In this document: positions 1 to 32,000 of the stretch, piece by piece | How the letters are laid out: each line of letters begins with the position of its first letter | Position numbering within the stretch: the first letter of the stretch is position 1 | Source of the DNA: Candidatus Saccharimonadota bacterium | GTDB taxonomy: Bacteria; Patescibacteriota; Gracilibacteria; UBA4473 | Direction of reading: 5' to 3' | Length of the DNA stretch: 32,000 nt | NCBI GenBank assembly: GCA_965228485.1 | Contig: OZ245819.1 | Coordinates: forward strand, 1,230,001-1,262,000 | Program-made: the position numbers and the translations under genes | Notes under the pieces: generated by a model | What the model was told of the DNA's origin: nothing | The model's database searches: none | The model's input: the letters and a program-made list of their open reading frames with translations, nothing else

Positions 1-530
1 TCTCCATCCCCAACCCATTTTCCTTTAGAGAGAATAAATTGGACGGCGTAGAAACTAAACCCAAGACCTCCTGCTAGTAGATAGACGGTCCAGGGTAGTT
101 CTCGAAAGAAAGACCAGCCAAAGGCGAGAATTATAGCTGGAATTACGATCCTCAAATCTACTTCTTGGTACAGCGTATCGTAGAAGAAGAGAATAAGGCA
201 AAAAAGTGTTGTGAGCATGACGGGTATAAACTCAGGAGTATTCCAGAATTTTATGGCGAACAGAGCAAAAGTTGCCATAAAGATCAGTTCAATTAGAGGA
301 TAGGTTATACTAATTGATTTTGTACAGTACCGACACTTTCCATTTTGAACCACCCAAGAGAGCATTGGTACTAAATCTTTTGGACGAAGAGTGTTTTTGC
401 AGTCTGGACACTGAGAACGGCCTGTCATAAAGCCTGGTTTATCGAAGTGCAATCTATGGATTAGCGCTGTGGTGAAACTCCCAAAAATAGCTCCATAAAT
501 CCCTGCAATAATTCCTATAAGGTATGTCAT
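1..530 (-). CDS. pilD: Type IV prepilin leader peptidase (A24 family), N-terminal part; the gene continues past the window start
   Basis: Absent from the ORF track because it is open at the window edge. My translation from the ATG at 530-528 reads MTYLIGIIAGIYGAIFGSFTTALIHRLHFDKPGFMTGRSQCPDCKNTLRPKDLVPMLSWVVQNGKCRYCTKSISITYPLIELIFM... with no stop down to position 1. It has a CPDC...CRYC four-Cys cluster, then several hydrophobic helices, and ends in WVGDGD. This is the PilD pattern. Confidence 0.8.
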   Translation of the reverse strand, partial: MTYLIGIIAGIYGAIFGSFTTALIHRLHFDKPGFMTGRSQCPDCKNTLRPKDLVPMLSWVVQNGKCRYCTKSISITYPLIELIFMATFALFAIKFWNTPEFIPVMLTTLFCLILFFYDTLYQEVDLRIVIPAIILAFGWSFFRELPWTVYLLAGGLGFSFYAVQFILSKGKWVGDG

Positions 531-544
531 TAGTTCTATATTAT

Positions 545-1522
545 TTATTTTTGACAGGTTTCCACAATGAATTTTTCTATAGCGAGTTCAAATTCAGATT
601 GGTCATCGGTGGTAACGCTAATACCTCCAGTTTTTAATTTCGTATCGATAGATACTAAATGATTATACATTGATTTGAGTTGAGATTGACTAAAGTTTCG
701 ACTCAGTGGCATTGTTTTCTGAACAACAAATGGATGGAGTCCGTATTCTGAGGCAATTTCTTTGGCGTTTAATTGAGCTTCGATTCCAGCTTGTATTTGT
801 GTATGGATGCGAACTTCTCTGGTAATCATCGCGAATATCATATGAGGGGCTTCTCCGAGGCTTCTGAGTTCGCGAAATTTTGTTATCGCTGTTTGACTTC
901 TTTGTTGACTGAGAGAGGCAAGAAAATCCCAGATTACGACTTTTGGATGGGGAAGCGTGAGCTGATTAATAATTGCTTCGGTAATATTCTTATCCTCTTG
1001 AGCTAAGAGGCATTTCTTTATTTCCTGGCTGAGCCTCCAACAATTTTCTCCGCATCGATTGAGGAGGTGCTGGGCGGTTCTCATTTGGATTTTTCCACCT
1101 TCGTTATTGGTGTATTTGATGATCCAATCGATAAGTTCATTTTCTCCAAGGTGTTCAAAGTGTTCAATTTTGGCATTTTTTAATAAAAATTTTGAACTTT
1201 TAGTTCTTTTATCGAGCGAAACTTCACAACTGATAACAGTGGTTTGCTCCTCCATTTCTGGAAGACGTTCAAAAATTTTTGCCTTTTCTGCCTTTTCAAA
1301 ATTTTCTGGTGTCCAGAAAGTTTCAGTAATTACCAGTCTTTTGCTCGCAAAAAGGTTTGGAGTAAGGACCGCATTTTCAAATTCTGTGAAATCAGATTTT
1401 TCATCAAAAAAATCAATTTCTCCATCTGGATACTTTGCTTTAAAGGCTTTTAGATAGAAATTCTTTTTTTGGCTCAGATTAAAATCATCAGGCCCTGTAA
1501 GGAGAATCAGATTCTTAATCAT
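545..1522 (-). CDS. holA: DNA polymerase III delta subunit-like protein
   Basis: 325-aa ORF with an ATG start. The N-terminus LILLTGPDDF, the overall length and the helical C-terminal half resemble HolA. It overlaps the tsaE stop by 4 nt. Confidence 0.7.
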   Translation of the reverse strand: MIKNLILLTGPDDFNLSQKKNFYLKAFKAKYPDGEIDFFDEKSDFTEFENAVLTPNLFASKRLVITETFWTPENFEKAEKAKIFERLPEMEEQTTVISCEVSLDKRTKSSKFLLKNAKIEHFEHLGENELIDWIIKYTNNEGGKIQMRTAQHLLNRCGENCWRLSQEIKKCLLAQEDKNITEAIINQLTLPHPKVVIWDFLASLSQQRSQTAITKFRELRSLGEAPHMIFAMITREVRIHTQIQAGIEAQLNAKEIASEYGLHPFVVQKTMPLSRNFSQSQLKSMYNHLVSIDTKLKTGGISVTTDDQSEFELAIEKFIVETCQK

Positions 1523-1977
1523 TTTTTTAGCCAGGTTATTTTTCTCATTCCAACACCAATTCCAAACTCAATCTTTAGGACAAAGATTGTTCCTGTAAAG
1601 GCTGATTTAGCATTTGCATCAATTTGTTCTGGCCATTCTACGAATGATGAAGTATTGGAGTCGCCAGCAATATCTTGGAAGCCCCGGGCAAAGAAATCAC
1701 CAGCTTCTTCTAGTCTGTAAAAGTCAAAATGAGCAAAGTTTTTTTCTTTTGTTGTTTTATATTCATTTACTAGGGCGTAGGTTGGTGAAGTGATATTTTC
1801 AGTTATACCTAGATTTTCCAACATTTCTTTAGCTAAAAACGTTTTTCCAGCACCAAGAGTTCCCTCGATAAATACCGTGAATTTTTTCTCATCTTTTAAG
1901 TATTTTTCAACTAACTCTTTTGCTAATTGACGGCTCGCTTCATGGTTCGGAATATTCTTCTGGAAAATTTTTTCCAT
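1519..1977 (-). CDS. tsaE: tRNA t6A37 biosynthesis ATPase TsaE
   Basis: P-loop GTLGAGKTFLAKEM, then SPTYALVNEY and HFDFYRL, as in the TsaE/YjeE family. The track start at 1995 is a TTG. I prefer the ATG at 1977 (MEKIFQKN...). Confidence 0.85.
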   Translation of the reverse strand: MEKIFQKNIPNHEASRQLAKELVEKYLKDEKKFTVFIEGTLGAGKTFLAKEMLENLGITENITSPTYALVNEYKTTKEKNFAHFDFYRLEEAGDFFARGFQDIAGDSNTSSFVEWPEQIDANAKSAFTGTIFVLKIEFGIGVGMRKITWLKK

Positions 1978-2033
1978 TTTTGGACTTTTTAACAAATTTG
2001 TTTACACTGACGCGGACAATCTAGCAAAAAACA

Positions 2034-2582
2034 ATGAAAGTTCAATTTTATGGAGGAAATCAGTTTGGTTTAAAAACTAAAGATAGTACCGTATTTCTTA
2101 ATATTCCTGATGGAGGAGAGAAAAGTGATTTTATTGCTCTTACAACGCCAAATGCGGGAGCAAAAGGAGAGACAAAGAAATGTTTGAATCTACCGGGAGA
2201 GTTTGAAATCTCTGGTATCTTGGCTCAAGGTTTTTATGTCGATAATCGTGGAAGTATTGTTTATAAAATTACTATGGAGTCGATAACTTACGCTTACTTT
2301 GGAGGTGTTAGAGCCGTTCCTGAAACAGCCTTTTTTGAGAAATTGGGAGAAAATATTGATGTAGCGATTGTAGAAGTTAATGAAGAGCTAGATGCCAAAA
2401 AAGCAAAAGAATTGCTTGGGAAGATTGATCCACGAATGGCTATTTTTGGAGGTGAACAATCTCAAATGCCAAAAGTAGTAGAAACGTTTAGTGCTAAGAT
2501 GGCAGAAGAAATTTCTCTAGAGGTTAAAAAATCAACACTTCTAGACGATAAAACTGAGTTTTATATTCTTCCTTCAGCATAA
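2034..2582 (+). CDS. Hypothetical protein (possibly a degenerate MBL-fold/UPF0173-like protein lacking the His metal motif)
   Basis: 182-aa ORF with an ATG start in an otherwise stop-rich AT-rich background. The MKVQFYGGNQFGLK...VFLNIPDGG opening resembles small MBL-fold hydrolases, but no HxHxDH motif is present. Confidence 0.55.
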   Translation: MKVQFYGGNQFGLKTKDSTVFLNIPDGGEKSDFIALTTPNAGAKGETKKCLNLPGEFEISGILAQGFYVDNRGSIVYKITMESITYAYFGGVRAVPETAFFEKLGENIDVAIVEVNEELDAKKAKELLGKIDPRMAIFGGEQSQMPKVVETFSAKMAEEISLEVKKSTLLDDKTEFYILPSA

Positions 2583-2595
2583 GGGGTAATTTTTT

Positions 2596-2623
2596 TTGAC
2601 GGCGAAAAGATTTTGTCTAATAT
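2596..2623 (+). promoter_or_regulatory. Candidate sigma70-type promoter for the tRNA pair
   Basis: TTGACG (2596-2601), a 16-nt spacer, then TAATAT (2618-2623), about 33 nt upstream of tRNA-Val. Confidence 0.4.
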
Positions 2624-2656
2624 CCGTCAGCTGTTTGATTTTTAACATTTTGTTAA

Positions 2657-2733
2657 GAGCGATTAGCTCAGCTGGCTAGAGCGCCTGCTTGACTCGCAGG
2701 AGGTCACAGGTTCAAATCCTGTATCGCTCACCA
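2657..2733 (+). tRNA. tRNA-Val (anticodon GAC at 2691-2693), CCA encoded
   Basis: Folded by hand. Acceptor stem GAGCGAT/ATCGCTC, D arm GCTC/GAGC, anticodon stem CCTGC/GCAGG with loop TTGACTC, T arm ACAGG-TTCAAAT-CCTGT, discriminator A, then CCA. Confidence 0.85.
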
Positions 2734-2750
2734 GTTAATCTCTTTTATGT

Positions 2751-2825
2751 GGCGCGGTAGCTCAGTGGTAGAGCAAAGGATTGAAAATCCTTGTGTCGGT
2801 AGTTCAATTCTACCTCGCGCCACCA
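2751..2825 (+). tRNA. tRNA-Phe (anticodon GAA at 2783-2785), CCA encoded
   Basis: Folded by hand. Acceptor stem GGCGCGG/TCGCGCC (one G-U pair), D arm GCTC/GAGC, anticodon stem AAGGA/TCCTT with loop TTGAAAA, T arm GGTAG-TTCAATT-CTACC, then A and CCA. Confidence 0.9.
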
Positions 2826-2921
2826 TATACTTATTAAGCCTTTTATAGAAAGGTTCTTTGGTATTTCAATAAATGTACTTTCCGAAAATAGTTGCTTAAT
2901 TTACGTAGTAAATTGTTTAAA

Positions 2922-3233
2922 TTATAAGCCACTACGACTAGGGTCATCTCCGCCGTAGGCACCATATTGTTTTTCTTTTTGCCGTTGAAGCTCTTCCCAT
3001 GTTATTGAAGAAGGGCCGCCATCAGGGTCTACAAGTGGAGAATCGCATACTCCTTGGTGATCTACAAATTCACTTAGCCCAGCAAGTTCTTGGTGGAAGT
3101 CCATACAAGCTTTATCTTTTTCAGCGGTGCCTTCATTTCCTTCTGTTTGTTGTGTAATCTCGGCGTTTCCACCTTCTGGTCCGTTATATAAGAACTTATG
3201 GGGTGTTGAATTCGAAAAATATAATAATTTCAT
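2922..3233 (-). CDS. Hypothetical protein (103 aa, Gly/Glu/Asp-rich, two Cys)
   Basis: ATG-initiated ORF with no recognisable motif. An ORF this long is unlikely by chance in AT-rich DNA. Confidence 0.45.
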   Translation of the reverse strand: MKLLYFSNSTPHKFLYNGPEGGNAEITQQTEGNEGTAEKDKACMDFHQELAGLSEFVDHQGVCDSPLVDPDGGPSSITWEELQRQKEKQYGAYGGDDPSRSGL

Positions 3234-3253
3234 CGTGTCATTTTAACATGATA

Positions 3254-3282
3254 TTGGTAAAAATGCAAATACAACGTATAAT
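3254..3282 (+). promoter_or_regulatory. Orphan sigma70-like promoter
   Basis: TTGGTA (3254-3259), a 17-nt spacer, then a perfect TATAAT (3277-3282). No protein gene follows before the hairpin at 3320-3356. Confidence 0.4.
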
Positions 3283-3288
3283 TTATTG

Positions 3289-3357
3289 TGAAATATGGTA
3301 GGAAATAGTGAAATAAATAAAAATGAGCGATAACTTGAATAGTTATCGCTCATTTTG
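3289..3357 (+). ncRNA. Candidate small RNA (about 65-70 nt) bounded by the orphan promoter and a 16-bp hairpin
   Basis: The predicted transcription start lies about 7 nt after the TATAAT. The transcript would end at the hairpin AAAATGAGCGATAACT-TGAAT-AGTTATCGCTCATTTT. It has no known family resemblance. Confidence 0.25.
3320..3356. terminator. Strong hairpin with an A-tract and T-tract (bidirectional terminator-like)
   Basis: 16-bp perfect stem (3320-3335 / 3341-3356) with a 5-nt loop. T-rich sequence follows on both strands. Confidence 0.5.
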
Positions 3358-3481
3358 AAATGCTTTGGTGATTAATAGAAAGAAATTCTAATACTCCTAA
3401 ATTACTTATGAGTATTTTTAGGCATGTCTAAGTAACCTAGATTGTTTGACGTATTCTTTATAGGAAATATTCTGATCAAAC

Positions 3482-3748
3482 ATGGATGATTTAAATCATA
3501 TTACTCCCGATGATATTTCTCAGTTGGGAGATCAACTCGGTAGCGACCACGCAAAAATACAATTGGCTCGGACATTTTTGAGTCTTACTGAAGATGATGA
3601 GAAAGCAATTTTAACTCCAGAAATTCTTAAAGAATTTGGGGAAAGGCTTGCAGATCCCGATGCGCTTATGGCGGGGACAGGAGTGCTTAGTTGGCAAAAT
3701 TGTTGTCGTCGTCATACAGCTTTGTACTATTTGTCTAATGATGTTTGA
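3482..3748 (+). CDS. Hypothetical protein (88 aa, acidic)
   Basis: ATG ORF whose stop overlaps the miaA ATGATG start by 11 nt (AATGATGTTTGA). No recognisable motif. Confidence 0.45.
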   Translation: MDDLNHITPDDISQLGDQLGSDHAKIQLARTFLSLTEDDEKAILTPEILKEFGERLADPDALMAGTGVLSWQNCCRRHTALYYLSNDV

Positions 3749-4502
3749 TGATTTATTGGCGAAAGTTATAGATTTTTATGAGTACAATAACCATGGAGTG
3801 GTTGAGATTGTCGGTGCAACAGCAAGTGGTAAGACTGGTTTGTCGGTGAAGTTAGCTAAAGCACTGCTTGAAACTGGGAAGAAGGTTGAAATTATTTCTG
3901 TGGACTCACGACAAGTTTATAGAGATTGTGATATTAGTTCGGCAAAAATTACGGTTGAAGAGATGGAAGGAATTCCTCACCATGGGATTGATATTGTTGA
4001 TCTTGATGAAGAATATTCAGTTTATGATTGGCAGCAGTATGCTTTTAAGACGATTAAAGAAATTCATGAGAGAGGGAATTTAGTAATGTTGGCAGGAGGA
4101 ACCATGATGTGGCTTGATGCGGTGAGTGAGAATTATGATTTTGATGTCAAAGGAACTAAGTCTGATAGGAGAAAAAAGCCTTTGTGGGATTTTATGAAAG
4201 TGGGTATCCATTGGTCTCGAGAAGAGTTGTATCAAAGAATTAATAATAGAGCTGTAGACCATTTTGAAAATGGGTTGATAGAAGAAACTCAACGTATTTT
4301 AAGAAAATATCCAGACATTACGAAGAATGCTTTTACGAGTTTTGGATATCAGGAGATACAGAAATATTTAAAAGGGGAGATTTCTTACGAAGAAGCCTTG
4401 GCTTCTAATCAACAAAGGAATCGTAATTATGCTAAAAAACAACTTACCTGGTGGAGAGGAAGAGATGATATTATTTGGGTTGAAGGGAAAAGCTTAGCTT
4501 AG
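3738..4502 (+). CDS. miaA: tRNA dimethylallyltransferase (short form)
   Basis: P-loop GATASGKTGLSVKLA, then SVDSRQVYRDCDISSAK, GIPHHGIDI and YAKKQLTWWR, as in MiaA. The track start at 3636 is a TTG extension. I prefer the ATG at 3738 (MMFDDLL...). Confidence 0.85.
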   Translation: MMFDDLLAKVIDFYEYNNHGVVEIVGATASGKTGLSVKLAKALLETGKKVEIISVDSRQVYRDCDISSAKITVEEMEGIPHHGIDIVDLDEEYSVYDWQQYAFKTIKEIHERGNLVMLAGGTMMWLDAVSENYDFDVKGTKSDRRKKPLWDFMKVGIHWSREELYQRINNRAVDHFENGLIEETQRILRKYPDITKNAFTSFGYQEIQKYLKGEISYEEALASNQQRNRNYAKKQLTWWRGRDDIIWVEGKSLA

Positions 4503-4832
4503 GGCTGTGCCATTTAGAATTGGATGGGTGCTTGTGCTGAGAATTACTTTTTTGTTTCTAACGAAACCCGTAATTAGAATTTCTGACATAAAATTAGCTA
4601 TCTGTTTGGGCTCAAAGTTAACAACACAGATAACTTGCATACCTATAAGTTCCTCAATGCTATAATTAGTAATTTGAGCTGAAGATTTTTTTATCCCTAT
4701 AGACTCCCCTAAATCAACCCACACTTTATAAGCGGGGTTTTTAGCTTCTAAAAAAGTCTCTGCTTTGATAATAGTTCCAATACGTAGGTCTACTTTTTCA
4801 AAATCGGACCAGTTAATAGTATTTTTGATCAT
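4494..4832 (-). CDS. tRNA-binding domain protein (CsaA/YgjH/EMAP-like)
   Basis: 112 aa. FEKVDLRIGTIIKAE...NPAYKVWVDLG...KSSAQIT is typical of the OB-fold tRNA-binding (CsaA) domain. Confidence 0.8.
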   Translation of the reverse strand: MIKNTINWSDFEKVDLRIGTIIKAETFLEAKNPAYKVWVDLGESIGIKKSSAQITNYSIEELIGMQVICVVNFEPKQIANFMSEILITGFVRNKKVILSTSTHPILNGTALS

Positions 4833-4834
4833 TA

Positions 4835-6193
4835 TTAGAAACCAGCTTGTTTGTGTTCTCTGTCTAAGTCTGCGAATTTCATTCGAGATTTGTCGAAAAA
4901 TAACCGTAATTTACCGATGGGGCCATTACGGTGCTTAATTACATTCACCTCTAGAGTGTTTTTGTCGTCTTCGGGACAATCTTCGTTGTAGTAGTCTTCT
5001 CTGTAAAGCATCATGATAATGTCGGCATCTTGCTCAATTGATCCTGAATCTCTTAAGTCTGACATAATTGGTCGTTTATCTGGTCGACTTTCTACTGAAC
5101 GAGAAAGTTGAGATAGAGCAATAATTGGGATATTGAGCTCTCGAGCGAGTTCTTTTAGGTTTCGTGAAATTTCTGAAATTTCTTGCACTCGATTCATTGG
5201 GTTTTCTCCACTCATTAGCTGAAGATAATCGATCATTAGTAGGTCTAGTCCATGTTCCATCTGTAGTCTTCGAACTTTTGCCTTGAGTTCTGCGATGGAG
5301 GATCCCATCGCGTCGTCAATAAAGATATTGGCTTGCCCTAGTTGATCCATTACAGGACCCATTCGTTCAAAATCGGCATCATCAAGCTTTCCTTTGTGAA
5401 GCCTCCAGGAATCAACTCCAAGAAGTCCACAAAACATTCTTTCTACGAGTTGCTCTTTTGACATCTCTAGTGAAATAACCCCAACTTTTTGTCCTCCTTG
5501 GATAGCGGCATTTTGACACATGGCGAGAGAAAGGGCTGTTTTCCCCATTGATGGTCGAGCGGCTAAGATGATTAAATCCGATCTATTTAGACCTCCATTA
5601 AGTTTGTTATCAACAGTATTAAAATATGTTTTGATTCTATTTGCATTTGCGAGTTCTGGATTTTCATGGATTTCGGCAAATCGTTCGTAGCTTGTATTTA
5701 AGATCTCTTTAATAGAGATAAACCTATTTTTTAGAAATGTTTGAGTGAGAGAGAAAATTTCTTTTTCGGCTTTCTCTAATAATTTTTCCATCTTTTCATC
5801 CGCTTCATATCCTAGAGCCGTGATGTTCTGTCCAGCATAAATGAGTTTTCTTAGCGTAGCATGATGTTTAACAATTTGAGCATATTTAAATATATGCGTT
5901 GAAACTGGGACACTGTTTTGTAATTCTGCTAAAAATTCAGGTCCTCCGACTACTTCTAATTTTTCTTTTGCTTGGAGTTTTGTCGAAACGGTAACAACGT
6001 CGATTGGTTCCGATCTTTGAAATAGTTCTAAACAGCATTCATAAACAAATTTATGATGGTCATGATAGAAATCGCTAGAGTCTAAGAAATCGGCAATTTT
6101 AAGTGTGGCGTCTTTATCGAGTAGAAGACAACCTAAAACGGATTTTTCTGCCTCTAAAGCCTGAGGCGTAATTTTCTGATTTTTGGTATCCAT
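4835..6193 (-). CDS. dnaB: Replicative DNA helicase DnaB
   Basis: N-terminal PQALEAEKSVLGCLLLD, Walker A ARPSMGKTALSL, then IDYLQLM and SQLSRSVE motifs. The track start is a TTG at 6208; the ATG at 6193 is preferred. Confidence 0.95.
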   Translation of the reverse strand: MDTKNQKITPQALEAEKSVLGCLLLDKDATLKIADFLDSSDFYHDHHKFVYECCLELFQRSEPIDVVTVSTKLQAKEKLEVVGGPEFLAELQNSVPVSTHIFKYAQIVKHHATLRKLIYAGQNITALGYEADEKMEKLLEKAEKEIFSLTQTFLKNRFISIKEILNTSYERFAEIHENPELANANRIKTYFNTVDNKLNGGLNRSDLIILAARPSMGKTALSLAMCQNAAIQGGQKVGVISLEMSKEQLVERMFCGLLGVDSWRLHKGKLDDADFERMGPVMDQLGQANIFIDDAMGSSIAELKAKVRRLQMEHGLDLLMIDYLQLMSGENPMNRVQEISEISRNLKELARELNIPIIALSQLSRSVESRPDKRPIMSDLRDSGSIEQDADIIMMLYREDYYNEDCPEDDKNTLEVNVIKHRNGPIGKLRLFFDKSRMKFADLDREHKQAGF

Positions 6194-6235
6194 GGGTGCT
6201 AAAATCAATAATGATTTTTTTCTCTTACGTCAAAG

Positions 6236-6265
6236 AAAAACAGAGGCATATAGCCTCTGTTTTTT
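6236..6265 (-). terminator. Rho-independent terminator downstream of the 6289-6954 gene
   Basis: Stem CAGAGGC/GCCTCTG (6241-6247 / 6253-6259) with a 5-nt loop, flanked by A5 and T6 runs, 24 nt after the stop codon. Confidence 0.7.
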
Positions 6266-6288
6266 GAAAAAATTTTAATATTTTTTAC

Positions 6289-6954
6289 TTACTCTTGTTC
6301 TGTAGAGAACATGTAAGGGTGCATAAGATTCCATCTCCAGTCACCTCGTCGAGTAGTTTTTGATTGATAACCAGTTGGAACTTGGTCAGCTTTGTCTAAT
6401 TGTCTTTGTGCCGCTCGTACTTGGCTTAGGATGTCTGCGTAGTTTTTATTTCCAGATTCATTATAGAAGGCTCTTTGAACTCGGTGAGTTTGACCGTTGA
6501 TTACGTTTTCAGAAAGGGCTTTTTTTCCAGCTTCTCCACCTTCAACGTAGTAGTCGTAGGCTCGTACTCGAAAATTTCTTTTTGGATTATTTGGTACAGT
6601 TGTATTTAATCCAGAGTTAGCTCTTCGATCTTCATAGTAAGGGACGTCTTGAAGCTCTCCATCTCTTTCTAGGAAAGTAGATTTTTGGTTTACGTTTGAT
6701 TGTGCTCTACTAGCAATGTGTCTCATGTATTGAGATTTTCTGTTTTTTGAGGCGTTTGTTCGGATTTTTTTTCTTAGGTAGTTGTAGTAACGTTGCTTCA
6801 TAGCATCTTGTAGCAAATCTTCTGAATAGATTCGTCCAAGACGACTTTGTGTCGGATCTGCAAATCCATCATCTCGTGCTTCATCATAAGCAAATGCAGA
6901 CTGTGCTGTGATAGCCAGCCCAAATAAAAGTGCGTAAGTAGTAAATTTTTTCAT
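6289..6954 (-). CDS. Secreted hypothetical protein (basic, Tyr/Arg-rich)
   Basis: The ATG at 6954 gives MKKFTTYALLFGLAITAQSAFA, a clear signal peptide. The track start at 7023 is a TTG extension. No known domain recognised. Confidence 0.65.
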   Translation of the reverse strand: MKKFTTYALLFGLAITAQSAFAYDEARDDGFADPTQSRLGRIYSEDLLQDAMKQRYYNYLRKKIRTNASKNRKSQYMRHIASRAQSNVNQKSTFLERDGELQDVPYYEDRRANSGLNTTVPNNPKRNFRVRAYDYYVEGGEAGKKALSENVINGQTHRVQRAFYNESGNKNYADILSQVRAAQRQLDKADQVPTGYQSKTTRRGDWRWNLMHPYMFSTEQE

Positions 6955-7156
6955 GGTTAATATTTTATTACGAAATTTTGAGGGTTCATCCTGAATTTTA
7001 AAATTAGTTTTGTCGTGAGGCAAATGAATTTAGGACATTTATGCAGTCTTTGATTTTAATATCAATGAATTATTGAACTCTTATTGTAAAGCTGGAAAAT
7101 TTTGTGTAAGAAATTTAAATCTCTAGAATGCTCTAAGAAATTAATTATTAGCAGTC

Positions 7157-7459
7157 ATGAAAAAATCATTGAGCGGGAATCTTAAATTTGGAACCATTGT
7201 TTTAGTAGCTTGGCTTATTTTCTCTGTTGCCTACATTGCTATGGATATGTGGAGAGGAGGGCTGAAGCTTGCAAATAAGCTTGGTTATGAAAAAGCTTAT
7301 GTAGAAGTAATTAGTCGAAGTCAGGGATGTGAACCTTTTCGACTTTTTGCTGGAGAAGTAGCGGTAGATCTTATCAATGTTGCTTGCCTACAACAATCAC
7401 AAGAAGGTTCTTCGGACAATCAAGCTTCAGACGAGGAAGCGATAGAAGAAATAAATTAG
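7157..7459 (+). CDS. Small membrane-anchored hypothetical protein with an acidic tail
   Basis: 100 aa with one N-terminal TM helix (GTIVLVAWLIFSVAYIAM) and a terminator right after the stop. Confidence 0.55.
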   Translation: MKKSLSGNLKFGTIVLVAWLIFSVAYIAMDMWRGGLKLANKLGYEKAYVEVISRSQGCEPFRLFAGEVAVDLINVACLQQSQEGSSDNQASDEEAIEEIN

Positions 7460-7481
7460 TTTAACTTTGTAAAAATTAAAT

Positions 7482-7512
7482 AAAAAGAGTCTGACATATA
7501 CAGACTCTTTTT
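7482..7512. terminator. Bidirectional rho-independent terminator between convergent genes
   Basis: AAAAAGAGTCTG (7482-7493) pairs with CAGACTCTTTTT (7501-7512) around a 7-nt loop. Confidence 0.75.
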
Positions 7513-7533
7513 ATTTAGATTGTTCCGAATATT

Positions 7534-8304
7534 TTAGATGTCGTCAAAACCATCCTCTTCGATTTCTTCTTTTTCTCCGTAGTCTCCACCAAACCGTTTT
7601 TCACTATCTAGAAAATCATTATGATAGGTTTCTTGCAACCAGTAATAGAACATTTGGCTGATTCCAGAACCCGCTCCGATATTCCCTAGAAGGAGGGGGA
7701 GTGCTAGGAAAGTAACAATGGTTGGATTTCCAAATCCAATCATGTTCATAACGATGAAGAATAGGGCTAAACCAGTAATAAATCCGTATAAACTTACCAA
7801 TAAATAACGTCGAGTACTGAGAATCTCTAGAGCCAGGAAGGTAAACATACTTGCTATGATAGCGTGAGCTAGAGCTGTTAGGGCTACTCCAGGAGCTCCG
7901 TATACCCCACTAGAAATAATGTAGATAGGGATAAAAAGAAACAAAATACAAAGATTTCCAAGGAAAGCTTGTGTGAGATTTGTTGATTTTCTAAAGTACT
8001 TGGACTCTACGGTAGAGCTAATCATACAGTGAAATAGATTGGCCACTAGAGTGGCGAGAAATACGGCTAAGATTACAACACTTAAAAATAGAGGGTGAGT
8101 TTCTTCTCTGTGAGTTAAAACTTCTCCAAATTCATTGACGGTTTGGTATGTTGTAGGGAGTAGAACTTCTCCCACAACCGACCAAGTAAGCAATAGCACA
8201 ATTCCCAAAACGATAGTTCCCACTCCACCAGATCCGAGTCCCAGAGCAAACTTTAAAAAAACTTTAGAAAGAGTTACTTCTGCAAGTTGTTGTTTTTCAT
8301 CCAT
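7534..8304 (-). CDS. Polytopic membrane protein, hypothetical, with an acidic C-terminus
   Basis: About 7 hydrophobic helices. The track start at 8358 is a TTG overlapping the trmD stop (TTGA). The ATG at 8304 (MDEKQQLAEV...) is an equally plausible start. Confidence 0.6.
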   Translation of the reverse strand: MDEKQQLAEVTLSKVFLKFALGLGSGGVGTIVLGIVLLLTWSVVGEVLLPTTYQTVNEFGEVLTHREETHPLFLSVVILAVFLATLVANLFHCMISSTVESKYFRKSTNLTQAFLGNLCILFLFIPIYIISSGVYGAPGVALTALAHAIIASMFTFLALEILSTRRYLLVSLYGFITGLALFFIVMNMIGFGNPTIVTFLALPLLLGNIGAGSGISQMFYYWLQETYHNDFLDSEKRFGGDYGEKEEIEEDGFDDI

Positions 8305-8354
8305 ATTTATTTTGTTTTTTGTTCCTCTAATTGTACCAAAGAATAAGGTTTTTT

Positions 8355-9038
8355 TCAATGTTTTTTATCTGATTTATCCTGACATTGAGATCGTCTCCAG
8401 GCTTCGATTTTAGCATGGTGTCCTGAAAGAAGGATTTCTGGAACTTTGAGTCCTCTAAATTCTTCTGGTCGAGTGTAGTGTGGATATTCTGTGCAGTCTC
8501 GTCCAAGGGTTTCTGAAAAACTCTCTTCTTGGTGACTTTCTTCTTTTCCAATGACTCCTGGGAGAAGTCTGGCAACGGCATCAACAAATACTTGTGCGGG
8601 TAATTCACCACCGGTTAGCACAAAATTTCCAAGAGATAATTCTTGATCTATTAGAACATCCCTCACTCTTTGATCAATGCCTTCATAGTGTCCACATAAA
8701 AGAATTATACGAGTGTAGGTTTGATTTTGGGAAAATTGTTCAGCAATTTTTTGGTTAAAAGTTTGACCATGAGGCGTTAAAAATATGACTGGAGCATTAT
8801 CTGTTTTAAGACTTTTTACATGTTCGATACAATCAAATAATGGCTGACAAGACATAACCATCCCTGCCCCACCGCCATAAGGTATATCGTCTACTTTATT
8901 GTGTTTATCTTCTGAAAAATCACGTATATCAAAAGTATTGATTTCAATTTTTTTATTTTCTACGGCTCGACCGATAATGGAGGTTTGCTTGAAACTTTCA
9001 AAAGCCTCTGGAAATAGTGTTAAAATATCAAATCTCAT
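8355..9038 (-). CDS. trmD: tRNA (guanine37-N1)-methyltransferase
   Basis: MRFDILTLFPE...DIPYGGGAGMVM...LLCGHYEGIDQRV...SLGNFVLTGGELPA...LLSGHHAKIEAWR is the canonical TrmD pattern. Confidence 0.95.
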   Translation of the reverse strand: MRFDILTLFPEAFESFKQTSIIGRAVENKKIEINTFDIRDFSEDKHNKVDDIPYGGGAGMVMSCQPLFDCIEHVKSLKTDNAPVIFLTPHGQTFNQKIAEQFSQNQTYTRIILLCGHYEGIDQRVRDVLIDQELSLGNFVLTGGELPAQVFVDAVARLLPGVIGKEESHQEESFSETLGRDCTEYPHYTRPEEFRGLKVPEILLSGHHAKIEAWRRSQCQDKSDKKH

Positions 9039-9699
9039 GGTTTGATTTTATAGCTTTATTACAAAAGTCAACGAGTCCTTGGGTACTTTGGAAATAAGCG
9101 TGAATTTTTTTGTGAACGTTTTTCTGGTCATAAAATTCATCTGGAATATTTTTCACAACAATAAAACTTTTGAATTTTAGGTAATCAATGCCTGGGTGAT
9201 TTTTATCATAACCTCGTGGAGGGTTGGTGAGTTTTATTGGTTCTAAGACTCCAAAATGTTTCTTAAGGGAGGGGGCATTGATGATTTTTTCAAAATCAGG
9301 ATATTTTTTATCAAGAACAGATCTAATAGCTTTGATTTTTTCACTTTCGGGCATATAAATCCCTGCTGCAATAAAAGAATTTCCTGGTTCTAAATGCAGA
9401 TAATATCCAGCATTTCCTGTACTTTTACCTCCAGGAACAAAGAACGCTCCAAAATTTGTCTTGTAGGGTTGTTTGTTTTTACTAAATCGAATATCTCGGT
9501 TAATTCGATAAATACATTTTCTGGGATCTAGGTGGATGAATTCTTGATCTAGTAAAACTAAGTGATCGAGCGTTTCCTGGACGAAGTCAATCCATAATTT
9601 TCTAGCAGTTTGGTATTCTTTTTTGTGTTCGTCAAACCAAGATTTTTTGTTATGTTTTTTTAGTTTTAATAAGAAGTCGTAGATAGATTTAATTTCCAT
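9028..9699 (-). CDS. DUF2461 (TIGR02453-like) family protein
   Basis: N-terminal FLLKLKKHNKKSWFDEHKKEYQ...RINRDIRFSKNKQPYKTNFGA...YYLHLEPG matches my memory of the DUF2461 family. It overlaps both neighbouring genes by 11 nt. Confidence 0.7.
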   Translation of the reverse strand: MEIKSIYDFLLKLKKHNKKSWFDEHKKEYQTARKLWIDFVQETLDHLVLLDQEFIHLDPRKCIYRINRDIRFSKNKQPYKTNFGAFFVPGGKSTGNAGYYLHLEPGNSFIAAGIYMPESEKIKAIRSVLDKKYPDFEKIINAPSLKKHFGVLEPIKLTNPPRGYDKNHPGIDYLKFKSFIVVKNIPDEFYDQKNVHKKIHAYFQSTQGLVDFCNKAIKSNHEI

Positions 9700-10486
9700 T
9701 TATTAAGGCATTAATAGCTGATTCTTTTCCAGCTTCGTACATAGTTTTTAGATTTTTGTTTCCGAGTGTGATCGACGAAAAATCTTCAAGATCTGGAGTT
9801 AACAAGATTACTCTATCATCTTTGGGAAAATGTTTTTGTTGATTTTGATAGATGATTCGAAAACTTCTTTGTACTACAGCAAATAAGTCTTGGCTTACCC
9901 CAAAGAATTTTTGAGTTCCAAAATCTTTTGGCAGGGGAGGAATGGTGGCGACATCAATTCCGACGATAGTTGATCCTTGGTAGTTCTGGATCATGTAATC
10001 TAGTGGGAAATTCTGAGAGAGAAATCCATCAGCTAAATGTCGCTTATAAACAGGGTGGAAAAATGGCTCAAATACTAGTGGAATGGCTAGAGAACTTCGA
10101 ACGGCATCGGCTATTTTTCCTTCTGTAATCAGTATTTGTTCTCCTGTGGCGAAATCAGTGGTTCCAATGGTTAATGGGATATCAAGGTCTTTAAAAGTTT
10201 TACCTTCATAAATTTCATCTAATAACTCATAGATTTTTTTTCCTTGAACGAGCCCTGTGTTGTTTAGTGAAAAGTCAAAAGCGAGATTAAATAGATTTGT
10301 ATTTTGAATAATTTTCCAAATTTCTTTGTGATTTTTCCCAAGGGCTATACCGGCTCCAACGATAGCGCCTGCCGATACTCCGCAGATAGCATCAAATTCA
10401 TATTTTTTTTCTAATATTTCTAGGCATCCTACATGAGCTATTCCTAGAGCGCCGCCTCCCGAAAGTACGAGTGCAGATTTATGCAT
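9689..10486 (-). CDS. Patatin-like phospholipase
   Basis: Oxyanion motif LSGGGALGIAHVG, nucleophile elbow GVSAGA (GxSxG), and a later DG(F) Asp dyad motif. Confidence 0.85.
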   Translation of the reverse strand: MHKSALVLSGGGALGIAHVGCLEILEKKYEFDAICGVSAGAIVGAGIALGKNHKEIWKIIQNTNLFNLAFDFSLNNTGLVQGKKIYELLDEIYEGKTFKDLDIPLTIGTTDFATGEQILITEGKIADAVRSSLAIPLVFEPFFHPVYKRHLADGFLSQNFPLDYMIQNYQGSTIVGIDVATIPPLPKDFGTQKFFGVSQDLFAVVQRSFRIIYQNQQKHFPKDDRVILLTPDLEDFSSITLGNKNLKTMYEAGKESAINALINGN

Positions 10487-10548
10487 CGTTATTTATTTTA
10501 TGTATTTCAAATTGGTTCGAAAGTTCTTTTTTCATATACTCATGTTCG

Positions 10549-12258
10549 ATGAAGACAATTTTCGTTCCTGGCTCTAAATCAATTACTAATAGAGTTTTGT
10601 TGCTTGCGGCCATTTCTGATAAACCGGTGGTTTTAAAGGGAGTTTTGGATTCGGATGATGCTCGTTATATGCAAGAAGCTTTGAAGACTTTTGGAGTGAA
10701 AATTGAATACTTGGGTAAAAATACATTGAAAGTTTATCCTGCTGAAGCCTTGAAGGCCAATGGTCAGGAAATATTTATTGGTAATGCTGGGACGGCTGCG
10801 AGATTTTTATCAGCTTTATCTTTGGTAGTGGAGGGACGTTATACTCTAACGGGAATAGAAAGAATGCAGGAAAGGCCTCAAGAAGACTTGATGAAGGCTC
10901 TGGAAGATTTGGGGGTAGGAATTGAATGTCATAAGAATGAAGGTTATTTACCAGCGAGTTTTTTGTCGAAAGAGGATATTGGAAGTGTGGTGAAGATTTC
11001 AGGAAAGGTTTCTTCTCAATTTTTATCGGGACTAATGTTGGTAGCGTCTCGCCTGGTAAAAGGTTTGACCATAGAGGTAGTAGATGGAATTCCTAGTCGT
11101 CCCTATATTGAGATGACTTTATCTATATTAAAAATTTGGGGTGTTAGATATAAAGTTAATAATGATTTTTCTCAGTTTGTGATTCATTCTGGGATTACAG
11201 CCCCTGAAGAATATCTTATCCCATCAGATATGAGTTCGGCAAGCTATCCTTTGCTCTGGTCGGTGCTTAGTGGAGAATCGATTTCTATTGAAAACTTTGG
11301 TTCACAGACATTGCAGGGAGACGAGCAGTTTTTAGAAGTCATAAAAACCGTAGGCGCTCAGGTGGAACGCAAAGGGGATCGATGTGTGGTTCAGCCTCCT
11401 GAAGAGCTTTTGCCCATGGGAGATTGGAATTGGGAATCGATGCCAGATGTAAGTATGACCGGGATGGTTCTAGCGGCTTTTTGTCCTGGTAAATCCAAAT
11501 TTACAGGTCTCGAAAGTTTAAGAGTTAAAGAGTGTGACCGAATTGTTGCTATGGAGCAATTGGCTGAAATTGGCGTATCGATAAAAGTGGATAAAGATGA
11601 GGTTGTAATTGAGGGACATGAATATCTGAAGCACATTAAATATGAAGCGCCTTTAGAAATAGATAGTTTTGATGATCATCGTATTGCAATGTGTTTTGGA
11701 GTGCTGAAGGCAGCACTTGATTGGGGATCCGATCCTTATCAGGAATCAGTTATTCGAATCCTAGAACCAGAATGCGTAGCTAAAACCTGGCCTAAATTCT
11801 GGCTTGAACTATCTGATTGGGAAGATCAGCTTAGGCCTGTTAGTGCGTTGGTTTTACACCGAATAGGAAGTAATTGTGGGAAAGATAAATATCTTATTGT
11901 TAAAAAACCAAGAAAAAATCACGCTTGGCAGTTTCCTCAGGGAGGTCAAGATGAGGGAGAAACGGCAAAACAAGCGGCTATCAGAGAATTACAGGAGGAG
12001 TGTGGAGAAACTTTGAATGCAAAAATAAAAGGAGAAAGACCTGTGGGAGAATATAAATATTTTTTCCCTTCAGATTTTGATCGTCATGATGACCGTATTG
12101 TTGGGGCGAAGGTTTCTTTTTTTCTCGCAGAGTTTATTAGTGGATCGGTAGAAGTAGATGGTAATGAAATCATCGACCATAAATGGGTAACCCTGGAAGA
12201 ATTTTCTGAATATTTTGAAGGTGAGTATCTAGAAGTTGTACAGGATTTTTTTGCCTAG
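10549..12258 (+). CDS. aroA: 3-phosphoshikimate 1-carboxyvinyltransferase (EPSP synthase) fused to a C-terminal Nudix hydrolase domain
   Basis: AroA motifs PGSKSITNRVLLLAA, GNAGTAARFL, KECDRIVAM and DDHRIAMCF. From about nt 11830 there is a Nudix fold with the box GGQDEGETAKQAAIRELQEECGE (about 11941-12010). The track start is a GTG at 10471 that overlaps the patatin gene. The ATG at 10549 (MKTIFVPGSK) is preferred. Confidence 0.85.
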   Translation: MKTIFVPGSKSITNRVLLLAAISDKPVVLKGVLDSDDARYMQEALKTFGVKIEYLGKNTLKVYPAEALKANGQEIFIGNAGTAARFLSALSLVVEGRYTLTGIERMQERPQEDLMKALEDLGVGIECHKNEGYLPASFLSKEDIGSVVKISGKVSSQFLSGLMLVASRLVKGLTIEVVDGIPSRPYIEMTLSILKIWGVRYKVNNDFSQFVIHSGITAPEEYLIPSDMSSASYPLLWSVLSGESISIENFGSQTLQGDEQFLEVIKTVGAQVERKGDRCVVQPPEELLPMGDWNWESMPDVSMTGMVLAAFCPGKSKFTGLESLRVKECDRIVAMEQLAEIGVSIKVDKDEVVIEGHEYLKHIKYEAPLEIDSFDDHRIAMCFGVLKAALDWGSDPYQESVIRILEPECVAKTWPKFWLELSDWEDQLRPVSALVLHRIGSNCGKDKYLIVKKPRKNHAWQFPQGGQDEGETAKQAAIRELQEECGETLNAKIKGERPVGEYKYFFPSDFDRHDDRIVGAKVSFFLAEFISGSVEVDGNEIIDHKWVTLEEFSEYFEGEYLEVVQDFFA

Positions 12259-12259
12259 T

Positions 12260-13708
12260 TTAGTGATTTTCTTGTGTTAATGCTTCTGTTGATTTTTCTG
12301 GTTTAGAATAAACTCCAACGTCTTTTATTAATTCACCTTTAGGGAACCTTGTTTTATAACTTACAAAATCATTGAAGCGGATGAATTCGGTGATGAGCTT
12401 TATTTTTGGGAACATGTTTCTATACCGATAGTCTAAAACATATTCGGCAGCAGCCTTGATATCTTCATTTGAAAAGGTGTCAGAATTTTTAACCATTGGT
12501 ACGTGCAATAGGTGTTTTTGTTTTTCTGTTTTGAGCCCATATTTTTCTGGGAAAAGATCGAAAAGTGTATTGGGATTATTATAGAGTTGTTTAATTTGTA
12601 CGCTGTAAGGCTCTAGTTCTGTAGCGAAGTCAAAGGTCTTTTTAAAATACTCTAAAGTATCATGTGGAAGTCCAATAATAAGGTCTAGGTGTACAAAAAT
12701 ATGATTTTTTTCTAATCGTTGAGATATGCGGATAAAATCATCTTTATTTAGATTTCTCTGCATGAGGTATTGGCTGTCTGGGTGGAGGGTTTGGAGACCG
12801 ATTTGAACCCAGCTTACTTTGATGTGTGGGAATAGGTCTATGATCTCATCCGATAGAAACTCTGGTCGACACATAATTCGTATTACAGGGAGATTTATAG
12901 AGCTATCTTTGAATCGCTCTTCGTAGGCAGCTACAAATTCTTTGAATCTTTTGTGGCTCACAATGAAACAATCATCGAGCATAAAAACGCTTTGTATATC
13001 TTTGTTGCCCAAATAGGATAGTTCATCAAGTACTCGCTCAATTGAAAAGGTTCTTACTTTTGAGAATCTCACTCCTCTCATACAGTAATGGCACTGGAAT
13101 GGACATCCTCGTGAGGTGGCCATGAACATTTCTTTATTTTGAAACTTTTCTAAAAAATGATCGAGTGTCCCGCTGAGATATGGAGAAGGCAGAGAATCTA
13201 AGTCTTCCAAGAACTCAGCTTCCTCCTCGATAATAGTTTTACCTTGTGAATTTTTATGAATAAATCCTTTAATGCCCTCAGCACTACTTTGTTTGATAAA
13301 GTTGAGAAATGGTTGTTCAGGTTCACCTCGTAAACAAAAATCTAATGCTGGAATATCTCGAAACATTTTTTTCCCAATAGACTTTGTGACTTTGTAACTT
13401 TGAAATCCGATTTTGGCATTTGGATTTTTATCTTTTATACTTTTAGCTATCAATTCTGCTGCTCCAGCATAGAACATCATGCTCCAGAGGATGTTGTCGA
13501 GTGTGAAGAGATAGGTATCTGCTTCAGTTTCAAGAAATTTTGATACTTGTTCTTTAAGTTCCTTTGGTGGTACATCAGCATCAATAGGAATGAGTTTGGT
13601 TTCTATCTCTGGGTGCTTTTCTTGGATAGATGCTTGTGTTTGTGCTAAGTCTAGGGGAGTATAAAAATTCCCTTCGTGGGTAAAGTATCCGAAACAAATT
13701 TTTTTCAT
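12260..13708 (-). CDS. B12-binding-domain radical SAM enzyme (class B-like), substrate unknown
   Basis: CxxxCxxC cluster in TSRGCPFQCHYCMRG, preceded by an N-terminal Rossmann-like region (about 190 aa) typical of cobalamin-binding radical SAM proteins. Confidence 0.8.
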   Translation of the reverse strand: MKKICFGYFTHEGNFYTPLDLAQTQASIQEKHPEIETKLIPIDADVPPKELKEQVSKFLETEADTYLFTLDNILWSMMFYAGAAELIAKSIKDKNPNAKIGFQSYKVTKSIGKKMFRDIPALDFCLRGEPEQPFLNFIKQSSAEGIKGFIHKNSQGKTIIEEEAEFLEDLDSLPSPYLSGTLDHFLEKFQNKEMFMATSRGCPFQCHYCMRGVRFSKVRTFSIERVLDELSYLGNKDIQSVFMLDDCFIVSHKRFKEFVAAYEERFKDSSINLPVIRIMCRPEFLSDEIIDLFPHIKVSWVQIGLQTLHPDSQYLMQRNLNKDDFIRISQRLEKNHIFVHLDLIIGLPHDTLEYFKKTFDFATELEPYSVQIKQLYNNPNTLFDLFPEKYGLKTEKQKHLLHVPMVKNSDTFSNEDIKAAAEYVLDYRYRNMFPKIKLITEFIRFNDFVSYKTRFPKGELIKDVGVYSKPEKSTEALTQENH

Positions 13709-13792
13709 TTTTTTAAAAAGTGGGGTACGTTGAAAAAAATTCTAAATACCTTTTGAAATGTGTGATAATTATTTCGGTATAACGAACAGAAA

Positions 13793-14023
13793 ATGGTAGA
13801 AGAAGAAAAAAGTTGGATAGAGATTATAGAAGATGCCTCAAATAGGCTTGTTCAGTTGAGAGAGGCTGGTTATTCAGAAGATAGTTTGCCTGTTAAAATT
13901 GAGTTAGACAGAATCGTAGAGGCGGTTAACAGTACGGTTAAACCTGCCAGTGGATTTGATGATTCTGGATCAGGAGATAATTCTGACCAAGCTTCTTTTC
14001 CGAGTTCCCGCTGGGTTCATTAG
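13793..14023 (+). CDS. Doubtful small acidic ORF (76 aa)
   Basis: ATG ORF divergent from the radical SAM gene. Its last 86 nt overlap the tilS 3' end on the opposite strand. No motif recognised. Confidence 0.3.
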   Translation: MVEEEKSWIEIIEDASNRLVQLREAGYSEDSLPVKIELDRIVEAVNSTVKPASGFDDSGSGDNSDQASFPSSRWVH

Positions 14024-14837
14024 TCAGCCATCTAAGACAGTCTTCAATTTCACTATGGCTGGGAGTTGAATTAGAAATCTGTCGTAAAAACTCTTTCTGG
14101 ATAATTGAGGGAAGGGCTAAAAACTCTTTTAGAGGTAATGGATGAGTGGCTACGACTTTTTGTGTTGCCTGGGTAATAAATTCTTGAATTTCCGTAAAGA
14201 TAATAGATTCTCGGACGAAAACTTTTTCTAGATTTGGAGTGATTTTTCGGAGTTCTGGTAAAACTTCATGTCGAATGAGATTTCTTTCGAAACCTGTATT
14301 GGTGTTGCTTTCATCTTCTTTCCAATCAATTTTTTGATCTTGAGCATATTTTAATAATTCTGTTTTAGGAATATTCCAGAAAGGTTTAGTAGTTTTATCA
14401 AAAGGAGATAATCCATTTGGCCCGGCTCCTTTTGTAAGCCTAAAAATCATGGTTTCGACCAGGTCCGTGGCATGATGTGCTGTGAGAATTTTTGTGGCTC
14501 CGATAGATTCAGCTACTTCGGTAGAAATCGTTCGTCTTTGTTCTCTCCAGAGCGATTCAGGCGATTTTTTGATGTCATTTTTGCTGAGAGTTTTTCCAAG
14601 AAAAGGGACTCCTTTTTTTGAACAAATATTTTGTACAAATTTAAAATCCTCTTGAGCTTCTTTTCGTGTATTGTGATTAATATGTAGAACGACAATCTGG
14701 TCTTTATCAAGTGCCTGACAGGCAATGTCTAAGAGAACCATAGAGTCAACTCCACCAGATACCATCAATAAGATTTTTTGGTCGTTTAGTTGTTGATCTC
14801 TCACAAATTTTTGAAAGAGAGTGATTAAATCTGTCAT
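13938..14837 (-). CDS. tilS: tRNA(Ile)-lysidine synthase
   Basis: PP-loop LLMVSGGVDSMVLLD, then HINHNTR and TAHHATDLVET, as in TilS. Confidence 0.85.
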   Translation of the reverse strand: MTDLITLFQKFVRDQQLNDQKILLMVSGGVDSMVLLDIACQALDKDQIVVLHINHNTRKEAQEDFKFVQNICSKKGVPFLGKTLSKNDIKKSPESLWREQRRTISTEVAESIGATKILTAHHATDLVETMIFRLTKGAGPNGLSPFDKTTKPFWNIPKTELLKYAQDQKIDWKEDESNTNTGFERNLIRHEVLPELRKITPNLEKVFVRESIIFTEIQEFITQATQKVVATHPLPLKEFLALPSIIQKEFLRQISNSTPSHSEIEDCLRWLTNEPSGNSEKKLGQNYLLIQNHQIHWQV

Positions 14838-14846
14838 AATTTAATT

Positions 14847-15284
14847 TTAGTGTCCTGTCGACCCAAATCCACCTCTAGAGTCTTTTCCTAAAAAGTCTTT
14901 TTCGACTTCGATAAATTCTACGTTTTGAGTTTGGACGAAAAGTCCTTGTGCTACTCTTTCACCTCTTTCGATATTTATTGCTTCGTTGCCAAAGTTGATT
15001 ACTTGAATAAGAATTTCATCTTCAGGCCCACAATAATCTTGGTCAATAAGTCCGATTGAATGAGGAAACATAAGGCCTTTTTTCCTGTAGGTAGAACTTC
15101 TAGGGAGAATTAGTAAGGCTAAATTTTTTGGGCATTTAATAATAGTATTGCTAGGAATGAATCCTACTTCTTTTGGGGCAATGGTTATATTTTCTCGAGC
15201 AAGAAAATCAAACCCAAAACTTCCTTCGGTTTCATACTTTGGTAACTCCAAGTCTTTGTCTATACGATGAATTTCAACTTTCAT
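14847..15284 (-). CDS. dut: dUTP diphosphatase
   Basis: Motifs GFDF, PRSS, GLIDQDYCGP and the C-terminal SRGGFGSTGH. Confidence 0.9.
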   Translation of the reverse strand: MKVEIHRIDKDLELPKYETEGSFGFDFLARENITIAPKEVGFIPSNTIIKCPKNLALLILPRSSTYRKKGLMFPHSIGLIDQDYCGPEDEILIQVINFGNEAINIERGERVAQGLFVQTQNVEFIEVEKDFLGKDSRGGFGSTGH

Positions 15285-15366
15285 TGTATTTATTCTAAGT
15301 CGATTCTTTTATAAAGTCGATGGAATCTTGGGGTGATTAATTGAGTTTGTTTTTTAAATTTATACC

Positions 15367-16914
15367 ATGTACCTGATGAAGAAATCATTTGTGTTATTCG
15401 GTTTATTATGTGCAGGATTGGTTTTTGCCCAGGACGTGCCAGAAGAAGATGTAAGCCAGGAGCCGTTACCAGCCTCAGTAGAGGAATTAGATGAAGGGCA
15501 AATTGAACCAGTTATCATTGCTCCAGACAATATTAGCTTTGGAAGTGAGGCTATCTTTGATGCCAGTAGTTCCAAAATTATTTCGATATCTAATTACGGA
15601 AACCCTAGTTATTCATGGGATTTTGGTGATGACCAAGGAATTCAGTTTGGAGAGAAAGTCAAATATACTTTCACGGCTCCAGGATATTATGAAATTAGAC
15701 TTAATGTTCGTCAGGGACAGCAGAAAGAATCTATTAAAAAACAAGTTTTAGTTTATACTCGGCAATCGACTCTTATTGCGGATTCTTCTGGAGAACAAAT
15801 TTCAGCCGTTAAAGAAGAAGCGGCAAAAAAAGGTATTTGGCTCCAAGAGATTACGGTTCCGAACGATTCGAGTGATCTATCGACAGAAGATGTTTTTATT
15901 CAAAAATTCCAAGAAAACTTTGATGATTTAGAAGCTTCTGAAGTGATTATTTTTTATTCTAGTTCTTCTCGGGGTATTCAATCATTTGCTCAGTTTTGGA
16001 AGCGGTTGTCTCCGGAAGTGCGTTTTGATCTGACTAAAAAGTTGGTAGTTCAGATTTCTGAAGATTCTCTGGATCGTATCGCGAAGAGAACTCAACCAGT
16101 TTTTGAGATTCTTAGACCAGAATATATTTTGTTAACCAGGCCAGAGGCCATTAGCGTTATTTTTAATCAGAAAAAATTAGACCGAGTCCTTCCAAGCCTT
16201 GGAAGTAGGGCGATTGAATACCAAAGAGTTGATGCAAAAAGTCGAGTACCGATTTGGTTGCCATTTAGTCGTTTGTTGAGTTTCTTTTCTTCTCAAGGAC
16301 TTTCTCAGACTATTATTTATATTTTGCTTTCAGTGCCATTTGTCACTTTTGTTATTGCTTTCTTTAGGCAATTTGTGGGAGTTTCTACATTTGGAGTATT
16401 TGCTCCATTAATGCTTGCTTTGGCATTTTTGGTTTTAGGATTAAATTTCGGATTAATAGTGTTCTTGATGGTAATGTTGGTGAGTTATCTTATTCGAACT
16501 TTGTTTAATCGTGTGGAGTTGCTTTATATTCCGAAAGTTGCGCTTTTATTAAGTTGTCTGGCTTTGTCCTTTTTCCTTGTGTTGGGGCTGGCTGTATATT
16601 TCAGGGTTTCGCTAGACCTTTCGTTAGCAATTTTCCCAATGATGATGATGTCGACTATTTCGGAGAAGTTTTTGTCTTCTCAGTCCTCAGAGGGGATTAA
16701 GAGCGCGATTATTGCTGCCGTTGAAACTGTTTTGGTGTCTTTAATTGCTTACGCTTTAGTAGACTGGGATTTGGTGAAAGATAATATTTTGGCCATTCCC
16801 GAACTGATTCTTCTACCAATCATGGGGACTGTTTGGTTGGGACGATTTACAGGTTTGAGAGTTTCTGAATATATTAAGTTTCGAAGTTTATTACGTGAAG
16901 ATAGCCAAGAATAA
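15367..16914 (+). CDS. Secreted PKD-like domain plus 7TM membrane protein (related to the 7TM module normally fused to an inactive transglutaminase)
   Basis: Signal peptide KKSFVLFGLLCAGLVFAQD, then an acidic linker. The PKD-like signature is YSWDFGDD...KYTFTAPGYYEIRLNV (about 15517-15740). About 7 hydrophobic helices fill the last ~220 aa. Its stop overlaps the next ATG (TAATG). An alternative ATG lies at 15376. Confidence 0.8.
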   Translation: MYLMKKSFVLFGLLCAGLVFAQDVPEEDVSQEPLPASVEELDEGQIEPVIIAPDNISFGSEAIFDASSSKIISISNYGNPSYSWDFGDDQGIQFGEKVKYTFTAPGYYEIRLNVRQGQQKESIKKQVLVYTRQSTLIADSSGEQISAVKEEAAKKGIWLQEITVPNDSSDLSTEDVFIQKFQENFDDLEASEVIIFYSSSSRGIQSFAQFWKRLSPEVRFDLTKKLVVQISEDSLDRIAKRTQPVFEILRPEYILLTRPEAISVIFNQKKLDRVLPSLGSRAIEYQRVDAKSRVPIWLPFSRLLSFFSSQGLSQTIIYILLSVPFVTFVIAFFRQFVGVSTFGVFAPLMLALAFLVLGLNFGLIVFLMVMLVSYLIRTLFNRVELLYIPKVALLLSCLALSFFLVLGLAVYFRVSLDLSLAIFPMMMMSTISEKFLSSQSSEGIKSAIIAAVETVLVSLIAYALVDWDLVKDNILAIPELILLPIMGTVWLGRFTGLRVSEYIKFRSLLREDSQE

Positions 16915-19229
16915 TGATTTTTTCTACTAAGCGATCGGATATTCTTGGAATGAATGCGCGAAATTTACTTTATATTTCGCGGTTCAATTCTGCGGCAAAT
17001 AAAAAATTTGCAGATGATAAAATCTTTACAAAGCAGTTTCTAGAATCTCGTGGGGTTGGAGTGGCGAGGCTTTATCAGGTGGTAAAAAATCAACGCCAGT
17101 TAACGCATGATTTTTTTGAAAGCTTGCCCGACAGTTTTGTAATTAAGCCCAATAGAGGCTTTGCAGGAGCTGGGATTGTGGTGATTTCTCATAAAAAAGG
17201 AAATAAGTGGGTTACGGTTTCTGGTAAAAAATTGGATGAAGAATCTCTTTACTTGCAGTGTATTGATATCTTAGAGGGGAAATACTCTATTTCAGGGACT
17301 CATGATGATGTTATTTTTGAAGAAACATTAGCCCCTCATCCAGATTTTCGATTACTTACAAACATCGGACTTCCTGATGTTCGAGTGATTGTTTTTAACA
17401 TGGTGCCTGTAATGGCCATGCTTCGAGTTCCAACAGCAGAGTCTGATGGGAAAGCTAATATGGAGCTAGGAGCTATCGCAATGGGGATTGATATTGGTTC
17501 CGGTTTGACTACTGGAGCAGCTAAAAAATCAAAGTTTATCCGCAAAATGCCCAATGGAGAAAGTACAGAAGGATTTCTCATTCCATACTGGGATGATATT
17601 TTGTATGCAGTTTCCAAAATTCAGCAGGTTACTAAAATAGGTTTTTTGGGTGTTGATTTGGTAGTGACCAATACGGGAGTAAAAGTATTAGAAGTTAATG
17701 CTCGTCCAGGATTAAAAATCCAGGTAGCCAATCAAATTCCATTACAAAAAAGATTAGATAAAGTAGCTGATCTTAAAGTCCTAACTCCTGAAGAAGGAGT
17801 TGATGTTGCTAAGACTCTCTTTGCAGAAAAATCTGTATATGAAGCCAGTTTTATTCCTAAGCCAATTCTTGGAATGAAAGAGAATGTGCTTTTAAATTCA
17901 GATCCACCACAGAGTTTGGTAGCGCGTATGGCGCTTAATGAAGAACAGAATTTTATTAATAAGGAATTCTATGATGCAGATGAAAAAGTCTTGGATATTA
18001 CGATTGAAGGGAAACGATTAAAACTTCCAATTGAAAAAAGTAAAAAGAAACTAGATGATTGTGATTTAATCTTGGCTGGAAAATTTTTGAGTGATTTTTA
18101 TATCGACCCAAATAAACCTTTTGAAGAGGTTAACTTGGCGGCTGTTTCAACTCAGTCTGTAGATGAACGAATGCTGCGAAATCTTGATAATAAGATTGCT
18201 GAGATGGATTCTCAGATTAAGCTTTTATCTTATATTAATCCGCGAAATATTTCGGAGCAGAAGGCTGTCTTTTTGAGTAATCCAGAATTTTCACCTCGTT
18301 TCTATTATAAAGATTTGGATTTAGATTTCTCTTTGATGCGTCATGATCTTAAAAAACTTCCAGAGGTAAATCATGCGCTTTATCCACTCTATAAAAAGAA
18401 AATAGAAGAACTTGATTTTAAGCTTGCGATGCTTGAAGCTCGAAGTACAGATGATTTTTCTGGTTTTAGTGAGAAAGTATTTGGTCGAGTGACAAGACAT
18501 TTGTATCAGGAGGCTTTGAAATTCCTCAAGTCTCATGAAGGGAAGGTTCAACCTGATGAAAGCGAGGAATTGGACACTCGGAAAACAACAGAGATTTTGA
18601 AAGATTTCCTAAAGTCCCACAACCTTGGGCATTGGCAGATTAAGCTCGTAGATGATTCAGTAGCCGATATTCAGGTAACAAAACGTGATGCCATTCTTTT
18701 AAAGAAAGGTGCTAAATTTAGAAGAAATCGTTTAAAAGCTCTGCTGGTTCATGAAATTGGAACGCATGTATTTAGATATGAAAATGGGAAATTACAGCCA
18801 TTAAGGATTTTGGAGCGAGGAACGGCTGGATATCTTCGGACAGAAGAAGGTTTAGCGGTTTGGAATCAAAATCAATTAGGATTAGATTTAGGAGATAAAT
18901 TCTTAACCCCTGCTTACCAAATTGTCGCTTTATACGTGGCTCAGCGAATGGGATTTCAGGACCTCTTTCACTACTTGAAAGGGACTTTTGATATGCCTGA
19001 TGACTTGGCGTGGAAACTTTGTCTTAAAGCCAAAAGAGGGTTTGAGGATTCTAGTGTGAGGGGAGCTTTCACGAAAGACGCAATCTATTTTATGGGAGCT
19101 CGAGACATTGATCGATTTTTAGCTAAAGATGGAGATATTACCGATCTTTATGTTGGGAAAATTTCGATAGATGATCTTCCATTGGTTCAAAAAATAGAGG
19201 GATTAAGAGACCCTAAGTTTTTATTGTAA
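16914..19229 (+). CDS. Fusion protein: RimK-related ATP-grasp amidoligase (alpha-L-glutamate ligase-like) plus an HExxxH/EEGLA DUF1704 (MATCAP-like) carboxypeptidase domain
   Basis: N-terminal GMNARNLLYISRFN...DDKIFTKQFL...IKPNRGFAGAGI...GVDLV...VLEVNARPGL is the ATP-grasp part. The C-terminal part starts near nt 18156 with INPRN...NPEFSPRFYY, HEIGTH (18750-18767) and TEEGLAVW (18840-18863). Confidence 0.85.
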   Translation: MIFSTKRSDILGMNARNLLYISRFNSAANKKFADDKIFTKQFLESRGVGVARLYQVVKNQRQLTHDFFESLPDSFVIKPNRGFAGAGIVVISHKKGNKWVTVSGKKLDEESLYLQCIDILEGKYSISGTHDDVIFEETLAPHPDFRLLTNIGLPDVRVIVFNMVPVMAMLRVPTAESDGKANMELGAIAMGIDIGSGLTTGAAKKSKFIRKMPNGESTEGFLIPYWDDILYAVSKIQQVTKIGFLGVDLVVTNTGVKVLEVNARPGLKIQVANQIPLQKRLDKVADLKVLTPEEGVDVAKTLFAEKSVYEASFIPKPILGMKENVLLNSDPPQSLVARMALNEEQNFINKEFYDADEKVLDITIEGKRLKLPIEKSKKKLDDCDLILAGKFLSDFYIDPNKPFEEVNLAAVSTQSVDERMLRNLDNKIAEMDSQIKLLSYINPRNISEQKAVFLSNPEFSPRFYYKDLDLDFSLMRHDLKKLPEVNHALYPLYKKKIEELDFKLAMLEARSTDDFSGFSEKVFGRVTRHLYQEALKFLKSHEGKVQPDESEELDTRKTTEILKDFLKSHNLGHWQIKLVDDSVADIQVTKRDAILLKKGAKFRRNRLKALLVHEIGTHVFRYENGKLQPLRILERGTAGYLRTEEGLAVWNQNQLGLDLGDKFLTPAYQIVALYVAQRMGFQDLFHYLKGTFDMPDDLAWKLCLKAKRGFEDSSVRGAFTKDAIYFMGARDIDRFLAKDGDITDLYVGKISIDDLPLVQKIEGLRDPKFLL

Positions 19230-20912
19230 TTACATCTTTGCTGGAATCTCTATCCCGAGGATTTTGAGTCCTGTTTCGAGTACGTCTAGTACTTTTGAAG
19301 CGAGGATAATTCTTGCATTTCTTAGCTTTACAGTATCAGCATTAAGTACGGAGTTGTCGGCATAAAAACTCGACCAAGTTTGAGCGAGTTCTAGTAGGTA
19401 GGTGACAATGTAGGTTGGGTTTTTTGTGTTAACAGCCTTATTTAAAATTTCTGGCCATTCCATGATTTTTACTCCCAGTGGTTTTTCTGCTTCTCCTAGG
19501 ACATTAAAATCAACGGTTTGTTCTATGTTATTAGCTTTTTCTAGGATAGATTTAATTCGAACACCTGCATACTGTAGATACGGTCCAGTAGCTCCGTGAA
19601 AGTCGATAGATTTTTCGGCATCAAAAGTAATATCTTTATTGGGAGAAGTTCTGAGTAGGAAAAACTTCCAGGCAGCATTTTGAACTTTTTCAGCTATTTC
19701 ATGAATAGTATTTTCAGCAAATTCTGGTTTTGTTTCTTGGATTTTTTTCCTGACTAATTCATGAAGTTCATCCATCAAATTATCCGCATCAACGACGGTT
19801 CCTTCTCGGGATTTCATTCGTCCATCGGGAAGGTTTACGAGACCGTAATTTAGATGATAGCATTTATTAGCTTCCATAATGCCAAGTCTGTCCAGACACT
19901 CAAATAAGACTTGGAAATGATAGTTTTGTTCACTGGCAGTTGTGTAGATGAGACTATCTGGGTGATTGAAATCTTTGTCTCGATTTACGGCGACAGCCAA
20001 ATCTTGAGTTAGATAGACAGAAGTTCCATCAGATCGAAGAATTACCTTTTGGCCAAGTTGTTCGTCTTCAAAATTTATGACAATAGCTCCATCATCTCGA
20101 GTTTCAAAAACACCTCTTTTGAGACCTTCTTGGGCAATATTTTTTCCTTCTAAATAATAATCAGATTCTTTATAACTTTTCTCGAATTTTATACCTTGCC
20201 TGTCATAGGTTTTTTGGTGTCCATCCAAAGTCCAATCGTTCATTTTTTTCCAGGTTTCTCGAACCTCAATATCTCCGGCCTCCCATTTTTGGAGCATGGT
20301 TTGTACTTCAGTATTAAGTTCTTCGTTGTTTTTTGATTCTTGATCAAATTTTACATAGTAACGCCCAACAAGCGCATCACTTTTTTCTCCCGTGTCTTCT
20401 GGAGTTTCTCCATTCCCAAATTGTTGATAGGCGAGTATGGATTTACAGATATGTACCCCTCGGTCATTAATAATATTCACTCGGTGAACTTTTGCCCCAG
20501 CCGCTTCCAGTAGATTTGAAACAGAAAGGCCTAGGGCATGATTTCTCATATGTCCAAGGTGCAGAGGTTTATTGGTATTTGGTCCAGAAAACTCAATAAC
20601 AATTTCCTGATTTTTCAGTAATTTACTTCTTAGCGAAACATTTGTTACGGCACTAAAAAAAGCTTCATTACTGAAATATAGATTTAGGTAGGGACCAGCA
20701 ATTTCAGTTTTTTCTACGAGTTCAAAGTTTTCTAATATTTTTTCTACTTCCTGAGCAATTTCAACAGGAGATTTTTTCAGTTTTTTTGTAAGAGCAAAGA
20801 ATTGCATCGCTAAATCTCCAGACTGCCCTTTTGGAACGGCTGAGAATTGGATCTTTTGTGCGGAATCTTTGTTCCAGTTTTTTTCGAGAAATTGTTGTAC
20901 TTGCTTCTGCAT
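19230..20912 (-). CDS. argS: Arginine--tRNA ligase
   Basis: HIGH-type motif PNTNKPLHLGHMRN, overall class I ArgRS layout, and a C-terminal anticodon-binding DALR-like helical region. Confidence 0.95.
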   Translation of the reverse strand: MQKQVQQFLEKNWNKDSAQKIQFSAVPKGQSGDLAMQFFALTKKLKKSPVEIAQEVEKILENFELVEKTEIAGPYLNLYFSNEAFFSAVTNVSLRSKLLKNQEIVIEFSGPNTNKPLHLGHMRNHALGLSVSNLLEAAGAKVHRVNIINDRGVHICKSILAYQQFGNGETPEDTGEKSDALVGRYYVKFDQESKNNEELNTEVQTMLQKWEAGDIEVRETWKKMNDWTLDGHQKTYDRQGIKFEKSYKESDYYLEGKNIAQEGLKRGVFETRDDGAIVINFEDEQLGQKVILRSDGTSVYLTQDLAVAVNRDKDFNHPDSLIYTTASEQNYHFQVLFECLDRLGIMEANKCYHLNYGLVNLPDGRMKSREGTVVDADNLMDELHELVRKKIQETKPEFAENTIHEIAEKVQNAAWKFFLLRTSPNKDITFDAEKSIDFHGATGPYLQYAGVRIKSILEKANNIEQTVDFNVLGEAEKPLGVKIMEWPEILNKAVNTKNPTYIVTYLLELAQTWSSFYADNSVLNADTVKLRNARIILASKVLDVLETGLKILGIEIPAKM

Positions 20913-20949
20913 CGGAGGAAATTATTCGTTTTTTTAAGTGAAAATCAAT

Positions 20950-22173
20950 TTACTTTGAATTCAACTTTGTTACCTGAGAGACTCCCAAAAGAGAAAGCCC
21001 TGCCATTAGAAAAAGTGTGATAAAGAGCCATTGTGGACCTTCTGGGAAAATATAAAACAGCGGAATAAAGATGAAAAAAGGGATAATATAGGCGGTTTCA
21101 ATAATCCACCATCGAATATGAGATCTTTCGTAGGTGTCTTTTTCGTGAAGCCATTTATAGATTTCATTATCGTGAGGAACACCAATAGACTGCCAGTTTA
21201 CTTTGTAGAAGAAATCTATAGACAGAACCGCTAGAGGAAAAAAGGAAGCTGCTCGGCAGAGGTTGATGAGACTCCCTCTTAAAGCTCCTTTTTTTAGGAG
21301 TGATTTTGTGGATTTCTGTTTTTGGTCAATTTTTTTCCCAATGGAATAGGCAATTATCATCGATAGTAATGATGAAACTCCAATTAAAATGCTCATTGAG
21401 AGCAGATTTTTTACAACTAGAACAAGAAATAATGGCCAAATAATCCAGAGTACTGCATCCTGAAATACCCATGCAGCCTGGGAAGTGTAGAGGGCTTTGG
21501 GAGTGTTTTTAATAGTATCAACCGCAAGCTTTTTTGGGGTATAGGGTACTTTTATTTTTTCGTCTGGCGTAAACATTAAGACAATTCCCCCACAAAGGAA
21601 GAATCCGACGGCAGCATAAGAAGCAATGGAAATTCCATATTGGGTAGTTAGAAAGGCTCCGACGATTGGAGCTAGTAGTGCGGCCATAAGAATAGCAATC
21701 TGAAGATAAGCGATAATTTTTCCGGATCGTTCACGGTTAAGATGATGAGTGAGAAATATATCGTATGAAATCTCAAATAAAACCATTCCAAAGGCTCGTG
21801 CCGCTAAAAAGGGGACCATATGTATAAGGTCTTGATTGAAATTTCCAGTCATAATAATTGGAATCGATAGCCAAAAAATAGACGAAGTTATTGTCATAAT
21901 GGCCATGGAGTGTTTCAGTCCGAGATGTTGAATAAACCAACCGACAAAAGGATGGACTACCGCAAATAGAGTTTGCCACACAAGGTAGAATGTACAAATC
22001 TGCCAGATCTCATAGTTTAGACTTGTATAAAGGTAAAAGGGAAGTGCCAATGAAAGCATGCTTTTTCCCAAATTTCTGAATAGTTGGAATAGTCCTAATT
22101 CCAATAGCTCTGCATCCATGTGTAGGTGGAAGAGATGATGAAAATTGGAGTTAGGGGATTTGTATCGAGTCAT
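20950..22173 (-). CDS. MFS-like polytopic transporter, paralog A
   Basis: 11-12 predicted TM helices. Clear full-length similarity to the 30174-31448 product (FHHLFHL, LNY.(I/L)WQIC, GLKHS, SYDIFL(T/S)HHLN, LLQIAI, TPDEK, YKW(L/I).EK(D/N)T.ERSH). Confidence 0.7.
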   Translation of the reverse strand: MTRYKSPNSNFHHLFHLHMDAELLELGLFQLFRNLGKSMLSLALPFYLYTSLNYEIWQICTFYLVWQTLFAVVHPFVGWFIQHLGLKHSMAIMTITSSIFWLSIPIIMTGNFNQDLIHMVPFLAARAFGMVLFEISYDIFLTHHLNRERSGKIIAYLQIAILMAALLAPIVGAFLTTQYGISIASYAAVGFFLCGGIVLMFTPDEKIKVPYTPKKLAVDTIKNTPKALYTSQAAWVFQDAVLWIIWPLFLVLVVKNLLSMSILIGVSSLLSMIIAYSIGKKIDQKQKSTKSLLKKGALRGSLINLCRAASFFPLAVLSIDFFYKVNWQSIGVPHDNEIYKWLHEKDTYERSHIRWWIIETAYIIPFFIFIPLFYIFPEGPQWLFITLFLMAGLSLLGVSQVTKLNSK

Positions 22174-22191
22174 TTTATAAGGAGTATAGTC

Positions 22192-22821
22192 TTACTTTTT
22201 GGTTTCTACTAAAGTTTTTGAGCCAAAGAAAATAAGCATAATACCAATGACTTGCTCAAGGCATTTCATCCGATTTTGAAGGAATATTTGTACTTGCTGA
22301 ACGCTAAATATTTTGGTTATAAAAGCTAAGTAAATCATTGTATTTAGTGGAAGTAAAATACAGATGATTATCTTTATATTTAAAGGTGTTGTTGGAGGAA
22401 GAACAATAGCAAAAATACTTACAAATGCCATAATCGGTTCTATATTAAAAAGATTAGCAATAGCCCCCATTTGGAATGCTTTTTTGGGATGAATCATTTT
22501 TTTTGTTTTTTTACTTTTTTGAGATTTAAGATTTTTAGCATTTCGAAAAAAACTTCCTCCAAGATATATGAGATAGAGGGCTCCAATAGTTTTTATTCCT
22601 GCTAAGAGGTTTGGATTTTGGCTGATGATGATACTTAGGCCTGTCATCGCGAGAAGACAGTGTAAGAAGGTAATAAATCCAATTCCTAAAACGGTAAAAT
22701 AACCTATATGAATAGAATATTTTAGAGTGTTTCTTGTGACAATAGCAAAGTCTTGTCCTGGGGTAATAATTGATAAAAAATCGATGATGGCGATGGTGAG
22801 AACTAGAGAGAGAGTTGACAT
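22192..22821 (-). CDS. LysE/RhtB-family amino-acid exporter
   Basis: About 6 TM helices and the N-terminal FLSIITPGQDF motif region typical of LysE/ArgO-type exporters. The track start is a TTG at 22857 inside argH. The ATG at 22821 sits 1 nt after the argH stop. Confidence 0.75.
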   Translation of the reverse strand: MSTLSLVLTIAIIDFLSIITPGQDFAIVTRNTLKYSIHIGYFTVLGIGFITFLHCLLAMTGLSIIISQNPNLLAGIKTIGALYLIYLGGSFFRNAKNLKSQKSKKTKKMIHPKKAFQMGAIANLFNIEPIMAFVSIFAIVLPPTTPLNIKIIICILLPLNTMIYLAFITKIFSVQQVQIFLQNRMKCLEQVIGIMLIFFGSKTLVETKK

Positions 22822-22822
22822 G

Positions 22823-24133
22823 TTATAGTTGGTTAAGCTTGTTTCTGAGTTTTTCAAGTCCGAGATTTCCCGTAGCTCCTAAGTGTGTTTTTGATTTTAG
22901 GTTTTTAAAAATTTCTTCTTTGGTCACTGGTTCTGTTTTAAGTTCTTCTAATTCTTCTTTTACCTTTAGATAGGCTTCTCTAAAAGGCATCCCTTGTGCG
23001 ACAAGATTATTGGCCTTATCTGCGGCAAAGATTGTTGGGTCAAAGGCTTCTATGAGTCTCGATTCATTTGGAGTGATGTTGTCGATTAGCGCTTGGCTAA
23101 TTTGGAGCATGTTTTGGACAGTTTTAATACTTTCCATAGTTGGTTCTTTTGAAAGCTGTAAATCTCTGTGATACCCCGAAATTAAATTTGTAGTAAGATG
23201 TTTTAATGTGCTTTCATAACCCAAGATTTTAGCGTGTGAAGCCCTTAGAAGTTCGGCTGGATCTAGATTTTTCTTTTGTGGCATGATGGAGGACCCTGTA
23301 GTAAGCTCATCCTTAACGGTGAAAAACTGGAATTGAGAACTTGTGTACAAAACAAGATCATTGGCGAAGAGTGCGAGTGTTGAGCTGAGGTTACTGAGGT
23401 GGCTGACTAGATCAGCTTCAATTTTTCCTCTGGTATTTTGTGAAGTGAGGCTGATAGTTAGACAGTCATCAAACCCTAGCTTTCTTGCGGTTTCTTCTCT
23501 TGGAAGATCGAAATCAACTCCGAATCCAGCCGCCGAACCCAAGGGGCAAAGGTTAAAATTATTTCTAAAATTTATTAGTTCTTGAAGATTGAGAATGGAC
23601 ATTTCTGCAAAACTTCCAGCCCACATTCCAGCACTTGAAGGCATGGCTACTTGGGTATGAGTAAATCCAGGCATGGGCATGAATTCGTATTTATTAGAAA
23701 AGTTTAAAAATAGTTGAGCTAAATTTTTTGTTGAATAAATAATTTGATCAATATTTTCTCTTTGCCAAAGTCTTGTGGAGACTAGGACTTGGTCATTTCT
23801 AGATCTTCCAGTATGAATTTTTTTACCTATTTCTCCCAGCTCTTTAACGAGATATTCTTCAATAGCGGTATGACCATCTTCTTGTGATTTTTGAATTTCA
23901 AATTTTTGGTTTTGATGTAGTTCTAAGATTTCGAGTAATACAGTTTTAATCTTTTTCAATTCGTTAGGATTTAAAATCCCAATTTTTTGAAGCCCTTCCG
24001 CGTGAGCGATTGAAGCTTGAATGTCATAGGGAATTAATTCTGAATCAAGAATATAGTCATTTCCTACCGTAAAATCTTCGATGAGTTGAGTTAGGTTGGA
24101 ATGATGGTTGGAGTCGGTTTGCCAGAGTTTCAT
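22823..24133 (-). CDS. argH: Argininosuccinate lyase
   Basis: Fumarate-lyase signature GSSIMPQKKNLDPAELLR, TGRSRNDQV and HTQVAMPSS. Confidence 0.95.
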   Translation of the reverse strand: MKLWQTDSNHHSNLTQLIEDFTVGNDYILDSELIPYDIQASIAHAEGLQKIGILNPNELKKIKTVLLEILELHQNQKFEIQKSQEDGHTAIEEYLVKELGEIGKKIHTGRSRNDQVLVSTRLWQRENIDQIIYSTKNLAQLFLNFSNKYEFMPMPGFTHTQVAMPSSAGMWAGSFAEMSILNLQELINFRNNFNLCPLGSAAGFGVDFDLPREETARKLGFDDCLTISLTSQNTRGKIEADLVSHLSNLSSTLALFANDLVLYTSSQFQFFTVKDELTTGSSIMPQKKNLDPAELLRASHAKILGYESTLKHLTTNLISGYHRDLQLSKEPTMESIKTVQNMLQISQALIDNITPNESRLIEAFDPTIFAADKANNLVAQGMPFREAYLKVKEELEELKTEPVTKEEIFKNLKSKTHLGATGNLGLEKLRNKLNQL

Positions 24134-24144
24134 GATTTATAGTT

Positions 24145-25419
24145 TTAATTTTTATTGAATTCGTTCTCCCAATCATACATTCCAAAGGCTGTTTTTTGTG
24201 GAAGATTCCAGAGTTCAATGAATCCTGCTGCGGCATTTTGATTAAAATCTGTCGATTTATTAAATGTGGCTAGGTTTTCGTTGAATAAAGAGTGAGGAGA
24301 GCTTAGTGAAAGGATGGTTACTTGTCCTTTGTAGCATTTTACTTTTACGGTTCCCGTTACTTTTTTATTCATGCTGTTTTGGAAGGCATGAATGTGGTAC
24401 ATCACAGGATCATACCATTTGGCTGCGTAACACAGATAAGCCCATTTGGTATCCATAAAAACTTTTAATTCGTTTTCCTCTCTTGTAGAGACGAGCTTTT
24501 CAAGTTTTTTATGAGCTTCAATCAAGATGGTTGCTCCAGGATTTTCGTAAACGCCTCTGACTTTTAACCCGACAAATCTATCTTCGATGAGAGGAAAGAT
24601 TCCTATGCCATGTTTTGCTCCAATATTATTACACTGCGCAATGAGGTTCATGAGTTTATCTTTTTTCCCGTTTAGAGCGATAGGGATTCCTTTTTCAAAT
24701 TCTATTTCTAGATATTCTGACTTTTCTGGAGCTTCTTCTGGTGTGTTGCACCACTGAATAATGTTTTCAAACTTTGGTTCGAGTTCTGGGTTTTCAATTT
24801 CTCCTCCTTCTCCCGTGTTTCCCCACATATTCTCGTCATAAGAATAGGGTTTATCATTAGATTGTTTTACAGGGATGTTGTGTGACTTACAAAACTCGAT
24901 TTGTTCGTCTCTCCCCATGCTCCATTCTCTTACAGGAGCTATGGTTTTCAGCTTTGGATTAAGCGTTGTTATATAGCCTTCAAATCTTACTTGATCGTTT
25001 CCTTTTCCTGTGCATCCATGAGCAATTACTGAACAATTATTTTGTTCGGCTAGTTTGACGGCTACTTTAGCAATCATAACTCTTCCTAAGGGGGTTGATA
25101 GTGCGTACCCGCCCTGATAGTCAGCATTAGCTTTGATCGCTTCGCTGAGTAGAATATCAGCAAATTCTTCTTTGGCGTCATAGACGATAGCTTCTTTAGC
25201 TCCAAGTGATAGTGCTTTTTGTTTTATAGCTTCAAGGTTATCGGCCGTTTGTCCAAGATCTATGGTAAGAGCAATAACATCACACTGATATTCATCTTGA
25301 ATCCATTTTAGCATCGTAGATGTGTCGAGTCCTCCAGAATAGAGGAGAAGGCAGGTATCGAATGATCCTTTTTCGGCTTCATGTGAAGCCGTTTTGAGAT
25401 AAGTAGTAGTAGATTTCAT
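24145..25419 (-). CDS. argG: Argininosuccinate synthase
   Basis: LLLYSGGLDTSTML (ATP PP-loop), HGCTGKGNDQVRFE and YSYDENMWG motifs. Confidence 0.95.
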   Translation of the reverse strand: MKSTTTYLKTASHEAEKGSFDTCLLLYSGGLDTSTMLKWIQDEYQCDVIALTIDLGQTADNLEAIKQKALSLGAKEAIVYDAKEEFADILLSEAIKANADYQGGYALSTPLGRVMIAKVAVKLAEQNNCSVIAHGCTGKGNDQVRFEGYITTLNPKLKTIAPVREWSMGRDEQIEFCKSHNIPVKQSNDKPYSYDENMWGNTGEGGEIENPELEPKFENIIQWCNTPEEAPEKSEYLEIEFEKGIPIALNGKKDKLMNLIAQCNNIGAKHGIGIFPLIEDRFVGLKVRGVYENPGATILIEAHKKLEKLVSTREENELKVFMDTKWAYLCYAAKWYDPVMYHIHAFQNSMNKKVTGTVKVKCYKGQVTILSLSSPHSLFNENLATFNKSTDFNQNAAAGFIELWNLPQKTAFGMYDWENEFNKN

Positions 25420-25561
25420 AATAAATTTAGTTAATAAGTTTTTTTAGATAATTAAGGTTCATTTTTAATTTCTGGCTTGTCCAGAATCTGCTATTGACCA
25501 GACTCTGGACGAAACTTGTATTATATAAGTTTGAGTTTTGCCAGAGATTTAGACAGGTTCT

Positions 25562-25795
25562 TTATGTTTTATTTTGTTTTTGAGTAATGGCCGAAATAAC
25601 GGCTTTAACGAATTTGTCTCCACTGTTGAGAACGCTCAAATTTATCCATTCTCCACTATCATCTTGAGCAAAAAATTCAGCTAAGTGAAATGGTTGGTTA
25701 TCTCGGCTGTTCCAGGTGTGGTGATGAAAGTTTTCCGCTAACCAGGTGACTTGAGTGTCTAGATCGCCATCTTTTATGTAATGAGGAATTTCCAT
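25562..25795 (-). CDS. Hypothetical protein (77 aa)
   Basis: ATG ORF 19 nt downstream of the GNAT gene on the same strand. No motif recognised. Confidence 0.5.
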   Translation of the reverse strand: MEIPHYIKDGDLDTQVTWLAENFHHHTWNSRDNQPFHLAEFFAQDDSGEWINLSVLNSGDKFVKAVISAITQKQNKT

Positions 25796-25814
25796 AATTT
25801 ACTTTTATTAGTTA

Positions 25815-26237
25815 TTACTTGGGCCAAGAGACGAAATACTTATCGTCTTTTGATTTTTTGTACCATTCAGGGAAGATGATTGAGATTTTTCCCTGAGTTT
25901 GAAGCGCAAAAAATTCAGCTCTATTTTTGGTAATTGCACAGCCATAAGGTTGGCCTTCTTTGGATCTTTCGGCTTCAAATTTTTGGATTAATGCTTTTCC
26001 GACACCGTTTTCTAATGAAAGTACAGAACCGAGTTCAGCATATTGCTGGCATGGGGGTCTTCTAAAACAAAAGAATCCAGCCAGCTGTCCTTGCTGATTT
26101 ATTCCCACAAACCAAGACTCAAAACTTTGTAGAATGTCTTCAACATTTTGAGCAAGCATGGTGCCCTTTTCTACATGAGAATTCATGGCCGAAATCATTT
26201 CTTCGGCGAGTATTTGATCTGGGTGAATAAATTCCAT
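25815..26237 (-). CDS. Small GNAT-family acetyltransferase (possibly a short N-acetylglutamate-synthase-like enzyme)
   Basis: 140 aa. The GNAT core is LAGFFCFRR...AELGSVLSLENGVGKALIQKFE. Its layout resembles the acetyltransferase domain of ArgA and short NAGS proteins. The arginine-gene context supports this but does not prove it. Confidence 0.7.
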   Translation of the reverse strand: MEFIHPDQILAEEMISAMNSHVEKGTMLAQNVEDILQSFESWFVGINQQGQLAGFFCFRRPPCQQYAELGSVLSLENGVGKALIQKFEAERSKEGQPYGCAITKNRAEFFALQTQGKISIIFPEWYKKSKDDKYFVSWPK

Positions 26238-26252
26238 AGTTAATAAATAGAT

Positions 26253-26293
26253 AAAAAAATATCACTGTCCTAAAGTAGGGAAGTGATATTTTT
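26253..26293 (-). terminator. Terminator hairpin of a candidate Arg attenuator, directly upstream of the GNAT gene
   Basis: Minus-strand RNA: AAAUAUCACUUCC-CUACUUUA-GGAcAGUGAUAUUU, followed by UUUUUUUAU. This is 13 bp with one bulge and a U7 tract ending about 15 nt before the GNAT ATG. Confidence 0.5.
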
Positions 26294-26321
26294 GAATAAA
26301 ATATTTGTTCATTTTTTTAGA

Positions 26322-26378
26322 TCACTTCCAACGATAACGGCGGCGACGAGAATGAAGATAAAGTTTTGGGTAGTTCAT
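26322..26378 (-). promoter_or_regulatory. Candidate 18-codon Arg-rich leader peptide ORF (MNYPKLYLHSRRRRYRWK)
   Basis: The ATG lies 2 nt after the stop of the kinase gene (TAAccATG). It has four consecutive Arg codons, CGT CGC CGC CGT, plus a fifth. Its last codons and stop (UGG AAG UGA U) are complementary to the 5' arm of the downstream terminator. Confidence 0.4.
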
Positions 26379-26380
26379 GG

Positions 26381-27295
26381 TTAAGCAGCATTAGCATAAT
26401 CCCATTCAGGAACTTTTAATTTTCTTTCTTGAATAAAGGCCTCAAGTAGTTCTAGTTGTTTTTCTGTAAGTGGCTGACCAGTGATTCTTGTCCAATCTCT
26501 TTTCCCATTGGTTTGGTGAATACCCAATACTTCTTTTATACCTTCAGGTTTAGTTCCACCAATAATATAAGGGTCAACTCCATTATGTTTGGCTCTAATA
26601 CCAGCAATAACTTTGGAGATTATGCCACCAGTGGTGGTTTGCTTCTCGCTGCTCCAGGTATAAGCATCAACCATTTTGTTTAATTCTTCTAGCGTATCAA
26701 AACCGAGTAGGTGGTTAATACTCACTCTTCCGAATGTGCGTCGCTTGTTTTTATTGTTTTCATTGCTTCTGAGACCGTTTTCCCCGGTCATATAACAAAC
26801 TTTTGTCGCTTTTAAAATGCTGGCTACATGAGCGGCTAATTGATCATTATCGCCCCAAGTAAGTTCCGAGGTAGCCACTACGTCAGTTTCGTTAATAACC
26901 GGGACGATATTTAGGTCGTGATATTGACCGATAGCCGTCTTAAAAGCTTCCTGTCCTCTGTGTTGCTTGAGCTGAGAATGAGAGAGGGTGATGTGGTCAA
27001 CGGTTTCTTCTCCAAAAATTTTCTGAAAGTAACCAAGTACTTTTTTATTTCCCATGTTTGAAGCGACTTGTTTTACCGATTGTGGAATTGGGGTATCATT
27101 ATTGTAGTCTTTTCTCCATGAGACGAATTTATCAAATCCATTCATACCTTCAGCAACTGATCCAGAGGCGATGATTACTAGATTTACTTTTTCAGTAACC
27201 TCTTTGAGAGTGGCTAATATAGCTTCTCTAACTTCTGAATTATGAATTTGTTCTGAGCCAAGTTTGATGACGACTAATTCTTTTTTTGATTCCAT
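26381..27295 (-). CDS. Amino-acid kinase family protein, glutamate 5-kinase (ProB)-like, without a PUA domain
   Basis: LVVIKLGSE, LVIIASGSVAEG, IVPVINETDVVATSELTWGDNDQLAAHVA and TTGGIISKV align by eye with ProB motifs. The C-terminus is short and not PUA-like. Confidence 0.8.
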   Translation of the reverse strand: MESKKELVVIKLGSEQIHNSEVREAILATLKEVTEKVNLVIIASGSVAEGMNGFDKFVSWRKDYNNDTPIPQSVKQVASNMGNKKVLGYFQKIFGEETVDHITLSHSQLKQHRGQEAFKTAIGQYHDLNIVPVINETDVVATSELTWGDNDQLAAHVASILKATKVCYMTGENGLRSNENNKNKRRTFGRVSINHLLGFDTLEELNKMVDAYTWSSEKQTTTGGIISKVIAGIRAKHNGVDPYIIGGTKPEGIKEVLGIHQTNGKRDWTRITGQPLTEKQLELLEAFIQERKLKVPEWDYANAA

Positions 27296-27310
27296 TGTTT
27301 AAATTTGCAT

Positions 27311-27399
27311 AAAAAAATACCCGCTAGGTCTATTTAGCGAGTGATTGAATTTTGACTATGCCTGTTTATACACCAAAAATCACTCGCTATTTAAGCGGG
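27311..27399 (-). terminator. Long terminator-like stem-loop in the 5' leader of the kinase gene
   Basis: Minus-strand RNA: the lower stem CCCGCU/AGCGGG and the upper stem UAGCGAGUGAU/AUCACUCGCUA are followed by UAUUUUUUU. The structure ends 16 nt before the kinase ATG. Confidence 0.45.
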
Positions 27400-27434
27400 C
27401 GACGAGGTGCGGGAACAGAAACAGTATATGTCAT
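27387..27434 (-). promoter_or_regulatory. Candidate 15-codon leader ORF (MTYTVSVPAPRRPLK)
   Basis: ATG at 27434. The in-frame CGT CGC codons sit immediately 5' of, and overlap, the lower-stem arm CCCGCU. The ORF shares the 9-mer CTCGTCGCC with the 26322-26378 leader. Confidence 0.3.
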
Positions 27435-27444
27435 TTCGAGAGCT

Positions 27445-27472
27445 ATCCTATTGTGAATTGAAAACTTGTCAA
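27445..27472 (-). promoter_or_regulatory. Candidate promoter for the kinase/arginine operon
   Basis: Minus strand: consensus TTGACA (27472-27467), a 16-nt spacer, then TAGGAT (27450-27445). The predicted start is only a few nt before the leader ATG. Confidence 0.4.
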
Positions 27473-27474
27473 AT

Positions 27475-28479
27475 TTAGTTTTCAGCGAATTGTTTAAAGT
27501 CTGGCTCAACAAAACTGATAAGAGTTTCACCAATAAGTTGTGATAGTTCTTTTGCAAATGGGGCCATGGCAGTAGATTTTTCTTCAGCCCTTTGAGCTTG
27601 TTTAAGCGCTAAATGTAGACTTTCGATTGCGGCAAGGTTGTTTCCGTATCGGAACTTTCTCAAACTATTACTCAAATGTTCCATTGACCGTGAAATTGAC
27701 AGAGCGGCAACGGCATCTTGATTATTTTTGGTTCGCATAATTTTGTCATTGAGTTTCATGATGTGGTGTACATGAAATTCAGCTTCCTCAGTCTTTCCTT
27801 CAGCTACTAAGCTTAGAAATTGTTTAATAGATGCTTGTAGTTCTACTACCATTTGGGTTTGGCTCCCTCCATGGAATAGTCTGAGCTGTCGGTATGAAAG
27901 GAGGCCAACTTCTCGTCTAGAGAGGGCTTTTTTGGGGCGATAAAGATTATCTGATGGGAGTTCTGCAATTTGAAACCTTTTTGCATAAGCAAAATAAGGA
28001 GTCATCCAACTTTCGTTAGGAATATCTGAAGCGATGTTTCGACTCGCTAAATAGGGTTTTAAGTCTACGACGGTAGCTCGGAAGAGAAAAGCCAAGAATT
28101 CGGATTTGGTGATGGCTTCTTCTGGGCGAAAAAATTGACCATTTGATCGAAGGATCCCTGTATCAACGGCTCTTGCGACAACGGGGGCATACCATTGATT
28201 TGGGTCTACATCTTCATAATAAGTGTCACCACCAAAATCTTGTGGGATGACAATTCCACCAGCTCTAAGGGCGATGGTTAGTGCTTCGGCTCTATTAACA
28301 ATGCTTTCTGGATAAAAATTCCCATCGGCATAAGCATTCATAACATTTACATCATCTAAGTGCTTTAAAAAGCTGTAGTGAGGGTCACTAGCTCCTAAAT
28401 CGTTGAAGGCGTGCGTGGTTGATGTAAGTGTTAGGGGGAGTGCAAAAAATAAAGTTAATAATTTGGCCTTCATAAACAT
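27475..28479 (-). CDS. SLH (S-layer homology) domain protein with a helical C-terminal region
   Basis: Signal peptide MFMKAKLLTLFFALPLTLTSTTHA, then three SLH-like repeats (F.D...HYSF...ADGNFYPE..VNRAEAL; Y.DV..NQWYAP...; ..PNESWMTPYF...LYRPKKALSRREV). The track start is a TTG at 28482. Confidence 0.75.
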   Translation of the reverse strand: MFMKAKLLTLFFALPLTLTSTTHAFNDLGASDPHYSFLKHLDDVNVMNAYADGNFYPESIVNRAEALTIALRAGGIVIPQDFGGDTYYEDVDPNQWYAPVVARAVDTGILRSNGQFFRPEEAITKSEFLAFLFRATVVDLKPYLASRNIASDIPNESWMTPYFAYAKRFQIAELPSDNLYRPKKALSRREVGLLSYRQLRLFHGGSQTQMVVELQASIKQFLSLVAEGKTEEAEFHVHHIMKLNDKIMRTKNNQDAVAALSISRSMEHLSNSLRKFRYGNNLAAIESLHLALKQAQRAEEKSTAMAPFAKELSQLIGETLISFVEPDFKQFAEN

Positions 28480-28609
28480 CAATCTTGAATATAAATTTTG
28501 TTCTTATTTGGTCAAATTTTTTGTACAAAAAAAATAAATCTGTTCAAATATCCCTTTGATAGAGAATGCTAATAAAAAATGATATTAGCTTTTGCCAAGT
28601 GGTATGGGA

Positions 28610-28638
28610 TTGCCAAAATGGTCGATTTTTCCTATAAT
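28610..28638 (+). promoter_or_regulatory. Near-consensus sigma70-type promoter for the 3D-domain gene
   Basis: TTGCCA (28610-28615), a 17-nt spacer, then TATAAT (28633-28638), 21 nt upstream of the ATG. Confidence 0.55.
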
Positions 28639-28659
28639 GGTCGGATTTATTAAATTTTT

Positions 28660-29805
28660 ATGAAGAAGTTTTGGGTGTTGTTGTATTGTTTAATTCCTTC
28701 AGTGGTAGCGTTGCAGGCTGCACCAGCGGGAGGAGAGAAGCGAATGTTTACCGTTACGGGGTATTATTCACCATTACCAAACCAGGCTTTTTATGTTACC
28801 GGAAGTTATGAAGGAGATGTTCATTTGAATGGGCAGGGAAAAGCTGGTGCAGATGGGACGCCTGTATTCCCAGGAATGATTGCCGCACCTTCAACGTATG
28901 CTTTTGGAACTAAAGTTTGTTTGCCAAATTTTGGTTGTGGAGCAGTTCATGATCGAGGTGGTGCTATTGTAGAAAAAGGAGAACGAAACCTAGCGAAGCA
29001 TGATCGTCTAGATTTATGGCTTGGTTATGGTGAAGAAGGTTTGTCTCGTGCTTTGCAATTAGGGGTCTACCATACGGAAGGGACTATCTACTCTTCTAGT
29101 CGAGATGATGTAGTTTTAGGGGTTAATTTTAAAGCCGCCGCTCCGATTGCTAAGCTTTTAGATCTTCCCAGTATTCGTGAATATGCGGATAATTTAGCTA
29201 GGGGAGATAAAGGGGAAGCGGTGAAAGTTTTACAAGAGGACCTCTACTCTTTAGGTCTTTATAATGGAGAAATTACAGGCATATTTGATGAATCACTTCA
29301 ATCAGCGGTTCTAGATTTCCAACTAAAGAACTTAGTTATTGAGAATCAAAATAGTGCTGGTGCTGGAAGGTTTGGACCTCAGACCAGAGAAGCACTTAGT
29401 AAAGTAATTTATGATTTTGAAGTACAGGCTCGAGCTTTGGAGAGATGGGGGAAATTTAGTTTTGATGAAAATTTCTCTCGAGGAAAACGAAGTGCTGCTG
29501 TTTGGAGACTTCAAGAAGTGCTTATTCAAGAGGAGCTTTTAGACCATAAGCCAACAGGATATTTTGGGAAATTAACAGAATCAGCGCTTATTGAATTTCA
29601 AGTAAAACATGGAATTGTTGTGAGTCAGTATCATGCTGGAGCTGGAAATGTTGGGCCTGCTACCCGAGAGGAATTGAATGTCGTTTTAGATCAGAAACAA
29701 AATTATTTTGCCCTAGAGGAGCAAGCTCTCGCTTTAGAAAATGCTCGTAAAGATAAACTTCGCTTTATTGCGGGGAAGTCTTCTTATTTAATTGCTAAAA
29801 AATGA
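28660..29805 (+). CDS. Secreted 3D-domain (MltA/YabE-like) protein with two peptidoglycan-binding (PG_binding_1) repeats
   Basis: Signal peptide, then FTVTGYYSP...GADGTPV.PGMIAAP...GTKV.LP..G...V.DRGGAI...D.W (3D domain). Two repeats follow, of the type GDKGEAVKVLQEDLYSLGLY.GEITGIFD..L..AVL.FQ. Confidence 0.85.
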   Translation: MKKFWVLLYCLIPSVVALQAAPAGGEKRMFTVTGYYSPLPNQAFYVTGSYEGDVHLNGQGKAGADGTPVFPGMIAAPSTYAFGTKVCLPNFGCGAVHDRGGAIVEKGERNLAKHDRLDLWLGYGEEGLSRALQLGVYHTEGTIYSSSRDDVVLGVNFKAAAPIAKLLDLPSIREYADNLARGDKGEAVKVLQEDLYSLGLYNGEITGIFDESLQSAVLDFQLKNLVIENQNSAGAGRFGPQTREALSKVIYDFEVQARALERWGKFSFDENFSRGKRSAAVWRLQEVLIQEELLDHKPTGYFGKLTESALIEFQVKHGIVVSQYHAGAGNVGPATREELNVVLDQKQNYFALEEQALALENARKDKLRFIAGKSSYLIAKK

Positions 29806-30170
29806 TAGTTAATCAGTGGATTTCGGTTTGTATGCGATATGAGTTGGATTTATATGCTCAATATCAGCATCGATTAAATAAATTTCTAAAAAAGATATCA
29901 CGAAAATATATCACAAAATTAACAAAGGTGTGTATGAAAAGTGTGACCTTTTCACTACTTAACAAGGGAATGATTTTCCTTGATTCAGTTTTGTTTTTTG
30001 TGATTAAAAACCTAAATGATTTTTTTAGCCGTACAACGCTCATGAAATTTTTAGGCGCTTTATTTCAATTTAGTTTTCTTGTTTTTAAGAGAGATATTTT
30101 ACTTCTAGTATTGAGCTTCGTTGTGATGAGTTACATTGGAGTTTATTTTGTGTTTTTTGCCTCAGTTTAA
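29802..30170 (+). CDS. Hypothetical small membrane protein
   Basis: 122-aa ORF with an ATGA overlap with the upstream stop and two or three hydrophobic segments. It is very AT-rich and its coding status is uncertain. Confidence 0.4.
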   Translation: MIVNQWISVCMRYELDLYAQYQHRLNKFLKKISRKYITKLTKVCMKSVTFSLLNKGMIFLDSVLFFVIKNLNDFFSRTTLMKFLGALFQFSFLVFKRDILLLVLSFVVMSYIGVYFVFFASV

Positions 30171-30173
30171 GTT

Positions 30174-31448
30174 ATGCCACAAAAAGCTATCAATGCCGAT
30201 TTTCATCACCTGTTTCATCTAAAATTTGATAAAGAGATGGCAGAGGTGGGCTTCTATCAACTATTTTTCTATCTTGGAAGGAACTTAGTGGTTTTGTCGC
30301 TCGCATACCATATGTATGTGAATCTTAATTATGATCTTTGGCAGATATGTTTTTATTTTTGTTTGGGGCAATTTATGTTTTTTGCTATGGCTCCTTTTGT
30401 GGGGGCGGCTATTCAAAGACTTGGATTAAAACACTCTATTGCGGCTCGTCCTTTGGGGCTTTTTGTGTTTTGGTTAGCGTTGCCATATGTGCTTGTAATC
30501 GATTTTTGGCAATCTATGCTTTATATGATTCCTTTGTTTTTTATTCGAGGATACTGTGGAGGAATGTCTTTGTTGTCTTATGATATTTTTCTCTCGCATC
30601 ATTTAAATAAGCAAAATAGAGGGAAATCTTTGGCTTTGCTTCAGATTGCAATTATGGCTTCTACGGTTTTAGCTCCTATTATTGGGGGATTTATTACCGC
30701 TTGGGCTGGGTTTGTTTGGACTACTTATGCTGGACTATTTTTCTTTGGAATTTCTGGATGTGTATTATTGCTGACTCCTGATGAGAAATTTAAGTTTCCT
30801 TATACCATTAGTGAATTTATTCATGATACTAGAACCGTTATTCCAAAACCTTTGGCTTATGCTGAGTTTGGAAGAGTTTTTTTTGATGCGGTAATTTACC
30901 TTATCTGGCCAATTTTCTTGGTAGTGGCGGTTAGTGATATTTCTAAAATTGGTCTTCTAGCAGGGCTTTCTTCAGGTGTAGCGATGGGAATTGCTTATTG
31001 GATGGGGAAACAAATGGACAAGAAGGGTGCTGGAAAGGTTAATGTGGCTATTCGTCGAGGGGCTTACCGATCTATGTTACTCAATTTTGTGCGAGGAGTT
31101 TGGTGGGAACCCGTTACTTTAGGGATTATCGATAGTGTTAATAAGATTAATGATCAAACGATCAAAGTTCCGTATGATATGCAGTTCTATAAATGGATAA
31201 ATGAAAAAAACACTCTAGAACGTTCTCATGCGAGACTTTTTTTAGATCAGGGAATCTATTTACTCGCTTTTGCACTTGGAGTTCTAGCCTTTTATTATTG
31301 TACGAACACAACGGCAGTATTTATTGCTTGTTTTTTGCTCGGAGCGATGAGTTTGTGGTTTACTCAACAGATTTCTGAAGTAGGGGAAGAAGTCGAAATT
31401 GTACGATCTGAAACAAAAAGAGTCATAAAAAAGAAATCTAAACGTTAG
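30174..31448 (+). CDS. MFS-like polytopic transporter, paralog B
   Basis: Full-length similarity to the 20950-22173 product (the same conserved blocks) plus a Lys-rich C-terminal tail. Confidence 0.7.
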   Translation: MPQKAINADFHHLFHLKFDKEMAEVGFYQLFFYLGRNLVVLSLAYHMYVNLNYDLWQICFYFCLGQFMFFAMAPFVGAAIQRLGLKHSIAARPLGLFVFWLALPYVLVIDFWQSMLYMIPLFFIRGYCGGMSLLSYDIFLSHHLNKQNRGKSLALLQIAIMASTVLAPIIGGFITAWAGFVWTTYAGLFFFGISGCVLLLTPDEKFKFPYTISEFIHDTRTVIPKPLAYAEFGRVFFDAVIYLIWPIFLVVAVSDISKIGLLAGLSSGVAMGIAYWMGKQMDKKGAGKVNVAIRRGAYRSMLLNFVRGVWWEPVTLGIIDSVNKINDQTIKVPYDMQFYKWINEKNTLERSHARLFLDQGIYLLAFALGVLAFYYCTNTTAVFIACFLLGAMSLWFTQQISEVGEEVEIVRSETKRVIKKKSKR

Positions 31449-31498
31449 TTTTAGTTGTTGATTTTTTTTATAGATTTACCATAATTTTGATTGTATAG

Positions 31499-32000
31499 AT
31501 GCAAAAACGATTCTCCCGATTTTTTGGCGCGTTACTTACTTTTGGTGTTTTGTTGACCGCTTGTGTGTTTCCAGAACAAGAAGATCCTTTTGAGCGTCTG
31601 CCTGAAGAACCTTTAGAGGTGATTGATGGTCGATTGTTTCCATTTTCTGTATCGGTTTCTACCCGAGCAACTCATCGTTTGGAAAAAGAGGGAAAGTTAG
31701 TCGCTTATCTCACCTCTGATATTGTTCAGCTTTCTGAATTTGAAAACCGAGAAGTTGAACTTGATGGGGTTTGGAGAAATGAAAAAATGAGACAGATTTT
31801 TTGGGTTGAGGCGATTCGTGTAACCGATATTGCAGAGGAAGAAACGGGAGAAAAGAACCCTATCGTTCGATTTACTACCAAGAAATTTACTTTTCAGCAT
31901 CCAGGAGAATGGGAATCGACTTTATCTCCTGATGGCGTAGCTTATTTTGTGAATAAGAATGATCCAAGTCGACGAGTTTTCTTTACTTTAAAAGTTGAAG
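31499..32000 (+). CDS. Putative lipoprotein, N-terminal part (continues past the window end)
   Basis: Absent from the track because it is open-ended. My translation from the ATG at 31499 reads MQKRFSRFFGALLTFGVLLTACVFPEQEDPFERLPEEP..., with a LLTAC lipobox and no stops to 32000. Confidence 0.65.
   Translation, partial: MQKRFSRFFGALLTFGVLLTACVFPEQEDPFERLPEEPLEVIDGRLFPFSVSVSTRATHRLEKEGKLVAYLTSDIVQLSEFENREVELDGVWRNEKMRQIFWVEAIRVTDIAEEETGEKNPIVRFTTKKFTFQHPGEWESTLSPDGVAYFVNKNDPSRRVFFTLKVE

Follow-up and report, generated by a model that had tools for sequence, protein, structure and literature searches.

The window, a stretch of 32,000 nucleotides, contains on its forward strand two overlapping open reading frames, ORF1 and ORF2, which lie between dut and argS and almost certainly constitute a functional, translationally coupled two-gene module. 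The reference system is RloABC of Pseudomonas, composed of the secreted retropepsin RloA, the inactive-transglutaminase 7TM protein RloB and the ATP-grasp protein RloC (mBio 2025, PMC12239564). The locus comprises:

14847-15284, minus strand: dut (dUTPase), divergent from ORF1, 82 nt apart
15285-15366, no strand: dut/ORF1 divergent intergenic region, 82 nt
15367-16914, plus strand: ORF1, 515 aa, RloB-like membrane partner (ORF call)
15367-15429, plus strand: ORF1 signal peptide, about aa 1-21, ending ...LVFA/QD (read from sequence)
15514-15729, plus strand: ORF1 PKD (Ig-like) ectodomain with a WDFGD motif, aa 50-121 (PF18911, PF00801)
15748-16266, plus strand: ORF1 second ectodomain, about aa 128-300 (AF2, Foldseek)
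16303-16890, plus strand: ORF1 7TM block, PF14402, aa 313-508 (HMM, topology)
16837-16911, plus strand: ORF1 cytoplasmic C-terminal tail, aa 491-515, GRFTGLRVSEYIKFRSLLREDSQE (homologue comparison)
16912-16916, plus strand: TAATG stop/start overlap of ORF1 and ORF2 (read from sequence)
16914-19229, plus strand: ORF2, 771 aa, cytoplasmic, three domains (ORF call)
16929-17825, plus strand: ORF2 RloC-like ATP-grasp ligase domain, aa 6-304 (TIGR02291, PF14397)
17655-17657, 17691-17693 and 17697-17699, plus strand: ORF2 Mg/ATP ligands D248, E260 and N262 (RimK alignment)
17859-18128, plus strand: ORF2 degenerate retropepsin-like domain of the RimB/RloA PF05618 type, about aa 316-405 (AF2, Foldseek, profile)
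18186-19196, plus strand: ORF2 MATCAP/DUF1704 (TIGR02421 'QEGLA') zinc carboxypeptidase domain, aa 425-761 (HMM)
18750-18767, plus strand: HEIGTH motif, ORF2 aa 613-618 (MATCAP alignment)
18840-18857, plus strand: TEEGLA motif, ORF2 aa 643-648 (MATCAP alignment)
19230-20912, minus strand: argS, convergent with ORF2, 0 nt apart

ORF1 ends in GAA-TAA (16909-16914) and shares nucleotide 16914 with the ATG of ORF2 (16914-16916), generating the TAATG. This overlap, the divergent upstream region beside dut and the abutting argS had been pointed out in a preliminary description of the locus and were confirmed; the signal peptide, PKD domain and block of seven helices that it assigned to ORF1 were likewise recovered by HMM (PKD_4, PF14402) and hydropathy analyses. 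The 82-nt intergenic region presumably holds the promoter; a promoter scan of this region gave no more matches than expected by chance. Since homologues of ORF1 begin with MKK and M4 is nearly invariant in their alignment, the true start is probably the ATG at 15376 and not that at 15367.

The hydropathy scan and the K/R counts of the loops are consistent with a signal peptide and seven helices in ORF1, with the N terminus outside and the C terminus inside. Residues 8-24 are hydrophobic, and A21 is nearly invariant among homologues. The PKD domain was detected with PKD_4 (PF18911, aa 50-121, E 1.7e-10) and PF00801 (E 2.1e-6), and shows weak matches to the PKD domains of collagenase ColH. The second ectodomain, overlooked in the preliminary description, was modelled as alternating strands and helices (AF2, mean pLDDT 91.5) and is predicted to adopt a three-layer alpha/beta, Rossmann/flavodoxin-like fold; its Foldseek matches in the PDB were of generic alpha/beta type only (TM 0.3-0.5). 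A transglutaminase was rejected for this domain, as it gave no match to PF14400 while controls did. The membrane block matched 7TM_transglut (PF14402, aa 313-508, E 2.4e-29) and carries the residues that are invariant across the family: R334, G338, G343, P347, R377, F423-P424-M425, E433, G443, G492, G496, R498, E501 and F505. The membrane core of ORF1 is homologous to RloB, with the PKD domain and the predicted Rossmann-like ectodomain taking the place of the inactive transglutaminase.

ORF2 shows no signal peptide in the sequence analysis of its 771 residues. The preliminary description proposed that it begins with a RimK-related, TIGR02291-type ATP-grasp joined to a DUF1704-type metallopeptidase, and both assignments held. 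The N-terminal domain matched ATPgrasp_ST (PF14397, aa 16-284, E 4.2e-56, 190.6 bits) and TIGR02291 (aa 6-304, 234.7 bits, below the curated equivalog cut-off of 314.2), and its score with the RimK family model was 42.7 bits (cut-off 143.4). The C-terminal domain matched MATCAP (PF08014, aa 458-761, E 4.9e-47) and TIGR02421 (aa 425-761, 172.4 bits, below the curated equivalog cut-off of 338.65). As the TIGR02291 and TIGR02421 scores fall under the equivalog cut-offs, function is not simply transferable to ORF2. D248, E260 and N262, whose retention the preliminary description had proposed to check, align to the residues of the same number in E. coli RimK and, together with the ATP lysine K78, are invariant in 14 homologues (44-77% identity). 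The HEIGTH and TEEGLA motifs match human MATCAP (7z5g) residue for residue, the structure of its E-to-Q mutant (7z6s) reading HQIGTH with Q at the motif's Glu, and H613, E614, H618, E644 and E645 are invariant among homologues. Both the Mg ligands of the ligase and the HExxxH...E site of the MATCAP domain are intact, and both catalytic activities are probably real.

Between these domains, in a segment previously taken as a linker, lies the retropepsin-like domain. Its core was modelled with a pLDDT of about 96, its top Foldseek matches were DUF785 (2pma), RloA2 (9g59) and RloA (9g58) with E values of about 1e-4, and a profile search against 1.84 billion representatives retrieved standalone PF05618 proteins (E 2e-7 to 7e-4). 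The position of the catalytic D-T-G is occupied by A340-L341-N342, AKIDTGA being aligned to ARMALNE, and D-T/S-G was kept by no fusion homologue in a 118-row alignment, in which some rows are duplicated. The domain has lost its catalytic Asp-Thr-Gly. As ORF2 holds this RimB/RloA-type domain, it represents the RloA and RloC components and, together with ORF1, all three Rlo components are present.

At least 342 species-level genomes, apparently all of Patescibacteria, encode the ligase-MATCAP fusion. Neighbourhood conservation, which the preliminary description had suggested examining, was found: of 80 related loci, 72 have a full-length ORF1 homologue as the immediate 5' neighbour of the fusion gene, usually with 2-12 nt between the two, and the pairing is therefore not due to chance. 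In 6/80 loci the fusion gene has no adjacent ORF1, and no other conserved neighbour gene was found beside the pair in the loci of related genomes. The two-gene architecture is the standard form in Patescibacteria and is not particular to this window. In canonical operons of a Legionella plasmid (L082) and Aeromonas (L083) the ATP-grasp gene is paired with that of an inactive-transglutaminase 7TM protein, as had been stated for proteobacteria, and in a plasmid of Halobacterium sp. DL1 (L084, 4179-5933) 7TM_transglut and ATPgrasp_ST form one polypeptide, a Rosetta-stone fusion which supports physical contact between the C-terminal face of the 7TM protein and the ligase. The view of a "re-wired" module was correct, in that a PKD ectodomain replaces the transglutaminase and a DUF1704/MATCAP peptidase is joined to the ligase. 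The statement that such modules have no experimentally defined function has been overtaken in part by the published genetic phenotypes of RloABC (PMC12239564).

The cytoplasmic tail of ORF1 ends in Glu in 175 of 176 homologues from Patescibacteria, 112 of them with EE; the preliminary description had not remarked on this residue. Among canonical proteobacterial RloB proteins only 1/115 ends in Glu, and their tails are basic, whereas that of ORF1 is acidic and similar to the RimK acceptor tail of E. coli S6 (...GDSEE). Instead of being a modification site, the residue could signal docking or stability, or could simply reflect the ribosome-binding site that follows, which we regard as doubtful but worth serious attention: in most loci purine-rich GAA/GAG codons immediately precede the start of ORF2, and a terminal acidic motif could merely bind the retropepsin-like or ligase domain. 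However, the terminal Glu is independent of the downstream ribosome-binding site, because it is present in 13/13 loci with an ORF1-ORF2 gap of at least 40 nt, is kept in an ORF1 copy about 95 kb away from the fusion gene, and is encoded more commonly by GAA (58 times) than by the more Shine-Dalgarno-like GAG (11 times).

Altogether, the pair may, with about an even chance, be the Patescibacteria (CPR) form of a system of the RloABC or RimK-RimB kind that works at the cytoplasmic side of the membrane and has the C-termini of peptides as its targets. The balance is equally even for the addition and trimming of C-terminal tails on a peptide or protein. From the two intact active sites we infer a cycle of addition and removal. 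The ATP-grasp domain would add amino acids to a C-terminal carboxylate, with alpha-linked Glu, the residue added by RimK, as the most likely choice, even if the amino-acid specificity of the ORF2 ligase is not readable from its sequence. The MATCAP domain would take these residues off, functionally standing in for the dead retropepsin, which may persist as a tail-binding or oligomerisation scaffold. MATCAP/TMCP are deglutamylases that shorten the glutamate chains of tubulin tails and also remove a terminal Tyr (PMC10499314), and the Glu tails of S6 are written by RimK and erased by RimB (PMC12239564). The leading acceptor candidate would be the ORF1 tail, acidic and with its invariant terminal Glu, in which case tail length could tune or report the state of the 7TM protein, which exposes its ectodomains to the environment or host. 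That this tail is itself the substrate is only a tentative suggestion, and an unlikely one. Since the Halobacterium fusion lacks a free 7TM C-terminus and canonical RloB tails are basic, such self-modification is not ancestral or general in the wider family.

A single chain that carries a ligase and a peptidase could catalyse successive steps of a pathway just as well as opposing ones. The carboxypeptidase and then the ligase might process an imported peptide, muropeptide or glutathione-like compound that the 7TM protein imports or senses. CPR bacteria live by scavenging, and in alphaproteobacterial plasmids such as pAA02 of Aminobacter a MATCAP/QEGLA gene is flanked by one for N-formylglutamate amidohydrolase and one for a glutathione-synthetase-like ATP-grasp, a metabolite-like context. 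That ATP-grasp, however, is of a different subfamily, no conserved metabolic neighbours were found beside the pair, and the retropepsin-like domain and RloC/RimK affinities indicate peptide or protein tails, which makes salvage very improbable. Somewhat less remote, but still quite unlikely, is a role like that of RimK/RimB on the tail of some unlinked cytoplasmic protein, S6 for instance, with ORF1 as no more than a membrane anchor or a sensor regulating ORF2. S6-like C-termini had been proposed in the preliminary description, the pairing of ATP-grasp and retropepsin-like domains is common to ORF2 and RimK-RimB, and ORF2 is at times encoded apart from ORF1; yet ORF2 scores far higher with the RloC-type than with the RimK model, and the tight operon with a membrane protein and the covalent fusion in Halobacterium point to the membrane.

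The genetics of Pseudomonas bear on a less remote but still unlikely explanation, in which the ATP-grasp makes a free peptide for export (poly-alpha-glutamate or a short oligopeptide), MATCAP sets chain length or makes primers, and the 7TM protein moves the product to the surface of the cell for handling by the PKD and alpha/beta ectodomains. RloABC affects hypo-osmotic tolerance, antibiotic resistance and biofilm formation; the RloA proteases are periplasmic, and their loss is suppressed by deletion of rloB or rloC, which are epistatic to the rloA genes, as fits an RloC/RloB product outside the cytoplasm, and RimK also makes free poly-alpha-L-glutamate (PMC12239564). The periplasmic location of the protease suggests that something crosses or spans the membrane, for which the tail model has no need. 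Moreover, R334, R377 and E433 are invariant charged or polar residues in the 7TM core, as expected for a conduit, and the 82 nt upstream and 0 nt downstream of the pair leave no room for a precursor-peptide gene. Conversely, both peptidase-type domains here share a cytoplasmic chain with the ligase, no conserved secreted protease was found nearby, PF14402 proteins are not known to transport anything, and the invariant C-terminal Glu would be left unexplained.

Regarding known systems, tail writing and trimming, the preferred reading, finds a eukaryotic parallel in TTL/TTLL and MATCAP/TMCP, where an ATP-grasp ligase opposes a homologous PF08014 peptidase with the same HExxxH...E site on acidic C-terminal tails; ORF2, in contrast, joins ligase and peptidase in one prokaryotic, membrane-linked polypeptide without tubulin, and its ATP-grasp is of RloC and not TTL type. 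In the proteobacterial TIGR02421 'QEGLA motif' case of pAA02 a MATCAP-family peptidase is likewise genomically associated with an ATP-grasp, but the genes are separate and without a 7TM partner or retropepsin-like domain. The Halobacterium protein shares the direct coupling of 7TM and ligase families and has neither ectodomain nor MATCAP domain. With RimK-RimB, acting on the S6 C-terminus, the pair shares a cytoplasmic ATP-grasp with conserved Mg ligands, a PF05618-type domain and, putatively, writer/eraser logic on a Glu-ending tail, while it differs in lying outside the RimK family by HMM, in its degenerate retropepsin, in an eraser that is probably a zinc carboxypeptidase and in its membrane partner. 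RloABC of the proteobacterium Pseudomonas has in common with this patescibacterial pair the TIGR02291/PF14397 ATP-grasp subfamily, a homologous PF14402 core with common invariant residues, a 7TM gene directly upstream of the ligase gene and a retropepsin-fold component; distinctive of the pair are the ORF1 ectodomains, the placement of the D-T-G-less retropepsin-like unit inside the cytoplasmic ORF2, the gain of a MATCAP-type metallocarboxypeptidase and the invariant Glu that ends the 7TM tail.

ORF1 and ORF2 constitute a conserved two-gene module encoding a membrane protein, whose PKD and alpha/beta domains face outward, and an enzyme of the cytoplasm in which, judged from its residues, the ligase and zinc-carboxypeptidase sites are intact and a retropepsin domain is dead. 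The genes and the peptide discussed here are the following.

14847-15284, minus strand: dUTPase gene (dut), upstream and divergent
15367-16914, plus strand: ORF1, 515 aa, RloB-like 7TM membrane protein
16914-19229, plus strand: ORF2, 771 aa, three-domain enzyme
19230-20912, minus strand: argS, downstream and convergent with ORF2
C-terminal tail peptide of ORF1, including E515: KFRSLLREDSQE

Both reading frames and their junction are as reported in the preliminary description: the last A of the ORF1 stop codon TAA (16912-16914) is the first base of the ORF2 ATG (16914-16916), giving a TAATG overlap. ORF1 carries two in-frame ATGs (M1 and M4, 15367-15378), and that at 15376 is probably the true start since homologues begin at MKK. 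While 82 nt separate dut from ORF1, the spacer between ORF2 and argS is 0 nt and their stop codons abut (19227-19232), leaving no room between them for a terminator; a terminator-like hairpin (19300-19316) sits within argS, and match counts in a promoter and terminator scan were at chance level. The G+C content is even across the window (0.33-0.41) and this profile gave no sign of a foreign island. TGA is the stop codon of 4 of 26 long ORFs (window 8355-9699 and the whole window), so the standard code appears to apply to this organism; UGA is recoded in some Gracilibacteria/Altimarinota, the label borne by its closest relatives. An antisense ORF of 93 aa (17336-17617, minus strand) within the ATP-grasp region recurs in 57 loci and is most simply regarded as a shadow of the sense frame, which is strongly conserved, and not as a gene. 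Elsewhere in the window, AroA (EPSP synthase) and a C-terminal NUDIX hydrolase domain are encoded in a single ORF (10471-12258, plus strand; PF00275 at aa 4-420 and PF00293 at aa 446-561 of the 570-aa product numbered from 10546), and an argininosuccinate-lyase-like ORF (22823-24133, minus strand) overlaps by 35 nt (22823-22857) a LysE-type translocator ORF (22192-22857, minus strand), which probably starts further downstream than given.

At least 342 relatives of the fusion protein (the ATP-grasp and MATCAP/DUF1704 chain exemplified by ORF2) were detected in a scan of one genome per species. Both PF14397 and PF08014 were present in all of the best 120 matches listed, except for the truncated entry P0114, and the source names of the matches included 'DUF1704 domain-containing protein', 'tyrosine/phenylalanine carboxypeptidase domain-containing protein' and 'alpha-L-glutamate ligase-like protein/TIGR02421 family'. 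Eighty of the 342 loci were kept, with labels of Gracilibacteria/Altimarinota, Peribacteria, Peregrinibacteria, Magasanikbacteria, Uhrbacteria, Kerfeldbacteria and Parcubacteria. Conservation of the gene neighbourhood across related genomes, which the preliminary description proposed to check, was evident in this set: in 72/80 loci the gene immediately upstream, in the same orientation, encodes a full-length ORF1 homologue, on which ground chance adjacency was rejected, and two more loci end at that point. These upstream proteins share the PKD, alpha/beta and 7TM organization, with 34-64% identity to ORF1, and the gap between the two genes is usually 2-12 nt. The fusion gene lacks an adjacent ORF1 in 6/80 loci; in one genome with such a lone gene, about 95 kb of the same contig separate it from the ORF1 homologue. 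No third conserved gene was found beside the pair in the loci compared, dut, tilS and argS adjoining it in close relatives only. The reading of the module as a defence system was discarded, PADLOC giving no meaningful match. Twelve MAGs titled 'uncultured Gammaproteobacteria bacterium' (loci L034, L037, L041, L043, L045, L049, L051, L052, L057, L060, L065 and L076) contain the Patescibacteria-type module; these labels are doubtful because the fusion proteins of L052 and of a Magasanikbacteria MAG (L059) share 97.7% identity.

The domain assignments made beforehand from the sequence, namely PKD and 7TM regions in ORF1 and, in ORF2, a RimK-related ATP-grasp of the TIGR02291 type and a DUF1704-type metallopeptidase, were borne out by profile searches. 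In ORF1, PKD_4 matched aa 50-121 (E 1.7e-10), the PKD models (PKD_4/PKD) passing their Pfam cut-offs with 41.2 bits vs 27 and 28.1 vs 23.5, and 7TM_transglut (PF14402) matched aa 313-508 (E 2.4e-29; 103 bits vs a cut-off of 25). The NCBIfam RloB model NF052267 gave 61.7 bits vs a cut-off of 900 and matched the C-terminal 7TM part only. Hydropathy and the K/R counts of the loops are consistent with a signal peptide followed by an ectodomain on the outside, seven helices and a C-terminus in the cytoplasm. Pfam detected no inactive-transglutaminase domain (PF14400) in ORF1; the RloB proteins used as controls, from Aeromonas and a Legionella plasmid, carry this domain at 153-201 bits. Residues 125-312 were modelled by AF2 with a mean pLDDT of 91.5 as alternating strands and helices, and Foldseek against the PDB returned generic Rossmann/flavodoxin-like matches only, so that the model points to a second ectodomain of Rossmann-like alpha/beta fold, not a transglutaminase. 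In an alignment of ORF1 with the Aeromonas and Legionella RloB proteins and a Halobacterium fusion, the invariant residues of the membrane core were R334, G338, G343, P347 and R377, as well as F423-P424-M425, E433, G443, G492, G496, R498, E501 and F505.

The N-terminal 300 aa of ORF2 correspond to a RloC-type ATP-grasp. PF14397 matched aa 16-284 (190.6 bits vs a cut-off of 31.4), and TIGR02291, the RloC equivalog, was the top NCBIfam match over the full domain length, though its 234.7 bits are under the curated cut-off of 314.2; TIGR00768 (RimK family alpha-L-glutamate ligases) gave 42.7 bits, under its cut-off of 143.4. The profile of full-length ORF2 found no ATP-grasp structure among PDB sequences at E up to 0.1, after which the ligands were located by direct HMM alignment with E. 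coli RimK. D248, E260 and N262 of ORF2 align with the same-numbered residues of that enzyme, which we take to be its Mg ligands, and together with K78 they are invariant in 14 ORF2 homologues of 44-77% identity; the Mg/ATP ligands of the ATP-grasp are thus present and conserved.

The C-terminal 340 aa of ORF2 form a MATCAP/DUF1704 domain. PF08014 scored 161.1 bits vs a cut-off of 27, TIGR02421 (QEGLA) scored 172.4 bits, under its cut-off of 338.65, and in the PDB search the ORF2 profile matched human MATCAP (E 5.5e-21). The HExxxH motif and the downstream Glu are in place: HEIGTH (aa 613-618) and TEEGLA (aa 643-648), the latter in place of QEGLA, match the aligned human MATCAP at every residue and are invariant in homologues. 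The 7z6s chain carries HQIGTH, with Q at the Glu position of the first motif.

Between these two domains, a linker (aa ~316-405) is conserved among homologues and resembles by eye RimB-type proteins (G..E.V.L / AKID / LAGKFL.DF.IDP). Neither PF05618 nor any useful Pfam model matched six linker sequences searched singly at E up to 10, and the linker profile gave only chance matches to PDB sequences; the relationship with retropepsins emerged only via AF2 plus Foldseek and a large profile search. The AF2 model (core pLDDT ~96) had as its top Foldseek match the DUF785 protein Lpg0085 (2pma, E 8e-5), followed by P. aeruginosa RloA2 (9g59) and P. fluorescens RloA (9g58), these three with E 8e-5 to 1e-4 and TM ~0.55, and then by Ddi1 and retroviral proteases. 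Against 1.84 billion representatives, the linker profile retrieved fusion proteins and standalone proteins of 110-165 aa (E 2e-7 to 7e-4), the latter passing Pfam PF05618 and related retropepsin models. Matches of intermediate length were set aside as fragments of the fusion protein. P0370, a Big_3_5 Ig-repeat protein of 1698 aa matched in five stretches (E 4e-11), was discarded too, since this match looks like a beta-rich repeat artefact and not like homology. The motifs G..E.V and LIG..L..F.IDP align between linker and standalone PF05618 proteins, whose AKIDTGA aligns to ARMALNE in the window, placing A340, L341 and N342 at D-T-G; hhalign gives the same register, weakly (E 1.2e-3, probability 19%). 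In an alignment of fusion homologues with 118 rows, some of them duplicated, the Asp position is D in 99, the two positions after it are mostly L/P and H, and T/S-G is never restored. Loss of the catalytic D-T/S-G indicates that the linker is a degenerate retropepsin, the window copy being devoid even of the Asp.

Another conserved trait concerns the cytoplasmic end of ORF1. Glu is the last residue in 175/176 distinct full-length ORF1 homologues, 112/176 of which end in EE; the terminal runs comprise one to five Glu, and the last eight residues contain about 3.5 acidic ones. The ORF1 end (...REDSQE) resembles that of the RimK acceptor, E. coli S6 (...GDSEE). A by-product of the ORF2 ribosome-binding region was largely rejected as the origin of this residue, since it is kept in 13/13 loci where 40-433 nt separate the two genes, and likewise in the unlinked ORF1 copy, and GAA (58) exceeds GAG (11) among its codons. 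Canonical RloB proteins, the 115 compared being more alike than the Patescibacteria ORF1 set, vary in the last residue (K in 34, S in 31, D in 18, others in the rest), which is Glu in 1/115; the terminal Glu is not a general property of PF14402 proteins.

Based on these features, the cycle of addition and removal put forward in the preliminary description is plausible: working at the membrane, ORF2 would attach residues, probably Glu, to a C-terminus and take them off again, the MATCAP domain would have replaced the retropepsin as eraser, and the dead retropepsin may have been retained as a tail-binding or oligomerisation unit. As for the substrate, the tail of ORF1 itself is the most economical candidate because it belongs to the only other conserved component, is cytoplasmic and has a Glu that is invariant only in the fusion-linked subfamily; we propose it tentatively. 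Likewise tentative is the fuller scheme of a self-contained writer, eraser and substrate, in which ORF2 might extend and trim a Glu tail on the terminal Glu of ORF1 and the length of this tail might gate or report the state of ORF1.

Other explanations compete with modification of the ORF1 tail. ORF2 may produce a free peptide that is exported through the 7TM protein, which fits the genetics of the Pseudomonas rlo genes, where deletion of rloB or rloC rescues the loss of three RloA proteases and no RloABC substrate is known (PMC12239564). The enzyme may act on the tail of an unlinked protein such as S6 or in a small-molecule pathway, or the terminal Glu of ORF1 may be a docking signal, not an acceptor. 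Against extending modification of the 7TM tail to the wider family stand the haloarchaeal fusion without a free 7TM C-terminus and the basic tails of canonical RloB.

The Patescibacteria version is minimal, with two genes kept in genomes of about 1.3 Mb across hundreds of species, which argues for an important role in the envelope or at the host interface. The joining of a ligase to a MATCAP-type carboxypeptidase in one chain, with a degenerate RimB-like domain between them and beside a partner ending in Glu, provides an easily tested hypothesis and an apparent case in which one peptidase class replaces another within a conserved system. It also offers a bacterial setting for MATCAP fused to ATP-grasp, which bears on how the eukaryotic tubulin tyrosination/glutamylation cycle arose. 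If true, the self-tail system would represent the tubulin tail code in a prokaryotic, membrane-bound form, and the whole 7TM/ATP-grasp (RloBC) family would for the first time become accessible to biochemistry.

Several relatives share parts of this organization. RimK of Pseudomonas attaches Glu to the C-terminus of S6, from which it is cleaved by the retropepsin-like peptidase RimB (PMC12239564); the human MATCAP/TMCP enzymes, besides removing C-terminal Tyr, shorten the glutamate chains of tubulin tails (PMC10499314). On alphaproteobacterial plasmids a MATCAP/QEGLA gene lies between genes for N-formylglutamate amidohydrolase and a glutathione-synthetase-like ATP-grasp, so that the pairing of peptidase and ligase recurs, with other partners. 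On Aminobacter aminovorans pAA02 (L085 4451-8195), N-formylglutamate amidohydrolase and 'glutathione synthetase' ATP-grasp genes flank the gene for a 622-aa QEGLA/MATCAP protein with an N-terminal extension of ~270 aa that has no assigned domain. In the Halobacterium sp. DL1 plasmid CP007061.1 (L084 4179-5933), the PF14402 core and a PF14397 ATP-grasp are encoded by a single unannotated ORF of 584 aa, in which the 7TM core has neither an ectodomain nor a free C-terminus, an independent tie of the cytoplasmic C-terminal face of the 7TM to the ligase. This ORF also places the 7TM/ATP-grasp family in an archaeon, as a covalent fusion.

The closest known system is the RloABC operon, in which RloA is a secreted retropepsin, RloB a 7TM protein with an inactive transglutaminase and RloC an ATP-grasp of the cytoplasm; in Pseudomonas, the RloBC family affects osmotic survival as well as biofilm formation and the tolerance of antibiotics (PMC12239564). 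The operon has in common with the present module the PF14397 ATP-grasp, the PF14402 core and the adjacency of the 7TM and ligase genes, whereas RloB possesses PF14400, which ORF1 lacks, and RloA is a separate protein with a signal peptide and the catalytic Asp, unlike the internal cytoplasmic domain of ORF2 with A-L-N. No separate secreted retropepsin gene is conserved near the module, and no description of the Patescibacteria ligase-MATCAP fusion was found in the literature on TIGR02291/PF14397/PF14402 and on MATCAP with ATP-grasp. Altogether, the module is a variant of the RloABC and RimK-RimB kind that is not unique to the window and is undescribed in the literature searched, with a hidden degenerate retropepsin domain, an ectodomain that is not a transglutaminase, a linkage both broad and tight, and the invariant Glu terminus of the partner as its new features.

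What the first reader, a model, noticed from the sequence alone, without database searches (positions are those of the whole stretch)
16914..19229. Writer and eraser in one polypeptide: ATP-grasp amidoligase fused to an HExxxH/EEGLA (MATCAP-like) carboxypeptidase
Seen in the sequence:
- This is a single uninterrupted 771-codon ORF.
- Residues ~1-300 show ATP-grasp motifs.
- A linker of roughly 100 aa with no recognisable motif follows (about 17870-18150).
- From about nt 18156 come INPRN...NPEFSPRFYY, HEIGTH (18750-18767) and TEEGLAVW (18840-18863).

Established knowledge:
- The DUF1704 / 'QEGLA-motif' family carries an HExxxH metal site close to a QEGLA motif.
- Its animal member MATCAP removes the C-terminal tyrosine of alpha-tubulin.
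- The opposing tubulin tyrosine ligase and glutamylases are ATP-grasp enzymes.

Inference: fusing the two antagonistic activities is a bacterial analogue of a tyrosination/detyrosination-type cycle. Alternatively, the peptidase processes a substrate to expose the residue that the ligase then extends. I do not know of this fusion being characterised.
Basis: partly seen in the sequence, partly recalled or inferred. Interest (0 to 1): 0.8.

Follow-up and report, generated by a model that had tools for sequence, protein, structure and literature searches.

The report
Ligase, dead protease, MATCAP peptidase fusion
One bacterial gene fuses an amino-acid-adding enzyme to a relative of the human enzyme that trims tubulin tails, with the remnant of an older, now inactive protease between them, and the neighbouring membrane protein, whose tail almost always ends in glutamate, is the likely target.

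Summary
ORF 16914-19229 is one 771-codon gene with an ATP-grasp ligase domain at the N-terminus and a MATCAP/DUF1704 zinc carboxypeptidase domain at the C-terminus. Catalytic motifs are conserved in 114 full-length homologues.

- The "motif-less linker" is a degenerate retropepsin-like domain of the RloA/RimB kind that has lost its Asp-Thr-Gly. Most Patescibacteria relatives carry the ligase fused to an active retropepsin. Some add a separate MATCAP gene, and two loci fuse all three domains with DTG kept.
- The gene is the second of a two-gene operon, behind an RloB-like 7TM membrane protein. This is a CPR version of the Pseudomonas rlo / rimK-rimB ligase-peptidase systems.
- Where the retropepsin is dead and MATCAP is present, the 7TM protein ends in Glu (119 of 120 homologues). 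Elsewhere the tails are mostly basic.

My best model is that the ligase extends this cytoplasmic -E(E) tail, or polymerises glutamate on it, and the MATCAP domain trims it back. No activity has been measured. The fusion is common in CPR bacteria but I found no characterisation of it. I rate it a new variant of a known kind.

The parts
15367..16914 (+). Gene 1 of the operon: a 515-aa RloB-like membrane protein. It has a signal peptide (res 1-24), a PKD domain (res 50-121), an ectodomain of unknown fold, and a 7TM_transglut domain (res 313-508).
   Evidence: Pfam 7TM_transglut PF14402 E 2.4e-29 and PKD_4 E 1.7e-10. Weak match to NF052267 RloB. A homologous 7TM gene lies directly upstream of the ATP-grasp gene in nearly all 80 related loci.
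16849..16911 (+). Predicted cytoplasmic C-terminal tail of the 7TM protein (TGLRVSEYIKFRSLLREDSQE), ending in Glu (codon 16909-16911). This is the proposed acceptor and substrate.
   Evidence: 119 of 120 homologues (38-100% identity) end in E: 69 -EE, 42 -QE, 5 -AE, with 1-5 terminal Glu. Among related loci, 17 of 19 fused loci end in E, against 5 of 59 unfused loci.
16912..16916 (+). TAATG stop/start overlap joining the 7TM gene and the fusion gene.
   Evidence: Sequence read directly. dut lies divergently upstream, and argS ends at 19230 on the other strand, so the operon has exactly two genes.
16914..19229 (+). Gene 2: a 771-aa three-domain protein made of an ATP-grasp ligase, a dead retropepsin-like domain and a MATCAP-like zinc carboxypeptidase.
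   Evidence: AlphaFold2 model: mean pLDDT 89.1, pTM 0.75.
16929..17828 (+). RloC/RimK-type ATP-grasp domain (res 6-305). Motifs include KPNRG (17145-17159) and LEVNARPG (17688-17711).
   Evidence: PF14397 E 4e-56. TIGR02291 scores 234.7 bits, below its 314 cut-off. K78, E136, D248, E260, N262 and G266 are invariant in 66 sequences. Foldseek matches RimK 5zct at E 8.6e-9 and ArgX 3vpb with TMt 0.61.
17856..18113 (+). Degenerate retropepsin-like (RloA/RimB-type) domain, res 315-400.
   Evidence: hhalign against the DTG-bearing C-terminal domains of unfused relatives gives prob 97.6%, E 3.9e-12. Trimmed to the domain alone it gives prob 96.6%, E 5e-10. The AF2 model of the region has pLDDT 81.7. 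Its top Foldseek PDB hits are RloA2 9g59 (E 5.6e-5), RloA 9g58 and DUF785 2pma, then Ddi1 and HIV proteases. There is no direct Pfam or PDB sequence hit.
17922..17942 (+). Position equivalent to the retropepsin catalytic motif AK(I/V)DTGA. Here it reads ARMALNE, so the catalytic Asp-Thr-Gly is lost.
   Evidence: Alignment. None of 114 full-length fusion homologues has D[TS]G at this site, whereas 58 of 59 unfused relatives have a D[TS]G.
18186..19226 (+). MATCAP/DUF1704 (QEGLA-family) zinc carboxypeptidase domain, res 425-771. It is preceded by a long helix (res 408-434).
   Evidence: PF08014 E 4.9e-47. TIGR02421 scores 172 bits, below its 338 cut-off. The profile matches human MATCAP 7z5g at E 1.1e-21. 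Foldseek to 7z5g: E 1.5e-13, TMt 0.62.
18750..18767 (+). HEIGTH, the HExxxH zinc-binding and catalytic motif.
   Evidence: H613 and E614 are invariant and H618 is at least 90% conserved. The motif aligns to HEIGTH of human MATCAP.
18840..18857 (+). TEEGLA motif, which carries the third metal ligand (a Glu of the EEG motif).
   Evidence: E644, E645 and G646 are invariant. The motif aligns to TEEGLA of human MATCAP.

Best explanation
This is a two-gene operon of a CPR/Patescibacteria bacterium. It is a remodelled version of the rloBC / rimK-rimB type ligase-peptidase systems.

Gene 1 encodes an RloB-like 7TM membrane protein. Its short C-terminal tail, predicted to be cytoplasmic, ends in glutamate.

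Gene 2 encodes one cytoplasmic polypeptide with three domains:
- an RloC/RimK-like ATP-grasp ligase;
- a retropepsin-like domain that has lost its catalytic Asp-Thr-Gly;
- a MATCAP-family zinc carboxypeptidase with an intact HExxxH...EEG site.

Shown here: the domain identities, the loss of DTG, conservation of both remaining active sites, the operon structure, the evolutionary series, and the co-occurrence of 'dead retropepsin + MATCAP' with a Glu-terminal 7TM tail. The series runs from ligase+active retropepsin, to the same plus a separate MATCAP gene, to a triple fusion with DTG kept, to a triple fusion with DTG lost.

Inferred: the ligase adds amino acids to the free alpha-carboxyl of the tail's terminal Glu. 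Glutamate is the most likely residue, by analogy with RimK acting on ribosomal protein S6 (which ends in -EE). The MATCAP domain removes the added residues one at a time from the C-terminus, taking over the job of the lost endopeptidase. The dead retropepsin domain survives as a scaffold, a dimerisation module or an acidic-tail-binding module. The length of the tail would then set the state of the 7TM protein, whose own function (envelope or osmotic homeostasis in Pseudomonas) is unknown.
For: Architecture and active sites.

Dead retropepsin domain.

Rlo kinship:
- The Ectothiorhodospiraceae locus L079 has canonical RloB (PF14400+PF14402) next to an ATP-grasp that scores 456 bits on TIGR02291.
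- The Patescibacteria ATP-grasp tails hit NF052264 RloA3 and PF05618.
- The 7TM gene is adjacent in about 80 loci.

Functional link between MATCAP and the ligase:
- Fusion in 21 loci, counting L019 and L021 read with code 25.
- A separate MATCAP gene in or near the operon in L020, L033, L042, L039, L048, L049, L052 and L062.
- An independent association with a GshB-like ATP-grasp in alpha-proteobacteria and in Photobacterium (PMC10308900).

Substrate clue:
- Terminal Glu in 119 of 120 homologues of the 7TM protein, while the penultimate residue varies.
- All 19 fused loci with a dead retropepsin, plus L052, end in E. The two fused loci that keep DTG end -KSS and -KSA, and 54 of 59 unfused loci do not end in E.
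- The terminal Glu persists where the stop-to-start gap is 45-81 nt, and in L019, where the 7TM gene lies downstream of the fusion gene. A ribosome-binding-site constraint is therefore unlikely to explain it.

Precedents:
- RimK extends S6 -EE and RimB trims it. RloA cleaves polyE, and rloB/rloC deletions suppress the rloA1-3 phenotype (PMC12239564).
- MATCAP-family enzymes remove C-terminal Tyr and also shorten polyglutamate chains (PMC10499314).
- The closest structural ATP-grasp matches, RimK and ArgX/LysX, act on C-terminal Glu residues of proteins. The matches are; their substrates are from my own knowledge.
Against: - No biochemical data exist for any member. The amino acid added and the acceptor are pure inference.
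- The fused, dead-retropepsin, E-tail loci are mostly one clade, so the correlation rests on few independent events: the clade, L052, and perhaps L019/L021.
- L030 has an acidic -EEDEEE tail with an active DTG and no MATCAP gene in the locus, so the rule is not strict.
- In unfused relatives the tails are basic. If the 7TM tail were the universal acceptor of this ligase family, a conserved acceptor residue would be expected there too.
- Cytoplasmic location of the tail is inferred from the signal peptide, the ectodomain and seven TM helices (RloB topology in PMC12239564). It was not computed with a dedicated predictor.
- Both NCBIfam equivalog cut-offs are missed, so function cannot simply be transferred.
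Confidence: 0.5

Rival explanations
1. Free-polymer homeostasis. The ATP-grasp domain polymerises free glutamate (or another amino acid) into poly-alpha-glutamate-like peptides, as RimK does in vitro. The MATCAP domain degrades them from the C-terminus. The 7TM protein exports, anchors or senses the polymer, and its tail is at most a primer or docking site rather than the regulated substrate.
For: - RimK makes free poly-alpha-Glu.
- The RloA paper raises glutamate/polyglutamate homeostasis as a possible role, and glutamate is an osmolyte (PMC12239564).
- A proteobacterial QEGLA gene is induced 27-fold at low salinity next to a GshB-like ligase (PMC10308900).
- Unfused relatives have basic tails that could not accept residues RimK-style but could bind an acidic polymer.
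Against: It does not explain why the terminal residue of the 7TM protein is Glu in 119 of 120 homologues while neighbouring positions vary. It also does not explain why that feature appears together with the switch from an endopeptidase to a carboxypeptidase.
Confidence: 0.22
2. Another protein is the substrate. The ligase and peptidase act on a different cytoplasmic protein with an acidic C-terminus (for example ribosomal protein S6, as for RimK). The 7TM protein only regulates or localises the enzyme.
For: - The only proven bacterial acceptor for this enzyme class is S6 (PMC12239564).
- The ATP-grasp fold is closest to RimK.
- A second, RimK-like ATP-grasp gene sits in many related loci, which hints at more complex chemistry.
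Against: The 7TM gene is strictly adjacent to the ligase gene in about 80 loci, and its tail co-varies with the type of peptidase. No S6 gene or other candidate lies in the operon or the window.
Confidence: 0.1
3. Processing then extension. The carboxypeptidase first trims a precursor to expose the residue that the ligase then extends, so the two activities are sequential rather than antagonistic.
For: Tubulin is encoded as -EEY and must be detyrosinated before further modification (PMC10499314). Nothing measured here excludes a sequential order.
Against: The candidate tail is already encoded with a terminal Glu, in 1-5 copies, and nothing follows it that would need removal. In the parent systems (RimK/RimB, RloC/RloA) genetics and biochemistry show antagonism (PMC12239564).
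Confidence: 0.05
4. Carrier-protein chemistry. The terminal Glu of the 7TM tail serves, like LysW in the LysX/ArgX pathway, as a covalent carrier for a small amine-containing metabolite. The ATP-grasp attaches the metabolite and the metallopeptidase releases it.
For: ArgX/LysX are among the best structural matches of the ligase domain (TMt 0.61-0.62, rmsd 3.5-3.8 A). From my own knowledge, that pathway also ends with a metallopeptidase releasing the product from a C-terminal Glu.
Against: No biosynthetic enzymes that would act on a tethered intermediate are in the operon. By sequence the ligase is RloC/RimK-like, not LysX-like.
Confidence: 0.04
5. The terminal Glu is a nucleotide-level by-product. 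The GAA GAA codons before the stop would be conserved as a purine-rich ribosome-binding site for the overlapping downstream gene, so the tail says nothing about the substrate.
For: In most fused loci the stop lies within 12 nt of the downstream ATG or overlaps it. 16 of the 17 E-terminal tails in fused loci use GAA as the last codon.
Against: - The terminal E(E) is kept with 45-nt and 81-nt gaps (L001, L007).
- It is kept in L019, where the 7TM gene is downstream of the fusion gene.
- The penultimate codon varies (Q, A, N, K, S) while the last residue stays Glu.
- Unfused loci with the same gene coupling have different tails.
Confidence: 0.06

Closest known systems
rloABC operon of Pseudomonas aeruginosa: RloA secreted retropepsin-like peptidase, RloB inactive-transglutaminase 7TM protein, RloC ATP-grasp (PMC12239564)
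   Same: - The ATP-grasp family is the same (PF14397/TIGR02291).
- The 7TM family (PF14402) is the same, and its gene is adjacent to the ligase gene.
- A retropepsin-fold domain of the RloA type is part of the system.
- The logic of a ligase opposed by a peptidase is the same.
   Different: - The retropepsin is not a secreted separate protein. It is an internal, catalytically dead domain of the cytoplasmic ligase protein.
- A MATCAP-family zinc carboxypeptidase has been added.
- The 7TM protein carries a PKD ectodomain instead of the inactive transglutaminase domain, and it has a Glu-terminal tail.
- Both NCBIfam cut-offs (RloB model, TIGR02291) are missed.
RimK-RimB (S6 C-terminal polyglutamylation and its reversal) in Pseudomonas and E. 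coli (PMC12239564 and references in it)
   Same: - A cytoplasmic ATP-grasp adds Glu to a protein C-terminus ending in -EE.
- A partner peptidase removes the added residues.
- The ligase fold is closest to RimK.
- In the Patescibacteria relatives ligase and retropepsin are even fused.
   Different: - The ligase belongs to the RloC branch rather than the RimK family proper (TIGR00768 scores only 42.7 bits against a cut-off of 143).
- A membrane-protein partner is present.
- The active peptidase is a zinc carboxypeptidase, not an aspartic endopeptidase.
- The substrate is unproven.
MATCAP/TMCP1 (KIAA0895L) and TMCP2 (KIAA0895), the tubulin detyrosinase/deglutamylases of animals (PDB 7z5g; PMC10499314)
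   Same: - The domain is homologous, with identical HEIGTH and TEEGLA motifs.
- The fold is the same (Foldseek E 1.5e-13).
- The proposed action on an acidic C-terminal tail ending in -EE, opposite an ATP-grasp ligase, mirrors TTL/TTLL.
   Different: - 22-24% identity over the Foldseek alignments.
- No tubulin or microtubule-binding context.
- Covalently fused to its presumed antagonist.
- Specificity for Tyr versus Glu is unknown.
[quoted passage not shown]
   Same: Same peptidase family. These genes are also genomically coupled to an ATP-grasp gene: an FGase-like / QEGLA / GshB-like trio in Aminobacter and Pararhizobium, and neighbouring locus tags in Photobacterium (PMC10308900).
   Different: - The partner ligase is a GshB-like ATP-grasp (PRK12458), not RloC-like.
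- The genes are separate.
- No 7TM partner is present.
- The QEGLA protein there has a different N-terminal extension of about 240 aa.

Membership tests
ATP-grasp amidoligases, RloC / TIGR02291 / Pfam ATPgrasp_ST branch | Sequence match to the family model above its curated threshold | tested here: inconclusive
   Pfam PF14397 scores 190.6 bits against a gathering score of 31.4, so that test is met. NCBIfam TIGR02291 scores 234.7 bits against a cut-off of 314.2, so that test is not met. The canonical proteobacterial neighbour L079 scores 455.9.
ATP-grasp amidoligases, RloC / TIGR02291 / Pfam ATPgrasp_ST branch | Conserved nucleotide- and Mg-binding residues (Lys in KPN, acidic hinge, D...E-x-N) | tested here: met
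   K78, E136, D248, E260 and N262 are invariant, and R264 is at least 90% conserved, in 66 fusion proteins. Assigning these residues to catalytic roles rests on general knowledge of ATP-grasp enzymes.
ATP-grasp amidoligases, RloC / TIGR02291 / Pfam ATPgrasp_ST branch | ATP-grasp fold | tested here: met
   The model has pLDDT 89. Foldseek matches RimK 5zct at E 8.6e-9, ArgX 3vpb with TMt 0.61, and also Ddl and cyanophycin synthetase.
ATP-grasp amidoligases, RloC / TIGR02291 / Pfam ATPgrasp_ST branch | Gene adjacent to an RloB-type 7TM gene | tested here: met
   The two genes overlap as TAATG in the window. The same pairing is seen in about 80 loci.
ATP-grasp amidoligases, RloC / TIGR02291 / Pfam ATPgrasp_ST branch | ATP-dependent amide-bond formation | not testable with these tools
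   Needs an enzyme assay.
MATCAP / DUF1704 / QEGLA (PF08014, TIGR02421) zinc carboxypeptidases | Sequence match to the family model above its curated threshold | tested here: inconclusive
   PF08014 scores 161.1 bits against 27, so that test is met. TIGR02421 scores 172.4 bits against 338.65, so that test is not met.
MATCAP / DUF1704 / QEGLA (PF08014, TIGR02421) zinc carboxypeptidases | HExxxH motif plus a downstream (E/Q)EG(L)A motif that supplies the third metal ligand | tested here: met
   HEIGTH is at res 613-618 and TEEGLA at res 643-648. Both are invariant or nearly so across homologues and align to the same motifs of human MATCAP.
MATCAP / DUF1704 / QEGLA (PF08014, TIGR02421) zinc carboxypeptidases | MATCAP fold | tested here: met
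   Foldseek top hits are 7z5g and 7z6s: E 1.5e-13, TMt 0.62.
MATCAP / DUF1704 / QEGLA (PF08014, TIGR02421) zinc carboxypeptidases | Carboxypeptidase activity on an acidic C-terminal tail (tubulin for the animal enzymes) | not testable with these tools
   Needs an enzyme assay. No tubulin context is known for these bacteria.
Retropepsin-like aspartic peptidases of the RloA/RimB type (PF05618 'Zn_protease', DUF785) | Direct sequence match to the family model | tested here: not met
   None of 34 linker sequences matches PF05618 even at E up to 10. The linker profile gives no PDB sequence hit to RloA.
Retropepsin-like aspartic peptidases of the RloA/RimB type (PF05618 'Zn_protease', DUF785) | Homology to bona fide members by profile-profile comparison, and the same fold | tested here: met
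   hhalign to the DTG-bearing domains gives E 3.9e-12, or 5e-10 when trimmed. Those domains in turn hit PF05618, NF052264 and RloA2 9g59 at E 6e-12. The linker model's top Foldseek hits are RloA2, RloA and 2pma.
Retropepsin-like aspartic peptidases of the RloA/RimB type (PF05618 'Zn_protease', DUF785) | Catalytic Asp-Thr/Ser-Gly | tested here: not met
   The site reads ARMALNE in the window. None of 114 fusion homologues keeps D[TS]G there. The domain is therefore a relative of this family, not an active member.
RloB (inactive transglutaminase fused to 7TM; NF052267, PF14400+PF14402), for the upstream gene | 7TM_transglut domain | tested here: met
   PF14402 scores 103 bits against 25.
RloB (inactive transglutaminase fused to 7TM; NF052267, PF14400+PF14402), for the upstream gene | N-terminal inactive transglutaminase domain (PF14400) and the NCBIfam cut-off | tested here: not met
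   There is no PF14400 hit; a PKD domain is present instead. NF052267 scores 61.7 bits against a cut-off of 900. L079 has both domains.

The most novel reading that the evidence does not exclude
A bacterial 'tail code'. The cytoplasmic C-terminal tail of a 7TM envelope protein would be reversibly lengthened and shortened (polyglutamylated or tyrosinated-like) by a single polypeptide. That polypeptide would carry the writer (ATP-grasp), a former eraser turned reader or scaffold (dead retropepsin) and the current eraser (MATCAP domain). This prokaryotic ligase/carboxypeptidase pairing on -EE tails would be the evolutionary source of the eukaryotic MATCAP/TTL(L) tubulin-tail cycle.
Probability: 0.3. 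Interest if true: 0.85.

Novelty: new variant of a known kind. Interest (0 to 1): 0.66.

Why it matters
What the RloC-type ligases and their partner peptidases act on is an open question. [quoted passage not shown]

The CPR variant found here points to a concrete candidate. The tail of the RloB-like partner is Glu-terminal in 119 of 120 homologues, and this appears exactly where the peptidase is a carboxypeptidase. The proteins are soluble and the tail peptide can be synthesised, so the hypothesis can be tested directly.

The finding also places the MATCAP family, known only as tubulin detyrosinases/deglutamylases, in a prokaryotic ligase-peptidase system. Two different ATP-grasp lineages are recruited to it, which bears on where the tubulin-tail enzymes came from.

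Finally, it is a clean example of one peptidase displacing another inside a multidomain enzyme, with the intermediates still present in extant genomes.

Tried and rejected
- **Direct tests of the linker.** I tested it against Pfam (each of 34 members, E up to 10) and against PDB sequences with a profile. Neither gave a retropepsin hit. The link emerged only through the unfused relatives and the fold search.
- **Genetic code.** I considered that the ORF or its neighbours might be misread because relatives are labelled Gracilibacteria (code 25). In the window TGA is used as a stop, and the genes are intact with code 11. Only L019 and L021 need code 25.
- **Ribosome-binding-site explanation for the terminal GAA GAA.** I judged it unlikely.
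- **Source record.** I looked for the window's own record by exact protein look-up. It is not on record. The organism is therefore known only as a CPR bacterium related to MAGs labelled Gracilibacteria and Peribacteria.
- **Iyer et al. 2009 (Mol Biosyst 5:1636).** This paper defined these Pfam families, but it is not held in the library. What I say about it rests on my own knowledge.
- **Promoter/terminator scan upstream of the operon.** It gave nothing above chance.
- **Window contents.** No separate retropepsin, second ATP-grasp or S6 gene is in the window.

Full report
**1. The observation**

The ORF at 16914..19229 (+) is a single 771-codon frame with an ATG start and a TAA stop.
- Pfam finds ATPgrasp_ST (PF14397) at residues 16-284 (E 4e-56) and MATCAP (PF08014, formerly DUF1704) at residues 458-761 (E 5e-47).
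- NCBIfam finds TIGR02291 'alpha-L-glutamate ligase-like protein' at residues 6-304 and TIGR02421 'QEGLA motif protein' at residues 425-761. Both score below their equivalog cut-offs.
INPRN starts at 18234, about 80 nt later than stated.

The fusion is not an assembly artefact. Of the 120 best hits in a 5.8-billion-protein search, 114 are full-length (44-100% identity) and come from many independent genomes and metagenomes. They are annotated at most as 'DUF1704 domain-containing protein', 'tyrosine/phenylalanine carboxypeptidase domain-containing protein' or 'alpha-L-glutamate ligase-like protein/TIGR02421 family'.

Both catalytic sites are under selection. K78, E136, D248, E260 and N262 of the ligase, and H613, E614, E644, E645 and G646 of the peptidase, are invariant in a 66-sequence alignment.

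**2. Homology to the named families**

- A profile of the fusion proteins matches human MATCAP (KIAA0895L; PDB 7z5g, 7z5h, 7z6s) at E 1e-21. HEIGTH, TEEGLA, KRG and F(T/S)KD..Y all align.
- An AlphaFold2 model built on the alignment is confident (mean pLDDT 89.1, pTM 0.75).
- Its best PDB matches are human MATCAP (Foldseek E 1.5e-13, TMt 0.62).
- For the N-terminal domain the best matches are RimK (5zct, E 8.6e-9), ArgX/LysX (TMt about 0.61), cyanophycin synthetase and D-Ala-D-Ala ligases.

**3. The 'linker' is a dead retropepsin**

Residues about 315-400 are conserved across the fusion proteins and fold into a beta-rich domain. Direct searches of this region against Pfam and PDB sequences found nothing. 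The answer came from relatives.

A scan of one genome per species returned 80 loci, essentially all Patescibacteria/CPR MAGs. I scanned their ORFs with HMMs built from the window's own domains.
- In 59 loci the homologous ATP-grasp protein is 430-500 aa long. It ends in a domain that Pfam calls Zn_protease (PF05618) or Asp_protease_2, and that NCBIfam matches to the retropepsin-like peptidase RloA3.
- 58 of these 59 proteins contain a D[TS]G; in nearly all it sits in the AK(I/V)DTGA context.
- Their profile hits the crystal structures of RloA2 (9g59, E 6e-12) and RloA (9g58).
- Profile-profile comparison of the window's linker family with these domains gives 97.6% probability and E 3.9e-12 over 108 columns.
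- Trimmed to the domain proper, the comparison still gives 96.6% and E 5e-10 over 83 columns.
- An independent AlphaFold2 model of the linker (pLDDT 81.7) has RloA2, RloA and the Legionella DUF785 protein 2pma as its top Foldseek hits. Ddi1 and retroviral proteases follow.

The catalytic AKIDTGA aligns with ARMALNE in the window (17922-17942). None of the 114 full-length fusion homologues has D[TS]G at this position. The domain is therefore a relative of RloA/RimB that cannot be an aspartic peptidase.

**4. Context**

- The fusion gene is the second gene of a two-gene operon.
- The upstream gene (15367-16914) overlaps it as TAATG.
- It encodes a 515-aa protein with a signal peptide, a PKD domain and a 7TM_transglut domain (PF14402), and it matches the RloB model weakly.
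- dut lies divergently upstream, and argS abuts the fusion gene's stop codon on the other strand.
- The rest of the window is housekeeping.
- The 7TM gene lies directly upstream of the ATP-grasp gene in nearly all 80 loci.
- A gammaproteobacterial locus recovered by the same scan (L079) shows the canonical pair: RloB (Transglut_i_TM + 7TM_transglut) followed by an ATP-grasp scoring 456 bits on TIGR02291.

The window's system is therefore a CPR relative of the rlo operon described in Pseudomonas aeruginosa in 2025. There, RloA is a secreted retropepsin-like peptidase that cleaves polyglutamate in vitro. RloB is an inactive-transglutaminase 7TM protein and RloC is a cytoplasmic ATP-grasp. Deleting rloB or rloC suppresses the defects of the rloA1-3 mutant. 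The authors liken the operon to RimK/RimB, which add and remove glutamates at the -EE C-terminus of ribosomal protein S6 (PMC12239564).

**5. An evolutionary series**

The related loci show four stages.
- (a) ATP-grasp fused to an active retropepsin. This is the state in most Patescibacteria.
- (b) The same, plus a separate MATCAP-family gene in or near the operon. In L020 it lies directly downstream. In L033 and L042 it lies upstream of the 7TM gene. In L039, L048, L049 and L062 it lies within a few kb.
- (c) ATP-grasp + retropepsin that keeps 'RIDTGEG' + MATCAP in one ORF (L017, L018).
- (d) ATP-grasp + dead retropepsin + MATCAP (window, L001-L016). L019 and L021 join this group when read with genetic code 25.

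In a neighbour-joining tree of the ligase domains, the 17 stage-(d) members included in it (L019 and L021 were not) form one clade. L017/L018 branch elsewhere, as does L052, which has a dead retropepsin and a separate MATCAP gene.

An exhaustive HMMER search with the MATCAP domain against 1.84 billion cluster representatives gave these counts:

| E-value limit | Clusters |
|---|---|
| 1e-3 | 2,644 |
| 1e-10 | 1,675 |
| 1e-30 | 275 |

Of the best 150 hits, 31 are at least 700 aa long with the domain at about 400-800. The fusion is thus a well-diversified minority architecture.

MATCAP-family genes are also coupled to a different ATP-grasp in Proteobacteria:
- Plasmids of Aminobacter and Pararhizobium carry a three-gene row: an FGase-like gene, a QEGLA gene, then a GshB-like (PRK12458) ligase.
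- In Photobacterium the QEGLA gene and a neighbouring 'GshB' gene are strongly induced at low salinity (PMC10308900).

The peptidase family has therefore partnered with ATP-grasp ligases at least twice.

**6. A candidate substrate**

I compared the C-termini of the 7TM partners:

| Locus class | 7TM C-terminus |
|---|---|
| Fused, read with code 11 (19 loci) | 17 end in Glu (15 -EE, 2 -QE) |
| L017, L018 (fused, DTG kept) | -KSS, -KSA (the two exceptions above) |
| L019, L021 (fused, code 25) | -KREE, -FQEEE |
| L052 (dead retropepsin, separate MATCAP gene) | -DPEE |
| Unfused (59 loci) | 5 end in Glu; most are Lys/Arg-rich |

Among the 120 best database homologues of the window's 7TM protein (38-100% identity), 119 end in Glu. 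The single exception looks truncated.
- The endings are -EE (69), -QE (42), -AE (5) and -NE, -KE, -SE (one each).
- The number of terminal glutamates ranges from 1 to 5.
- The four to six residues before the end vary freely.

For comparison, about 8% of all long ORFs in these loci end in Glu.

A nucleotide-level explanation (a purine-rich ribosome-binding site for the overlapping downstream gene) is unlikely.
- The terminal EE is kept where the gap to the next start is 45 nt (L001) or 81 nt (L007).
- It is kept in L019, where the 7TM gene lies downstream of the fusion gene.
- The penultimate codon varies.

The tail should be cytoplasmic. The protein has a signal peptide and an ectodomain followed by seven TM helices, and RloB is described with its N-terminal domain in the periplasm (PMC12239564). 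I did not run a dedicated topology predictor.

**7. Mechanism proposed**

*Shown:* the three-domain anatomy, the intact ligase and zinc-peptidase sites, the loss of the aspartic site, the operon partner, and the co-occurrence of a Glu-terminal partner tail with the 'carboxypeptidase-only' state.

*Inferred:*
- The ATP-grasp domain extends the tail's terminal Glu. Glutamate is the most likely residue added, because the ligase is RloC/RimK-like and RimK needs the -EE end of S6.
- The MATCAP domain trims the added residues from the C-terminus. MATCAP-family enzymes remove C-terminal Tyr and also shorten polyglutamate chains (PMC10499314).
- An endopeptidase such as RloA needs at least eight glutamates (PMC12239564). 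A carboxypeptidase needs only a free C-terminus. This difference would explain why the swap of peptidases coincides with a partner protein that presents a free acidic end.
- The dead retropepsin probably persists as a structural, dimerising or acidic-tail-binding module. That point is speculation.

I give the whole model a probability of about 0.5. The antagonistic ligase/peptidase logic is more likely than that, and the identity of the acceptor less so.

The rivals are:
- free poly-glutamate homeostasis;
- a different protein substrate such as S6;
- sequential processing followed by extension;
- LysW-like carrier chemistry;
- a nucleotide-level artefact.

They are listed separately with their evidence.

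**8. Novelty**

The library search found no paper that links MATCAP/DUF1704 to ATP-grasp enzymes or to prokaryotes, and none on QEGLA function. From my own knowledge, the Pfam families for the ligase and the 7TM protein come from Iyer et al. 2009, which predicted peptide-modification systems with a retropepsin. I could not read that paper here.

The fusion exists in public annotation, but I found no characterisation of it. Three things appear to be new:
- the middle domain is identified as a dead retropepsin;
- the displacement series is reconstructed from extant loci;
- the Glu-terminal tail of the 7TM partner is recognised.

The system belongs to a known kind (Rim/Rlo-type ligase-peptidase pairs) with a different eraser. 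I therefore class it as a new variant of a known kind.

Noticed in passing
L083 4040-4996; L084 214-1041; L005 3149-4162; L009 1044-2009; L025, L029, L034, L040, L043, L045, L047, L058, L064, L078 downstream of the ATP-grasp gene; L049 and L051 7384-9327: Many related loci carry a second, RimK-like ATP-grasp gene of about 320 aa. It lies upstream of the 7TM gene in some fused loci and downstream of the ligase-retropepsin gene in unfused ones. In L049 and L051 it is duplicated in tandem within one ORF. None is present in the window. This hints at two ligase steps (initiation/elongation, or two different amino acids).
   Followed up: partly
L017 5980-8253; L018 5995-8400: These triple-domain proteins keep a DTG ('RIDTGEG') in the retropepsin domain together with an intact MATCAP site. 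Their 7TM partners end in -KSS and -KSA rather than Glu. L018 also has a second, separate MATCAP-like gene at 9069-10535 (-).
   Followed up: partly
L081 4451-8195 (Aminobacter pAA02); L085 2436-6207 (Pararhizobium pPspA13a): An alpha-proteobacterial operon runs: N-formylglutamate-amidohydrolase-like gene, a long QEGLA protein (620-630 aa, with an N-terminal extension of about 240 aa of unknown nature), then a GshB-like ATP-grasp (PRK12458). This is a second, independent coupling of the MATCAP family to an ATP-grasp ligase.
   Followed up: partly
window 10471-12258 (+): EPSP synthase (aroA) is fused to a C-terminal NUDIX hydrolase domain in one 595-aa ORF.
   Followed up: no
window 19230-27295 (-): A run of arginine-related genes in a small CPR genome: argS, an MFS transporter, a LysE-type exporter, a Lyase_1 (argininosuccinate-lyase-like) gene and argininosuccinate synthase. 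An amino-acid kinase family gene follows at 26381-27295.
   Followed up: no
window (whole); L019, L021: TGA serves as a stop codon in the window (4 of 26 long ORFs end in TGA, and genes are intact with code 11), although the closest relatives are labelled Gracilibacteria. L019 and L021 read as full-length fusion genes only with code 25 (TGA = Gly).
   Followed up: yes
window 27475-28482 (-) and 28660-29805 (+): An SLH-domain protein and a protein with PG_binding_1 repeats lie side by side. These are cell-envelope proteins.
   Followed up: no
L030 5087-6004: This is an exception to the tail rule. The unfused locus has an active DTG retropepsin and no MATCAP gene in the fetched stretch, yet its 7TM protein ends in -EEDEEE.
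   Followed up: no

Follow-up and report, generated by a model that had tools for sequence, protein, structure and literature searches.

Whether a bacterium can sense arginine through the codons of a small leader peptide is the question raised by a locus in which a short arginine-rich reading frame and a transcription terminator precede argG and argH. Arginine biosynthesis is the textbook case of control by the ArgR repressor. The original prediction for the 32-kb window (the whole stretch of DNA that was analysed) was that the locus represents arginine-sensing transcription attenuation, and this reading is supported by comparative evidence from orthologous loci, from ribosome geometry and from about 40 loci with many unrelated helices, the regulation itself being inferred. 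No expression data exist and the organism is uncultured; we assign a probability of roughly 0.8 to a functional, ribosome-mediated attenuator that senses arginyl-tRNA, a conclusion drawn from sequence alone.

Organization of the gene cluster

The features of the cluster are given in Table 1. Across the alignment of four sequences, the TGAC of the -35 element, the T-A-n-n-n-T of the -10 element and the ATG of the first leader are invariant and the spacers vary. This ATG lies only 10 nt past the -10 hexamer, and the transcript of leader 1 would therefore be nearly leaderless. The kinase gene, located between attenuators 1 and 2, encodes a protein that scored 104.6 bits against TIGR01027 (proB), under the 186-bit cut-off. 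Both the kinase and the 140-aa protein have a single close relative each among 5.8 billion proteins.

Table 1. Positions of genes and regulatory elements within the window, in the order of transcription.
Feature	Position	Strand	Remarks
SLH-domain protein gene		minus	First in gene order, ahead of the promoter-like site
Promoter-like site TTGACA-16-TAGGAT	27445..27472	minus	For the whole cluster; 10/12 consensus matches
Leader ORF 1, MTYTVSVPAPRRPLK and stop	27387..27434	minus	Regulatory codons CGT CGC at 27404-27399
Attenuator 1 RNA, four segments	27311..27403	minus	From folding and four orthologs
Attenuator 1 segment 1, GUCGCCCGCU	27403-27394	minus	Holds the Arg codons
Attenuator 1 segment 2, UAGCGAGUGAUU	27389-27378	minus	Holds the stop codon
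Attenuator 1 segment 3, AAUCACUCGCUA	27346-27335	minus	
Attenuator 1 segment 4, UAGCGGGU	27326-27319	minus	Followed by U7 at 27317-27311
AA-kinase-family gene, 304 aa	26381..27295	minus	Glutamate-5-kinase-like, without PUA domain; Pfam AA_kinase 8.9e-20
Leader ORF 2, MNYPKLYLHSRRRRYRWK and stop, 18 codons	26378-26322	minus	ATG 26378, TGA 26324-26322
Attenuator 2 segment 2, antiterminator 5' strand, GGAAGUGAU (DNA GGAAGTGAT)	26321..26329	minus	Spans the last leader codons and the stop
Attenuator 2 segment 3, AUCACUUCC (DNA ATCACTTCC)	26287-26279	minus	Within the terminator 5' arm
Terminator 2 hairpin, AAAUAUCACUUCC...GGACAGUGAUAUUU, with U-tract 26259-26253	26253..26291	minus	-15.0 kcal/mol
140-aa protein gene	25815..26237	minus	First under attenuator 2; putative divergent GNAT acetyltransferase
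77-aa ORF	25795-25562	minus	
argG	25419-24145	minus	
argH	24133-22823	minus	
LysE-type exporter gene	22857-22192	minus	
MFS transporter gene	22173-20950	minus	
argS	20912-19230	minus	Last gene of the cluster

The original prediction had named a GNAT gene followed by argG and argH downstream of the leader; argG and argH were found there, and the GNAT label has only weak support, consisting of matches of the 140-aa protein to Pfam Acetyltransf_1 (E=0.19), to NCBIfam PRK07757 (E=0.004; 17 bits vs a 154-bit cut-off) and to a PDB profile of GCN5 (E=0.0035). The AlphaFold2 model of this protein (pLDDT 43.5) was of too low confidence to be used. Clear GNAT genes occupy the equivalent position in three of the related loci considered below (L009, L029, and L030), and the product is probably a divergent member of this acetyltransferase family, within the limits of such profile matches. 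The leader upstream of it, leader 2, shares the reading frame of the 140-aa gene in the window (141 nt) and is out of frame in the related locus L001 (134 nt).

No other convincing intergenic terminator was found on the minus strand between the kinase gene and argS, which is located about 5 kb downstream of the attenuators and has not been shown to be co-transcribed with them. Reassignment of UGA (code 25 or 4; relatives are labelled Gracilibacteria) was ruled out: translation table 11 gives full-length ORFs and standard proteins, and 4 of the 28 stop codons of the window genes are TGA (TAA 21, TAG 3), so the standard bacterial code applies.

Leader ORF 2 and its mutually exclusive structures

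Leader ORF 2 reads ATG AAC TAC CCA AAA CTT TAT CTT CAT TCT CGT CGC CGC CGT TAT CGT TGG AAG TGA and is located upstream of the GNAT-like gene, argG and argH. Its ATG follows the kinase stop codon (TAA, 26383-26381) after the two nucleotides CC, exactly as originally described, and this short gap suggests translational coupling. Arginine accounts for 5 of the 18 codons, four of which are consecutive (CGT CGC CGC CGT, 26348-26337; the fifth, CGT, at 26333-26331), vs 3.8% of the codons in the window genes. The run had been called conspicuous; CGTCGCCGCCGT is the sole run of at least three CGY codons on both strands of the window (37% G+C), where about 0.006 runs of four CGY codons would be expected by chance. 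No Shine-Dalgarno sequence was found at the leaders; therefore, initiation rests on the assumed coupling for leader 2 and on a leaderless start for leader 1.

The end of the leader, including its stop codon (GGAAGTGAT), is the exact reverse complement of ATCACTTCC in the terminator 5' arm, and the 9-nt complementarity claimed for these segments was thereby reproduced. The terminator had been described correctly as a hairpin with a T-run, except that its 13-nt 5' arm (AAATATCACTTCC) begins at 26291 and not at 26293 and that writing the 3' end as AUUU plus U7 counts U residues twice: there are seven T in total, the first three of which can pair with upstream A. From the end of the T-run to the start codon of the next gene there are 16 nt.

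When folded, the region yields the two competing structures that had been proposed, the terminator at -15.0 kcal/mol (z=-6.9) and the antiterminator formed by GGAAGUGAU and AUCACUUCC at -13.0 kcal/mol (z=-4.5), with none of 200 shuffles as good in either case. As a duplex, the stop-codon segment and the terminator 5' arm reached -13.2 kcal/mol, compared to -4.4 +/- 1.7 kcal/mol for shuffled sequences (z=-5.1; 0/300 as good). Dinucleotide shuffles served as the control for this duplex, and a count of paired arm nucleotides under mononucleotide shuffling discriminated poorly. Since the CGY run is unique in the window and the energies of terminator, antiterminator and duplex all exceed those of shuffled sequences, chance does not explain the combination of the Arg run with the alternative pairings.

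The geometry of the leader was evaluated with a model in which the ribosome masks the RNA. Segment 2, which the first Arg codon precedes by 19 nt, contains the stop codon. In this model, the antiterminator strand remains accessible when the ribosome occupies Arg codon 1 or 2, and it is masked when the ribosome has reached the stop codon. Stalls at Arg codons 4 or 5 do not fit this geometry, since the ribosome itself would then cover segment 2, and the model thus predicts read-through only from stalls at the first two or three Arg codons. Terminator 2 is slightly more stable than antiterminator 2, so regulation must rely on the order of events during transcription, as is also the case for the trp attenuator.

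A further probable attenuator upstream of the kinase gene

A second element of this kind (attenuator 1, 27434-27311), absent from the original account of the locus, precedes the kinase gene. Its leader reads ATG ACA TAT ACT GTT TCT GTT CCC GCA CCT CGT CGC CCG CTT AAA TAG, and its RNA is predicted by folding to have the textbook four-segment design with 1:2, 2:3, and 3:4 pairings. Folding energies are -38 kcal/mol (z=-5.0) for the whole leader, -19.4 kcal/mol (z=-4.7) for the antiterminator alone and -10.3 kcal/mol (z=-3.9) for the terminator. The 1:2 hairpin, which carries the Arg codons in its 5' strand, has about -10.5 kcal/mol in all four orthologs. When a ribosome is modelled on the first Arg codon, the fold of lowest energy contains the 2:3 antiterminator (-21.7 kcal/mol for the masked full-length fold), and with the ribosome at the stop codon the terminator alone forms. 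Attenuator 1 is the stronger of the two attenuators.

Conservation in orthologous loci

Because the kinase and the 140-aa protein have so few relatives, ArgG was chosen as the anchor for the comparison, which comprised 80 loci encoding ArgG relatives. The organism itself is placed solely through its ArgG relatives, labelled Gracilibacteria/Peregrinibacteria. The retention of the ORF and its Arg run in orthologous spacers had been set beforehand as a test of the attenuator hypothesis, and the outcome was positive, as both leaders are present in three further loci: L001 (a Logan assembly), L043 (a Crystal Geyser MAG, contigs Ga0210026 and Ga0210012), and L005 (a MAG labelled Gracilibacteria). 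Leader 1 corresponds to MNNLALVPAPRRPLN, MQNLFLVPAPRRPLN, and MNTSTFVPAPRRPLN in L001, L043, and L005, respectively, each followed by a stop codon, and the upper stem of terminator 1 covaries across the four sequences (CUA/UAG, UCUAA/UUAGA, UCUA/UAGA, and UUGA/UCAA).

Leader 2 corresponds to MNFPNLYLHTRRRRYRGE, MIYSKYFLHARRRRYRRR, and MDYTKLYLHARRRRYRCAG in the same three loci, again up to the stop codon, with the form (L/Y)(Y/F)LH(S/T/A)RRRRYR.. and a terminator after the ORF. It always starts 0-3 nt past the stop codon of the upstream gene, even in L005, where the upstream gene is a different one. Within codons 11-16 (RRRRYR), the differences among the four sequences are all synonymous and restricted to the third position. 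Moreover, the terminator of L005 is entirely different (AUCCCCGCAG...CUGUGGGGAU), and its stop-proximal segment still pairs with the terminator arm because the 3' end of the leader is altered to match (GCGGGG); segments 2, 3, and 4 were swapped together for unrelated sequences that remain complementary. The anti-antiterminator (1:2) hairpin containing the Arg codons is present in the orthologs of leader 2 (-13.2, -8.5, and -17.4 kcal/mol) and weak in the window, where it is no better than shuffles (-6.8 kcal/mol, z=-0.45).

Only four distinct orthologs of leader 2 were available, and a metagenome scan with its DNA pattern returned no new ones: three of the matches were copies of the L043 organism, and the fourth had arisen by chance in a membrane-protein gene. 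MAFFT placed the replaced helices out of register, and RNAalifold recovered no more than 5 bp of consensus helix, 2 pairs of which covary, for the antiterminators of Balneolaceae, one of the families in which the design recurs; for these reasons, the helices were judged sequence by sequence and not by column-wise covariation.

The synonymous changes also bear on the possibility that the leaders work like the fungal arginine attenuator peptide or TnaC, as arrest peptides or as sensors of free arginine, with hungry codons playing a secondary role. High arginine would then hold the ribosome at or near the stop codon, segment 2 would be covered and termination favoured, so that the sign of regulation would remain correct; residues other than Arg are indeed kept by synonymous changes (VPAP-RRPL in leader 1 and LYLH-RRRRYR in leader 2), and poly-basic and proline-rich stretches can slow ribosomes. 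However, the Arg run is the only feature common to the peptides across families, part of the conserved flank (CUUCAY) falls in the 1:2 pairing region, and stalling at hungry codons already explains every element, which makes a nascent-chain sensor improbable in our view.

Recurrence before arginine genes in other lineages

A strict scan, requiring an ATG-initiated ORF with at least three consecutive Arg codons followed by a hairpin and a U-tract upstream of argG or of the gene preceding it, identified 32 loci. Roughly seven to ten were added by a relaxed scan, in which Francisella and most loci from Pseudomonadota gave no convincing candidate. Overall, Arg-run leaders with terminators were found before argG, argF-argG-argH, GNAT-argG, or argS in about 40 of the 80 related loci. 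Short ORFs in which at least three Arg follow one another occur within the 300 nt preceding ArgG in 22/79 loci, and runs of every other amino acid in no more than four.

Most carriers belong to the Patescibacteria, and Balneolaceae are also represented, the labels being Gracilibacteria, Peregrinibacteria or Peribacteria, Saccharibacteria, Magasanikbacteria, Parcubacteria, and Balneolaceae. The latter include the cultured Rhodohalobacter sulfatireducens WB101, where the leader MKLNTHKTFATLRRRRPMGV (L044, 4705-4840), ending at its stop codon, precedes argF-argG-argH. The leader is located before GNAT-argG in L009 and L030 and before argS in L029. Given this variety of downstream genes (argF-argG-argH, GNAT-argG and argS), the association is with arginine and not with one particular gene.

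The masking model was applied to 36 candidates. Upstream pairing would sequester a median of 68% of the nucleotides of the terminator 5' arm when the A site is placed on the first Arg codon, and a median of 0% when it is placed on the stop codon. The duplex between segment 2 and the terminator arm beats dinucleotide shuffles in 35 of these candidates (mean z=-2.3); pooled P values would overstate independence, since candidates are related within families. At least a dozen unrelated helix sequences carry out one logic, and the sequence elements, their mutual exclusivity and geometry, their conservation and their co-variation are matters of observation.

Codon choice within the Arg runs is strongly skewed, with 94% CGY vs 33% in the genes of the same loci, and the run codons that are not CGY remain Arg (AGA in L049 and L010; CGA in L019 and L027). 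This bias could in part reflect a constraint on the RNA rather than on coding. Together with the conserved residues other than Arg (LYLH and VPAP..RPL), it leaves room for contributions of the RNA or of the nascent peptide, which may accompany the stalling.

Recurrence of the terminators also helps to judge whether these structures might determine how the downstream gene is translated or how stable its mRNA is, instead of acting on transcription termination. There is a precedent in the speF leader orf34 of Salmonella, where pausing at Arg codons governs RNA structure and decay (PMC6386406), and in the window the terminator hairpin ends close enough to the start codon (16 nt) for such an effect to be conceivable. 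Nevertheless, nearly every candidate has a tract of 5-8 U directly after the stem, a canonical feature needed for intrinsic termination and not for sequestration, and the start-codon region is unpaired; we therefore consider this possibility very unlikely.

A constitutive terminator of the kinase gene, next to an Arg-rich ORF present by coincidence and with the downstream genes transcribed from their own promoter, is what a hairpin downstream of a gene end could suggest in the absence of expression data. It is barely credible in view of the mere 16 nt between U-tract and next start codon, the retention of ORF and Arg run even behind a different upstream gene in L005, the antiterminator complementarity (z about -5), the expectation of 0.006 runs of (CGY)4 per window and the recurrence of the design in about 40 loci. 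The choice of structure by a trans-acting factor (an RNA-binding protein, uncharged tRNA bound by a T-box, or a small molecule bound by an aptamer) has the precedent of T-boxes regulating arginine genes in some Firmicutes (PMC1262725) and is equally hard to sustain, because Rfam searches of the window and 11 related loci returned only tRNAs and noise, without a leader, T-box or riboswitch match at gathering or permissive threshold, the leaders are too short for a T-box, and no conserved structured domain exists besides the three or four short segments.

Proposed mechanism

Ribosome-mediated attenuation by arginyl-tRNA would operate at leader 2 as follows. A ribosome terminating the kinase ORF is inferred to re-initiate 2 nt further on, at the 18-codon leader. 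When Arg-tRNA is plentiful, it would run to the UGA stop codon and cover GGAAGUGAU, leaving AUCACUUCC to pair with GGACAGUGAU, and the resulting hairpin and U-tract would stop transcription with 16 nt left to the next gene. Under a shortage of Arg-tRNA, the ribosome would stall early in the run, at the first CGU/CGC codons and thus 19-20 nt ahead of GGAAGUGAU, which would then be free to pair with AUCACUUCC once the latter is transcribed; no terminator would form and RNA polymerase would read on. Attenuator 1 (27434-27311) would follow the same logic with two Arg codons and the full set of 1:2, 2:3, and 3:4 pairings, and two attenuators in series would multiply the response. Translation of the leaders (coupled for leader 2 and near-leaderless for leader 1), stalling at Arg codons and regulated termination are all inferences.

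Under this scheme, it is likely that the kinase, GNAT-like, argG, and argH genes are subject to two attenuators in series, both reading charged tRNA-Arg, and the exporter genes and argS are possibly subject to both as well. These organisms probably sense arginine shortage by stalled ribosomes rather than by the usual repressor protein.

Relation to known attenuation systems

Attenuators for Trp, His, Leu, Thr, Phe, Ile/Val, and Cys appear in the searchable literature, and Arg is missing from this list. A comparative study from 2005 reported attenuators for His, Thr, and Phe, and arginine only in connection with T-boxes (PMC1262725). No description of an Arg-codon attenuator of arginine biosynthesis was found in the searchable full-text literature; subscription journals are outside its scope, and an earlier mention is therefore possible. 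In addition, Rfam 15 contains no leader-peptide attenuator for arginine, and the window gave no match to its leader families (Trp_leader, His_leader, Leu_leader, Thr_leader, Phe_leader, and others), either at the gathering threshold or at E<=10.

The leaders resemble trpL, hisL, leuL, thrL, pheL, and ilvL in having a short ORF with tandem codons for the end product, overlapping 1:2, 2:3, and 3:4 pairings (the 1:2 pairing of leader 2 being weak in the window), a terminator of the intrinsic type immediately ahead of the first structural gene and a stop codon in or near segment 2. They differ from these in the amino acid and in lacking sequence similarity to the Rfam leader families. Moreover, the operon of the window has two attenuators, the second being internal and only 2 nt past the stop codon of the upstream gene and the first lying on a nearly leaderless transcript, and the host lineage is Patescibacteria.

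Among systems that involve arginine, the speF leader orf34 (speFL) of Salmonella and E. coli shares consecutive Arg codons in an upstream ORF; it has two of them, and pausing at low arginine selects an alternative mRNA structure (PMC6386406). In contrast to the leaders described here, speF codes for ornithine decarboxylase and not for arginine biosynthesis, ornithine is sensed by the nascent peptide, and the output is Rho-dependent termination and RNase G decay, without an intrinsic terminator/antiterminator pair. The fungal arginine attenuator peptide (the uORF of arg-2 and CPA1) likewise provides ribosome-borne arginine feedback on an arginine pathway gene from a uORF, but it is a eukaryotic system in which a specific nascent peptide responds to free arginine and the effect is on translation and mRNA decay, and it has no Arg-codon run, terminator or sequence similarity. 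The argL smORF of E. coli is a small translated ORF upstream of an arginine gene, which its translation affects (bioRxiv 10.1101/511675); unlike the present leaders, it overlaps the argF start in another frame, and no Arg-codon run or terminator switch has been described for it. Finally, pheM before pheST and the Cys-codon uORF before cysS (PMC8632094) are leaders with cognate codons preceding a synthetase gene, as found for argS in L029, the differences being the amino acid and, in the window, the distance to argS noted above, with co-transcription not established. The principle is thus classical, and what is new is the amino acid and its pathway, the tandem layout with an internal and translationally coupled element, and Patescibacteria as hosts.

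Significance

Beyond this locus, we lean slightly towards the view that Arg-codon attenuation is a widespread, undescribed class that provides the main arginine control of argG/argH, argF, GNAT, and argS genes in Patescibacteria (CPR) and Balneolaceae, replacing ArgR or acting beside it, with two attenuators in series in the present cluster, one of them internal and translationally coupled. The presence of the design in the cultured Rhodohalobacter sulfatireducens makes it directly testable. Such a conserved class would fill a gap in the list of amino-acid attenuators as the 'missing' arginine member of the classical ones. The combination of an Arg-run mini-ORF and a switchable terminator would also offer a signature for annotating arginine-responsive genes in metagenomes. 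If true, this would be one of the earliest concrete examples of a cis-regulatory mechanism in the Patescibacteria, which are uncultured and have reduced genomes, and coupling of transcription and translation in these organisms would be implied.

Arginine leader upstream of the kinase gene, and other leader features

A second Arg attenuator was found upstream of the amino acid kinase gene. It comprises a promoter-like site, the ORF of a leader peptide (MTYTVSVPAPRRPLK*) on a transcript that is nearly leaderless, and an RNA of four segments, in which the anti-antiterminator (1:2), antiterminator (2:3) and terminator (3:4) pairings can be drawn, and it is kept in the three orthologous loci (L001, L043, and L005), with a 40-nt block that is nearly invariant. 

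In two orthologs, L001 and L043, a U6 and a second U7 lie directly 3' of the 1:2 hairpin that bears the Arg codons; the window has no such U-run. One possible role of this U-run is to pause RNA polymerase so that transcription keeps in step with the ribosome.

Codon choice was also examined across all candidate leaders, where CGC or CGT accounted for 94% of the Arg-run codons (117/125), compared with only 33% of the Arg codons in neighbouring genes. Reading by tRNA-Arg ICG, as the isoacceptor most sensitive to starvation, could account for this bias, and so could a constraint at the RNA level.

Coordinates of the features in the window and in related loci
Feature	Locus	Coordinates	Strand	Context
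Second Arg attenuator	window	27311-27472	minus	upstream of kinase
Mini-ORF MNKYFIQKYHFPTLGQ*	window	26262-26312	minus	spans spacer and terminator 5' arm
77-aa ORF	window	25562-25795	minus	between 140-aa gene and argG
142-nt spacer	window	25420-25561	minus	precedes argG
MFS transporter gene	window	20950-22173	minus	inside arg cluster
MFS paralogue	window	30174-31448	plus	8 kb from arg-cluster copy
1:2 hairpin with U6 and U7 runs	L001	1112-1150
1:2 hairpin with U6 and U7 runs	L043	5262-5305
77-aa ORF C-terminus counterpart	L004	1-59		upstream of 140-aa gene
argS leader region	L029	1770-3852		Parcubacteria-group MAG
Balneolaceae leader region	L044	4705-5910		Rhodohalobacter sulfatireducens WB101

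Other features of the arg cluster

Within the spacer that precedes argG lie a palindrome, CCAGAGTCTGG, and a hairpin, CAGATTCTGG..CCAGAA, without a U-tract; in the related loci L004 and L043 the 140-aa gene is directly followed by argG. No family match was found for the 77-aa ORF. Judged from sequence, it is nonetheless a real small gene of shuffled position, because L004 retains its C-terminus, with 79% identity across 19 aa, there upstream of the 140-aa gene. The mini-ORF sharing the reading frame of leader 2, the Arg-codon leader after the kinase gene, is probably fortuitous, since by sequence comparison none of L001, L043 and L005 conserves it. The two paralogous MFS transporter genes, on opposite strands, have an N-terminal ..FHHLFHL.. 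motif in common.

Arginine leaders in other lineages

The Parcubacteria-group MAG (L029) has an Arg leader (MNKSQINSLRRRRNPEAMLRVVC*) and a terminator in front of argS, the gene for arginyl-tRNA synthetase, an arrangement that parallels control of the pheM-pheST type. In Balneolaceae, leaders that fit the pattern ..LRRRR(R)P/SxGV*, each with a terminator, lie upstream of argF-argG-argH; they are present in L031, L034-L036, L038, L041, and L042 as well as in R. sulfatireducens WB101. The latter, a cultured isolate, is a host in which the mechanism proposed for the window could be studied by experiment.
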